Shown here in pieces: positions 1 through 64,000 of a DNA stretch of 64,000 nucleotides. The stretch comes from Malacoraja senta (lineage: Eukaryota): the NCBI GenBank assembly GCA_038087875.1, contig CM075991.1, positions 868,001 to 932,000 of the forward strand, written 5' to 3'. The notes under the pieces were generated by a model. The model ran no database searches. It was not told the DNA's origin and was given only the letters and a program-made list of their open reading frames with translations. The position numbers and the translations under genes were made by a program. Every line of letters starts with the position of its first letter. Positions within the stretch are counted from its first letter, which is position 1.

Positions 1-535
1 CTTTAGTCATAGGGGTAAATGTAGGCCATTCAGCCCATTGAGTCTACCCTACTATTCAGAATTGCGTGTTAACCAGTCAGAGTAAAGACTGGACATGATC
101 ACAATCGAGCCGTCTGACTAAAGGAATTCCTTCTCATCTCCTTCCTAAAAGAACATCCTTTAATTTCGAGGCTGTGACCTCAAGTCCTCGACTCTTCTCA
201 TAGACAATCTGCCGAGACACAAAAAGCTGTAGTATCTCAGCATCTCTGGAGAGAAGGAATGGGTGATAAGATGGGTCTCGTCACCAGTTCCTTCTCTCCA
301 GAGATGCTGCCTGTCCCGCTGAGTCACTCCAGCACTTTGTGTCTACTGTTTAAACCAGCATCTGCAGTTCCTACCTACATATTTAATCTGTCGGTGGAGG
401 CTAATTCTGGGCGTCAAGGAGGAAGTGGACCATTTGGGGCTGGCTCAGAACAAGCGAGGAGATGTGGCCCGCCTCTAAACTCCAGCGGATCAGCACATGG
501 TCTGTTGCTGAAGGACGCAGCCGGCGGCTAGAAGA

Positions 536-877
536 ATGCGGACAGTTCGGATCTCTCACCTGGTCCAGGGACCATGGTCGCTGATGGTCACCCTGTGCCT
601 CTGCCTCCTGTTCCTCTACTTCCTTGTTCCGGGCTGGCAGCAGCACATCCAGCCCGGGTCCGGGGAGCTGGACAAGCTGCGGGTGGAGGCGGCCAAACTG
701 CGGGTGGAGGTAACAGGGCTGCGGGAGAAGACAGCCAAGCTGCGGGATGAGGCGGCCAAGCTGCGGGATGAGGCGGCCAAGCTGCGGGTGGAGGTAACAG
801 GCCTGCGGGAGAAGACGGCCAGGCTGCGGGATGAGGCGGCCAAGCTGCGGGATGAGGCGGCCAAGCTACAGGAGCAG
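536..877 (+). CDS. Exon 1 of a putative type II TM + coiled-coil (tetherin/BST2-like architecture) gene
   Basis: ATG536 opens MRTVRISHLVQGP-WSLMVTLCLCLLFLYFLVPGW (single hydrophobic anchor), followed by heptad repeats KLRDEAA/KLRVEVT/GLREKTA. Ends ...CAG|gtagcg, phase 0; the same donor sequence recurs at 2214 and 3647. Confidence 0.8.
673..870 (+). repeat. Coding 21-bp minisatellite (heptad repeats, with an 84-bp higher-order unit)
   Basis: About 9.5 copies of (gcc)aagctgcgggatgaggcg-type units; the block KLRVEVT-GLREKTA-(K/R)LRDEAA-KLRDEAA occurs twice. Confidence 0.9.
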
Positions 878-1362
878 GTAGCGGGGGAAAGGCGGCGGTG
901 GAGTTACACAGTAGTGAGCAAAGATACTAGAGGAGCGCTACACTAATGGACAAAGTAGTGAGCGTCCCCACCGACCAGCGATCCCCGCACACTAACACCA
1001 TCCTACACACACTAGGGACAATTTACAATGATACCAAGCCCATCGACCAACAAACCTGCACGTCTTTCGGAGTTTGAGGTTTTTATTGTCACAGTGAAAA
1101 GCCATCCACAGTGTACAGATACAGGATAAGGGAATAACGTTTAGTGCAAGAGAAAGCCAGTAAAGTCGGATTCTAAGCTAGTCCAAGGGTCTCCAATGAG
1201 GTAGATGGTAGTTCAGGACTGCTCTCCAGTTGTTGGTGGGATGGGTCAGTTACCTGATAACAGCTGGGAAGAAACTGAACTCTTACATAGGATCCAGAGA
1301 AATACTTCAAGCAAAGTCATATTTTTTAACATTTCAATATTTTCTTGTGTCTTTTTAAACAG

Positions 1363-1441
1363 ATGTCTGCTCAGAATGAGATGATCAAAAAACTGCAAGA
1401 TCAGGACCAGGACTTGCAATCCAAAATTGACAAAATGCAAG
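1363..1441 (+). CDS. TM-coiled-coil gene exon 2 (79 bp, module B copy 1)
   Basis: Pyrimidine tract ttttcttgtgtctttttaaacag| then MSAQNEMIKKLQDQDQDLQSKIDKMQ(G) |gtcagt; phase 0 to phase 1; heptad pattern. Confidence 0.8.
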
Positions 1442-2104
1442 GTCAGTTCAACAACAATTGCATTTGCATAGCGCCTTGGAGAATGTTCCTAAGTACTAGA
1501 GAGAAATGTATATGTTGAATAAAAGTTGATGCTAAGCCGGTGAGTTGGAGAAGGGGGTCATAAGTTCATTAGTGATAGGAGCAGAATAAGGCCATCTTTA
1601 GCCAGAAGGTGGTGAGTCTGGAATTCTTTGCCACAGATGGCTGTGGAGGCCGTCAGTGGATATTTTTAAGGCAGAGATAGACATATTCTTGGTCAGTACG
1701 GGTGTCAGAGGTTATGGGGAGAAGGCAGGAGAATAGGAGGGAGAGAGAGATCAGCCATGATTGAATGGTGGAGTAGACTGGATGGGCCGAATGACATAAT
1801 TCTACTCCTATCACTTATGACCTTAATTCTACCCCGCCATTCAATCGTGGCTGATCTATCTCTCCCTCTCAGCCCCATTCTCCTGCCTTCTCCCCGTGAC
1901 CCCTTGACACCCACACACTTGTCACAACTGACATAAGAAGGTCATAGATGGGGTCATACAGCGTGGAGCCAGGCCCGTCGGGAGGGGGATAGTATGTTTT
2001 TAAACTCATCAGGAAGCTAAAATATACAGGGGGCAAAGTTTCAACTCAAAGAAGCTCCATCCTTCCTCTCCAAATCCACAATCTTCAAATTCTTCTTTTG
2101 ATAG

Positions 2105-2214
2105 GTGATCTTCAGCGCTGTCGGAATGCGAGCGTGAAACATGGAGAACTGGTGCAAGGATTGAAGCGCAGTTTGGAAAACAATGAAGGCCAAAACTCAA
2201 ACCTACGGAAGGAG
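2105..2214 (+). CDS. TM-coiled-coil gene exon 3 (110 bp, module C copy 1)
   Basis: tcttcttttgatag| GDLQRCRNASVKHGELVQGLKRSLENNEGQNSNLRKE |gtagcg; phase 1 to phase 0, in frame with exon 2; Cys followed by N-glycosylation sequon NAS. Confidence 0.8.
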
Positions 2215-2795
2215 GTAGCGGGGAAGCGAGGGGAGGTTGCGGGAAATGGGGCTGCGGATAGCGGAGCTGTGGGGAAAAACTGGCGATTGGACACTAGTGA
2301 AGGAACGTTACACTATTGGGCAGTAGTGTGGGAGCCACACTGAGTCCTCACCGACTAGCGATCCCCGCACACTAACACTATCCTACACACACTAGGGACA
2401 ATTTACAATGATACCAAGCCCATCGACCAACAAACCTGCACGTCTTTGGAGTTTGAGGTTTTTATTGTCACAGTGAAAAGCTTTTGTTGCGTGTTAACCA
2501 GTCAGCGGTAAGACAATACGTGATTACCATGGAGCCATCCACAGTGTACAGATACATGATAAGGGAATAACGTTTAGTGCAAGAGAAAGCCAGTAAAGTC
2601 GGATTCTAAGCTAGTCCAAGGGTCTCCAATGAGGTAGATGGTAGTTCAGGACTGCTCTCCAGTTGTTGGTGGGATGGGTCAGTTACCTGATAACAGCTGG
2701 GAAGAAACTGAACTCTTACATAGGATCCAGAGAAATACTTTAAGCAAAGTCATATTTTTTAACATTTCAATATTTCCTTGTGTCTTTTTAAACAG

Positions 2796-2874
2796 ATGTC
2801 TGCTCAGAATGAGATGATCAAAAAACTGCAAGATCAGGACCAGGCCTTGCATTCCAAAATTGACAAAATGCAAG
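2796..2874 (+). CDS. TM-coiled-coil gene exon 4 (module B copy 2)
   Basis: aaacag| MSAQNEMIKKLQDQDQALHSKIDKMQ(G) |gtcagt; 1433 bp downstream of copy 1. Confidence 0.78.
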
Positions 2875-3537
2875 GTCAGTTCAACAACAATTGCATTTGC
2901 ATAGCGCCTTGGAGAATGTTCCTAAGTACTAGAGAGAAATGTATATGTTGAATAAAAGTTGATGCTAAGCCGGTGAGATGGAGAAGGGGGTCATAAGTTC
3001 ATTAGTAATAGGAGCAGAATAAGGCCATCTTTAGCCAGAAGGTGGTGAGTCTGGAATTCTTTGCCACAGATGGCTGTGGAGGCCGTCAGTGGATATTTTT
3101 AAGGCAGAGATAGACATATTCTTGGTCAGTACGGGTGTCAGAGGTTATGGGGAGAAGGCAGGAGAATAGGAGGGAGAGAGAGATCAGCCATGATTGAATG
3201 GTGGAGTAGACTGGATGGGCCGAATGACCTAATTCTACTCCTATCACTTATGACCTTAAGTCTACCCCGCCATTCAATCGTGGCCGATCTATCTCTCCCT
3301 CTCAGCCCCATTCTCCTGCCTTCTCCCCGTGACCCCTTGACACCCACACACTTGTCACAACTGACATAAGAAGGTCATAGATGGGGTCATACAGCGTGGA
3401 GCCAGGCCCGTCGGGAGGGGGATAGTATGTTTTTAAACTCATCAGGAAGCTAAAATATACAGGGGACAAAGTTTCAACTCAAAGAAGCTCCATCCTTCCT
3501 CTCCAAATCCACAATCTTCAAATTCTTCTTTTGATAG

Positions 3538-3647
3538 GTGATCTTCAGCGCTGTCGGAATGCGAGCGTGAAACATGGAGAACTGGTGCAAGGATTGAAGC
3601 GCAGTTTGGAAAACAATGAAGGCCAAAACTCAAACCTACGGAAGGAG
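3538..3647 (+). CDS. TM-coiled-coil gene exon 5 (module C copy 2)
   Basis: Identical to 2105-2214 with intact AG/GT. Confidence 0.78.
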
Positions 3648-4228
3648 GTAGCGGGGAAGCGAGGGGAGGTTGCGGGAAATGGGGCTGCGGATAGCGGAGC
3701 TGTGGGGAAAAACTGGCGATTGGACACTAGTGAAGGAACGTTACACTATTGGGCAGTAGTGTGGGAGCCACACTGAGTCCTCACCGACTAGCGATCCCCG
3801 CACACTAACACTATCCTACACACACTAGGGACAATTTACAATGATACCAAGCCCATCAACCAACAAACCTGCACGTCTTTCGGAGTTTGAGGTTTTTATT
3901 GTCACAGTGAAAAGCTTTTGTTGCGTGCTAACCAGTCAGCGGTAAGACAATACGTGATTACCATGGAGCCATCCACAGTGTACAGATACATGATAAGGGA
4001 ATAACGTTTAGTGCAAGAGAAAGCCAGTAAAGTCGGATTATAAGGTAGTCCAAGGGTCTCCAATGAGGAAGATGGTAGTTCAGGACTGCTCTCCAGTTGT
4101 TGGTGGGATGGGTCAGTTACCTGATAACAGCTGGGAAGAAACTGAACTCTTACATAGGATCCAGAGAAATACTTTAAGCAAAGTCATATTTTTTACATTT
4201 CAGTATTTTCTTGTGTCTTTTTAAACAG

Positions 4229-4307
4229 ATGTCTGCTCAGAATGAGATGATCAAAAAACTGCAAGGTCAGAACCGGGACTTGCAATCCAAAATTGACGAA
4301 ATGCAAG
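4229..4307 (+). CDS. TM-coiled-coil gene exon 6 (module B copy 3)
   Basis: aaacag| MSAQNEMIKKLQGQNRDLQSKIDEMQ(G) |gtcagt. Confidence 0.78.
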
Positions 4308-4582
4308 GTCAGTTCAACAACAATTGCATTTGCATAGCGCCTTGGAGAATGTTACTAAGTACTAGAGAGAAATATATATGTTGAATAAAATTCGATGCTA
4401 AGCCGGTGAGTTGGAGAAGGGGGTCATAAGTTCATGTGATAGGAGCAGAATTAGGCCATCTTTAGTCAGAGGGTGGTGAATCTGTGGAATTCTTTGCCAC
4501 GGACGGCTGTGGAGGCCAAGTCAGTGGATATTTTTAAGGCAGAGATAGATAGATTCTTGATCAGTACGGGTGTCAGAGGTTA

Positions 4583-5197
4583 GAAACATAGAAACATAGA
4601 AATTAGGCGCAGGAGTAGGCCATTCGGCCCTTCGAGCCTGCACCGCCATTCAATATGATCATGGCTGATCATCCAACTCAGTATCCCGTACCTGCCTTCT
4701 CTCCATACCCTCTGATCCCTTTAGCCACAAGGGCCACATCTAGCTCCCTCTTAAATATAGCCAATGAACTGGCCTCGACTACCCTCTGTGGCAGAGAGTT
4801 CCAGAGATTCACCACTCTCTGTGTGAAAAAAGTTCTTCTCATCTCGGTTTTAAAGGATTTCCCCCTTATCCTTAAGCTGTGACCCCTTGTCCTGGACTTC
4901 CCCAACATCGGGAGCAATCTTCCTGCATCTAGCCTGTCCAACCCCTTAAGAATTTTGTAAGTTTCTATAAGATCCCCTCTCAATCTCCTAAATTCTAGAG
5001 AGTATAAACCAAGTCTATCCAGTCTTTCTTCATAAGACAGTCCTGACATCCCAGGAATCAGTCTGGTGAACCTTCTCTGCACTCCCTCTATGGCAATAAT
5101 GTCCTTCCTCAGATTTGGAGACCAAAACTGTACGCAATACTCCAGGTGTGGTCTCACCAAGACCCTGTACAACTGCAGTAGAACCTTCCTGCTCCTA
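4583..5197 (-). mobile_element. 5'-truncated CR1 LINE 3' end inserted in unit 3
   Basis: ORF 4678-5172(-) is the CR1 ORF2 C-terminus (LVRPHLEYCVQFWSP...RGDLIETYKI...GHSLRI); (ttctatgt)n tail; it splits gtcagaggtta|tggggagaagg, which is contiguous in units 1-2. Confidence 0.92.
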
Positions 5198-5589
5198 TAT
5201 GGGGAGAAGGCAGGAGAATAGGAGGGAGAGATAGATCAGCCATGATTGAATGGTGGAGTAGACTGGATGGGCCAAATGACCTAATTCTACTCCTATCTCT
5301 TATGACCTTAAGTCTTCTCCGCCATTCAATGATGGCTGATCTATCTCTCCCTCTCAGCCCCATTCTCCTGCCTTCTCCCCGTGACCCCTTGACACCCACA
5401 CACTTGTCACAGCTGACATAAGAAGGTCATAGATGGGGTCATACAGCGTGGAGCCAGGCCCGTCGTGAGGGGGATAGTATGCTTTAAAACTCATCAGGAA
5501 GCTGAAATATTCAGGGAGCAGAGTTTCAGCTCAAAGAAGCTCCATCCTTTCTCTCCAAATGCACAATCTTCAAATGCTTCTTTTGATAG

Positions 5590-5692
5590 GTGATCTTCAT
5601 GACTGTTGGACTGAGAGCGGGAAGCACAGAGAACTGGTGCAAGGATTGAAGCGTAATTTGGGTGACTGTGCAAGCCAAAACTCAAACCTTCG
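5590..5692 (+). CDS. TM-coiled-coil gene exon 7 (divergent module C copy 3, 103 bp)
   Basis: ttttgatag| GDLHDCWTESGKHRELVQGLKRNLGDCASQNSNL(R) CG|gtatga; phase 1 to phase 2. Confidence 0.72.
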
Positions 5693-6657
5693 GTATGATC
5701 TGCAAGTCCTTGTGCCTTTATGAAATAGAACTTGACTTTGGGTACTATTGAATACCTTTGATCACCCGTACACCAGTTCTATCCAACACACCCGGGACAA
5801 TTTACAGAAGCCAATTAACCTACTATCCTGCAAGTTTTTGGAATGTGGGAGGAAACTGGAGCACGAGGGCAGCATGGTGGCACAGCAGTGGAGTTGCTGC
5901 CTTACAGCGCCAGAGACCTGGGTTTGATGCTGCCCATGGGTGCTGTTTGTACAGTGTTTGTATGTTCTTCCCGTGACCATCGGGGGGTTTTCTCAGGGTG
6001 CTCCGGTTTCCTCAAACATCCCAGGGATGTGCAGGTTTGCACGTTAATTGGCTCATGTAAAGTTGTGAATTGTCCCTGGTGTGTGAGATGGTGCTAGTGT
6101 ACGTGGGATCACCGGCCGGCGCGGACTCGGTGGGCTGAAGGACCACGCTGTGTTTCTAAACTAAAACCCAAGCCGCCACAGAGAGAACATACGAACTCTG
6201 TACAGACAGCACCGGTCGTCAGGATCGAGCCCGGGTCTCCGGTGCTGTAAGTGCCGTAAGGCAGCAACCCTACCGCTGTGCCGAGTCTGCGGAAATCTCT
6301 GCCCCAGAGGGTGGTGGAGGCCGGTTCTCTGGATACTTTCAAGAGAGAGCTAGATAGGGCTCTTAAAGATAGTGGAGTCAGGGGATATGGGGAGAAGGCA
6401 GGAACGGGTACTGATTGTGGATGATCAACCATGATCACATTGAATGGCGGTGCTGGCTCGAAGGGCCGAATGGCCTACTCCTGCACCTATTGTCTATTGT
6501 CACTGTGCCGCCCGTATTGGGTTATGGAGAGAATTTCCCTGAGAGTTTGACTCGCTAAAGGCCAGACCAAAGCTGGGCTTCAGTAAGACCATTCTTCAAC
6601 ATCCATTTTTAAAAAACAGCGAGTTAATTCAGAATTCCCTGCATTTATTTCTTACAG

Positions 6658-6772
6658 ACGAAACTGCCGGGGTCAATCATGCAAATGCCAGGATGATAAC
6701 AAATGGTGGCTCAACTTGCCTTTTGGTTTGGGCCGCTTCCTGCGTTGCTGCCTGGGCTATTGCTCCAAATGA
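6658..6772 (+). CDS. TM-coiled-coil gene exon 8 (terminal coding exon; exon continues to donor at 6780)
   Basis: gcatttatttcttacag| read in phase 2 gives (R)RNCRGQSCKCQDDNKWWLNLPFGLGRFLRCCLGYCSK* (TGA 6770-6772), then a strong donor ATG|gtaagt at 6780/6781. Confidence 0.62.
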
Positions 6773-8030
6773 CATGAATGGTAAGTTGAAGGGTCAACCC
6801 ATGCACAGTAGGGGGCAATAATGGGTGTGTGAGTGGGTGCAGGGCTCATCAGTCCTAGGAGCAGAATCAGGCCATTCGGCCCATCAAGTCTACAGCCATT
6901 CAATCATGGAAGCGGTGAGGTATGGGGAGTGGGTGGTGGGAGAGGGGGGGGCGGGGTGAGATGTAGAGATGGTGGGGGGGAGGTGTGGGGGTTGGTGATA
7001 GGGTGTGGGGAATGGGTGTGGTAAAGTTAGTGATAATATGGGGGGGGGGAAAGATTTGTGGGAGAGCGAATCCTTGGGATGGCGACTTGTGGACGCAGCC
7101 CAGACCATCACACAAACCAACCTCCCTTCCATTGACTCCATCTACACCTCACGCTGCTTCGGCAAGGCCAGCTGCATCATCAAGGACCAGTCTCATCCCG
7201 GGCCACTCCCTCTTCTCCCCTCTCCCATCAGGCAAGAATGCAGAAGTGTGAAAACGCATACCTCCAGATTCAGGGAGTTTCTTCCCAGCTGTTATCAGGC
7301 AACTGAACCATCCTACCACAACCAGAGAGCGGTCCTGAACTACTATCTACCTCTTTGGTGACTCTCAGACTATCCTCGATCGGACTTTACTGGCTTTACC
7401 TTGCACTAAATGTTATTCCCTTATCATGTATCTGTATGCTGTAAATGGTTCGATTGTAATCATGTATTATCTTTCCACCGACTGGTTAGCACGCAACAAA
7501 AAGCTTTTCACTCTACCTCGGTACACGTGACCATAAACTGAACTGAACTGAACTAGGGGGAGAGGTGGGTGATTTGTGGGGTGCATGTGGGCAGGGAAGA
7601 TGGGGAGATGGGTGTCGGCAAAGCTTGTTGTGAGAGCTCAGGTCAGTGGACATCCTGGTCGGTTATGCGAGAAGGGTTGTATGAAAGATCAGGAGGATGT
7701 GTAGAATGGAGGTACAGATGCTGGTTTGCACCGACGATAGTGTTGGAGCAGTAACTCAGCGGGTCAGGCAGCATCTCTGGAGGGATAGGATAGGTGACGT
7801 TTCGGGTCGGGACCTTCCTCAGACCGAGGGGAGGGACAGGGAGGTTATGACGTGCTAGGAAAATAGAAATGTCTGAATATCCTGTTGTGCCCTTTAAATC
7901 CCAAGGCAGACCTTGAAGGTTGGACAACTCCTGTCTGAAGGGAAGGCAGTGGTTGGTGGTTATAAACAGAATGATGATCCTCTAGGTGTGACCCTCGAGA
8001 GAACTTTATGGTGAAGATCTTTCCCCACAG

Positions 8031-8715
8031 TTCTGCTCCACCTGAACGGTTATGCTGAGGTGTGAATGGACCAGTGACACCTCAGCCATGGCCAGCATCC
8101 TTGGTACGCCCTTGTTCAATGAGTTGGCAATGAGACTGCAAGCCAGGCTTGGTTGGGTGACAAGGGTGCGGTGATGTGGAGATAGGTAGAGGAATGGGAC
8201 ACGGAATGGGAAAGAACCACTGCGGATGTTGGTCCCGTTCCCTAGCCTGCCCCATTATAGACTTTACACCTCATGTCCACCACCCTTGTACCCACACCAC
8301 ACTGCCCTCTGCATTGTTACATCAATGTTCCAATCACTGCAAACTACAACTAATATTCCTGTTCACCAACGCTATCAACCGATTATCACAAAAGATAGAC
8401 AACAAATGCAATGCTGGTAGACAAAAATGCTGGAGAAACTCAGTGAGTGAGGCAGCATCTATGGAGCGAAGGAATAGGTGACGTTTGGGGTCGAGACAGA
8501 AAGGTGCTCCCTGGCCCACTGAGTTACTCCGGCATTTGGTGTTTATCTTCCATGTAAACCAGCGTCTGCAGATCTTTCCTACACGTTCAATTCACATTTC
8601 TGCTGTTTCCACGCAATTCAACAAGTGTGAATTGTGCCTGGTCCACGCGCTCAGCGGCCATGGATTTAATGTGTGCGTGTGTTTTTTTTTAAATTCTGAT
8701 TCAATTTATAATAAA
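8031..8715 (+). other. Putative last (3'UTR) exon of the TM-coiled-coil gene with AATAAA at 8710-8715
   Basis: Acceptor atctttccccacag|8031 is the first good acceptor in non-repeat sequence after the 6780 donor; AATAAA lies in AT-rich sequence followed by T-rich sequence. Confidence 0.4.
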
Positions 8716-8837
8716 ATATCACGATTTATTTAAAAAACAGGTCTCAAATCAAATTTTCTTGCTTCCACTTTATTAGAACTCCTGTTATTCCCAAACCAAG
8801 TCTGGATATTGTTATTTAATTTACCGGACATGAATGT

Positions 8838-9130
8838 CATGGTGACGCAGCGGTAGAGTTGCTGCCTCACAGCACCAGAGACCCGGGTTCCATCCTGACT
8901 ACAGGTGCTGTCTGTACGGAGTTTGCATGTTCTCCCCGTGACCTGTGTGGGTTTTCTCCGGGTGCTCTGGTTTCCTCCCGCACTCCAAAGACGTGCAGGC
9001 TTGTAGGTTAATTTGGCTTTGGTGAAATTGTAAATTGTCCCTAGTGTGTGGGATGGTGTTAGTGTGCGGGGTGAGCTGCTGGTCGGTGGGCCGAAGGGCC
9101 TGTTTCTGCGCCCTATTTCTAAAGCCTAAA
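8838..9130 (+). mobile_element. tRNA-derived V-SINE (HE1-like); further copies at ~5868-6165, 9993-10260, 45490-45790, 50215-50515(-), 51525-51825, 57140-57395(-)
   Basis: A-box-like tggtgacgcagcggtag and B-box ggttccatcc, conserved central domain gtttgcatgttctccccgtg...gggttttctccgggtgctctggtttcctccc, CR1-like 3' tail gggccgaagggcctgttt. Confidence 0.8.
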
Positions 9131-10813
9131 GTCAGTCGGCAGAGCTTTGGATCGGTGACGTTTCGGGGCAGGACCCTTGTTCAAACTTTGTATCAGTCTG
9201 AAGTTGGGTCCCAACCCGAAACGCCACCGATCCACGTTGAAACCTGCTGATGAAACTGGCGAGTAGCGGCGTCACACACCCCGGCAACAGGAGAGGGTGG
9301 TCGCCGAGTCTGGCCCTCGCTCGTCCCCGGAGGCTGATTAGAGGGATTCGCCCACGGACGTTGGACAAGAGATGGTAGGAAGGAATTGGGGTCTGACCTG
9401 CACCCTCAAGAGAAGGGATGGGAGGGGAGAGGGGGGAGGGGGAGGGTAATGGAGGGGGACTACTGCCATGTGGGGGGCAGGTAGTAGATAGGATTGTTCG
9501 GTACTTCTGTAACTTTGTCGGTGCCAACATGTGGCGACACTTGTGCATTGCACACTTCTTGTCGAGTCCACACACAAGATTAGTTGTTTCCTCTTTCCTT
9601 GACCCCAGCTTGCACACAAAACAAAGTATTTCACCAGCCACGTACCTGTGACACTAAAGTATATTTCATTCATAAATGCTGAAACAAGGAACTGCAGAGG
9701 CTGGTTTGCAAAAGAACATACAGAGTGCTGGAGTACCTCAGCGGGTCAGGCAGCATTTCTGGAGTAGGTAGATAGGTGACGTTTCAGGCAGGAACCCTTC
9801 TTCACACTTTGGGGGGGGTGGGGGGGGGAGGTGGAAGATAGAAGAGAGGAGGATCAAGTGATAGGTTGATGGGTGAAAATGGATGGTTGGACAAAGGCCA
9901 GAGATGCAAAGACAGAAGGTGTGAGACAAGAGGATTGAAGAGTTGTGAATTGTGAAGCTAGAGAAAGGAATGTAGGTGGAAGGGGAGGGGAAGGTAGAGT
10001 TGCTGCCTTACAGCGCTTGCAGCGCCGGAGACCCGGGTGCTGTCTGTATGGAGTTTGCACGTTGTCCCGTGACTGCGTGGGTTTTCTCCGAGATCTTCGG
10101 TTTCCTCCCCCACTCCAAAGACGTACAGGTTTGTAGGTTAATTGGCTTGGTAAAAATGTATATTGTCCCTAGTGTGTGTAGGATAGTGTTAGTGTGAGGA
10201 GATCGCTGGTCAGCGTGGACTTGGTGGGCCGAAGGGCCTGTATCTCCAAAACTAAAACTAAATTAGATAATTATTTATTCCTCAGAGATTGGAGTCAAGA
10301 CGACAAAAGGGACTGTAGGTGCTGGAGTCTAGGATGAAAAACAGTACTCATTGGGTCAAGCAGCATCTGTGGAGGCAAAGATTGCAGGTGGACACGCGGG
10401 GTGGATCGAAGGTCCGTCGGTCACTGGGACCGGGAGCCCGGTACAGTCCCAGAATTAAAGGACGTTCCTTTCGGGAGGAGATGTGGAGGAATTTCTTTAG
10501 TCACAGGGTGATGAATCTTTTCTATACCAGGGTGTCCAGAACTGAACACACTACTCTTAATGTGGCCTCACAATACTCTTTAGTCAGAGGGTGGTGAATC
10601 TGTGGAATTCCTTGCCACGGAAGCCTGTGGAGGCCAAGTCAGTGGATATATATTAAGGCAGAGATTGCTAGATTCTTGATTAGTACGGGTCATTAGTCGG
10701 GTTACGGGGAGAGAGCAGGAGAATGGGGTTAGGAAGGAGAGATCGATCAGCCATGAATGAATGGCAGAGTAGACTTGATGGGCCTAATTCTACTCCTATC
10801 ACTTATGACCTTA

Positions 10814-11498
10814 AAGGGCCTGTCCCACTTCGGCGACTTTTTAGGCGAGTGCAGGAGACTCTGCGCTCGCCACACGTTCGCTGGTGGTCTCTGGTGAGTC
10901 TCCTTCATGGTCGCGAGGAGTTTCCACATTCTGGGAACTGGTCGCCGCCTCAGTATGGTCGGCGTAAGATTTTCAACGTTGAAAAAATGTCTGCGACCAA
11001 ACATTGGTCGCCATGGAGAAAATCGATAATCCTGTAGTCGTAGGTGGAGTTGTAGTGGGTTCGCCATGTAGTTATGGACAGTCGAGGTAGCCGTAGGTAG
11101 TTTTAGTTAATCGCTTTTGCTGACTGGACATTTTCATTGGCTCATTGGGGGAAAAAAAACGTAAGCACGAGTTTTCAGAACCAAGGATAACCGACCGGTA
11201 ATGTTAAATGTCCGCCAAACTTCACAGCTGTGTGTCTCTGGCTTATTAAAAGTTGTCTGGCTTCTTAAAGGTGTCTCCACTCCTTCTCCCCCCTTCTCCC
11301 CCCCCCCCTTTCTTCCCCCTTTCCTCCCCCTTCCCCCCCCCTACCCCCCCTTCTCATCTCACCCCCCCTTTTAAAGGAGTTACCGTACACTGTGCTAGCT
11401 GTCTTAACCTTCCTGTTCATCGTGGTGTGTGTCTCACCTTGGCTTTGCACCGTGTGAATTTCACACAGCGCTCCCCCCCCCCCCCGTTTTTTTTTTTT

Positions 11499-11550
<52 letters not shown>

Positions 11551-11669
11551 TACGTGTGTGTGTGTCCCCGTCCGTCCGTGTCCCCTGGTGTCGGTCCCAG
11601 TCCCAGTCCCAGGTCACTCACGTCAGTCAGTCAGTCCTCTGAAAAATCGCCTAAGTGGGACAGGCCCTT
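10814..11669. mobile_element. Non-autonomous DNA transposon (PIF/Harbinger-type MITE)
   Basis: Terminal inverted repeats aagggcctgtcccactt ... aagtgggacaggccctt in TTA/TAA context; no transposase ORF; related copy at ~43294-43716. Confidence 0.75.
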
Positions 11670-11681
11670 TAGATAGAGCTC

Positions 11682-14151
11682 ATATAGAGCTATATCACTT
11701 TTAAATACAGATCCGAAAACTTTAGCAAAGACCTTAGCAAGAAGATTGAGTAAATATATTAGTAAATTGATAAATCCAGATCAAACGGGGTTTATACCCA
11801 AAAGACATTCATTTAATAATTTGAGACGCCTGTTTAATATAATGTACTCACATAAAACGGAGGAAGAAGATATATCAATTGTTTCTCTGGACGCAGAGAA
11901 AGCATTTGATCAGGTAGAGTGGCAGTATTTATATAAAGTACTGCAAAAATTTAATATGGGAGAGAATTCTATTGTATGGGTAAAATTATTATATGATAAA
12001 CCGACGGCAAGAATATTAACTAATAACATGTTATCTCCAAAATTTCAATTATCGAGGGGCAATAGGCAGGGATGTGCATTATCACCCCTGCTAGTTGCCC
12101 TTATGATAGAGCCCTTAGCTGAAAGTATAAGAATTCATCCGAATATTCGGGGATATAATAGTAAGGACTCAAATAATAACATTTCATTATACGCAGACAA
12201 TATACTTCTATACATTACAAATTCGCAAACGAGCATACCAAACTTATTAAATTTAATAGAGGAATTCGGTTATTTTCCAGGATACAGAATAAACTGGAAT
12301 AAAAGTTAAAACCTCAGATTGCAACAGAAGAATTTAAGTATTTGGGTGTCCAAATTACTAGAAAATACAATTCATTATTTAATGCTAATTTTACACCCTT
12401 ATTAAATAAATTGAACGCGTTGATTAAATTCTGGAAAACAGTCCCATTGTCATTAATAGGCAGAATAAACGCCATAAAAATGATATTTTTACTACAAATA
12501 TTATACCTATTTCAATCTATACCATTATACATACCAAAAAACGTCTTCAAAAAACTAGACTTTAACATTACCAACTTTATTTGGGACTATAGATCACATA
12601 GAATTCAAAGAAAACACCTGTGTAAACCCAAAGACGCTGGGGGACTTTCACTTCCGAACTTGTTGTATTATTACTGGGCAGTGCATATTAAAAATATAAT
12701 TTATTGGTTGGACAGTCCTACCCAACAGACAGAATGGATAAGAATGGAGAAAGAGGTTTGTTCTCCTTGTAATATAGGAGCGATCCTCTTCTCCCCGATA
12801 AAACTGAACAACACAATATATAAGAATAATCCAATTGTCCACAATACAATAAGAATTTGGAAACAAATAAAATTAACTTTAAAATTAAGAAACCTATCAC
12901 TTAACGCCAATAGTTAATAATCCTTCATTTAAACCATCTCTCAACGATAAAACATATAACCAATGGGAAAGAATGGGAATTAAAAGGATCGGCGATATGT
13001 ATGAAATGGGAAATCTGTTATCATTCCAACAATTACAATTAAAATTTAAGCTGAAAAATAACCAATATTTTAAATACCTTCAGATCAGCGACTTCATGAA
13101 GAAATATATACAAGATATCAAACTTTAACTTTAGATCCACTGGAAGAAGCAATGAATATTAAGGCTGACTCACAGAAATTAATATCATATTTATATAATA
13201 GTATTTTAAACATAGAACTACCATCGACAGAGGCACTTAGAGAAGATTGGGAACGAGAATTATTGATAAAAATCACGAATGAAACATGGGAAAAGCATTT
13301 GATATATATACACAAATGCTCGATTAACGTAAGACATAACCTAATTCAATTCAAAATTCTACATAGATTATATTATTTCAAAACTAGATTGAATAAATTT
13401 AATCCAAATACTTCTCCCATTTGTGATAAATGTTTATCTTAAAATGCCACTATAACACACTCTTTTGTTTCCTGCATAAAACTTCATAAATTTTGGAGCG
13501 ACATCTTTGAAATATTTACAAAATTATTCAAGATAAAAATGGAGCCTAACACTGAAATGATTCTACTTGGAGTAACGGAAGACGGGAACAAACTGAACAC
13601 ATTTCAAAATTCATTTTTTAATTATGGGTTAATAACGGCAAAAAAATGTATACTTAAATGTTGGAAAAATACACCCATACCAACGCTTAAAATGTGGATT
13701 TCAAACATGTTGGAAACCGCACATCTTGAAGAAATGCGATTCCTCCTAATAGATAAATCAGACCAATTCTTAACGAGTTGCTCTCCATTTGTCGTCTTTT
13801 TGGAAGCATATGGTGCAACTTAATTGTAGAAGCTAACTGTTCCAGGACTGGGTGAGGGATGGTCAAGATTATAAATAACTATCTCCTACAATCTCCTACT
13901 CTCTACTTCTTTTTCTCTCTCTTTTTTTTTCTTCCCCTCTTTACCCCCTTTTCCTTTTCACACATCTAGACATCACACGCTTTTCTATTTCTTTATTACC
14001 TATTCTTTCTTTTTCTCTTTTATTGTTAAAGGAAAAATAATAAGAAGCTGTACATAAAATGTAACCTGTCAATATATATTAGGCAGCTTGGCACATTACT
14101 GTACTTACTTCTAATAAAATTAAAATATTTAAAAAAAAGAACAAAAAAAAA
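11682..14151 (+). mobile_element. 5'-truncated, degenerate L1-clade LINE (ORF2 RT and C-terminus)
   Basis: ORFs 11746-13823 contain PDQTGFI, SLDAEKAFD, RGNRQGCALSPLL, YADNIL, YRINWNKS, GGLSLPN and C-terminal CDKC; AATAAA plus A-rich tail; TSD AGATAGAGCTC at 11671-11681 and 14152-14162. Confidence 0.92.
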
Positions 14152-14699
14152 AGATAGAGCTCTTAGTGATAGCGGAATCAAGGGATATGGGAAGAAGGCG
14201 GGCACGGGTTACTGATTGTGGATGATCAGCCATGATCACATTGAATGGTGGTGCTGGCTCGAAGGGCTGAATGGCCTACTCCTGCACCTGTTGTCTACGT
14301 ATGTATGTATGTATGTATGAACTTGTGAACTTGTGAAGGTCTCAAGGCCCTCTAGTTCTACCGCAGACCTGGGTTCGATCCTGACTACGGGGGCTACGGG
14401 GGATGGAGTTTGTACATTCTCCCTGTGACCGTGTGGGCTTTTTCCGGGATCTCCGGTTTCCCCCCCACACTCCAAAGACACGTTGAATTGGCTTCAATAA
14501 ATTTCTAAGTTGTCCCCAATGTGTGTAAGGACAGTGCGGGTGTACGGGGTGATCATTGGTCAGCATGGACTCAGTGAGCTGAAGGACACGTTTCCTTGTT
14601 GTGTCTTTAACGTCTAAGATCCTACTACATCATTCATTCATTCATAGCTGATCTACCTTTCCCTCTGAACCCCATTCTCCTGCCTTCTCCTAATAATCT

Positions 14700-15242
14700 T
14701 TGTGAGCAAATTTGGGCCCCATATCTGAGGAAGGATGTGCTGGCTCTGGAGAGGGTCCAGAGGAGGTTTTCAAGAAAGATTCCTGGAATGAGTGGGTTAA
14801 CATATGATGAGCGTTTGACGGCACTGGGCCTGTACTCACTGGAGTTTAGAAGGTTCAGGGGGGACCTCATTGAAACTTACAGAATAATGAAAGGCATAGA
14901 GTGGATGTGGAGAGGATGTTTCCACTGGTGGGAGAGTCTAGGAACAGAGAACACAGCTTCAGAATTAAACGGCGCTCTTTTAGAAAAGAGGTGAGGAGGA
15001 ACTTCTTTAGTCAGAGGGTAGTTAATCTGTGGAACTCATTGCCACAGAAGGCTGTGGAGGCCAAGTCAGTGGATATTTTTAAGGCAGAGATTGACAAATT
15101 CTTGATTAGAACAGGTGTCAAGGGTTTTGGGGAGAAGGCAGGAAAATGGGGTTAGGAGGCAGAGATCAGCCATGATTGAATGGCGCAGTAGACTCGATGG
15201 GCCGAATGGCCTAATTCTCATCCTATAACTTGTGTACTTGTG
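14700..15242 (+). mobile_element. CR1 LINE 3' fragment
   Basis: LERVQRRF...GLYSLEFRRFRGDLIETY...FFSQRVVNLWNSLP in two frames; typical CR1 3'UTR. Confidence 0.88.
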
Positions 15243-15610
15243 ACTCCTTTACTAATCAAGAAGTTATCAGTCTCCACTTTAAAAATGCCCCGATGGGCGT
15301 GGGTGATGTTGGCTGGCTGGTGGGTTGGGGCGGGTTGTGGTTGAGGGTTTGCTGAGTGACCAGGGGGAACGGACGAATGAACAGCTTGGGCCACGCACGG
15401 GCACCGCCCCGCTCGCTCACTCGCACGCTCCGCTACCCACGCTCGCTCCCACTTTTAACGTGATGGGATCCCGAATCGTCTTTAACGCTCCGAACACGAT
15501 GCCGCTGGGCTCATAAGAGCGCGAGCACTCCCTGATGAAAGGAATCCCTCCTCATCTCCGTCCTAAAGGATTCAGCACCCTCTGACTAAAACAATCCCTC
15601 CTCTTATTCC

Positions 15611-16195
15611 TGTGGACATGCAGGGATTTGGGTACTTTGGGAAATGGCAGGTGTCTGTGACAGACTGGGCCTCACTGATGGTGACAACACCTTGCAAGGA
15701 GCTGGAGACCCATGTGACCTCGCTGTCGCAAGCAAGTCTGGACCACTGAAGAAGCTCCAGGAAGCTTCTGCCCATGTGACCCACCTGTCACCACCAAGTC
15801 TGGGTTCCTCAAGAGGTTTCTGTTATGTTTCAATATGCTGCCGCTTGTTCCGTGTTGGTGGTCGGTCTAGAGAGGTTACCTCACTGAATATGTTTTTTAC
15901 TTTGTTTCTGTGTACTGAATAGGTGCCGTGATTGGTTTGTAGGGGTTATCTCCCCCTGTACTTTCAGGCCATTAGTTTTCCCGCCACTGTAGAGGGGTAT
16001 ATAAGGGCGATAGTTTCGTTGGGGCGTGTCGGTTGTCTTCTGTTCTGTTTACGCAAGGCTGCTGAGGGCTTGAGTGAGTGGGTCTGAGGCCGGCCTCGCG
16101 GTGCTGTATACAAATAAAGAAGGGTTTGGACTCCAGTTTTCGACAGTGGATTACTGAACCAGACTAGGGAGAGAGTATTAGATCCGGAATCAACA
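15611..16195 (+). mobile_element. Solo LTR (TG...CA) with 4-bp TSD
   Basis: Begins TGTGG and ends CAACA; flanked by TTCC at 15607-15610 and 16196-16199; TATATAA 15998-16004 and AATAAA 16113-16118; interrupts a CR1 tail (ttattcc|gaggctgtg). Confidence 0.72.
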
Positions 16196-17006
16196 TTCCG
16201 AGGCTGTGTCCTCTAGTCCTACACTCTCCAACTAGTGGAAACATCCTGTCCACACCCACTCTATCCAAAAAAATCCCATCTACCTCATTGGAGACCTTTG
16301 AAATATCTTTAACCAGACATTATCTTGCACTAAATGTTGTACTCTTTGTCGTTTATCTGCACACTGTGGACAGCTTGATTGTAATCATGTGTAGGAAGGA
16401 ACTGCAGATGCTGGTTTAAACCAAAGTTAATTTTCCGTATTTCATATGGAAATACAAATTCGCTTTGTTAAATAAAGATTTTTTTTTTAAACATTCGCCA
16501 TATGGATTTTTTTACAAAACGAACATGGATAACAACCACTGTGGATAACAAACGATGTGTTAACTACAAACGATGTGTTAACAGCGAGTAGTTAACAAGT
16601 AGTTATACAATGGGTCATCAATGCATCGATCCACATTCCTCAGTTGTGTTTTGACTCGCTGCCGCCGGAGCGGCCGAGACTCTGGTCTGGACTGGGGGGG
16701 GGGGGGGAGAGGAGAGGAAGGGGAGGGGGGGGGCAGGGGGGCAGGCGGGCGAGAAAGGGTCAGATTTGTATAGAATTGGCGGCGTACCGGCCCACTCTTG
16801 GTCGGGGGGGATAGAGTTAAAAGACCTGAAGCAGAAACGAAAGACAACAGGCTGGATAAGTGCGAGAGGGAGACAATCTGTGGATAAACAGATCTGGGGG
16901 TTGTGTTAACTCGTTCGGTGCTGGTACAACAGCAGGCCAGGTTGGAGGTTTGAGTCTGTGTTAACATTGGTGTCGGGGTTAATGGGGTACAGGTGGGATT
17001 TAACCC

Positions 17007-17196
17007 TGTGTGTGTGTGTGTGTGTGTGTGTGTCTGTCTGTGTCTGTGTGTGTCTGTGTGTGTGTGTGTGTCTGTCTGTCTGTGTGTGTATGTGTGTGTC
17101 TGTGTGTGTGTGTGTGTGACTCTGTGTCTGCGTATGTCTCTGTGTTTCTGTGTCTGTGTGTCTCTGTGACTGTGTGTGTGTGTGTGTGTGTGTGTG
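17007..17196. repeat. (TG)n / (TGTC)n microsatellite (continues 17797-17882)
   Basis: Direct inspection. Confidence 0.95.
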
Positions 17197-17796
17197 TTTT
17201 TAAAAAAAAATATTTGTATTTTATTAGAAGTACACTAATGTGGCACCAAGCTGCCTAATATATATTGACAGGTTACATTTTATGTACAGCTTCTTATTTT
17301 TTTTTAATAATGAAAGAGAGAAAGAGAGAATAGATAATAAAAGATAGAAAAACGTGTGATATATGGTGTGTGAAAAGGAAAAAGGGGGGAAAGAGGGAAA
17401 GTGAAGAAAAGAAAAGGAGAGAGAAAAAGAAAGAGTAGAGAGTAGGAAATTAAGGAGATCGTTATTTATATTCTTGACCATCCTTCACCTAGTCCTGAAA
17501 GTTGGTTTCTACGATTTTGTTGCACCATATGCTTCCAAAAAGTTGATAAACTCGTTAAGAATTGGTCTGATTTATCTATTAGGAGGAATCGCATTTCTTC
17601 AAGATGTGCGGTTTCCAACATGTTTGAAATCCACATTTTAAGCGTTGGTATGGGTGTATTTTTCCAACATTTAAGTATATGTCTTTTTGCCGTTATTAAC
17701 CCATAATTTAAAAATAAATTTTGAAATGTGTTCAGTTTGTTCCCGTCTTCCGTTACTCCAAGTAGAATCATTTCAGTTCTAGGCTCCATTTTTATC
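17197..17796 (-). mobile_element. 3' end of the same L1-clade family, inserted in a TG microsatellite
   Basis: ORF 17466-17789(-) MEPRTEMILLGVTEDGNKLNTFQN... is near-identical to 13539-13823; same 3'UTR and A-tail. Confidence 0.9.
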
Positions 17797-18044
17797 GTGT
17801 GTGTTGTGTTTCTGTGTCTCTGTGGCTGTGTGTGTATGTCTCTATCTGCGTGTGTGTCTGGGTGTGTCTCTGTGTGTGTGTGGGGGGGGGGGACAGTGGA
17901 GAGACACGTTTTCAGTTAAGAGTTTGACACGAATACTGTCAATACGAGCAGCACACGGAGCAGAGTCAGAATGAGAAACACTGCTCGGCTCTCACACACA
18001 CACACTCATGGAGTGACCTGTAGATATAAACGTGGCTGGGGGTA

Positions 18045-18432
18045 GTGGGGGGGGAGAGAGGGAGAGGGAGAGGGAGAGCGAGAGGGAGAGAGAGAGAGAA
18101 TTGGAGAGAGAGAAGAGAGAGGAAGGGAGAGAGAGGGAGAGAGAGAGAGTGGGGTGAGAGGGAGAGGGAGAGGAGAGAGAGAGAGAGAGAATTGGAGAGA
18201 GAGAAGAGAGAAGAAGGGAGAGAGAGAGAGTGGGGGGAGAGGGAGAGGGAGGAAATTGAAGAGAGAAGAGAGAGGAAGGGGGACAGGGAGAGAGGGGGGA
18301 GTGAGAATTGGAGAGAGAAGGGGAGAGAGAAGGGGAGAGAGAGAGGCGGGGAGAGAGAGAGGGAGAAGAGAGAGAGAGAGAGAGGAAGGGGATATGGAGA
18401 GAGAGAGGGGAGAGCGAGAGAGGGTGGGGGGG

Positions 18433-18481
<49 letters not shown>

Positions 18482-18532
18482 AGAGAGAGAGAGAGGGGGA
18501 GAGGAGAGAGAGAGAGAGAATTGGAGAGAGAG
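18045..18532. repeat. ~490-bp GA-rich polypurine/polypyrimidine tract
   Basis: Almost exclusively G/A on +, with periodic gagaattggagaga anchors. Confidence 0.95.
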
Positions 18533-19929
18533 TTCTCCCTTCTGTCTCACCACCACTGTTGGCTGCCCTTTGTGAGGTGATTGGAGACCAAAACCAGTTA
18601 CCCTTTAGATCTCCCTCCCCCTCCCTCTCCCTCCTTCTTTAGAGAGGGGGGGAGGATGAGGGAAGGAAGGGGGGAGGATGAGGGAAGGAAGGGGGGAGAG
18701 GGCGGAGGGGAGAGAGGAGTGTGCCTTGCTTGGTGGAGAAGAGGGATGTGGGAATGCTGTACGCAGGTGGTGACTGTGGCGGCGGCTGTGCTGATCGCGG
18801 TGCTGTAGCGGTGGCTGTGGCAGCAGCCGTGCCGAACACGTGCCTCACTGGCGGAGGCTGTGGCGGTGCAAGTTCAACGCACGGCGCTCGAGCCACACTG
18901 GCGGCGGCTGTGGTGGCGACCGTGCCGCACTCGTGCCTCACTGGCGGACGCTGTGCGGTAGGGACATATTTTTGAACAGTTGGTTTTATTTTAGCACCGT
19001 CGCACGGCCCCGGAATTGTGCGTTTGACCGAGTGCGCAGTCTATGGCGGCCCAGGAACGGTAGATTCTTCCTGTTTCGCCACCAATGACCGCAGACTCGT
19101 GAGACAGGCCTTTAACTGCTGCGATAGTCACAAACGTGACCGAACAGCAACTGCTATTAAAAAAATGCCAGCTCCATTTTTAACTACCTTAATCCTTTAA
19201 TATGTGTAATATATAACTATATGCTGATACCAGCATATGCTGCCTCAGCAGCATTTCTATGTTAAATTTATAGACACTATGGCAGACTGTAATGCTGATA
19301 CCAGCATATGCTGCTTCAGCAGCATTTCTATGTTTAATAATTTATTTAGGCGCTATGGCAGCCGTTCGCTGCCCTGGCTAACACGGGTCGCTGTAAACTT
19401 AGCAGTGATACGAAACGTAGCCGCTGTACTAATACACTGTCTGCTGCTATTTTTAGCAGCGAGCTCCCAAGCCGTACCGGCAGCCCCAACTCCTAATGGA
19501 GTTCCACACTGGCTAAAATCTGTGGCCGGCAATAATGAAACCGAGCTCCTCTGGAGCTTCCACGGCGGCCTCCGATAAATCGGCCACCTGCTCCCGTACG
19601 GAGCTCCAATGGTGACACCCGCCGCTAGTGAGTCATGTGTGCGGCATGGCCGCCGCCACAGCCACCGCTACAGCGCCGCGATCAGCACGGCCGCCGCCAC
19701 AGCCCCGCAGATCCAAAATGACCTCATCCCAGTCGGCCCGCCCTTTTTTTTTACTTACCGCAAGCTCGTGGGACCAGCCGTACTTAAATCACTCGGCCCC
19801 CGCGCAGCACCTGTGCGGTGCTCCCGTGGCATAGGCTCGGCGCTCTCGCCGTTGCCGTGCGGTCCCCTCTACAGGCGAAGCCGCGCTTCACCGCCGATGA
19901 CCGCAACACCATGAGACAGAGCCTTTAGG

Positions 19930-22900
19930 ACATGTATTATCATACACCATATGGTGTAGAAAAATTTGATTTGCTTTTGACACAGTATGGGACTCCACTG
20001 GAGTGGGTGGCTGTTCGGAGGAACTCCACTGAGGCTCCAGAAAAGAGCTCCTGGCTTGGGAAGTCTTTCAGCTGTGTCCATCAGACACCTGTGGAGCTAT
20101 ACCTAGTGCAGGGTTGCAGTATTTCTCCCACTCTGTCTAGCGGGCTATCGGGAAGAGGTGACTTCGATTATAATGCCGGCTCATCCGAGTCCGAGCCAGA
20201 GGCGCTCCAGTCCTTCCCTGTAATACTCCGTTTGGGTTCCAGAAGGGAGCAAGGACTCGGAGTCACTAGCAGGAGCAACCTGTCTGGTAAGTATAATGAT
20301 GATACCAACAGAGCACCGATCTGCACAGCTAGTCCCGGTTCGGCTCCTAGAGGGAGCAGCCTGACAACCCCGAGTCAGGGCTAAGTCAAAGCCTAGTCTG
20401 TGGGACAAGTCCTGTCGGATGATTTGGGTCAAGGGGATTCTGTCCCCACATCTATGGCAAATGTGATTGGGCGTTTGTCTCAATTAGAACATCTGATGAA
20501 TCAGATGGTGGCACTAGAAATGCTCCGTGTTACGAAGGCATGTCAAGCAGCAGCTCCTGGTTCAGGGTTGCAATATTCCTCCCACTCAGATGAAAGGAGT
20601 GGTGGAAATGGTGCCAAAGTATATGCAAATTGCCTGAAGCAGCTCCTGGTTCAGGGTTTCAATATTCCTCCCACTCGGATGAAGAACTGATGGAGATGGT
20701 GCCAAATATTATGCTCCGTATTACGGAAGCATGCACAGGCAGTTCAAGTCATATGCCTGTAGCTATCCCTGGTTCAGGGTTGGAATATTCCTCCCACTCG
20801 AAAGACTATCGGAGATGGTGTCACAAAATATGCTCTGTGTTACGGAAGCACGCACAGGCAGTCCGAGGCATACGCATGTGGCAACGCCTGGTTCGGGGTG
20901 GACTATTTCTCCCACTCTAAGAGAGTGTCAGAGATCAGTATGGAACTGACTCCGAACATGACTATGTGCCTGAATCCCATGCTTTAATGCATGATGTGCG
21001 AGAATCGCATAAGGAAGAGCTGCCTGCTCTTGCCTCTAAATTTACTGTTCCCTCGGGGACGGACAGGCCACTACAAGAGGAGTTCGCCAGCGGCATCAGC
21101 TATCTAACAGATATGACAAGCATGACAGACAGGGTCTGCAAATGGAACCTCGCTGAAGCGCCAACAAGCAAATCGACCCGGGGTCAGAGACGCTGGTAAG
21201 TAAGGTATCGTTATTAACCTCTGTAAACTCCGAAATGGAACAGTCTGTCGGCCCAGGTTTGGGTTTACTGGCAGCATGGGCTGTCTAGTGGTATTCACTG
21301 TCTCTGGGATAGATCAGGTTGATGTAGAGATATTGGCAAGGTGCCTTGCATAGTAACCTCTGTAAGTGCCAAATAGCAACAGTTTGGTTATCCTGGTTCA
21401 GGGTAGACCATCATGGAACCGGCTGACCATATGGGTCATATTGACCAGGGAAGCACTGCCTCATCATCTGTGATTGAGGTTATCAGACTGCTCAGTAGAG
21501 TAGTTGAAGTCTTCCTCAACACATGGTTTATTTCTCCTCAGTTAGTAGAGTTGCTGGTTCATTGGAATCATCATTGCCATCCTCTCTGGGATAGGTATTA
21601 CCAGCAGGAAGCTGGTCTGGCATATAATATAATTTGTATCTGACCTGCAGGTTCATGTTGTGAATCAACAATGTATTTATAATAATCCATAGGCTCTCAA
21701 TACCAGTATTCCTGATTGAGTGGCGGGTCGAAGGGATTGTGTTGTGCACTCTGGCGACTTAGACATGAGGTTTCAGTCAAAGGACTGCGAGGTGATTCAG
21801 CCTTGCATTATACCAATTTTCACTCGGAGGGAAAACGCTGAGTATTCGTGGTGACTCTTAGTCAAGAGTTGACAGGAAACTCGTATTCCCACATCAAAGG
21901 GAGACTGTGGTTTCAGCTCTAGTCATTAGGTTCTGGTGTCAGCGAAATGTATGAATAACTAGATAATGCATCTTCCGCGTCAAGAGAAGCCAAAAAAAAA
22001 TTCCGTCCGTATGGTCAATAGAGGAACAGGGGTTCCGAGTGCAATCAGTGACAGCTCATCTGAATCAGCAATTTTACTGATTCAGAGAATCGATCTTGTA
22101 GTTGCATACTCTGCCATATCTATACACATGAGGCACAGATTCTGCTGTTTGCTAACAAAGCTGTGAAAGCCAATGCTGCCCTCACAGATTAAAGGGCATT
22201 GTGTCATCGAGTTTTAGGTAGTGTGCAGAATTTGCAGCTGATAAAACGTATGGGATACCAGTAGATACCTTTTGCGATATTAAAAATGAGGCAACATGAA
22301 ATTTAATAGTGATAATTTTGCCTATTCATTCACGCCATGGTAAGGCGGCTGAAGCAACTCTTATTTACTCAGTCACGAGTGACGGCTGGAGCAGCCTGTC
22401 TTCTCGGGCAGCTAGCTCTGCACGATTGTATGAGAAGCTTGAGAACAATAAATGTGAGTTATTTTTAAACGGAAGTAACAAAGGTTTGTGTGGCTTTCAG
22501 TTTGAGCCGAGAAGCATTTATGTGATAGCACAATTGACATTGCTTGTGCTGCTTTGTCATTCTCTATAGTACCATAAGTGGGACAATAAATGATTGATTA
22601 TTCACCCGCTGTTCACTAACGTTATGCAGGGTGCCTTTTATTTGACCACTATAATAGCCTACACTCATTGTAGTGTGCGATGTATATCAGTAAATTATTA
22701 TGCAAATATTCTTCTACTTTTTTCTAATGGGAGTAGTATTTTTAAGATGATTATGCTTTCAGCAACTGATCTCAGCACAAAGAACACAGCCTTTACTCAA
22801 TCTCTGGCTTGGTCTCCACATCATAACTGACATTAGGGTAGCTTGTTATGGGAATGATCTCATAAGTAAAATGAGCAGGATTGCGTACATTTGAAGTTGA

Positions 22901-23664
22901 CAGCATACCTACCAGAGCAGAGATCGGGGATGTCATTAGGTATACAAGTGCACTGAGTTTGCTAGTACCTATGAGATGAAAGATAGTTTCTTTTTTGTTA
23001 TTCAATAGTCTCAAGGTATTGCTGATGGCTCATTAGCAGCCAATAGAATGGATTTTCCCTTTCATCATACAGCAAGAGGCTTACATAGTACGTGTTAATA
23101 TTTTATATAATTTGGTTGAATATGTCTGGATATTTGCAGATAGAATTCTGCAGTGTTGCATGAGTTATTATCTAACTCAACAGTCTATTGGGACTATGGT
23201 CCGGTTAAGAACAATGGCCATGTATGCAAGTTAGCATCATGATATTAATAACCCATGGTTTTTCTACCATTAATGGTTTATCTGTTTAAGTGTTCACACA
23301 CAGATTGGGTTACTGCATGAAACCACAGAGCTTTGAAGTCTTCACCTAGTCACTCACATGACTTCGAAATAACATAGAAAGATTAAACGAGAACGTACCG
23401 TTTGAAGTTTGATCTTTATTTTATGAGAAGTTGAAGTGAGGGATTACATGCCCTCCACTCCCAAACCTATTTCACATAAAGATCATTCGGTAGTTCTAAG
23501 CTCGTTAATCTTCCTATAGCTTAGGTCAGCAACTATTCTGTGGTTTCATACAGCTGCTCTAAAGTTTGACGCGCATGCGGACTGGCTGGGTCTTCACGTA
23601 ATCCCTCACTTCAACTTCTCATAAAATAAAAATCAAACGGTAAGTTCTCGTTTAATCTTTCTAT
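19930..23664 (+). mobile_element. Degenerate DIRS-like (tyrosine-recombinase retrotransposon) remnant
   Basis: 3' end shows an internal sequence (23374-23450) complementary to the terminus (23595-23664), the ICR/terminal-repeat arrangement of DIRS1-group elements. Fragmented gag-like ORFs at 19932-21199; no intact RT/YR. 5' boundary uncertain. Confidence 0.5.
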
Positions 23665-26600
23665 TAAACTTCTTTTGCAGACTTGATTTTTAAAATCTCA
23701 AAATTTTGTAACATTGCTAGAAAATGTACCTGCATCTTGGAGGCCGAAGGTTTAGGTTGTTAGCCAAGATAGACTTTGTTATCCCTCAGTACAGCAACAT
23801 CAAGAACGATGTTGCTGTACTGAGGGATAGCCAAGTCTATCCTTCATTGCTAGCAGCTGATGAGAAGCGGCTGTAAAGTGGGAAGCGGCTGTAAAAGGAC
23901 AGCGCTGCTGGGGGGGGGGGGAGTTCCTTTCAGAGCGTGTGGGTAGTCTGTCCAGGGGTAAAGTTGTGGGGAGGGCAGGAGCGTTGAGAAGGAGGGGGTT
24001 GGCCGGGGATCATCCAGCTCAAGAGCGGGTCAGCGGGCGATGGATAACAGGCAAGCGGGCGGTGGAGCTTACTCCATGTCAGTGCGAGTAACCTCAATTG
24101 ATCCCTTGTTCGCGCTGACACAGGAGTAAGCTCCACCGCCCGCTGTGATGTTATCCATCACCCACTGACCCACTCCGCTCTATGATCTTTGCTCTTGAGC
24201 TGGTCCCCTCACTGTTCAGACGGAGAGCACTGCCAGAGGTGAGCGGGCCAGCAGAAGGCGCTGAGATGGCAGTCGGTTCCGCTGTCCGGTGATGGAGGCC
24301 GCTCGTAGGCGAGCTGCTTCCCTTCCCGGCCACAATGCGGTGGCGCCTGGAGCGCCGCGGCAGCGGTGTGAGTGGCATGAACCCGGCCCCCTCCTTCTCA
24401 ACGCTCCTGCCCTCCCCGCAACTTTACCCCTGGCTACTCTCCACACGCTGTGAAAGGAACTATCCCCCGAATTGTCATATTACTCACGACACGCGACTCA
24501 TTTATAATCATTTATTTATATTTCTATGAAAAATGTTCCCAATTGGGCTCCGCACCTCCTAAGGCCGGCCCTGTCAGCAGCAGAATCTGACGAGTTCTCC
24601 CCCAGGCTGCGGCGGGTGTGAGGGGGGGATCACCACAGTGCAGGAACCGGCTGCTGAGCACCAGGGAACTGGGCAATGTTTCAATGTGAAGATAGGACAC
24701 AACGTGCTGGAGTAACTCAGCGGGTCAAGCAGCATCTCGGGGAAAAGGGAATAGGTGACATTTCTGGTCAAGACCCTTCTTCAGACTGAGAGTCATCAGG
24801 GGAAAGGGAAACTAGAGGTATGAAGTGGCACGAACAAATCAGTGCTGGCACCCACTGAGTTATTCCAGCATTTTGTGTCTATCTTCGGTGTAAACCAACA
24901 TCTGCAGTTCCTACACTGATCCAATTGTGATGGGAGGGATTTCTCAGCCGTAGTGAAGGAGGCCCCCCCCCCCCCCCCCCCGCAGAGCAGCACACAAGCC
25001 TGGTTCATCCGTGCTGAGGGTGGAGACTGCATGTATTGTGATCCACAGTGGTTCTCACAGCTGAGCTGTGAGGTGGATCCAGATGAAATGCTCAGGGCAC
25101 CGCTGTGCTATCTTCTCACAAAAGGACACTCGTCAGTAAGGAGGCAGGGCTGAATAAGATCATGGCGAGTTCCTTTCCCCAGCTTGTTTGCTGTGTCAGC
25201 AGAAGCCACATTTACGTAGCTGTAACACTGCCTGTGGCCATTCCCTTCCCCTTGCACTGCCCAGGGCCAGAGATGCTGCCTGACCCACTGAGTTACTCCA
25301 GCACTTTGTGTCCTTGTTCCCACCAAACATGTTTGGACAATCTGCAATGTGTGGTATTTACTGCATGGTGAAGCTGTTGATATTTTATTTGTGATGTACT
25401 GAGTGTGAAACTGCTTTGTTCTCTCACATGGTCAGAATCCAATTGTGTTGACACTACCTCAACATGGAAAAATAATCAATTGGGTTTTTACGTGTATTTT
25501 TATAAACCTCTATAACAAATCTCTATATTACAGTGTCTACTAGATTAATATGGATGTTTGACATTTAAACTAAACAGGTAAACCCACTCCATAAACATGG
25601 AAGGCTATTTGTATCAAACAGTAGTGAGAAGCTTCTGCTCTGTTTGGACAATCAGAACCAAGACATATCTCACAATGTCACGCAGGCATGTTTTAAACAA
25701 TATTGTTTAAGAAATTTATTTAAAATTTTTATTTTTCTCCCAGTCCAGTAATGCAATATGTGCCAAAATGGCCAGCCTAGGGGAACAGAGGGAGTGCAGG
25801 ATGCAGCTCGCCCGAGCATGTTTCCAGTGTAGCAGCTTTCTCTGTCCATAAGTGAACCCTTACACCAACAGCACGGATTCAGTGCATCACACAACAGCAA
25901 GGCCAGAACTCCGTGCAAAGGGGTGAGCTGGAGGGGGGATGTGGGCAACTGAAGAGCTAGCAGATCCCTTCTCACTGCCATTCACAGAGTGGATCTTACT
26001 GGAAAACAGAGGGCAGAAGCAGCTGTAAATGTTATCCACAGGGCACAAACCAAGCCAGCGGGCAGAGCCAGAGCCGGCAGTGATCATTCTCCAGCAGGGC
26101 CCGATTAACCTGCATCCGTGCGGTGACACAAACCAACCTGCTGCGGAGAGGAGCCTGGCCTGAACAGGAGTAGGCACTCTCTCGTGGGGTCCCAAAGTCA
26201 AGATGCACCTACAGGCTGTGTCAGAAATCCAGGCATCGCATCGCATCCCACCCCGGCTGTACTTAGGCCTTGTGGAGGGGAGACAGCCTCTCTGTAAAGC
26301 CATTAAAACCACCCGGCCCACAGAACTCAAGGGAGCAGAGGCTCGGCCATTTGCTTCACCCTCCCCCTCCCCCCGTCTACACAGTGTTAAAGCCAGGCTG
26401 TTAAATGTGGCTTCAGAGGCATAGCTTCGGCAGAGCAATTAAACTGGTCATTTGGACAGCACACGGGGTCACAGAGGGAGATACGCAGTCTCTCCACTCT
26501 CTGTACGGACGTAGAACTAAGTTCCAAAAATAACCCACGCTACTCATCTATCCCAACCCGCCACACCAGGGCTCTTTCGAGATAGGGACCAGAAATAATC

Positions 26601-28245
26601 TAGGGAATAGATTGTTCCTCCTATGCTGGTCATCATCAGTTAGGGTATTGATTACGGGGGAAGAAAAGGCGCAAAGTGCTGGAGAAACTCAGTGAGTCAG
26701 GCAGCATCCTTCGAGAATATGGATAGGTGAATGTTTGGATCCTGGATCAATCTGAAGAAAAAACCCGACCTGAAACGTCACCTACTGATGTTCTCCAGAC
26801 ATGCTGCCTGACTCGCTGAGGTACTCCTGCACTGTTTTTTTGTAAAACAACAACTGCAGTTGCTTGTTTGTATATATTGAGTATAGAAGTTGTGACTTTA
26901 TGTTAGTTGTTGCAAGATGCTGGTGAGGCTGCATTTGGGCTATAGTGTCACCCTGCTGTAGGAAAGATGCCGTCAAGGCAGACAGGGTGCAGAGAAGATT
27001 TACAAGGATGTTACCAGGGTTGGAGGGCCTGAGCTATAGGGAAAGGTTGGGCAGGCGAGGACTTTATTCATTGAGTGCAGGAGGCTGAGGGATGGTCTTA
27101 AACATAGAAAAGTATAGGACAGGAACAGGCCCTTCGCCCCACAATGTACATAATGCCAAGATAAACTAACCTCATGTGCCTGATCCATATCCCTCCATTC
27201 CCTGCATATTCATGTGCATATCTAAAAGCCTTCTAAATGTCACGATCACATCCACCATCATCACCATCACCATCCCTCGTATATAAAATCGTGAGGGGAG
27301 TAGACAGGATGAAGGCAGTGTCTTTTCCCAGGATAGGGGAATCAAGAACTCGAGGGCATAGGTTTAAGGTGAAAGGGAAAAGATTTAATAGGAACCCGTG
27401 GTAAACTTTTTCCATACAGAGGCAGTGGGTATATGGATCAAGCTGCCAGAGGAAGTAGTGGAGATGGGTACAATAACAACATTGGGACAGGTGCATGGAT
27501 AAGAAAGAGATATGGGATAAATGTGGGCGTGGATGGGACATCTTGGTTGACCTGAAGGGCTTGTTTCCGTGCTGTATGACTACTGTGTAAACAGTGTGTG
27601 CTTTCAGGGTCTCTGGTGGGAGGTAGCAGTGAAGAATTCCCCGTCAACAGGTTTCCAACAGTTTCTTTGCCCAGGGTTTGCTTCCGCTAGTTTTTGAGAA
27701 ACGAGGAGGATTTCAGCGAGTTATAATTTCAGAGTTGAAGGGATGTGGCTGGGTGGTCACAGGCAGGGTGATCTGCTCTTAGTTTGCACCTTGCAAAAAC
27801 CCAAACACTTGACTCATTCTGCCCTCTGTGGATGCCCAGACTGGCAAGGGAAGACACCAAGGTGGCATCATGAAAATTTTGGCAAAATGCGAAGAACTCT
27901 TTGGGATGGTTAAATTCCACAGAAAGGTTTGATACGAGTCTTCTCAGATCCAAAGTGCAGGATAATCAGGAACGCAGTCTCTTCAGCAGCAAGCTCCATC
28001 TTTGATTCTACAATTACACTTAAATATGAATTGACATTTCTTCAAGGACACACTGGGGACCCCTGGACTAACTGTTCCACAACATGTAACATCTTAGAAG
28101 TAAGTAAACCTTTGCCTCCCATCCTGTCAATGGAAGCCTCTCGTACCACATGTGTAACTGGTAGTAGATCAGTCAGCTGGGGGTGGGGGGGGGGGGGGTG
28201 AGTTTTGTTGCCATGTTCTTGCAATGGACAGCAGTGGGATGATAT

Positions 28246-28395
28246 CTACACCAGCTTCTTGGCTTCAAAGAAGCTCTTCAGGTGCTTCATCTGCCAGATC
28301 CCAGTGAGGATCAGAATGATTGTTTGGGCAATCGACCACCACAGGACTCGCTGGTTGGTGCTTTCACTCGTCAGCCGGAACCGTTCTTCCCGATA
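28246..28395 (-). CDS. TMED4: TMED4 (p24 alpha family) last coding exon
   Basis: ttttgtgcacag| [51 protein letters not shown] plus FF and KKxx ER-retrieval motifs. YREERFRL and SIAQT match TMED4 rather than TMED9. Confidence 0.92.
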
Positions 28396-30909
28396 CTGTG
28401 CACAAAAGGAAAAACAAAATCATATAGGAACGACGTGTTAAGCACCAGTAAGCATCTTTGGTCAGAGGGTGGTGAATCTGTGGAATTCATTGCCACAGAA
28501 GGCTGTGGAGGCCAAATCAATGGATATTTTTAAGGCAGAGATTGACAGATTCTTGATTAAAACAGGTGTTAGGGGTTATGGGGAGAAGGCAGAAGAATGG
28601 GGTTGAGGGGGAAAGATAGATCAGCCATGATTGAATGACAGAGTAGACTTGATGGGCCAAATGGCCAAATTCTGCTCCTGTCACATGAACTTATGAAGCA
28701 AATTTCCCCCTCCATTGCTTAGTTGGCAAGGTCAAGGTCAGTTTATTGTCATATGTACCAGTTAAGGTACAGTAAAATTTGAGTTACCATACAGCCATAC
28801 TAAGTAAAAAGCAACAAGACACACAACCACATAGAAGTTAACATAAACATCCACCACAGTGGATTCCACATTGCTCACTGTGATGGAAGGCAGTAAAGTT
28901 CATTCTCCTTACTCTTTGTTTTCCCACGGTCGGGGCAGTCGAACCATCACTGAGTCCCTGAGTTAAAGTACCTTTTGGGCACATTTGGTGTACTGCCTGT
29001 CATTCTGGTCGCCACATTACTGAAAGGATGTGGAGACGTTTAAGAGGGTGCTGAAGAGGTTTACCAGAATGCTGCCTGGATTAGGTGGTACTACTACAAG
29101 CACGGGTTGGACCGACTTAAAATGTTTTTTCTGGAATGCCAAAGGCTATGGGAAAATGTGATACAAGTATATCAAATAATGAGGCATAGATAGGGTAGAC
29201 AGTCAGAACCTATTCCCCCAAAGTTGAAATATCATAGACATGGGGCATTAGGTTAATGGTGAGGGGGGCAAAGCTTAAAGGAGATGTGCGGGTCATGTTT
29301 CTTTTTTGCACAGAGGGTCGTGGGTGCCTGGAAAGCGCCGTCAGGGGAGTTCGTTGAGGCAGATACGAAGGTGGCATTTAAGAGGCTTTTAGATAGGCTC
29401 ATGGACATGGGTGTTTCCGTAAATACAGCACTCAGTTGTGAAACTGAAGTTCTCCAAACTTCCAGGTTATTGTCCTGTTTTTTAATGTAATATTCCCATT
29501 GTTTCATGTCCTGTATTTTAAGTAGTATAGATCATGGTGTATAGCCAAAATAATGAGATGAAGCAAAAATAAATAAATCAATCTGTTTTTACAAAGAAAA
29601 ATATAAGATATGTCCCTGTGTTTTGTTGCCTTTTTTGTGACATTTTTCAAGCAGGTTCATCAAATCCTTGTGCTAATTTATACCAGAAAGATCACATTAA
29701 CTTTGCAATTAAATAACTCTAATATAAGCCAAATTCTGATTATATTATTTATAATATATATCTAATATATTATATATTCTAATATATAATATAATTTTTC
29801 TCTCTCAATTTTTTCAAATTTTGAATATTATATTTTGGTCAATTTTGATCACAATTTTGCTCAAAAGGATCATAGGTAGGCCCATTTTTAATACTGTGGT
29901 ATTTCGTTATAATTTAATAACTTCCAAATTTGGCCTCCGATGTCACGGGTTGGTACCCTTGTTTACGGAAACACCCATATGCAGGAAATGGAGAGATATA
30001 GATCATGTGTAGGTAGAGGAGATGATTTTATCTTGCCATTATGTTCGGCACAGACATTGAGAGCTGAAGGGCCTGTTCCTGTGCTGTTCTATATATATAG
30101 GGATCACCACTGGCACGCGATCATCACAGGTAAGGTGCACATCTGAATGGAGTGTAAACTGTGGAAAAGGGGTGGGGTAAAAGAAACAGACTACATGGCA
30201 GTTATCAATAGGTACCAGTCCAGAACCAGGAGTCACAGTCTTAGAATAAAGGGGAGGTCATTTAAGACTGAGGTGAGAAAAAACTTTTTCACCCAGAGAG
30301 TTGTGAATTTATGGAATTCCCTGCCACAGAGGGCGGTGGAGGCCAAGTCACTGGATGGATTTAAGAGAGTTAGAGCTCTAGGGGCTAGTGGAGTCAAGGG
30401 ATATGGGGAGAAGGCAGGCACGGGTTATTGATAGGGGACGATCAGCCATGATCACAATGAATGGCTGGCTCGAAGGGCCGAATGGCCTCCTCCTGCACCT
30501 ATTTTCTATGTTTCTATGTACCAGCATGCAGATAGGTTAAAATATATACACAGGATCCTAGGCTTTAGAAATAGGGGCACAGAGCACAGGAAGGAAATCA
30601 GGATGAACTTTCTGGCAATAGGAGAATGGTGCACAGCTCTGAGCTCCAGACTTTGAGCAAGATCTGAAGGTCATGGAGCGGGTACAGAAGAGATTTATTA
30701 AAACAGTTCCAGGCACAAGGTACAATGGTAATGTGGGCAGACTTGAGAAGCTGGGTTCATGCTCCTTGAAAAAGAAAAGGGGGCAAACGTAAAGCCCAAT
30801 TACATTTTCTGTCTGAAGTGGGGTCTCGACCCGAAATGTCACCTATCCCTTCCATCCAGCGATGCTGTCTGTCCCGCTGAGTTACTCCAGCATTTTGTGT
30901 CTATCTTAT

Positions 30910-31226
30910 GGGGCTGTCCCACAGTACGAGCTAATTCAAGAGTTCTCCCGAGTTTTCCCTGATTCGAACTCGGAGAATTACGGTAATAGCCGCTCGTAGG
31001 TACTCGGGGCTCTCGTGGACATTTCTCAACATGTTCAAAAATCTTCACGAGTCTTCCCGAGCTTACCGCGTTTCCCGAGTACCTGCCGTTAGCGTTAAGA
31101 GCCGCTAAGAGACGTCCCGAGCTCCGACGTACCCGCAACGTACATTCTACGTGCTTACCACGAGTTTGATTTTTTCTTAAACTCGGGAGAGCTCTTGAAT
31201 TAGCTCGTACAGTGAGACAGTCCCTT
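30910..31226. mobile_element. Harbinger-type MITE, second family (copy in the opposite orientation at ~61073-61410)
   Basis: Long TIRs gggctgtcccacagtacgagctaattcaagagttctcccgag ... ctcgggagagctcttgaattagctcgtacagtgagacagtccc. Confidence 0.75.
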
Positions 31227-31875
31227 TAGGCTATAAACAGAGAATCTGTTCTCAGTGTTTGGATCAAACCTGGTACCACCAAGTGCAGGAGTGGAGGTAG
31301 CAGGGAGCTGGGTAAGTATCTGACGGGAAGGCATTTGCAGGACGGTGGGAAGAGAGGCGGAGGAGAATCTAGCTGCGGTGGGTACAGAGGAATCTCACTG
31401 ATGAAGTACCAGGTGACTTCAATGTTTGTACTTCGATCCGTGTGGGCATCTATATCTCTGATCCAGGAGGTAAGATGTGGGGTGAGGGGAAAGGTGATTG
31501 TAAGAATTCTACCAGGGTTCCCATTCACACCAACTGTTGTACAGTAGGATACTGGTCGTGAAGAGACCTAAAAGCTTAAATCTTTCCAAACACCCCGAAC
31601 GAGTCAGAAACTCCAAAGTCCACATGTTTACGTGACGTTTAACTCCGCTCGCAACGTTGTCTCCACTAACATTTCTGCAGTAGACATCTTCTGAACAGCA
31701 CTTAGTCACCTTTGAAGGTTCCGGGTATCAGATGCTTGTACATTTGCATCTCTCACTCCTATCACAGCCAACAGCTGTAATATATTGACGATCATATGCA
31801 ATTTTCCACAGCAGATGTGGAAGTGTGAAGGGGAGGCAGCAGTGTTCCTAGAGACACTGTTTGCTCCGTACTCAC

Positions 31876-32022
31876 CCTCTGGTAGTTCTGTTCTTTCTGA
31901 ATCTGTTCCACCTGGTCCAGCAACTGTCGCACACGCAGCTGCAGCTCTGTCAGTTTATCTTTTGCGGCGATTTCTGGGTAGTTATTGGCATGTTCCCCCA
32001 CTTGGATATCAAGGTGCACCCG
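31876..32022 (-). CDS. TMED4: TMED4 penultimate exon (coiled-coil)
   Basis: ctgcag| [49 protein letters not shown] |gtgagt; 147 bp, phase 0-0. Confidence 0.93.
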
Positions 32023-32490
32023 CTGCAGTGGAGAAAAAGGAAATTGTGTTATAATGTCACACAATAACCACCAATGAACATCTCCTAAAACGCAGAGGTA
32101 TTGGTGCCTGCGGACTGCCGATGCCAACCAACAAGTACAAAGCTAAACGGTGGAGACATTGCCATCTGCACAGCTGCTGGGTGCATTTCCAACCTGGCAA
32201 CATGCAAGTCATTTTGATGAGAAACCTCTGGACCTTTTAAGGGGTGATGGTCAGGGTGAAAACAATGAACATGTTCAATGTGGACAGCCCTCCCACGATT
32301 TTCAACCACTCTTACAGACTGCCTAAGGTATAAAGTAACTAGTGAACATATAGCAACCAAAAAATCTCATCAAAACCAGAATAATCAGTGCAAGTTTTTG
32401 ATGAATTGACAAAGGTGATTGATGAGGGTATGGCAGTGGATGTTATCTACACGGATTTAGTAACGCATTTGATAAAGTCCCTCACTGTAG

Positions 32491-35400
32491 ACATAGAAAC
32501 ATAGAAAATAGGTGCAGGAGTAGGCCATTCGGCCCTTCGAGCCTGCACCGCCATTCGATATGATCATGGCTGATCATCCAACTCCGTATCCTGTACCTGC
32601 TTTCTCTCCATACCCCCTGATCCCTTTAGCCACAAGGGCCACATCTAACTCCCTCTTAAATATAGCCAATGAACTGGCCTCAACTACCTTCTGTGGCAGA
32701 GAATTCCAGAGATTCACCACTCTCTGTGTGAAAAATGTTTTCCTCATCTCGGTCCTAAAAGATTTCCCCCTTATCCTTAAACTGTGACCCCTTGTTCTGG
32801 ACTTCCCCAACATCGGGAACAATCTTCCTACATCTAGCCTGTCCAACCCCTTAAGAATTTTGTACGTTTCTATAAGATCCCCCCTCAATCTTCTAAATTC
32901 TAGCAAGTACAAACCGAGTCTATCCAGTCTTTCTTCATATGAAAGTCCTGACATCCCAGGAATCAGTCTGGTGAACCTTCTCTGTACTCCCTCTATGGCA
33001 AGAATGTCTTTCCTCAGATTAGGAGACCAAAACTGTACGCAATACTCCAGGTGTGGTCTCACCAAGACCCTGTACAACTGCAGTAGAACCTCCCTGCTCC
33101 TATACTCAAATCCTTTTGCTATGAATGCTAACATACCATTCGCCTTCTTCACTGCCTGCTGCACCTGCATGCCTACTTTTAATGACTGGTGTACCATGAC
33201 ACCCAGGTCTCGTTGCATCTCCCCTTTCCCTAATCGGCCACCATTCAGATAATAGTCTACTTTCCTGTTTTTGCCACCAAAGTGGATAACCTCACATTTA
33301 TCCACATTATGCTGCATCTGCCATGCATTTGCCCACTCACCCAGCCTATCCAAGTCACCTTGCAGCCTCCGAGCATCCTCCTCACAGCTAACACTGCCCC
33401 CAGCTTCGTGTCATCCGCAAACTTGGAGATGTTGCATTCAATTCCCTCGTCCAAATCATTAATATATATTGTAAATAGCTCGGGTCCCAGCACTGAGCCT
33501 TGCGGTACCCCACTAGTCACTGCCTGCCATTGTGAAAAGGACCCGTTTACTCCTACTCTTTGCTTCCTGTCTGCCAGCCAGTTCTCTATCCACATCAATA
33601 CTGAACCCCCAATACTGTGTGCTTTAAGTTTGTATACTAATCTCTTATGTGGGACATTGTCGAAAACCTTCTGAAAGTCCAGATATAACATATCCACTGG
33701 TTCTCCCTTATCCACTCCACTAGTACATCCTCGAAAAATTCTATAAGCTTCGTCAGACATGATTTACCTTTCATAAATCCATGCTGACTTTGTCCAATGA
33801 TTTCACCACTTTCCAAATGTGCTGCTATCCCATCTTTAATAACTGATTCTAGCAGTTTCCCCACTACCGACGTTAGACTAACTGGTCTGTAATTCCCCGT
33901 TTTCTCTCTCCCTCCCTTTTTAAAAAGTGGGGTTACATTAGCTACCCTCCAATCCTCAGGAACTACTCCAGAATCTAAAGAGTTTTGAAAACTTATCACT
34001 AATGCATCCACTATTTCTGGGGCTACTTCCTTAAGTACTCTGGGATGCAGCCTATCTGGCCCTTGGGATTTATCGGCCTTTAATCCATTCAATTTACCTA
34101 ACACCACTTCCCGGCTAACCTGGATTTCACTCAGTTCCTCCATCTCATTTGAACCCTGCTATTTCCGGCAGATTATTTATGTCTTCCTTAGTGAAGACTG
34201 AACCAAAGTAGTTATTCAATTGGTCTGCCATGTCCTTGTTCCACATGATCAATTCACCTGTTTCTGACTGCAAGGGACCTACATTTGTTTTAACTAATCT
34301 TTTTCTCTTCACATATCTATAAAAGCTTTTGCAGTCAGTTTTTATGTTCCCTGCCAGTTTTCTTTCATAATCTATTTTCCCTTTCCTATTCAAGCCCTTT
34401 GTCCTCCTCTGCTGGAATTTCTCCCAGTCCTCTGGTAGGCTGCTTTTTCTGGCTAATTTGTACGCTTCATCTTTTGTTTTTGATACTATTCCTGATTTCC
34501 CTTGTTATCCATGGATGCACTACCTTCCCCGATTTATTTTTTTGCCAAACTGGGATGAACAATTGTTGTAGTTCATCCATGCAGTCTTTAAATGCCTTCC
34601 ATTGCATATCTACCGTCAACCCATTAAGAATCAATTGCCAGTCTATCTTGGCCAATTCACTTCTCATACCCTCAAAGTTACCTTTCTTTAAATTCAGGAC
34701 CCTTGTTTCTGAATTAACAATGTCACTCTCCATCCTAATGAAGAACTCAACCATATTATGGTCACTCTTGCCCAAGGGGCCACGCACAACAAGACTGCTA
34801 ATTAACCCTTCCTCATTACTCAATACCCAATCTAGAATAGCCTGCTCTCTCGTTGGTTCCTCTACATGTTGGTTTAGAAAACTATCCCGCATACATTCCA
34901 AGAAATCCTCTTCCTCAGCACCCTTGCCAATTTGATTCACCCAATCTATATGTAGATTGAAGTCACCCATTATAACTGTTTTACCTTTGTTGCACGCATT
35001 TCTAATTTCCTGTTTGATGCCATCCCCAACTCCACTACTACTGTTAGGTGGCCTGTACACAACTCCCACTAGCGTTTTCTGCCCCTTAGTGTTTCGCAGC
35101 TCTACCCATATCGATTCCACATCCTCCAAGCTAATGTCCTTCCTTTCTATTGTGTTAATCTGCTCTCTAACCAGCAATGCTACCCCACCTCCTTTCCCTT
35201 TCTGTCTATCCCTCCGGAATATTGAATATCCCTGGATGTTCAGCTCCCAGCCTTGGTTACCCTGGAGCCATGTCTCCGTGATCCCAATTATATCATAGTC
35301 ATTAATAGCTATCAGCACATTCAACTCATCCACCTTATTACAAATGCTCCTTGCATTGAGACACAACGCCCTCAGGCTTGTTTTTACAACACTCTTACCC

Positions 35401-36982
35401 CTTATACAATTATGTTGAAAAGTGGCCCTTTTTGATTTTTGCCCTGGATTTGTCTGCCTGCCACTTTTACTTTTCACCTTGCTACCTATTGCTTCTACCC
35501 TCATTTTACACCCCTCTGTCTCTACGCTCACACATTTAAGAAACCCTTTCCCTTTAACTCCATCCTCAACTATCCCATTCGACACCCCACCCCCCTTATT
35601 CAGTTTAAAACCACCCGTGTAGCAGTGGCAAACCTGCCTGCCAGAATGCTGGTCCCACACCTGTTAAGATGCAATCTGTCCCTTTTGTAAAGTTCCCCCT
35701 TAATCCAAAAGATCCCAGTGATCTAAGAATCTAAATCCCTGCCCCGTGCACCAGTTCCTCAGCCACACATTCAGGTCCCGTATCTCCCTGATCCTGCTCT
35801 CGCCAGCACAAGGAACTGGAAGCAAACCGGAGATAACAACCCTGGAGGTCCTGCTTTTCAGCATTTTTCCGAGCTCTCTAAAGTAACGCTGCAGAATATT
35901 CATCCCCTTCTTTCCGACATCGTTTGTGCCGACATGCACTACCACTTCCGGCTGTTCACCTTCGCCCTTGAGGATTTTCTGCACTCTGTCCGTGACATGC
36001 TGGATCCTGGCACCAGGAAGGCAGCACACCATCCTCGAATCCTGTCTGTTGCCGCAGAAACCCCTGTCCGTACCTCTCACAATGGAGTCTCCCACTACAA
36101 TGGCGTTGCCCGACTTTGGCCTTTTTGGTTTTGGCTCAACAGCCCTATTCGCATCGCAAGCCAGTCTGCCGCTCAATGTTAAAACGTCTTCTGTCCCGAC
36201 AGCTTCTAAGTGGGCGAACCTGTTCACAAGAGGTACAATACCCGGGGACGTTTGCATTCCATGCTTCCCTCCCTTTCTCACTGTCTCGCACCTTCTCTCT
36301 TCCAGTACCTTAGGGGTAACAATATTACTGTAGGACTTGTCGAGGAACGACTCAGTTTCTTGGACAAACCTGAGGTCATCCACTTGCTTCTCCAGTTCCC
36401 CAACACGGTACTTCAGGAGCTGTACCTGGATGCACTTGTCACATTTGTAGCAGCCAGAGGCACCAGCAGTGTCCTTGGCCTCCCACATACTGCAAGCATC
36501 ACACTGAATCAGCTTGCCTGACATCTCCTTCTTTCATCTCTCCCTCTGCAGTGTTTTGCGTAGCCTCCTCTCCTCAGCCTCCTCGCCGAAGATTCTCGAG
36601 CCAAAGACTCACACTTTTCTCACAGGGCACTTCCCTCACTGCTGCTCCCTAAGAGCAGTCTTGCTTATATTGACTGATAAATTGCCTAAATTACCAATTT
36701 ACAATCCAAATTCCTCAGTTTTCAACTGTTTTCCCCCTGACTCACTTCTCTCCTCCCTCTTGGGCTAGAGCCAATCAGTGTTTTCTCTTGCTAATCTTCT
36801 CCTGCTGTTGCTTCCAAATCTACAGCAACTCTGAGTAAAGTCTGCCTGTGCTTTGCCTCTCCTTTTCAACTGTTTTCCCCCCTCTGACTCACTTCTCTCC
36901 TCCCTCTTGGGCTAGAGCCAATCAGTGTTTTCTCTTGCTAATCTTCTCCTGTTGTTGCTTCCAAATCTACAGCAGCTCTGAG
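32491..36982 (-). mobile_element. Near-full-length CR1 LINE in a TMED4 intron (frameshifted)
   Basis: ORF1 35700-36524 has CxxC..CxxC and an SGNH/GDSL esterase (IVVGDSIVRG, VHVGTNDV). ORF2 pieces: APE (LNARS, GITETW, VYRPP, MGDFN, SDHN) and RT ([23 protein letters not shown]). (ttctatgt)n tail; it splits an older opposite-strand CR1. Confidence 0.95.
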
Positions 36983-38146
36983 ACTGATCCAGAAGATTAA
37001 GATGATTCTTAATTGATGATTAAGATGATTCTGGATTGATGGTGACTTGGTGGTATGTATTCAGAATTGGTTTACTCAAAGCAGACATGTGGTTGTGTCG
37101 AAGAACAATACTCTGGCTAGAGGTCTGTGTCCAGTGGAGTTCCTCAGAGAACTCAGATTCAGATTCAACTTTATTGTCATTGTGCAGTGTACAGTACAGA
37201 GACAACGAAATGCAGTAAACTGTGCTGGGACCCGAGTTATTTGTCATATGAATACATGACTTGGACATAAATCTAGATAGATAGATAGATATTTATTTGT
37301 TGTCATTTGAACCTAAGTTCAAACGAAATTCTGTTTCTGCAGTCATACAAACAAGTAAAAAGAACCAAGACACAACACAATTTACACAAACATCCATCAC
37401 AGTGAATCTCCTCCTCACTGTGATGGAAGGCAAAGTCTTATCTCTCCCCTGCACTTTACAGACGACACCAAGATTGCTAGAGTTGCGGGCAGTGAGGAAG
37501 GCTGTCAAAGTATACAGTGGGATATAGATCACCTACAGAAACGGGAAATGGAGTTTAATCCCAGCAAGTACGATGTGTTGCACTTTGGGTGGTCGAAGGT
37601 AAGGGGAAAGTATATGTTTGATGGCAAGACTCTTAACAGCATTGATCTGCAGGGGGATCTTGTGGTCCAGGTCCTTAACATCCTCTAAGTGGCAAACACA
37701 AGCAGGTAGAGTGGTAAAGAATGCATGTGGCATGCTTGCTTTCATAGGTATAGAGTATAAGAGTCAGGAAGTCATGATGCAGCTTTATAGGACACCATTC
37801 AGATAATAATCTGCTTTCTTGTTCTTGCTACCAGACTGGATAGCCTCACATTTATCCACATGCTGCATTTGGAGCATTGTGTGCAGTTCTGGTCACCCCA
37901 TTACAGGAAGAATGTAGAGAGGGTGCAGAGGAGGTTTATCAGATTGAGGCCTAAATGAACAAGTATTAGCTACAGGGAGAGGTTGGACAAACTTGGGTTG
38001 TTTTTTTCTGTGGATTGCTTAAAAGTATATAAAATAATGAGGCATAGAGGAGTCAGAGCTTTTTCCTCCCAGGGTGGCAATATCAAAGACTAGAGGGCAT
38101 AACTTTAAGGAAAGCGGGGCAATGTTTAAAGGAGATATACAGGGCA

Positions 38147-39075
38147 ATAGACAATAGACAATAGGTGCAGGAGTAGGCCATTTGGCCCTTCGAGCCAGCA
38201 CCGCCATTTAATGTGATCATGGCTGATCATCCCCAATCAGTACCCCGTTCCTGCCTTCTCCCCATATCCCCTGACTCCGCTATTTTAAGAGCCCTATCTA
38301 GCTCTCTCTTGAAAGCATCCAGAGAACCTCCCTCCACCGCCCTCTGAGGCAGAGAATTCCACAGACTCACCACTCTCTGTGAAAAAAAAGTGTTTCCTCG
38401 TCTCCGTTCTAAATGGTTTACTCCTTATTCTTAAACTGTGGCCCCTGGTTCTGGACTCCCCCAACATCGGGAACATGTTTCCTGCCTCTAGCGTGTCCAA
38501 GCCCTTAACAATCTTATATGTTTCAATGAGATACCCTCTCATCCTTCTAAACTCCAGAGTGTACAAGCCCAGCTGCTCCATTCTCTCAGCATATGACAGT
38601 CCCGCCATCCCGGGAATTAACCTTGTAAACCTACGCTGCACTCCCTCAATAGCAAGAATGTCCTTCCTCAAATTAGGGGACCAAAACTGCACACAATACT
38701 CCAGGTGTGGTCTCACTAGGGCTCTGTACAACTGCAGAAGGACCTCTTTGCTCCTATATTCGATTCCTCTTGTTATAAAGGCCAACATGCCATTCGCTTT
38801 CTTCACTGCCTGCTGTACCTGCATGCTTACTTTCATAGACTGATGTACAAGGACCCCCAGATCCCGTTGTACTTCTCCTTTTCCCAACTTGGCGCCATTT
38901 AGATAGTAATCTGCCTTCCCGTTTTTGCTACCAAAGTGGATAACCTCACATTTATCCGCATTAAACTTCATCTGCCATGCCTGCCCACTCCCCCAACCTG
39001 TCCAAGTCATCCTGCATTCTTATAGCATTCTCCTCACAGTTCACACTGCCACCCAGCTTTGTGTCATCTGCAAAT
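38147..39075 (-). mobile_element. CR1 LINE 3' fragment
   Basis: ORF 38294-39010 [16 protein letters not shown]...LVRPHLEYCVQFWSP; (tctattg)n tail. Confidence 0.9.
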
Positions 39076-39460
39076 TTTTTTTCCACAGGCAAAGGTAAAT
39101 GCCTGGAATGTGCTGCTGGGGGTGGATATACAATAGTGGCATTTAAGAGGTTTCAGATAGGCACATGGATATGAAAGGAATGAAAGGGTACATGCAGGGA
39201 CTGGAGATTAGTTTAACCTGGCATCACGTTGGGCACAATATTGGCTGAAGAGAAGAGGAAGTGCGTGCAGAACAGAGGATACTCCAGTTACTGGGGGAGT
39301 TGCCCAAGTCCAGCCTACAGTACACATTCCACTTCCTCTAGTTCACTGTTCCTCGTTTCACTTTGAGGTAAGCAACAAGGCAGTTGTAACATAAGCCGCT
39401 GAAAACTCAGACAGGCTTCTATTGAGATAACATACCAAGCACCCAATGTCCAGCTCTTAC

Positions 39461-39585
39461 CAGCTTGCCACCTGCAAACAGTGTCATCTTTGTCGAGTTG
39501 GAGTGGAGGCAGATCTGGTGCTCGCCGGGAGTGTGCGAGGTGAAGGTGAATCTTCCCTCCGAGCCGTACTGCGGGACAGGATCAC
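39461..39585 (-). CDS. TMED4: TMED4 exon 3 (GOLD domain), 125 bp, apparent 1-bp deletion
   Basis: ttcgcag| VILSR-(frameshift)[37 protein letters not shown] |gtaaga. Confidence 0.88.
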
Positions 39586-39992
39586 CTGCGAAGTGGAAGC
39601 AAAGGTCAGACTAGTGAAGGACACAGCAACTCACCACTTGGGGTTCAATCAGCATTCCCCGTGGGAAGGGAACAACTCTACACCTGGAATGAACGATTTA
39701 GCAAAAAAGACAGAGTGCTGGAGTAACTCAGCGGGTCAGGCAGCATCTGTGGAGAACATGGAGAGGTGACGTTTCAGACTGCTGGAGTAACTCAGCAGGT
39801 CAGGCAGCATCTGTGGAGAACATGGAAGGGTGGTATGTCGGGTCGGGGCCCTTCTTCAGACCAGAGTCAAAATATCACCCATGTTCTCCAGAGTTGCTGC
39901 CCAGTCCGTTGAGTTACTCCAAGACTTTTCCCTTCACAGGTAACGGATGTGGAGTTAATATTCTGCACTCTCACTATCGCAGAAGCAAGGAC

Positions 39993-40192
39993 NNNNNNNN
40001 NNNNNNNNNNNNNNNNNNNNNNNNNNNNNNNNNNNNNNNNNNNNNNNNNNNNNNNNNNNNNNNNNNNNNNNNNNNNNNNNNNNNNNNNNNNNNNNNNNNN
40101 NNNNNNNNNNNNNNNNNNNNNNNNNNNNNNNNNNNNNNNNNNNNNNNNNNNNNNNNNNNNNNNNNNNNNNNNNNNNNNNNNNNNNNNNNNNN
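39993..40192. other. Assembly gap (200 N)
   Basis: Run of exactly 200 N, likely a placeholder of unknown true size. Confidence 0.99.
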
Positions 40193-43100
40193 CACCTGGA
40201 ACGGCCACCTCCTTACTCAAGACCCCGCAGCTTCTGAAGCCAACAGGCCGCGCTGGATGGAGCTCCACCACTGACGATCTCGGCGAGAGATCCCAGGCTC
40301 CCGTTGTTAAAGTTCAGCACCGCCGCCCGCAGACCCGCAGTAACCTGACACGACCCGCAGTGTAATCAACGTTGGGGGAGAACAGTTTGTGTTAATAAAT
40401 TATAATTCTGAAAATGAGAAGATTTTTACCAAATAACTTTTATTTTTACGAGGATGTTTCCTTAACCGGCTTCCGTCTCCACACTAGTATCTTTGCTGCT
40501 GTGGGATCTTTGGTGTGCAGACGGAAGACGGAAGACGGTTACGGAAATGGGGCCGAAAATTACCGATGAATCTGCCCATGACTGTACTACGTCTTTTTCG
40601 TCAAGTGATCTATCTTGCTTGCTATAGGATCTTTGCTGATGAGTAGGTGCCACGGCTACCACGCGCATGCGCTCTGGATGACCTTTGCACTTGCTTTGTC
40701 AACTCTTTCAAGCAAAGATTATGCTTTCAAGAGTCAAGAGGTCGAGCCTGAAACGTCACCCATTCCTTCTCTCCAGAGACGCTCCCTGTCCCGCTAATTT
40801 ACACCAGCATTTTGTGTCTATCTGCGGTTTAAACCAGCAACTGCAGTTCCTTCCCACACAAGTCAAAGATTGCCAATGAACCGCAACGGAACAACGAACT
40901 CTTTCCAGGCAGCAACGCAACACATATGCAAATACAGAACTCAATAGATAACATAATTTAACGAAAAAATGAAGTTCAATAAATAAATAAAAATCCTAAT
41001 GTTAAGATAAAACAAAACCTTCCTATCTCCAACTCGGCAATCTTTGTGTCGTCTGCAAACGTACTAATCAGCCCTCCAACATTTTCATCCAAATCATTTC
41101 TATATAATGCAGACTTTCAGCCAGAACAATAGCCTTCCACCATGCCAATTTTGAATCTAATCTACCAAGTCTCCTTGAGTCGCATGTGTCTAAATCTTCT
41201 GGATCAGCCTACCATGAGGGATCGAGTCAAGAGCTTTACTAATGTCCATGTACATAAAACCCCCTGCATCCACTGCCCTCCCCTATCTATCATCTTCATC
41301 ACCTCCTCTAAAAACCCATGACCTTCCCCCGCACAAAGGCACACTGACTGTCCCCAATAAGTCTTTGCTTTTCCAGATGCAAGTAGATCATATCCCTGGA
41401 ATATTCTCTAATAATTTCCCTGCCACTTATGTAAAGCACTTGGGCCTTTAATATAGGAGGTAGACACAAATGCTGGAGGAACTCAGCGGGTGAGGCAGCA
41501 TCTATGGAGCGAAGGAAATAGGTAACGTTTCGGGTCGAGATCCTTGTTTATCTCTCAGAGGAAGAAACTTTGCTCTGCTCCAGTCCACACAGGACTAATG
41601 AAAAGAAGGGAGAGTTGTTTTATGGCGCCTATGACACCTCATTCATGACACGCTAATGCATATTTTATGTAGGAAGTGCAGTGGCATTTTGCAGAAAGGA
41701 AACACGAGCAAAAATTAGACAAGGATGAAATGAAATGTATTCAGAAATTTACACTCGCCAGGACAAGCCATAATTCCTTAGCTCTCTATAAAAAAGAGTA
41801 CCATGGGACCTAAGCAGAGAGTTGGAGCGTTGTACAGCATAGAAACAGGTCCTTCAGTCCACCAGGTCCATGCTGATCATTTTGCTCACCAACGCTAATC
41901 CCATTTGACAGCATTATCCTAGTACCTTTGTGTACAGGGGGAATGGGGATAACCCAGAAAGTGAGCCTCACGTGACTGATAGGAAGCTATCGCAGAGTGT
42001 TTGTCACCTAACCACCCTGGCCACACCACCCCACACCACCCTGGCCACAGGACTCACACCACCCTGGCCACACACTCACGCCACCCTGGCCACACTCATT
42101 TTACCCCTGCCATCGGGAAGAAGGTACAGGAACCTGAAAAATGTAAAGTCCACGTTCAGGAACAGCTTTTTCCCTACATCCATTAGGCCATTAAACGCTA
42201 CAACCTCAAATATGCTCTGAATTACATGGACTATTATTGTTATTAATGCACTATTACTGTTTGTTTGCGCGTGTGTGTATATACACAAACTGAACTTTTT
42301 GTTTCTCGTTTATTATATTGTTTCCAGTGCACTGTGTTTACAAATTCTGTTGTGCTGCTGCAAGTAAGAATGTCATTGTTCTATCTGGGACATATGACAA
42401 TGAAACACTCTTGACTCTTGATGCATTTACTCACATTTGGAAGAGAACGGGATAATTAGAGATACTCAGTTGAGCTTTAATGAGGCAGGTCATGACATGA
42501 ACTTGTTTTGAGGTTTTTGAGGAGGTGACAGAGGTGATTGATGCTTGTAGGGTGGTCAATGTTGTCCACATGGATTTTAGCAAAGACCTTCAAGCTAGGC
42601 TGATCCAGAAGAATAAGATGAATGGGATTTACTGCGATTTGGTGAATTAGGAACTGGACAATCTGTGGAAGTGTGTTATTCTGGTTGGAGGTCTGTGGCC
42701 AGTGGAGGCCCACAGGGATCTGTGTTGGGACCTCTGCTACTTGTGATATATCAATGACATAGAGAAAAATGTAGATGAGTTGGTTTGTAAGTTTTCAAAC
42801 AACACAAAAATTGGTGGAAATGCTGACAGTGAAGAAAGCTGTCAAAGGCTACAGCGGGATATAGTTACAGGTAGAGAAATGGCAGATTGCATTTAATCTG
42901 AGTCAGCGTGAGATGTTCACTTTGAGAGGTCAAATGTAAGGGGAAAGTATACAGTTAATGTCAGAGCGGAAATTGGACAAACTTTAATTATTTTTCTCTG
43001 GAGTGTTGAAGGTTAAGGAGAAACCTGATAGAAGTATATAAAATTATGAGAGGCACAGTAGACAGTAGAGCAGGGTGGAAATGCAAAGACTAGAGGTTTA

Positions 43101-44043
43101 AAGTCAGAGGGGTAAAATTCAAAGATGCGGGTGGCATGTTTTCTACACAGAGTGGCAGGTCCCTGGTTATCAAATAGGTGGCTGCACAGTCTTTTGGTTA
43201 TCCCAGCTGTAATCTAAGTTCATAGGAAGAGATGTGTAGGAAGAAACTGCAGATGCTGGTTTAAACCGACGATAGATACAAAATGCTGGAGTAAGGACCT
43301 GTCCGACTTAGCCCATTTTTTAGGCGACTACAGGCGACTAGCCTGTCGCCACATGGTCGCCGGGGTGTTGCCTGTATGGTTGTGAGTCGTCTCCTCAGTC
43401 GCCAAAAGAGTCGTAGTGTCTTCTGGTCACCGTTGGATTTTCAACATGTTGAAACATTTTCAGATACAATCGGCAACAGTGGGTTTGACGCCAATGAGCA
43501 TAGCTTGACTTCTCCTGACGTAGGTGCTGTCGTAGTTGTCGCCAGGTGACGTCGGTTGTTGCTGGTGCTGACTTTGTATTTTTTTGTTAAAGTAATGATT
43601 CTATTTCAAATTTTATGTCGAAGGGGGAGTCCAGTCGCTGGTTTTTCGGCGACCTGCTACGACTATGACAGTCGCCGGAGGTCGCCTAAAAATAGCCTAA
43701 GTGGGACAAGCCCTTTAGTGGGACAGGCAGCATCTCTGGAGAGAAGGAATGGGTGATGTTTTGGGTCGAGACCGACCGACCCACTGAGTTACTCCAGCAT
43801 TTAGTATCTTCATATGAAGACGTCTGTGCGTGGCAACATCAGGTATTTCCAATATCTATCACAATCACCCATACAGGTTGTTAAATATAGATCAAAACAG
43901 CTGATTGGTGAATGGAGTCAAAAGGTTGAATGTATACTGTCCGATGTGACCATGACATTAACATCTGCCCGCTTTACCATTGATTTTAATTACTTTGAAT
44001 AAAGAGAATATATGACTGACAACTCAAAACAAAGTGTGAGATT

Positions 44044-44049
44044 TTTATT
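44044..44049 (-). other. Putative polyadenylation signal of the NT5DC4-like gene
   Basis: AATAAA on - at the end of an AT-rich 3'UTR-like stretch about 2.3 kb beyond the stop at 46363. Confidence 0.4.
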
Positions 44050-46362
44050 TTTATAATTGAAAAATGATCTTTCTATATACTGTAGAACATAATGAAATAT
44101 CAGCAGTTACAAACAATCAAAAGCACAATAATCTTTAATAAAAATAGAAAATGCTTGAAATTTATGTTACCAAATAGTGTGATCAGTTTTAAACTCTTCA
44201 AAAGAAACCATGGAAACCAATGCTTACTGTACAAACACATTGTGACATTAAAACTCATCCCACCCTGTTTCTGTCAGCAAAAAGTCTCCTCAGAATTTAT
44301 GTCCTGAGCAGGTGAGATATTTAGCACTAGATATTACAGGCATAGTGATTTTTACATTAAATATAAGAAGATAGACACAAAAAGCTGGAGTAACTCAGCG
44401 GGATAGGCAGCATCTCTGGAGAGAAGGAATGGGCGTATATACAGTATGTGTGTGTATATTATTGTGTGTATGTATGAATAGACACACATATATGTACATA
44501 CACACACACAAAGTTCTCTCCAGAGATGCTGCCTGACCGGCTGAGTTACTCCAGTTTTTTGTGTTAATTTTCGGTTTAAACCAGCATCTGCAGTTCCTTC
44601 TTATCTTTACATTAAATGTATTGTTTAAATCCTAGAATTCATTAAAGTTACAACCATTACTTGTACAGCACCTTAAAAGTGTAAAATGCCCCTGTCCTGA
44701 GGGGATACCAGGGCAGGTGACCAAGAGCTTGTCGAGGAAGTAGATTCAGGAAAGGAATGGTATAGAGAGGGGCTGACAGTGTAACCACAATGATGAAGAG
44801 ATTGAAATGAGGGATACATGAGAAACTAAGTCAGGGTAGCTCAGACATCTCAGTGGGCTGCAGAGCTGAAGGGTTTTGTTGGGGTAGAGAGGAGTGAGAC
44901 CAGGAAAGTGTTGGAAGATAACATGAGAAGTGTGAAACTGCAGAGGAGGCACAGGAATGAATGGACTATGCTGGCAGCAAGGGTTGACCTCGATGGAGTG
45001 TGACATATTCACTCACTAATCTATCGGCCAATGTTGAGCAAGGGGGCTTTGGATACACAGAGAATGGAGGGACATGGATCATGTGCAGGCAGATAAGAGA
45101 TGGTCTTGGCATCGTGTTCGGCACAGACATTGTGGGCCGAAGGGCCTATTCTAGTGCTGTACAGTTCTTTGTTTCACATTCTATGTTAAACTGCTGCACA
45201 GGTCTCTGGGTATCTGTGTAGTTAATGCTTAGTGGGATATCTGGAAAGGAATCAATTCTTGGAGCCCCACTGCAATAACTGCCAGGGATTTTTCTAATAT
45301 TGTAAAAAAAAAAGTAAAATGCTGGAAATACTCAGGTCAGGTGAGAGAACAGGAAGGTCAGCAAAAACCTGAAACATACCCTGCTTCTTGCTCCAGAGAT
45401 GCTGCCTAACCTGTGAGTGTTTCCATCATTCTGTGTTGTTATTCAACGTTCAACTACATCAGATTATACGTATCCATGAGAAATATAAGGGCGGCACCGT
45501 GCCGCAGCTGGTAAAACCGCTGGCTCACAGCGCCAACACCCCAGGTTCAACCCTCGCCTTCAGGGCTGACTGTGTGGAGTTTGCACGTTCTCACTGTGAC
45601 TGCACGGGTTTCCTCCGGGTGCTCAGCTCTCCCACATACTAAAGAAATGTGAGATGGTGGGCTAATGGGCAACGTTAAACTGATCATGGTGTGTAGGTGA
45701 GGGGCAGAAGCTGGGGGCAGTTGATGAGAATGTGGGGAGAGTGGTCTGAGTGCAGCATTGGTGTAAATGGTTGCCTGAAGGTTGGTCGAAGGGCTTCTAA
45801 TGTGCTTTGAAGATTTTACACTTGAACAGGTTTCCATGCTGCATTTCGTTCTCGCATTTGTTCCTAAATCCATATTACCCCAAATCGGAGCTCCCTGCAA
45901 CCTTCCGTCTGCTCACCCTTCCTTACAGTGAGGTGCAGGATGATGCAACATGCACTTTGGAGGCAAGATCGTCAAATCGCATGGGATTCATGTGCAGGAA
46001 ATTCATCATAACATCAGTACACTTTGTGAAGGTTGACTAATACAGTGTGAGAACAGATCGAGTTGCTGAATAATTATCACCCTATGCTGATTATAATGTT
46101 ACAGTAAACATGTTCTTGTATTGCTAAAGGTCTCTGTTACAATGGGCAGTGCACCAGCTTGTAGAACAATACTTTGGTCAATCTGACTCGCTGGTTGTAA
46201 TGAGAAAACTTTCAGGATACCCGGCTGTAAACAATCGCTGAGGATCAATGTTCCCGTTGGATCACCAACATCCCGCCAGCTCGCTTCACATGTTTTACTT
46301 TTGGAAATCAGGGAATCTTTCCTAAAGCTAATGAATCAACACCATCAGGAAACGGAATCTTC

Positions 46363-46416
46363 TTACTTCTCTTCCTCCTCGATGCTTTCGTCAAGTTCAT
46401 AACTGTTACAAGAACC
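46363..46416 (-). CDS. NT5DC4: NT5DC4/NT5C2-like last coding exon (acidic tail)
   Basis: ttttcccaacatctag| GSCNSYELDESIEEEEK*; phase 0, in frame with the previous exon; acidic C-terminus as in cN-II. Confidence 0.7.
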   Translation of the reverse strand, partial: GSCNSYELDESIEEEEK

Positions 46417-47530
46417 CTAGATGTTGGGAAAAGAGACAATTTAATTGTGAATACTTTCAATAAGACCTCCAGGAAACAGTGAGAAATGCAGTGGAATAAA
46501 GCTACCTTACGAGATGTGGGGCCATAAGTGATAGGAGCTGATTTGGGCCATTCGGCCCATCAAGTCCACTCTGCCATTCAATTATGGCTGATCTTCATAA
46601 GTTCATGTGATAGGAGAAGTATTAGGCCATTCGGCCGAGCAAGCCATTCAATCATGGCTGATCTATCTCTCCCTCCCAACCCCATTCTCCTGCCTTCTCT
46701 GCATAACCCATGACACCTGTACTAATCAAGAATCTATCTATCTCTGCCTTAAAAAATCCATTAATTTGGTCTCCACAGCCTTCTGTGGCAAAGAATTCCA
46801 CAGATTCACCACCCTCTGACTAAAGCCTTGTGATTATCATGAGTGGAAAGCAAGAGTGATCTGCCCTCTCTAGTGGGTGGTGGGGCATGTGGCACCAAAG
46901 GAAGAAGATTGTTAAACTACAAACTACATAGAGTCCGAAGAAGGGTCTTGACCTGAAACATGACCTATTTTCTCCAGGGATGCTGACTGACCTGCTGAGT
47001 TACTCCAGCATTTTGTGTTTTTCCTTGGTAAACCAGCACCTGCAGTTCCTTTCTCTCTACATTCTAAACTACGAACTGTCTTGGCTGTATTAAGGACTAG
47101 GGACTTTGGACTTCGTTTGTACTAATATTGTTGTTTTAATTTATTGAACTTTCTTTTATTTATTGTGTTATGTACATGTACAGTGTTTGCAGACCTGTTA
47201 TACTGCTGCAAGGAAGAATTTCATTGTTCTGTTATCGGTACATATGCCAATTAAACACTCTTGACTCTCTTGTCTCTTGAGATTGTCATTGGATCTCTCT
47301 CTGTGATGAGAATGATCAGATGGATATGGAGGGTAAGCTATAGTGGAGGGTAAGCTATAATGAGGGTAGATTCTAATGGAGGGTGCTATAATGGGTAGGC
47401 TGTAATGGAGGTGCTATAATGGGTGGGCTATAATGGGTGTGCTATTATGGAGGGTGCTATAATGGGCGGGCAATAATGGAGTGTAGAATATATTGCCGTT
47501 AAAGCCACCTCGCCCTTCTCTTGGACTGAC

Positions 47531-47638
47531 CTGATGGGTCGCGTTGGTTGGTTGAATGTGGTTCTGTTGTTTCTCCAAGAAAACATCCATATCATAGAGA
47601 TCCAGAGGGATTTGTTCAACTGTTGATTCATGGGGCAT
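47531..47638 (-). CDS. NT5DC4: NT5DC4/NT5C2-like exon
   Basis: ttccacag| MPHESTVEQIPLDLYDMDVFLEKQQNHIQPTNATHQ |gtcagt; MPHESTVE is the conserved cN-II motif. Confidence 0.85.
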
Positions 47639-48129
47639 CTGTGGAAAGACAACAATCCCTCAGTTCTCTAAACTGGGCAGTAGGGCCTGGTTCTCAAATT
47701 CCAAACATTCTTTCACTTTGAAACGTTACGTCCATTAAACGTAATCTTGCAACTTTCCCAGTAGTTCATCTGGTAAAGCTAATGCATAAATTATAGCGTC
47801 TATTTGCCCTCAGGTTCAATTTCAGCTTGTGCCAAGTGAACCTGCTCCACGCAGTGGAGAGGGAGGTACACCATGATAGTCTGCAGTGCCCCTGGGGAAG
47901 AGGAGGTCCGTGAGATCCCGATCATTATGCAATGACCCTGCTGAGCAGTGTGTGGTGGTGGTTGTGTTGGACAAGGAACTAATTCAGTTCAGCTCTGATA
48001 TCCCACCCAGTAGCCAAGAACTATCCCTGAATCTGATGGTGTGCATTTTTCACACTTCAATCAGGCAAAAGATATCGAAGTGTGAAAACGCACACCACCA
48101 TATACAGGGACAGTTTCTTCCCAGAAGGA

Positions 48130-48900
48130 ACTGCCCAAGATTGAAGGACCTCATCTGTGAAACACAGTGGTGGGGGTGTTATGGCCTGGGCATGTATGGC
48201 TGCTGAAGGTACTGGCTCACTTATCTTCATTGATGATACAACTGCTGATGGTAGTAGCATAATGAATTCTGAAATGTATAGACACATCCGATCTGTTCAA
48301 GTTCAAACAAATGCCTCAAAACTCATTGGCCGGCGGTTCATTCTACAGCAAGACAATGATCCCAAACATACTGCTAAAGCAACAAAGGAGTTTTTCAAAG
48401 CTAGAAAATGGTCAATTCTTGAGTGGCCATGTCAATCACCTGATCTGAACCCAATTGAGCATGCCTCTTATATGCTGAAGAGAAAACTGAAGGGGACTAG
48501 CCCCCAAAACAAGCATAAGCTAAAGATAGCTGCTATACAGGCCTGGCAGAGCATCACCAGAGAAGACACCCAGCAACTGGTGATGTCCATGAATCACAGA
48601 CTTCAAGCAGTCATTGCATGCAAAGGATATGCAACAAAATACTAAACATGACTACTTTCATTTACATGACATTGCTGTGTCCCAAACATTATGGTTCCCT
48701 GAAATGGGGGACGACTATGTATAAACACTGCTATAATTTCTACATGGTGAAACCAAAATGTATAAGAATGGCCTTTATTAAAATCTGACAATGTGCACTT
48801 TAACCACATGTGTTTTTTCTATTACAAATCTCAAATTGTGGAGTACAGAGGCAAATAAATAAATGATGGGTCTTTGTCCCAAACACTATGGAGGGCCCTG
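48130..48900 (+). mobile_element. Tc1 DNA transposon, 3' half
   Basis: KHSGGGVMAW...QQDNDPKH...WPCQSPDLNPIEH (DD34E catalytic domain); ends ...ggagggccctg followed by TA. Confidence 0.92.
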
Positions 48901-50986
48901 TAGTATGTAGTTTATTGGATATTAGTGCTTTTAAGAACATATTGTCACTAATGATTGTTATTCTATGTTTAGTAGATAGTGCGCAAGGTTAACAATTGTA
49001 TAAAAGCTGACTGATGCGAGTAGAAATGTTAGAGTAGCTCGGTAACTGGGACCGTGTTGCTCTCCTTGTGCACAAGTAAATAAAGTTTACAAGTAAAGAC
49101 ACAAACACAAGTTGTCAGACGACAACATCCCTTTCACTTGCTGGAACAAGTTGGCAGATGAAAGGCTGTGGGCTTGGGTCAGGGAGATTAAACTGTTAAT
49201 GTTCAAAAATATGTCTCCAACTTGTCAATGAGTGTACTGCCTCCTGCTTAAAGCAGAGCCATTTAGAGAACAGCATGAAACAGTGCCTGAGTAATTAAAA
49301 TGGTTATGGTTGTGGGCCAGGTTTGTCAGCGCAAAGCTGATGACAGCAGCTATGCAAGGGCAGGAATGGCCACCTCCAGTCCTCGTTTGTTCCACTGATC
49401 GCATCCCATTGAAGAACGACCATTTCCCCATGCACTGTGTCTTTCCCCTGTACAATCCCAAGCAATTTCATAAGTTTTAGGAGAAGAATTAGGTCATTTG
49501 GCCCATCGTCTACTCCACCATTCAATCATGGCTGATCTATCTTTCCGTCTCAACCCCATTCTCCTGCCTTCTTCCCATAACCCCTGACACCTTTACTAAT
49601 CAAGAATCTGTCAATCTCTGCCTCAAAAATATCCATTGACTTGGCCTCCACAGCCTTCTGTGAATTCTACAGATTCACCACCCACTGACAAAAGAAATTC
49701 CTTCTCATCTCCTTTCTAAAGTTACGTCCTTTTATTCTGAGGCTATGGCCTCTGGTCCGAGACTGTCCGACTGGTGGAAAAATCCTCTTAACATTCACTC
49801 TATCCAGCTCTTTCACTATTTGTCCACTCTATCCCGGCCTATCACTACAATTTATTGTACCACATCCAATAGTCAGCTGGCCTCGCAACCTGGCTGCCTT
49901 TAAATGGGATGGGAACTTTGCATTCCCCATTAAGTGGTGTAATGATTCCGTTTCTGTGTTAGCAGTCAGTGTTCTGGAACAGTGATCCAAAGGTACACAA
50001 TCAATCTCATAACACCGAGGCAATTCAATAAGACCTAGAACTTTAAATTTTAACCTCATCTTTGTGATCATAACAGTGAAACAACTGGATTGTCATAAAA
50101 AGTACTGGATGTAATGAAAATCCATCTGGGAACAAAATCTTCTGTGTTGCCCCAGTCTGGCCTGTACCTCACCCAGAATCACCAGCGTGGCTGAGATTTC
50201 TCCATCTCAGTTTAATTTAGAGATACAGTGTGGAAACAGGCCCTTCAGCCCACCGAGTCCGCGCCGACCAGCGATCCCCGCACATTAACACACACTAGGG
50301 ACAATTTACACTTATACCAAGGCAATTAACCTACAAACCTGTGCGTCTTTGGAGTGTGGGAGGAAACCGAAGATCTCGGAGAAAACCCAAGGGGTCACGG
50401 GGAGAACGTACAAACTCCGTACAGACAGCACCCGTAGTCGGAATCAAACCCGGATCTCCGGCGCTGCAAACGCTGTAAGGCGCTGTAACGCTACCGCTGT
50501 GTCACCGTGCTGCCCTTAGTGCCAGGGTAGTTAGGGGTGGGCAATCAATGCAGGCATTGTCTACAACGCCCGTGTTCTCTGCACTTCGGGGCTTCCCTGT
50601 CATTACAATCTCTACCCCATCATTACCCCAGTGATCAAGCCCCAGCTCTCAGCTACTGTGGTCAAACAATCTGCACCCTCTCAGTGTCCAAACATCATGT
50701 TAGTACAAGAGTTCAGACAGAGAATCAATCTACGGACAACAGGTTCTAGTTAGGGGCTAGGAATATTTGTGAACCTGTGGGGCACTGAACCAATGTATTC
50801 CCCAGAGAGACAGAAAATGCTGGAGTAACTCAGCGGGTCAGGCAGCATCGCTGGAGAAAAGGAATAGGTGATGATTCGGGTCGTCTCTTCTTCCGATTGA
50901 GAGTCAGGGAAGAGGGAAACTACAGGTATGAAAAAATACGGGACAGATCAGAGTTAATAAACACTCTGAGAGAAGGGCTGACGTAC

Positions 50987-51163
50987 CAGTACAGGAGGTG
51001 CTCGGAACAAGTAGCTGAATGGATAATATAAGAGATTTATGCATGAGACAGCATACAGGTCAGCGTAGCGTATCAACTGACTGGCAAAAAGGGTTTGTCT
51101 GGAGCCACAACGTAACAGACTTCCCATCTTCCCATAGCACATGTCCATCTCATGCGTCACCAC
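50987..51163 (-). CDS. NT5DC4: NT5DC4/NT5C2-like exon
   Basis: [59 protein letters not shown]; 177 bp, AG/GT intact. Confidence 0.93.
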
Positions 51164-52606
51164 CTGGAAACAGATGAAAGCGTAGCTTAGATTAGTGGTA
51201 ATAAAAGGGCAGGCACCACCCTTCAGAACACCACCTGACCGCCCTCAGCCTCACGCAATGTAAAGGACACCATGAAACCCCGTTCCCCTTGTTCTCACAG
51301 CTGACTAGCCATACCATCACCCACATGCAGTCCCTTGCTGCTCCTAAAGTCTAACAAAAGTCTTGGTCACACTCGTCCTTCCTCATAATTCCTATACCCA
51401 CTGATCAACCCCAATCTAAGTAAATGTTTTTTGGAATCTGATCTGAACCTCTTCCAGTATCTGGAGCTTGTAGCTTCCTTTCCATTGTTCTGCTTTGGCC
51501 TTGCTTCCTTTATCCCTTCTACAGCATGGCTCAGTGGTAGAGCCACTGCCTCACAGCACCAGTGATTCGTCTTCAATTCTGACTTCAGGTGCTGCTTGCG
51601 TGGAGATTGTACATTCACCCTCTGACTGCGTGGGTTTCCTCCAGGTGCTCAGGTTTCCTCCCACATCCCAAAAGTTGCGAGTTTGTAGATTAATTAGCTG
51701 CTGTAAATTGCCCTTTGTGTGTAGGGTGTAGATGAAAAAGTGGGAAACAAGTGTGAACGGGTGATCAATGGTTGGCGTGGATTTTGTGGGCCGAAGGGCC
51801 TGTTTCCATGGTGTATCTCTAAAGAACACTTCGCATATGCCTCTATGTGGCCTGCTCACAAAGGTCTCAGCTTCAAGGAAAGTGGATAATTCAGTAGATT
51901 TCCTCTGACTGTGGAATTATCCTTGTTGTCCTCCCCTGCACCAGTCTGTCTGAATGACCACTTTTAACACTTTGCCCAGATCTGTGCAAACTACTCCAGT
52001 TATGGCCTGACCATAATACTGAATAACATTTCAAAATTGAGAACATCTAGAGAATACAATGCAACAAGACACAAAGGTTTCCTCAACAGTATCTCCCAAA
52101 ATCTGTACAACTGAGAATAAACGGACCCGTAGGAATTCCTGATATCTAGTCCCGTCACAAATCCTGACCTGGACACGACCGTTTCTTCATCAACGCAGGG
52201 TCCAAAGTCTGGTGCTTCCTACCAGCAACACTGTGGGGGTCATCATAAGAATTGCAGAGGTTCAACGTGGCAATTCTCCACCATGTTCTCAGGGATAATT
52301 AGTATCAAGGACATGGCATCTGTGGCTCCATTTTCCAAGCGAGCAGAGAGTGAGTTTACTCTGCTTGTTGTCAATCAACTAATGGGCCTCAGATCTCAAG
52401 AACAAGGTCAGGGGTGAGTAGCTGGTCAAAGTAATTGACATCGAGTTTCAGCAGCAAACAGGCTCCCCAGTCCATAGTCTGTATTGCACAGTTTTAACCA
52501 TATACATTCCATCAAGTGACCCATTTAACACATTAGGTTCTCAATTAATGAAGCAGAAAATATTATTCACAACACATTAACAACTTGGACACAAAGTTGC
52601 CCTAAC

Positions 52607-52667
52607 CTTAATCCGTTTGCGAACTGAGGTGATATCAGGCCGTTCGTTGCTGCTGCTGTCGAGATGC
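52607..52667 (-). CDS. NT5DC4: NT5DC4/NT5C2-like exon
   Basis: (K)HLDSSSNERPDITSVRKRIK; 61 bp, phase 2-0. Confidence 0.92.
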
Positions 52668-53316
52668 CTTGAACAGAGATAAGCGTAAGTTAGGTCATTC
52701 CAACAGCCTGCGGTGTGTGAACAGCACTAGCTCATCCTGTCAATGAACACTTCCTTTCATCTATTGGTGAGGAGGTACTTCATATCCGATGCACGCTTTA
52801 ACCCTTTACTGCCCACTTTTCTACGTACCTCAGCACCAAAAATGAAAATTAATGGGATTAATGTAGGATTAGCGTGAATGGGTGGTTGATGGTTGGTGTG
52901 GATTTGGTGGGCCATGCTGTGACTGGATGATACTGAGAGCACATTCACTGGAAGGATGGCAGCACAGTTTCCACCATTCTCTCTGGGGTGTGTAATGGTA
53001 ACTTGGCAGCAAAGCCCACATCTTGAGAGTGAATAAAGGAAGGCGGCTGACTACATTCTGATATAGGACAGGGCTGTTCTGAGAATGGGCATGAAATGCT
53101 GGAGTAACTCAGCAGGTCAGGCAGCACCTCTGAGGAACATGGATAAGCGAGTCGAGGTTGAGACACTTCTTCAGACTGATTGAAGTGGGGGAGATGGCCC
53201 ATTCACAGCCAGTCTGCTATGGGCTAACACACTTCTGATGTCATTCACCCTCTTTAGTGCATACTTCCAGTCAGTTCTTAGAATCAACACCAATTCATTT
53301 CTGACGAGGAACTCAC

Positions 53317-53368
53317 TTGTAAAATTCAGCCAAAAATATATCGAGATTATGAAGTTCTTCAAAAAGTG
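53317..53368 (-). CDS. NT5DC4: NT5DC4/NT5C2-like exon
   Basis: ALFEELHNLDIFLAEFY(K); 52 bp, phase 1-2. Confidence 0.92.
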
Positions 53369-53559
53369 CTGCAAGAAAGTAGAGGAGATTGCTTAGTATT
53401 TCATGCTGCAGATAAATCTGGACTATTATATATAATGATGCAATAAAGATGTGCACAAACGCTTCATTTAGAAAGTGGATACAAAGGTGATATTAATTAG
53501 CATTAATCACAAGCATTCCATAAATCAGCACAGTGGAAACTTGAATATTATTCAAGAGA

Positions 53560-54790
53560 CGTCAAGAGTGTTTCTGGAATAATTAAATTCTTACTTGCAG
53601 CAGCATAACAGGACTATAAACACAGTACCTATAGATTAACAAAAAAAGTTCAACAAATGAAAATAGAAAGAATATTAGTGCAAAACAAAAGCCCAATAGT
53701 GCAACCAGGACAATTTGCAGTTCGTAGCTTAGTTGGTGTTTGTAGTTGGTGGTTGTTGGAAAGAAGCTGTTCCTGAAATTGGATGTTAAAGTTTTCCTGC
53801 TCGTATATCTTCTTGCTGGCGGCAGGAATGAAATGAAAGCATGGTCAGGGTGGTGTGGGTCCTTGATGATGCTGGCTGTTTTTTTGAGGCAGCGCTTCCT
53901 ATGGATCCTTCGATGGTGGAGAGGTCAGTCCTTGTGATAGACCGCGTAGTGTCCATCACTTTTAGTGACCTGCTTCATTCTTGGGCGCTTGGGTTGCCGA
54001 ATCAGGCCGTGATGCAACCAGTTAATATGCTGTCTACTGTAGATCTGTAGAAGTTCAAGAGAGTATTCGTCAACATTCCGAATCTCCTCAATCTCCTAAG
54101 AAAGTAGAGTTTGATAGGTTTTCTTTATAATTGCAACAACGTGCTGGGTCCGGGACAGATCGTCAGAGATGTGCATGCCCAGGAATTTGAAGTTGTTCAA
54201 TCTCTACACCGCCGACCCATCGATGAAACAGGTTCGTGGATCGTCCACCTTCCTCTTCTAAAGTCAAAAAGCATCTCCTTGGTCTGACTGACGTTCTGGC
54301 ACCATTCAATCAGATTATTGATCTCCCTCCTATACTCTGTCGTGGGCAAATTTAAAGATGGAGTTGGAAGTGTGATGGGTATCGAGTGAGTAGAGCAGGG
54401 GGTCACGCACACAGTCTGTGCTGATGGTTATCCAGGAGGAAGTGTCATTGCCAATTAGTACCAATTGTGGTTTGTTGATCATTCTTTCTTCCTGTTGCAG
54501 AGGGATGCATAGAGACCCAGTTCCATGAGCTTGGTAACAAGTTTAGAGGGGATGATGGTGTTGAACGCCGAGCTGTATTCTATTAACAACAGCCTGACGT
54601 ATGTGTTTTTATTGTCCAAGTGGTGCAGTGCAGAGTGGAGATAGTGAGATTACATCTCCCATTCATCTACTGTGGCAGTAGGTAATTTGTAGTGGGTCCA
54701 GCTTCTTATTGATGCAGTAGTTGGTATGCGCCACAACCAACTTCCCAAAGTACTTCATCACCACAAACATTTTTGCAACCAGTCAGTTGT
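53560..54790 (-). mobile_element. Old degenerate LINE (Rex1/Babar-like) 3' part
   Basis: The - strand shows YVRLLLI, FNTIIP, YRREINNLIEWC and TKEML.DFR remnants with many disruptions. Confidence 0.55.
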
Positions 54791-54987
54791 CACTGTGGCA
54801 TGTCCCCTTACTCTTCTTAGACTCTCGCCCATTTAAGGCAGGTGGGAACCTCAGACCTCAGCAATGAAAGGTGGAAGATGACTGCAAAAACTCTAGCCGG
54901 TTGATCTGCACAGGTTTTTGAGAACACAGCCAAGTCCATCTTCCTCACTCCACATAGCCATATCTATCATGTTCACTCCCTATCCTT

Positions 54988-55999
54988 CTTCTTCTTCTGT
55001 TGTGTGTCTTTTAGACCTGCAGCTCCGTTGAGGCGAGCCAGGCCAACGTGTCATCGTCCAGGTCAATCAGACCTCGTTCACCATTCGGTGGCCGGTGTTT
55101 GGGGCAACTGGTGACGATGTGCTCCACTGTCTGTGTTGGGTCCCCACACTCACAGGAGGCACTCGCTGTCCACGAGGCCCCACCTCTTCATCGCTACTCC
55201 ATAGCGTCCGACGCCTGTCCTCAAGCGGTTGAGGGTTGTCCACTACTTTCGGGGCAGGTCCTGGCCAGGGTCGTCCATGTGGTCATTGATGTACTGGTGT
55301 AGCCTAGATGGTTCCGCTGACTTCCACTGGTCTCTCCATCTCGTCTTGACCCAGGCAACCTTAGAAGCGTCAGCCGGTGTTGTGCAGAGCAACTCTTGGG
55401 CTTGCGTGGCAAAGGGGTGCCGTGACTTGAGGCGCACTCGTCGTGGTGTCTCTGTGACGATCTGATGGAGGAGGTGGGATTCACTGGTCTGTGCCTTTCG
55501 AGAGAGGGCCAGCGTGGCTGCTTCTCGTCTGATGTTGGCTGGGGTGATGCCAGCGAGGACGGGCAGTTGGTTTACTGGGGTGGCTCGTAGGCATCCGGAG
55601 ACAGTCCGCAGGGTGCTGTTGACGGCAGCTTCCAGCTTCTTGGCGTGCGGGCTACGGCACCAGACTGAGGCGCAGTACTCGGCGGCTGAGAACACCAGGG
55701 CCACTGTGGACATGCGCAGTGTCTTCGTCGTGGCTCCCCATGTGGTGCCGGCTAGGCGGCGAATCAGTGCGGCACGGGCGCTTGTCTTTGCCTTGGCACC
55801 TTCCAGGTGTTGTTTGAATGACAACGTTCTGTCGAGCTTCACACCGAGGTACGTGGGGACAGGCTGGGACCATAACCGGGCGTTATCCACCATGACGTTC
55901 ATCTCGCGGGACGCTTCCCTGTTGTTGAGGTGGAACATTGAAGATGTTGTCTTACCCATGCTGAGCTTGAGGCGCCAGTTCCTCAGGTATGCTTGAGGA
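54988..55999 (-). mobile_element. Vingi/Ingi-related LINE 3' fragment with 13-bp TSD
   Basis: TYLGVKLDRTLSFKQH...LAGTTWGA...ALVFSAAEYCASVW; C-terminal CECGDPTQTVEHIVTSC knuckle; (GAA)n tail; TSD ACTCCCTATCCTT at 54975-54987 and 56000-56012. Confidence 0.8.
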
Positions 56000-57906
56000 A
56001 CTCCCTATCCTTGAGTTTCCTTCAGCCAGAAGCTTCATCACCTCTCCTGGTGCACAGGCTTTGTAGATTTGAGTACGCCACGGTTGTGATAGACTTGATA
56101 TGGAAATATATGGAAGAGTGTGTTCCCACAAAAGCCGACTGAGTGTTCGCCAACCAGAAGCCTTGGATGAACCAGGAGATCGCAATCTGAGGATGAGATC
56201 TCCAGCTTTCGACTCTGGCCACACGGACTCTTGCAGAAAGTAGACACAACATGCTGGAGTAATTCATCGTGTCAGGCAGCATCTCTGGATAGAGAGAATG
56301 GGTGATGCTTCTGGTTGAGAAGAGTCCGAGATTCCCACCTGCCTTAAAAAGTCATCAATAATAGGCCCAAGAAGAGTAAGGTGACATACCTCAGTGACTA
56401 CCGACTGGTGACACTAACGTCCGTGGTGCTTTGGGAAGTTGGTTATGACCCATTACTACCTCAATAAGAACCTTGACCCACTGCCACAGTAGATCAAAGG
56501 GAGATGCAATGTCCCTGGCTCTCCACTGAACCACTTGGACAATAAAAACACATGCGTCAGAGAGGGATAATGGTGGAGACAGATGATAGGTGGGGGAAGA
56601 TTGGTGGAGGAAAATTAAAAGCAAAGAAAACAGCAATGCTGGTAATCTGAGATAAAATGAAACATGCTGGAAAAACTCAGCAGGTCAGATAGCATCTGTG
56701 GAACGACCAGTGGAGTGTGGACTTGTTCAGAGCAAACCTAAATTATAACACAAGAAATGACCATAATCACATTATTGGGGAGAAGGGCAGCAGAATGACA
56801 CATCAGTTGATGCTGCTACCTCCCAACTCCAGCAGCCGGGCTTGGCGCTGATCTCCAGTGCTGTCTGTGTGAAGTTTGCAAGTTGTCACAGTGCCAGCTG
56901 CTTGGATGGGCAACATTTACATCCATGAGAATTTCTTGAAACAATATGTGGATAATCCATGTAGGAAAGTTGATCCTGAACTGGGGAATGAGCCTGGCTC
57001 AATGATCAAAGTTTCAGTGTGGGAGCATCGTGAGGCAGTCATCATAAATCTGTTATGTTTATGATAGTTATAGTGAAAGTGCTACATTTGGGGAAGGTTG
57101 TTTACAACAATATTAAGCAGGAACTGGGGAGAGTAGATTTTAGTTTAGTTTAGTTTAGAGATACAGTGTGGAAACAGGCCCTTCGGCCCACCAGGTTCAT
57201 GCTGACCAGCGATCCCCACACTATTCTACACACTATCCTACATTACTATCCTATATACTTTAGGGACAATTTACAATTATACTAAGCCAATTAACCTACA
57301 AACTTGTACGTCTTTCGAGTGTGGAAAGAAACCAGATAAAACTGCTGCAGGTCACGGGGAGAACGTACAAACTCCGTACAGACAGCACCTGTAAGTTTCA
57401 ATGTGGCGATCTTTTAAAGGCAGGCAGTTCAGGACAAGCACGTTCCTGTGTGGATGAAAGATAAGGATTGGTATTGCTTTATTATTATCTCATGTACTGA
57501 GACACAGTGAAAAACTTTATTTACATGAGTACAATTAAGCCATACACAAATACAACAGGGAAAAATATCAGGGAGCAGAATATAGTGTGACAGCATTATA
57601 GTTACGGAGAAAGTGCAGATAAATAATGTGCATGGTCTGCAAGGAGGTTGGTAGATTGGGGTTACACACCAGCTAAGGGAGGACTTTTCAAGAATCTTAT
57701 AACAGCAGGGAAGATGCTGTTCCTGAATCTGGTGATATGTGCTTTTAACCCTTTGTATCTTATGCCCAGTGGGAGAGGGGAGAAGGGGGAATAACTGGGG
57801 TCCTTGGTCCTTGATTATAATGGCTGCTTTTCCAAGGCACGGTGAAGTTTAGATCGAGCCGGATCTGGTCTGTGTGATGGACTGGGCTACATTCACAACT
57901 CTCTGC

Positions 57907-58050
57907 GGGGTGGGAGATTGCAACCTTCACGTGGTCCGCCCTGTTTCAACGAATGCAATCAACCCGCTGTGCACAATCAAATAAGATCAAATAGAACAAG
58001 TTGTCCAACTTTAGGCTGTGCACGCCATACACAAGAAGAAGAAGAAGAAG
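57907..58050 (+). mobile_element. 144-bp non-tRNA short retroposon with (GAA)n tail, 12-bp TSD
   Basis: Starts GGGG and ends ccatacacaagaagaagaagaagaag; TSD ACAACTCTCTGC at 57895-57906 and 58051-58062. Confidence 0.75.
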
Positions 58051-58298
58051 ACAACTCTCTGCAATGTCTTGCAGTCATGGGCAGAACTGCTGCCAAACCA
58101 AACAGTGATGTATCCTGACAGGATGGTGTATCAGTAGAAGTTGACAAGAGTCGTTGGAGATATGCTGAACTTCCTTAGTCTTCTCATCCGTATCTTCAAT
58201 GTGAAGATGACCAATGGAAACAGATAACTAAATACACTCACGGAATCCTTCAGCCTACGCTGGATTCAAATGTAAAAGTGTACGTTTATTGTTATTTA

Positions 58299-58601
<303 letters not shown>

Positions 58602-58654
58602 TTAAACCAGTCCAACTAGTGCAAAATACAATGCAGAAACAGGCCTTGTGGCCA

Positions 58655-59832
58655 CATTTGTTTGCCACATACCTCGACTCCATCCTATCCTCCCCTGGTC
58701 CAATCCCTCCCAAGCAAAGTCCAAGACACCTCACTCGCATGGGCCCCAGCTATGCCTGCCTATTTAGAGGGTACGTCGAACAATCACTGTTCCAGACGTA
58801 CACTGGCCCTATCCCCAAACTCTACCTCCGCTACATTGACGACTGCATCAGTACTACCTCCTGCACCCATGCAGAACTCACTGACTTCATCAACTTCACG
58901 ACTAATTTCCATCCAGCACTCAAATTCACTTGGACCATCTCCGACATCTCCCTCCCGTTTCTAGATCTCACTGTCTCCATCACAATGGACAGACTATTGG
59001 CTGACGTCTATTCCAAACCCACTGACTTCCATAGCCATCTAGACTACACTTCTACCCACCCTGCTTCCTGTACTCCCCTATCCCCTACTCCCAATTCCTC
59101 CGTCTACACTGCATCTGCGCCCAGGATGAGGTGTTCCACACCAGGTCATCGGAGATGTCCTCATTCTTTAGGGAACGGGGGTTCCCCACTTCCATTATAG
59201 ATGAGGCTCTCAATAGGGTCTCCTTGATATCCCACAGCTCCGCTCTTGTTCCTCCTCCCCCCATTCGTAACAAGCACAGTCCCCCTTGTCCTCACCTTCT
59301 ACCCTATCAGCCGTCGCATACAGCATATAATCCTCCGACATTTTCGCCACCTCCAATGGGATCCCAATACTGGCCACATCTTCCCATTTCCACCCCTTTC
59401 TGCAGAGACCGTTCCCTCCGCAGCTCCCTGGTCAACTCATCCCTTTCCAATCAAACCACCCACTCCCCAAGTACTTTCCCCTGCAACCGAACGAGATGCA
59501 ACACCTGTCCCTTTACCTTCCCTCTCGACTCCATCCAAGGACCCCAACAGTCTTTTGAGGTGAGGCAGAGGTTCACTTGCACCTCCTCCAACCTCATCTA
59601 CTGTATCCGCTGTTCCAGGTGTCAAATCCTGTATATCGACGAGACCAATCGCAGGCTCGACGATTGTTTCGCTGAACACCTCCGCTCAGTCCGCCTAAAC
59701 CTACCTAATCTCCCGGTGGCTCAGCACTTTAACTCCCCCTCCCATTCCCAATCTGACCTTTCTGTCCTGGGCCTCCTCCGTTGTCAGAGTGAGGCTCAGC
59801 GCAAATTGGAGGAACAGCACCTCATAATTTGA
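58655..59832 (+). mobile_element. Penelope-like element fragment (RT + GIY-YIG endonuclease)
   Basis: MGPSYACLF...YLRYIDDC...LPFLDL...YSKPTD RT motifs; FTCTSSNLIYCIRCSRCQILYIDET..R...EH GIY-YIG domain; frameshifted. Confidence 0.9.
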
Positions 59833-61623
59833 GGGGTAACTTTTTCACACAAATGGTGGCGGGTGTATGGAACAAGCTGCCAGAGGAGGTAGTTGAGGCT
59901 GGGACCATCCCAACGTGTAAGAAACAGTTAGACAGGTGCATGGTTAGGACAGGTTTGGAGGGATATGGACCAAGGGCAGGCAGATGGGACTAGTGTAGCT
60001 GGGTCATGTTGGCCGGTGTGGGCAAGTTGGGCCGAAGGGCCTGTTTCCTGGCTGTATCACTCTATGACTCTCTACGACTCCCAATTGTTAACAGGATCTT
60101 GTCTTAAATCATCAGCTCCATTCTATGGCACTCCCTCAATATAACACTAGAGTTAGTCTTGATATTTTGTAGAAACAAGGAGCAAAAAAAGACACAGAGT
60201 GCTGGAGTAACACAGCGGGTCATGCAACATCTCTGGAGAACATGGATAAGTGACGATTTAGGGTGGGTGGAGGGGAGGACAAAGCCTGGAAAGTGATAGG
60301 TGGATACAGGTGTGGGGGGGTAGGCAAATGGTTGGGCAAAGATCAGAGATGAAAAGACAAAAGGTATGAGATAAGGATAGAAGTGTGAATTGTGAAGCCA
60401 GAGGAAGGAATGTAGATGGAATTGGAGAGGGGGGAGGGAGGAGAAGAAATGGATGTGAGTCCAGGTGGGGCACAAGGAAGAGAGTACAGAGGCACAAAAT
60501 GGGGGCGGGGAGAGAAGAGGGATGGTTTTAGTTGTTTACCTAAAATTGGAAAATTCAATGTTGATGGCTGCTGTTGAGATGAAGGGCCAGATATGCTGTT
60601 TACCTTGGTTCACTACAGGTCTGAGCCCAAAGATGTGTCTGGGGCAGAACGTTGTGCTCACACAGGCATGGACGAGTCCTGTGTGATCTTTCACATCCAT
60701 TGGTTGGAGTGCCCAAACAACTCACCCAGTGACACACTTGAGGACAAAAGTGGATCTACTAGAGACATCGAGCGATAGACTTTAATTTAGACTTTGGTTT
60801 ATTAGTTTAGTTTGGAGATACAGCGCGGAAACAGGCCCTTCTAAAATAAATACACTTCAGGCCGTCAGTCATGCCGTTCATTAACCTGGCGCTGACTTTT
60901 ATTGCTATTAGATGTGCTTAATTGAATCCCTAACCTCTCTTTGTTCAGTCCACTTGCTTCCCACCCCCATGCCACATCGTTTAAATGCTTCCGTAGCACA
61001 AGCAGCCAATGTCAGATGCAAACCCTGTTCTTTTCAAATTAGTCTCAAAATTAATGTTGTCTTTATAGTCGTTCAAATACTGGCGCTGTAATAGCCCTGT
61101 CCCACGGTACGAGTTCATTCCAAGAGCTCTCCCGAGTTAAAAAAAATCAAACCTCGTGGTTAGCACTGAGAATGAACGTAGCGGTATGTCGGAGCTCGGG
61201 GACGTCTCTTAGCGCTAACGGCAGGTACTCGGGAAGACTTGCTAACGGCAGGTAAGCATGGGAAGACTCGTGAAGATTTTTCAACATGATGAAAAATGTC
61301 CACGAGAGCCCCCAGTACCGACGAGTGGCCATTACCGTAAATCTCCGAGTTCGAATCAGGGCAAACTCGGGAGAACTCTTGGAATGAACTCGTACCGTGG
61401 GACAGGGGTTTAAGGCAGCAACTGTACCACTATGCCACTGTACCACCCCTATATAGCATGGAGGCAGGCTCTTCAGCCCATCTTGCCCATGCTGACCATT
61501 GGCATTTGATTTGCATTGTTTTATGATAAGGCAGAATTGCAAGCATTGCTCTTATGTGTGTGGCATTCATTATTCTGCTGAAGGAACACGTGCAATTATA
61601 CAGATGTCACAGAGCGGACTCAC

Positions 61624-61690
61624 CTCCAGAATAGACAACACCATGTTGCAAGGGGCCGGTGTACGCGCCAATCCGAAGCATGCCCGATTC
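61624..61690 (-). CDS. NT5DC4: NT5DC4/NT5C2-like exon
   Basis: ESGMLRIGAYTGPLQHGVVYSG(G); 67 bp, phase 0-1. Confidence 0.92.
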
Positions 61691-61944
61691 CTGTTCATGA
61701 ACAAGACCATAAATAAACACAATGCACTGTCTTGGTCATCACTCAAGAGAGAACAAGTCATTGTTAAAATGTAGTTATGCTGCAGTCTTTGCAATCTCGA
61801 GAGTTAGGATAGAACATTGCTCTCTGCACAGAGGTCTTTGGCTGATCAGACTTCACAACTCAGAGGTACTGCAGACGGCAATGGGAATAATTAGCACAGA
61901 AAGGTGGCGTACTGTGGGAACTGGTAATCCAAATGAGCGAATTA

Positions 61945-62202
<258 letters not shown>

Positions 62203-63281
62203 TCACATTGCTTCAAGTCTTTGTGTGCTCTTGTCCCCATCCTATCTCTGTAGATGGGGATAGGCTGACTATAGAGGGGCGACACAACCTCCTATTAAAT
62301 AATGATGCTGGGCGTATGGCTTCAGCATCAGAGGGAGTACTTTGGCACCAGTGATCATTTGTCTATACGTTTTAGTTATGGAAAGACAGAGGGCTGAGAC
62401 AGGAAGTTGGTTGGGAGAGGTTACTTGGTGGTAAAGGGACAGTTGGAAAGTGGGAGGCTTGTAAAAGTGTGATAGGGAGAATTCAGGGCCAACATGTTCC
62501 TGTTAGAGTAATGGGCAAGGATTGGGCAACCCAGCTGATGAGGGATATTGGGGCTGTAGTCAGGAAAAATGACGAGGCATATGTCAGCTACACGGAGCTG
62601 CAATCAAGCAAATGTAGAAACAAATAACGGTGGAAGAGAGGAGGGGCAGGACTAAGCATGAGAGGTAATAGGTGGAGGTAAAGTTGTTTTCATGGACTTT
62701 AGTAAGGGTTTTGACAAAGTCCAACACGGTGGGCTTCACAATGAACTACGTGCAGCAAAGGATAGACAGTATGTTCTGGACATTACACATCTTGTTTATC
62801 ATCAAACAATGATCAGCCAAATATAACAAAGTATATAAGGTGTAGGAAAGAACTGCAGATGCTAGTTTAAACCGAAGATAGACACAAAGTGCTGAATTAT
62901 CTCAGCGGGACAGGCAGCATCTCTGGAGAGAAGGAACCTGAAGGTCTGAAGAAGGATCTCGGCCCAAAAAGTCACCCATTCCTTCTCTCCAGAGATGCTG
63001 CCTGTCCCGCTGAGTTACTCCAGCATTTTGTGTTTATCTTCCGCATACATAAGTGAAAGGGAAGATAAGGTCTATCTAAGGGGTTGCTGATACTGATTCA
63101 ATGGTGAATCATTGCTTGGTTGCTATAATTGAGGTTGATTTGCTGTATTCTTTCATGCTCTAGCACACCAATCCTTCTCATTCAAACAGCTTGAATGTGA
63201 TTGCACTTCTGCACTGAATGTGACAAAAACTAAAGTGATGAAGTATACTGTGGTATATAGCCCGAGGAGATGGATACATTA

Positions 63282-63617
63282 GACAATAGACAATAGGTGC
63301 AGGAGTAGGCCATTCAGCCCTTTGAGCCAGCACTGCCATTCACTGTGATCATGGCTGATCATCCACAATCAGTACCTCGTTCCTGCCTTCTCCCCGTATC
63401 CCTTGACTCAGCTATCTTTAAGAGCTCTATCTAACTCTCTTCTTGAAGCATCTACAGAATTGGCCTCCACTGCCTCGTGAGGCAGAGAATTGCACAGATC
63501 ACAACTCTCTGGGTGAAAAAGTTTTTCCTCATCTCCGTTCTAAATGGCCAACCCCTTATTCTTAATCTGTGGCCCCTGGTTCTGGACTCACCCAACATCA
63601 GGAACATGTTTCCTGCC
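63282..63617 (-). mobile_element. CR1 3' tail
   Basis: (tctattg)n tail and standard CR1 3' sequence. Confidence 0.85.
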
Positions 63618-63619
63618 CT

Positions 63620-64000
63620 CAAATCTGCTTAACCTTATCTGCTGCCTCGAGGATATAAAGTGTTGGATGGCCCAGACTTCCTCCACTAAACGAGAGTAAG
63701 TCTGAGGTCATCCTTCTCGGCCCCTCGGACTCAATCAAAATGACAGCAGGCAAGCCTTGGAAGCCTTAACCCCACTACTCAAACCTCACGTCAAAAACCA
63801 TGGCGTGATATTTGACTCAGCATTGAAATTTGACAAACAAGTCAATGCCGTGGTAAAAGCTAGCTTCTTTCAAGCTTCGGACGATAGTTAAAATAAAAAA
63901 ATTCTCCAGTTTGATGACCTCGAAAAGATCATCCACACATTTATCTCCTCCCGCCTAGATTACTGCAACTCCCTCTACACTGGCATCAGCCAATCTTCCC
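63620..64000 (+). mobile_element. L2 LINE fragment (truncated by window edge)
   Basis: CCLEDIKCWM...GVIFDSALKFDKQVNAVVKASFF...IHTFISSRLDYCNSLYTG, typical of L2 ORF2. Confidence 0.8.

Follow-up and report, generated by a model that had tools for sequence, protein, structure and literature searches.

Analysis of the window, a 64,000-nt stretch of the Malacoraja senta genome (assembly GCA_038087875.1, contig CM075991.1, positions 868,001 to 932,000 of the forward strand), suggests with about even confidence that a gene near its start belongs to a previously unnamed batoid family of tetherin-like membrane rods and encodes a working tetherin-like tether. Orthology of this family to BST2 is unproven. 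The tetherin-like reading had already been put forward in a preliminary description of this DNA. It gained from a second anchor in the family, a modelled parallel dimer, a lead in the ESM Atlas and an ISRE-like motif. On the other hand, its argument from N-glycan sequons failed, no sequence match to BST2 was obtained, and the second anchor of the skate copy itself is weak.

The proposed gene structure held up well. Eight exons, each with an AG acceptor and a GT donor upon splice-site reading, were found where they had been placed, and they join with intron phases 0-1-0-1-0-1-2 into one open frame of 338 aa (Table 1). The N-terminal hydrophobic segment, the continuous heptad pattern and two Cys-Arg-Asn-Ala-Ser motifs were likewise present. 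RefSeq models from Amblyraja and Leucoraja could be aligned to the skate protein over its full length with 78-79% identity, and the C-termini of sawfish and stingray matched the exon 8 frame at 57% across 30 aa, so that a chance arrangement of splice sites is not a reasonable explanation for the gene model. The phase 1 frame of exon 8, which is also hydrophobic, was rejected as the true C-terminus because all RefSeq relatives use the first frame. Since the orthologs contain 3 residues more at the exon 7/8 junction than the 338-aa model, exon 7 probably ends at an in-frame GC donor (5701/5702) located 9 nt past the GT donor, which would give a protein of 341 aa. With this GC donor, the last unit and the tail together come to 101 aa in each of the three skates, and every length difference is a multiple of 7. 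A perfect GTAAGT donor 8 nt after the stop codon, an AATAAA at 8710 and three candidate acceptors point to a putative non-coding last exon. When the duplicated units are collapsed, four coding exons with phases 0-1-2 remain, and the stop lies shortly before the last donor. BST2 itself has four coding exons with phases 0-1-2 and a non-coding exon 5 behind an intron in the UTR, with which the collapsed skate structure would agree. For bovine BST-2, four exons are given in PMC3401110.

Table 1. Features of the tetherin-like skate gene; positions are those of the window.
Feature	Position	Strand	Remarks
Exon 1, coding part	536..877	+	With start codon; encodes N-tail of 13 residues, the N-terminal hydrophobic segment and heptad repeats; donor of phase 0
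N-terminal hydrophobic segment, aa 14-33	575..634	+	Signal anchor favoured; homolog models show corresponding helices
21-nt tandem repeat, 9.8 copies	673..878	+	One heptad per copy; copy number varies among skates
Exon 2, 79 nt, unit 1 exon A	1363..1441	+	
Exon 3, 110 nt, unit 1 exon B	2105..2214	+	Conserved Cys and N-glycan sequon
Second duplicated unit, 1433 bp (intron, exon A, intron, exon B)	2215..3647	+	
Exon 4, unit 2 exon A	2796..2874	+	
Exon 5, unit 2 exon B	3538..3647	+	
Exon 6, unit 3 exon A	4229..4307	+	
Exon 7, unit 3 exon B	5590..5692 or 5590..5701	+	GT donor (338 aa) or GC donor (favoured, 341 aa), respectively; phase 2 both ways
Exon 8	6658..6780	+	Encodes Cys-containing linker and C-terminal hydrophobic segment; stop codon at 6770-6772, with the GTAAGT donor 8 nt further on
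C-terminal hydrophobic/Cys-rich segment	6710..6766	+	Second anchor of the family; eroded in the skate copy (KD 0.77, two Arg)
Candidate polyadenylation signal AATAAA	8710..8715	+	Would belong to the putative non-coding last exon

Relatives with the same plan were found in RefSeq for five batoid genera, including Amblyraja, Leucoraja (XP_055514303), Rhinoraja (three loci, LOC144607108/218/285), the sawfish Pristis (XP_051893557) and the stingray Hypanus (XP_059847409); Leucoraja has in addition one truncated paralog. The shared plan consists of an N-tail of 11-15 residues, a hydrophobic segment of 19-20 residues, a heptad region of 165-310 residues whose cysteines occupy a core position and, near the C-terminus, a second hydrophobic segment that has cysteines and a short polar tail behind it. 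The relatives are labelled as myosin heavy chain-like, RILP-like 1, SYCP1-like, golgin A6-like and trichohyalin-like. These labels are evidently artefacts, as one family carries five different ones and its proteins are short with two hydrophobic ends; with the name-giving proteins they have only a generic coiled-coil composition in common. The gene, which had been described as unannotated-looking, is mis-annotated rather than unannotated in its relatives. Within the skate genome, searches with exon 7 and exon 8 DNA revealed no paralogs (3 of 3 and 1 of 1 candidates, respectively, were the window locus), and protein searches returned only the window locus and unrelated repeats. One candidate paralog, L002, turned out to be a simple 21-nt repeat within a mobile element, and a weak match 17 kb upstream was dismissed as noise. 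A profile search for shark or chimaera members recognised none among 25 hits from 7999 scored (4 known members and 21 without a vertebrate name), which is weak evidence of absence because the search also missed P0005 and P0010, two proteins included in the profile.

The preliminary description had not noticed the C-terminal hydrophobic stretch, which together with the cysteines behind it is conserved throughout the family. In Pristis, Hypanus and Rhinoraja it has a Kyte-Doolittle (KD) value of 1.9-2.4 with no charged residue and is followed by a polar tail of 4-7 residues. This second hydrophobic stretch implies that the family plan is anchor, coiled coil, anchor, as in tetherin. For the second anchor, a helix that spans the membrane or is embedded in it, with acylated cysteines, is favoured over a GPI signal. 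In the skate copy, however, this anchor may no longer work. Its protein would then be a type II rod with one anchor and a weak or different activity, like PLVAP, the short TMCC(aT) or bovine BST-2B, while the family as such would be tetherin- or TMCC(aT)-like. We regard this as rather unlikely, even though the C-terminus has eroded stepwise, from the values above through 1.3-1.4 in Amblyraja and Leucoraja to 0.77 in the window protein, where it contains two Arg and is the weakest in the family. A rough insertion score likewise gave +6.9 for the second anchor of the window protein vs -2.4 to +0.6 in other genera. Furthermore, the skate copy has gained N-glycan sequons and a longer rod, and PMC3401110 and PMC9599465 provide a precedent in GPI-less paralogs with weak activity. 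Conversely, the segment and its cysteines have kept their length and frame in all three skates, and the AlphaFold model of the Leucoraja ortholog contains a C-terminal helix at residues 263-283, albeit with low confidence.

The N-terminal hydrophobic segment (KD 2.25 over a 19-mer) has an equivalent in all members, and we favour an uncleaved type II signal anchor over a cleaved signal peptide. If the segment were cleaved, the family would comprise type I proteins, with a coiled coil and one C-terminal helix with acylated cysteines, that are unable to tether, and the skate copy might be secreted or peripheral, for example as a structural, mucus or reproductive protein. A clean C-terminal helix, adjacent Cys-Cys and a short tail are typical of type I proteins. 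The batoid C-terminal helix with its Cys-Cys and short tail fits this pattern, the N-tail is merely 11-15 residues long, the sawfish and stingray segments contain small residues at -3 and -1 that could mark a cleavage site, and the upstream neighbour of the gene encodes an astacin protease. Nevertheless, cleavage appears unlikely: the stretch of 19-20 residues ending in aromatics is longer than a usual signal h-region, no cleavage motif is common to the family, and the neighbours in the ESM Atlas are type II proteins.

Between these two segments, the protein is predicted to form a rod, which in the window protein would measure ~43 nm if fully helical. Models of two homologs each consisted of a single long helix. 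Dimer modelling, one of the checks that had been suggested, was performed on the sawfish homolog P0008 and gave a parallel, in-register homodimer in which C80, C139 and C153 each face their own partner (score 0.46 vs 0.00 for the best control; at least 88% of contacts shared between runs; pLDDT of 80 or more). Of 30 microbial homodimers, 21 reached the mark applied for homodimers, and of 23 monomers none did. Among eukaryotic homodimers 17 of 29 reached it (7 of 16 from animals), but those lacking an older solved relative did so in only 1 of 7 cases; the pass of P0008 may therefore reflect memory of coiled coils. According to the model, the cysteines would be placed for inter-chain disulfides in a parallel dimeric coiled coil. 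C139 of P0008 is invariant across the family, and Cys 146, 209, 272, 293 and 307 of the window protein occupy one shared core heptad position. The weight that had been given to the Cys-Arg-Asn-Ala-Ser motifs was misplaced, as their sequon is confined to the two duplicated units of the skates and missing in the ectodomains of sawfish, stingray and Rhinoraja, leaving the Cys as the only invariant residue.

Direct searches for homology to BST2 and PLVAP, which had likewise been suggested, produced no match to either profile. Neither BST2 nor PV-1 (PF06637) was among the best 25 Pfam families for any of the 8 proteins scanned, PF16716 had no match in the skate genome, and no BST2 chain was present among the best 60 of 115 PDB matches. 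Foldseek with the monomer model returned 0 matches, a search that a single helix makes uninformative. The ESM Atlas gave no more than a lead: the top match of P0008 was a BST2-like cluster (0.86; 187 of 256 features; 88% with PF16716), and PLVAP ranked fifth (0.80); only 2 of the 10 best family hits shared the top family, and the tool flagged the assignment as probably wrong. The skate ortholog P0002 had no BST2-like match there. A BST2 profile match is a weak criterion, however, since the discovery of non-mammalian tetherins relied on their position and structure (PMC10617486), and for tethering the right architecture is enough even where sequence homology is lacking (PMC3989765).

In architecture, the batoid proteins share with tetherin/BST2 (CD317; PF16716) the short N-tail, the N-terminal membrane segment, the parallel dimeric coiled coil with cysteines (here modelled) and a second hydrophobic end; four coding exons (in the collapsed skate gene), a possible ISRE and low sequence conservation are further common traits. 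They differ in having no detectable sequence match and a longer rod, 164-311 aa, whereas that of human BST2 is roughly 110 aa. Moreover, the second end is helix-like with cysteines and a polar tail instead of a terminal GPI signal, N-glycan sequons occur in the skate repeats only, and a YxY endocytosis motif is absent, there being no tyrosine in the 13-residue N-tail of the skate protein. TMCC(aT)/CCDC194, compared by architecture and position, has the same cytoplasmic tail, transmembrane segment and coiled coil, and its long avian isoform contains a second hydrophobic region in exon 4 (PMC10617486). It is, however, defined by adjacency to tetherin in the PLVAP cluster, while the skate copy lies elsewhere. 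PLVAP/PV-1 is also a type II protein with a long, cysteine-containing coiled coil, but it is described without a second anchor in PMC9599465, and the batoid family has no Pfam PV-1 match.

As had been proposed, the skate gene does not reside at the PLVAP-linked tetherin locus. Its neighbours are the astacin protease gene upstream, a p24/TMED gene, a 5'-nucleotidase gene and further exons that we take to be GPAT-like, and not CILP2 and PLVAP. Searches of the skate assembly with PV-1, GRIM-19, MnmE/GTPBP3 and UPF1 to place the tetherin block gave no match. A CILP search identified one gene, presumably CILP1. ANO8 was not recognised in six translated anoctamin loci, the names of which are our own assignment, and the thrombospondin search was swamped by decayed copies. 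A DDA1 match adjoins SGPL1-like exons. No family member was present in 200 kb around each of three places from the CILP, anoctamin and DDA1 searches, and the tetherin block, which may harbour a paralog, may be absent from this assembly. In the sawfish, a PAPP-A entry of Pristis is 485 accession numbers away from P0008, which is too weak a link to name a chromosome.

If the skate protein is a tetherin-like tether, its first segment would be retained as a type II anchor with the rod outside the cell, and the C-terminal segment would provide the second anchor. Two chains would align in parallel, as modelled for the sawfish homolog, and their opposed cysteines could then form inter-chain disulfides. 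If the analogy to tetherin holds (PMC3715405, PMC3989765), the gene would be induced by interferon, and when an enveloped virus buds, one pair of anchors would enter it and the other pair would remain in the cell membrane, so that the particle is held. Unique DNA upstream of the ATG contains an ISRE-like motif at a distance of 642-658 nt, one of three strict matches in 464 kb; the motif also fits a splice acceptor, and no GAS or NF-kB pattern was found. That the protein is a two-anchor rod of merely convergent shape, with a housekeeping role in membrane shaping or spacing (Golgi, endothelial diaphragm, cell-surface organisation) and not antiviral, seems quite improbable: hamster tetherin (GREG) does shape the Golgi (PMC3989765), the avian TMCC(aT)-L has two hydrophobic ends and yet is intracellular and does not restrict (PMC10617486), and a sequence link to BST2 is missing, but rapid divergence, changes in copy number and variable rod length are more typical of host-defence genes, and the ISRE-like motif speaks for the same.

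Taken further, the tether reading leads to a tentative, though possible, view of an undescribed tetherin-class family of rays and skates, in which a second transmembrane helix with acylated cysteines replaces the GPI anchor. Such a family would tune its tethers between ~25 and 47 nm by means of 21-nt repeats, duplicated exon pairs of 63 residues and, in Leucoraja, a shorter isoform, the steps among skates being whole heptads. The gene would have moved to a new chromosome in hardnose skates, separate from the other family members, and the family would represent either a relocated batoid BST2 lineage or a second, convergent vertebrate origin of virion tethering. Natural two-anchor rods are, to our knowledge, rare. 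If true, synteny searches would miss such genes, which are hidden under wrong names and, in skates, away from PLVAP. The family would also offer natural tests of a true second transmembrane helix in place of a GPI anchor and of the effect of tether length on restriction, for a protein described as working by shape alone. The clade by itself would not be the novelty, as an origin of tetherin before cartilaginous and bony fish diverged has already been claimed (Heusinger 2015, cited in PMC6002735).

The rod of the skate copy would have been lengthened through in-register duplications. The second 1433-bp unit, which is 1% divergent from unit 1, adds 63 aa or 9 heptads, and length differences among the skate orthologs amount to whole heptads. 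In the last unit, 14-18 of the 60 aa vary between skates. Between units, exons diverge by 13-14% and introns by 4.3%; with pN about equal to pS, positive selection is not shown. The donor of exon 3 and the start of the following intron are similar to those of exon 1.

The eight-exon splice model of the preliminary description agreed with the sequence: AG/GT ends were present at the proposed places, and phases 0-1-0-1-0-1-2 gave a frame of 338 aa. At the exon 7/8 junction, the orthologs have three residues more than this frame, and an in-frame GC donor after 5701 yields these three residues and a protein of 341 aa. With this donor, all three skates have a last unit plus tail of 101 aa, and the skate proteins differ in length by 21, 7 and -56, all whole heptads, versus 24, 10 and -53 with the GT donor. 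We propose the GC donor of exon 7 as a correction to the GT-donor model. The stop codon lies 8 nt 5′ of a GTAAGT donor; since only ∼0.01 donors of this type are expected by chance per 20 nt of the window, this favours a putative non-coding last exon.

With exon 1 as query, two proteins were found among 8000 scored candidates, both of them skate RefSeq models. The Amblyraja ortholog, XP_032869788, is named myosin-like, while the Leucoraja ortholog, XP_055517978 (longer isoform, XP_055517977), carries RILP- and SYCP1-like names. Two full-length ortholog proteins aligned with the window protein from end to end at 78-79% identity. Judged from these alignments, the window gene is a real gene that is mis-named in the databases of its relatives; as far as the searches reach, it is single-copy in the 1.94-Gb assembly (window, G000:C15:868001-932000). 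The Leucoraja protein as query gave 4 matches of 618. An exhaustive protein search gave 12 matches at E up to 0.001, 10 of which were inspected: six were batoid members (two each from Leucoraja and Rhinoraja, one from Pristis at E 7e-11 and one from Hypanus at E 4e-7) and four were bacterial, fungal or unnamed coiled coils. A third Rhinoraja locus was added by cluster look-up. No shark or chimaera members were found by a profile search (25 matches of 7999 scored), which also missed the members P0005 and P0010. No description of the family was found among the listings of an open-access library; Blanco-Melo 2016, Heusinger 2015, Andrew 2011 and Perez-Caballero 2009 may list such cartilaginous-fish genes. 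The gene is confirmed within an unnamed batoid family that has the architecture of tetherin, an unusual second anchor and a rod of variable length. The Leucoraja protein XP_055514303 is a truncated paralog: it lacks the second anchor, its model reads on from an exon A into the following intron, and its contig differs from that of the Leucoraja ortholog.

In all full-length members, a C-terminal hydrophobic stretch is followed by cysteines. The preliminary description, which had assigned one transmembrane helix at the N-terminal hydrophobic segment, overlooked this family-wide feature. The aromatic start, adjacent Cys-Cys and polar tail of this stretch favour a candidate second transmembrane helix with acylation sites over a GPI signal. 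Taken as the best 19-residue Kyte-Doolittle mean, its hydrophobicity reaches 1.9-2.4 in Pristis, Hypanus and Rhinoraja, where it has no charged residue and 4-7 mostly polar residues come after it; Amblyraja and Leucoraja score 1.3-1.4, and the window protein, which has two Arg here, 0.77. That the family is tetherin-like and its skate copy has lost the second anchor is the strongest alternative to a working tether, albeit an unlikely one. AlphaFold predicted helices at 9-29 and 34-216 in the sawfish (Pristis) protein (pLDDT 83), and at 14-31, 44-241 and 263-283 in the Leucoraja ortholog (pLDDT 75; last helix low). We consider it improbable that the N-terminal segment is a cleaved signal peptide.

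The dimer modelling suggested in the preliminary description was run on the sawfish homolog and gave a parallel, in-register coiled coil in which C80, C139 and C153 each lie opposite their own partner. The score was 0.46 versus 0.00 for the best control, at least 88% of contacts were common to the runs, and pLDDT was at least 80. Among microbial homodimers, 21 of 30 reached the score mark, and among eukaryotic cases 17 of 29, whereas no monomer of 23 did; as only one of the seven eukaryotes without an older solved relative reached it, the sawfish score may reflect remembered coiled coils. In the window protein, Cys 146, 209, 272, 293 and 307 all fall at the same core position of the heptad. 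The Cys-Arg-Asn-Ala-Ser motif had been likened to BST2, a likeness we abandon: the sequon is confined to skate units 1 and 2 and only the Cys is invariant.

Tetherin dimers hold virions axially, with one anchor pair per membrane (PMC3715405). The batoid family has the same anchor-rod-anchor plan, and an artificial protein of this plan works (PMC3989765). On this analogy we favour, with about even confidence, that the window gene would act as a tetherin-like tether, its product placing one anchor pair in each membrane. Shape alone is insufficient, since the avian TMCC(aT)-L, hydrophobic at both ends, did not restrict (PMC10617486). A non-antiviral membrane role seems the least probable reading.

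Only generic coiled coils or nothing came back from Pfam (best 25 families per protein), from PF16716 searched against the genome, from sequence comparison with the PDB (best 60 of 115 matches) and from Foldseek. The proposed BST2/PV-1 profile check gave no family match to tetherin or PLVAP among the listed Pfam families. In the ESM Atlas, a BST2-like cluster ranked first for the sawfish protein (0.86, 187/256 features) and PLVAP fifth, but only two of the ten best family matches agreed; nothing similar was seen for the skate ortholog P0002, and we treat this match as a lead only. No statement on BST2 exon phases was found among the listings of the open-access library. Tests for the BST2 position, a YxY motif, conserved glycosylation sites and a match to the profile came out negative, so BST2 membership is not established and the gene is tetherin-like by anatomy. 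We lean slightly towards common descent of the family with the BST2/TMCC(aT)/PLVAP group.

The rod appears to have grown by repetition. Exon 1 contains a 21-nt repeat in 9.8 copies, one heptad per copy, and a 1433-bp intron-exon-intron-exon unit, each copy contributing 63 aa or nine heptads, occurs in three copies in each of the three skates. Exons 3 and 5 end like exon 1, and the introns belonging to them are similar to intron 1; this suggests that recombination between exons 3 and 1 produced a phase-0 chimeric exon. Units 1 and 2 mostly show 2-6 differences per 60 aa within species versus 4-10 between species, pointing to gene conversion; unit 3 shows 14-18 between species. Compared with unit 3, the exons of units 1 and 2 have 24 and 26 changes in 180 nt, and their introns 40 and 41 in 923 (Fisher p about 1e-5). 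With pN (0.13-0.15) about equal to pS (0.13) between units, diversifying selection on the exons is only possible. At 990-1200 nt 5′ of the ATG lies a 210-bp piece that is probably a remnant of an earlier tandem gene copy; it shares 90% identity, in the same orientation, with the low-copy part of intron 2/4/6.

Positions of features in the window and elsewhere in assembly G000 (C, contigs; L, stretches)
Feature	Position	Strand	Basis
p24/TMED gene exons	window 31795-39610	-	Pfam
NT5C2/NT5DC4-like 5′-nucleotidase exons	window 50957-58601	-	Pfam
Astacin metalloprotease exons	L056:9709-9999, L057:1446-1592	-	Pfam
210-bp intron-like piece	C15:867339-867548 (L057:9339-9548)		
ISRE-like motif	C15:867878-867894 (L057:9878-9894)		
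Conserved segment just 5′ of ATG	window 470-535		
Retroviral-type pol fragments	C15:690780-693011 (L040)	-	
Sole DDA1 match	C14:11.0 Mb (L118)		
Anoctamin tandem duplicate	C1:2.15-2.23 Mb (L085-L092)		
Intron-less anoctamin frame	C16:9.05 Mb (L102)		

By Pfam, astacin lies upstream of the gene, and p24/TMED and 5′-nucleotidase genes lie downstream. The p24/TMED assignment agrees with the neighbour named earlier, presumably TMED4. Nearby exons are presumably GPAT-like and histone H2B, and we take the p24/TMED and 5′-nucleotidase block to neighbour the IL-1 beta region in birds. The gene is indeed apart from the PLVAP-linked tetherin position, as first described: its neighbours differ. Searches for the block genes did not find the CILP2-PLVAP tetherin block in this assembly. 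Non-mammalian tetherins sit between CILP2 and PLVAP (PMC10617486). The skate orthologs are on contigs of 15.6 and 18.4 Mb, similar to C15 (14.3 Mb), whereas contigs of 31-36 Mb carry the Pristis, Rhinoraja and truncated Leucoraja copies and one of 91 Mb the Hypanus copy; from this we infer that the skate gene was relocated as a copy that kept its introns.

Elsewhere on C15, pol fragments in separate frames mark an old endogenous element. The DDA1 match adjoins SGPL1- and PCBD1-like exons, and in mammals DDA1 presumably sits in another block. A thrombospondin C-terminal profile matched 158 places over many contigs, many intron-less with stops; these are dispersed decayed copies, perhaps of a host fragment that a mobile element has spread. 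An anoctamin gene, which we take to be ANO10-like and beside ABHD5-like exons, lies in a near-identical 35-kb tandem duplicate on C1, and a 629-aa intron-less anoctamin frame on C16.

An ISRE-like triple GAAA motif lies in unique DNA just beyond the edge of the window, 642-658 nt 5′ of the ATG. With four patterns tried, it is one of three strict matches over 464 kb, and it can also be read as a 3′ splice acceptor; ∼400 nt of repeats separate it from the proximal promoter. GAS and NF-kB patterns were absent near the gene. On the upstream side, the astacin exons are ∼9-11 kb away and oriented head to head with the gene. The segment just 5′ of the ATG is conserved in the Rhinoraja models P0006 and P0007, which translate through it; the 5′ region would thus have moved along with the gene, which is what copying at the DNA level predicts.

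Follow-up and report, generated by a model that had tools for sequence, protein, structure and literature searches.

The gene for a coiled-coil rod protein studied here has grown by tandem copying of a pair of exons, B and C, which now stand as three units one behind the other. It lies at the start of a 64,000-nt stretch of the Malacoraja senta genome (hereafter the window), and exon use and module number in this skate are predicted from the window assembly together with gene models from other species. The second exon of the first two units is chimeric, with a C-type body and the end and splice donor of exon 1. The full account that best explains the data, which takes in the origin of the module, the nature of the product and a tetherin-like function, is on balance probable, its parts being of quite different strength.

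Exon map and number of modules

The features of the gene are the following.

536..877, + strand: coding part of exon 1, 114 aa, with the same start in ortholog records P0001, P0002 and P0004
668..877, + strand: 21-nt heptad repeat inside exon 1
878..963, + strand: 5' end of intron 1, a diverged homolog of the intron start behind C1 and C2
1125..3991, + strand: youngest tandem pair, period 1433–1434 nt, edges approximate
1363..1441, + strand: exon B1, 79 nt, phase 0 to 1
2105..2214, + strand: exon C1, chimeric, 110 nt, C-type body with exon-1-type end and donor
2796..2874, + strand: exon B2, 79 nt
3538..3647, + strand: exon C2, chimeric, 110 nt, identical to C1
4229..4307, + strand: exon B3, 79 nt
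4581..5197, no strand assigned: repeat insertion found in unit 3 only, 617 nt, with 94% identity over 614 nt to 32491–33104
5590..5701, + strand: exon C3, ancestral-type, most likely 112 nt to a GC donor, from ortholog proteins
6658..6780, + strand: exon D, Cys-rich linker and hydrophobic C-terminal segment, 76% identity to residues 249–285 of ortholog P0002

Exon 1 encodes a short basic N-tail, a hydrophobic segment (ca. aa 15–33) and ten heptads, and an in-frame stop is found a little 5' of its start codon. Its repeat contains internal phase-0 donors after 709 and 793, the use of which would drop 8 or 4 heptads. The three B+C pairs span 1363–5701, and B1–B3, C1 and C2 are bounded by AG/GT. 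The triplicated two-exon module of the original prediction was thereby recovered, each of the three B exons measuring 79 nt and both C1 and C2 110 nt. In the first two units the module amounts to 79 + 110 = 189 nt, i.e., 63 codons or nine heptads, with phase 0 at both ends, and the coiled-coil register is indeed preserved, 37 heptads following each other without a break. The repeat had been placed from 878 onwards; it is present, but 878–963 is weakly similar and near-identity starts only at ca. 964.

The end of C3 had been set at the GT donor after 5692, which makes an exon of 103 nt and leaves a gap of three residues against both ortholog proteins tested. A splice at 5701 (donor GCAAGT) is gap-free there and matches a Tyr and a Leu, and this GC donor is the most likely end of the exon. 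Either donor leaves phase 2. The heptad register also fits either of them, the next Cys falling at position d (5701) or a (5692). In exon D the stop codon ends at 6772 and a donor follows 6780, and the final exon would be non-coding; no globular domain, lectin or other, is located 3' of the rod, since the reading frame stops within exon D. Two other readings of this exon were discarded, its translation in the other open frame (ruled out by the orthologs) and its derivation from the last exon of the neighboring TMED gene (probability 0.3%). There is no further copy of the gene in the window, every tblastn match falling within 536–6769. A literature search, judged from its results alone, produced no publication that we recognised as dealing with this gene.

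The same three modules are found in the orthologs of Amblyraja radiata and Leucoraja erinacea (XP_032869788.1, XP_055517977.1 and XP_055517978.1), i.e., in all three rajid genes compared, with one genome per species, so that polymorphism within a species may still occur. Five proteins from three other batoids (three from Rhinoraja and those of Pristis and Hypanus) have a single module. Members of the family include XP_055514303.1 on Leucoraja chromosome 29, the Rhinoraja cluster LOC144607108/218/285 and XP_051893557.1 of Pristis. The automatic names of the ortholog RefSeq records (myosin heavy chain-like, SYCP1-like, RILP-like) denote a generic coiled coil only. The comparison across related species thus speaks against the module number that had been expected to expand and contract as a means of tuning the rod. 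The isoform comparison points the same way: the two L. erinacea isoforms, X1 and X2, differ by 63 aa, the length of one module, but the difference is located in the exon-1 heptad repeat (exon 1 of X2 stops after residue 58, which corresponds to 709), which rules out module skipping as its cause. Length appears to vary through the 21-nt repeat of exon 1 and not through module number.

For the same reasons it is improbable that changes in copy number or skipping of exons still act on the module to set the length of the rod, be it inside a skate species or from one to another. The symmetry of the module means that skipping would preserve the frame, the window modules 1 and 2 pair together (86/84), and the 99% similarity of units 1 and 2, without any difference over 2034–2424, indicates recent exchange. 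However, besides the constant number of modules and the position of the only 63-aa isoform difference, Amblyraja and Leucoraja agree in residues that are specific to module position, for modules 1 and 2 alike (sites 18–19; tree 80/90).

Origin of the chimeric exon

Units 1 and 2 show 14 differences over 1247 gap-free columns, and unit 3 has 71 differing columns against each of them. The copies of the youngest pair, whose left edge lies between 1124 and 1173, are 12 substitutions and one 1-nt indel apart; unit 1 is without a 54-nt piece. A 1% difference does not exceed the heterozygosity of 1.6% reported for the little skate, as would be expected if units 1 and 2 were two haplotypes assembled in tandem and the true gene had two modules, but three modules appear also in two independent skate annotations and such an artefact is very improbable.

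The clearest trace of the origin of the module is at the exon ends. C1 and C2 carry the 9-nt donor motif of exon 1 and C3 does not, and homology to intron 1 is seen in the intron behind C1 but not in the one behind C3, in agreement with the chimeric junction first proposed. The alignment of the start of intron 1 with the intron start after C1 scored 46, compared to 21.8 ± 4.1 for shuffled sequences (0 of 1000 as high). Within C1 the bases turn from C3-like to exon-1-like within ca. 2200–2214. The intron homology, this switch and the existence of single-module relatives uphold the proposal that unequal crossover joined exons C and 1 near their ends.

An intragenic unequal crossover, a second duplication and later homogenisation are very probably the events that produced the present gene. 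The ancestral batoid gene would have consisted of exon 1, B, C and D. Rajids would then have undergone an unequal crossover in which exons C and 1 were aligned by their ends, over a short stretch of similar sequence where the two exons agree in frame and heptad position, and its product would have been a module of B plus chimeric C with phase 0 at start and end. A second duplication would have led to three modules, and later conversion or renewed unequal exchange would have kept the unit interiors alike while the outer edges drifted. Tandem duplication of symmetric phase-0 exon modules with concerted evolution is a general mechanism, and the skate gene resembles it in the frame-keeping unit, the unequal crossover, the homogenised interiors and the diverged edges. 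It differs in that the symmetric unit appears to have been created anew, when two different coding exons were broken internally at equivalent points of the heptad.

In the tree, the first and second modules of the three rajid species fall into a single clade, apart from modules 3 (96/90). On this sequence comparison the chimeric exon is older than the split of Amblyraja and Leucoraja, and the unit interiors were homogenised afterwards. Divergence is 1–7% in the unit interiors, 20% in exon C and far higher at the 5' intron edge. Exon C is more diverged than the introns (p = 9e-8), but its synonymous sites show a matching excess (4.5 of 21.3 sites, vs. 44 of 1058 intron columns), pN being 0.19 and pS 0.21. 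Positive selection on exon C was discarded on these values; pN does not exceed pS, and the excess is more simply explained by age. Six sites are common to modules 1 and 2 within a species, but sites 15, 16 and 52 are also found in a paralog and may be ancestral, so that three only favor conversion.

In the paralog, P0003 of Leucoraja, a C of the chimeric type with another B behind it is already present, and two residues of B are the same as in window modules 1 and 2. Together with the diverged 5' intron edge, this might suggest that the chimeric exon and its intron were imported from a paralogous gene (e.g., of the LER29 type) rather than formed by intragenic crossover. However, the same pattern results if an early event within the gene preceded its duplication and the edges drifted afterwards, and the tree places the P0003 module as the sister of all six chimeric modules from rajids (85/80). 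We consider the import decidedly unlikely and the intragenic crossover the preferred origin.

The predicted rod protein

The product is, with good confidence, predicted to be a protein of 341 aa with a continuous coiled-coil rod of ca. 39 nm; each added module brings a core-position Cys and an outward N-glycan site, and the rod is therefore probably a disulfide-linked, glycosylated parallel dimer on the extracellular side. The hydrophobic fraction is 0.70/0.78 at heptad positions a/d and 0.03–0.24 at the others. Cys 146, 209, 272, 293 and 307 fall at d (disulfide placement being judged by position only), and the chimeric C exon encodes one Cys at d and one N-x-S sequon at f. There are two sequons per rajid protein and none in the sawfish or stingray relatives. 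AlphaFold2 models the Leucoraja ortholog as a helix at 14–31, one helix at 44–241 and another at 263–283; homodimer prediction for its residues 44–258 scored 0.18 and 0.20, short of the threshold of 0.32. That the rod is an ectodomain, as had been proposed, is plausible from this architecture.

The N-terminal hydrophobic segment (aa 15–33) has a hydropathy of 2.25; a signal peptide would look alike, and the segment may be a cleaved one. The hydropathy of the C-terminal segment is 0.77 in M. senta, where it looks unlike a typical GPI signal, 1.3–1.4 in other rajids and 1.9–2.3 in non-rajids, in which it resembles a genuine membrane helix with cysteines and then a polar tail behind it.

Resemblance to tetherin

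The gene belongs to an unnamed batoid family that seems to resemble tetherin/BST2 in build, its identity as tetherin being a candidate only. Both have a short N-tail, a hydrophobic segment, a coiled coil with core cysteines and (in the skate protein predicted) N-glycan sites, and a hydrophobic C-end; C63 and N65 of human tetherin show the C-x-N spacing of the skate module. The architecture by itself is sufficient for tethering, and the rod size of human tetherin has been reported as flexible for HIV-1 restriction. Heptad-sized splice variants (7-aa exclusion) occur in bat tetherin (PMC9599465) and tandem repeats in that of hamster (PMC3989765). Tetherins outside mammals are hard to find because what they have in common is the architecture and not the sequence (PMC10617486).

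A language-model search with the sawfish protein, which has one module, ranked as its top three named clusters, a lead only, BST2-like (0.86, 187/256 features), BST2 (0.81) and PLVAP (0.80); the unfiltered search with the three-module protein returned only hypothetical proteins (0.76–0.77). For each of five proteins, neither PF16716 (BST2) nor PF06637 (PLVAP) was among the best 25 of 42–79 families, the former being a weak test as distant tetherins share little sequence. There was no BST2 or PLVAP chain among five PDB matches, nor among the best 60 of 91 in another list. No shark, chimaera or bony vertebrate relative was detected in one search (12 matches, six batoid and six generic coiled coils) or in a second (10 matches, six batoid and four others), an absence that counts for little in a coiled coil that evolves fast. 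No ISRE or GAS pattern was found in 1–1362, which includes the 535 nt upstream of the gene in the window; the promoter may lie outside.

Tetherin is located between CILP2 and PLVAP (PMC10617486). The downstream neighbor of the window copy is a p24/TMED gene, so this copy does not occupy that slot (the upstream side lies beyond the window), and the Leucoraja ortholog is on Leri_35C (LER35=GGA22), not LER29. The paralog P0003 is assigned, by inference, to Leri_29C (LER29=GGA28), the chromosome inferred to carry PLVAP. PLVAP (PV-1; LE21641 is the skate's own), a type II membrane protein, also has a long coiled coil that carries cysteines, but it is without a second anchor, while the skate protein has a second hydrophobic segment. 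TMCC(aT)/CCDC194, in its long isoform, shares the tail, membrane segment and coiled coil, a likeness of architecture, and adjoins tetherin, unlike the window copy. In the avian long isoform a second hydrophobic region replaces GPI, as it may in the skate protein, and no antiviral activity was found (PMC10617486). P0003, without a C-anchor, resembles the short TMCC form.

The protein could be a tetherin-like rod with both ends in the membrane, bridging two membranes (e.g., those of a cell and a budding enveloped virus). Its anchors would be the N-terminal segment and, in place of GPI, the Cys-rich hydrophobic C-terminal segment, and the exon-1 heptad repeat with its internal donors would provide fine variation in length. 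We hold this tethering function as a tentative proposal, somewhat short of an even chance. The same history could have yielded another topology and job, the N-segment being a cleaved signal peptide of a type I rod with a short acylated tail, or of a secreted one in rajids with a weak C-segment, serving as spacer, adhesion molecule or surface coat without virus restriction. The short basic N-region, 16–19 hydrophobic residues and then small residues would fit this, as would the apparent membrane helix, cysteines and polar tail of non-rajids and the absence of tetherin synteny and of a Pfam match in this copy. Against it, the language-model neighbors of the single-module form are all type II (BST2-like, BST2, PLVAP), there is a paralog on LER29, and the several paralogs on one Rhinoraja chromosome and the low conservation suit an immune gene. 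This alternative is rather doubtful, and the tetherin-like rod remains our preferred reading. Bolder, and likewise unlikely, is that the family is the ray and skate branch of a tetherin/TMCC/PLVAP cluster, with the rajid copy on a new chromosome and its rod extended to more than twice that of mammalian tetherin by a nine-heptad module carrying its own disulfide and glycan site, the result being a ca. 39 nm tether with a Cys-rich membrane end without GPI and splice variants in the exon-1 repeat.

Tandem exon duplication as such is ordinary, and the gene would be a modest curiosity should its product prove to be a simple spacer at the surface. Nevertheless, it offers a clean, dated case of a symmetric exon module that probably arose when a crossover cut into two coding exons at equivalent points of the heptad, and the single-module ancestral form survives in other batoids. 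With the series of one- and three-module proteins and the variable heptads of exon 1, the effects of rod length, additional disulfides and a non-GPI anchor could be tested directly.

Triplication of the module and origin of its C exons

The gene encoding the studied protein runs along the forward strand:

536 to 6772, + strand: gene with the triplicated module, from the ATG to the end of the stop codon

Its three B exons (79 nt each) and two of its C exons (110 nt each) have canonical ends and a B and a C add up to a module of 63 codons. The triplication put forward in the original prediction is real. In gap-free columns, units 1 and 2 (each a B and C pair) differed at 14 of 1247 positions and either of them differed from unit 3 at 71. 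A 54-nt intron piece is absent from unit 1, and unit 3 contains a 617-nt insertion with 94% identity to a repeat at 32491-33104. The youngest exchange between units had a period of 1433-1434 and a left edge within 1124-1173, unit 2 resembling unit 3 to the left of this edge and unit 1 to the right. In each of the three units, the intron between B and C contains a hairpin of two opposed common-repeat fragments (1700-1912, 3133-3345 and 5201-5397).

The first two C exons (C1 and C2) were proposed to be chimeras, created by a crossover that joined a C-type body to the end of exon 1. We found that the intron sequence at 887-963 aligned to 2224-2343 with a score of 46, leaving out the shared 9-nt donor, while shuffled sequences gave 21.8 +/- 4.1 and none of 1000 scored as high. 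As controls, the intron after C3 reached 22 against the same target (equalled by 58 of 1000 shuffles) and 12 against intron 1 (equalled by 988 of 1000). In addition, the bases of C1 are C3-like to about 2200, exon-1-like from about 2214 and mixed in the stretch that separates the two, and at the junction both parents, the exon C end and the exon 1 end, have the same frame and heptad position. Intron homology, base-by-base switch and matching register therefore support the chimeric exon and the proposed mechanism. Between exon C and C3, 20 of 101 nt differ, and in the introns 44 of 1058, with similar synonymous and non-synonymous rates in exon C (0.21 and 0.19), so the edges of the units would have drifted and their interiors been homogenised.

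The end of C3 had been set at 5692, and this was not sustained. A donor there left a 3-residue gap against both ortholog proteins compared, which disappeared in both with a GC donor after 5701; both are phase 2. Two candidate donors in the same frame, a GT and a GC separated by 9 nt, lie within 5693-5707. The GC fits the orthologs better, and from this alignment 5701 is favoured as the ancestral boundary.

Age of the modules and variation in length

With the exon C stretch as query, three of seven candidate proteins were recovered, from Amblyraja radiata and Leucoraja erinacea (74-83% identity). The A. radiata protein (362 aa) and both L. erinacea proteins (348 and 285 aa) have three modules. 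A library-wide search gave 12 matches, six of them batoid, and single modules were found in three Rhinoraja proteins and in Pristis and Hypanus. When 12 modules were placed in a tree, modules 1 and 2, six in all, fell into a single clade (96/90), separate from modules 3, and the module of the Leucoraja paralog adjoined it (85/80). This clade spans species, and the chimeric exon therefore predates the split of the window species, Amblyraja and Leucoraja. In modules 1 and 2, the last two genera have position-specific residues in common, whereas the window's own modules 1 and 2 grouped together (86/84), a pattern that fits conversion or renewed duplication in that line. The triplication with its genuine chimeric exon is real, old and lineage-wide.

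The L. erinacea paralog (P0003) is truncated, with exon 1, B, a chimeric-type C, B and then intron read-through, and lacks the C-terminal anchor; over about 15 codons, its translated read-through agrees with the intron that follows B in the window. The three single-module paralogs of Rhinoraja longicauda (P0005, P0006 and P0015) are on one 32.8-Mb contig, which suggests a local cluster.

A module number that could be tuned, as first envisaged, was not borne out: the window, A. radiata and L. erinacea all have three, and it is exon 1 that varies. In the window and the database gene models, the residues before the first B exon were 114 (window), 135 (Amblyraja), and 121 and 58 (Leucoraja), all differing in exon 1 by multiples of seven. 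The 58-residue form stops at a site equal to the window's donor after 709:

709-710 and 793-794, + strand: internal splice donors in the exon-1 heptad repeat, the first matching the exon 1 end of the Leucoraja isoform record

Protein features and genomic surroundings

The predicted product has 341 aa. Over 37 heptads the hydrophobic share was 70% at position a and 78% at d; the five rod cysteines all occupy d, and the two sequons f. Compared with C3, each added module has one cysteine fewer and one sequon more. The rod (residues 45-307) would be ~39 nm long, assuming 0.1485 nm per residue. An AlphaFold2 model of the Leucoraja ortholog, made using 8 sequences, has helices at 14-31, 44-241 and 263-283 (mean pLDDT 74.9, pTM 0.28). 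Hydropathy of the N-segment was 2.25; that of the C-segment was 0.77 in the window, 1.33-1.38 in other rajids and 1.93-2.26 in non-rajids.

The next gene seen is arranged tail to tail with this one and is presumably TMED4:

28249-28395 (last coding exon), about 31900-32020 and about 39460-39590, - strand: p24/TMED family gene (PF01105)

A run of N (about 39993-40192) marks an assembly gap in the TMED region; there is none inside the triplicated-module gene. By eye, a decayed AT-rich LINE-like element with a terminal poly(A) tail lies at about 11700-14150, and a similar fragment in the opposite direction near 17200-17800. Stretches at about 58400-58540, 61600-61700 and 62040-62160 (- strand) look by eye like coding exons of another gene and give the impression of a cytosolic 5'-nucleotidase.

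Likeness to tetherin

Pfam and PDB searches returned only generic coiled coils among the matches listed. In the ESM Atlas, where scores below 0.9 count as leads only, the sawfish protein, in a search restricted to named clusters, gave BST2-like (0.86), BST2 (0.81) and PLVAP (0.80), and the three-module protein, unrestricted, gave hypothetical proteins (0.76-0.77). We assume that the Plvap, Ankle1, Unc13a, Klf2 and Ap3d1 block is on GGA28 and hence on LER29. In PMC10115646, skate Plvap is numbered amid genes such as Ankle1, Unc13a, Klf2 and Ap3d1, LER35 corresponds to GGA22 and LER29 to GGA28 (including SI Table 3), and by length the contigs of the Leucoraja three-module gene and of the paralog match Leri_35C and Leri_29C of SI Table 8. 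From the position of the paralog and of the Plvap block, the batoid family may have originated on the tetherin chromosome, though the window copy sits elsewhere.

PMC10617486 and PMC3989765 define tetherin by its topology and its location between CILP2 and PLVAP. The window copy does not fit this location, with the p24/TMED gene as the next gene seen, tetherin was not among the Pfam families listed and the GPI signal is only putative, so we do not class the gene as tetherin. The primary papers on tetherin origins may already include cartilaginous-fish candidates. As for function, an artificial protein in which a coiled coil is joined to two anchors restricts release (PMC3989765), and the review PMC9513188 describes cysteine-linked dimers as important for tetherin and rod size as flexible for HIV-1, which counts against a role for length. 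By analogy, the window protein may work like tetherin; the gene belongs to a batoid family that has no name and is built like tetherin.
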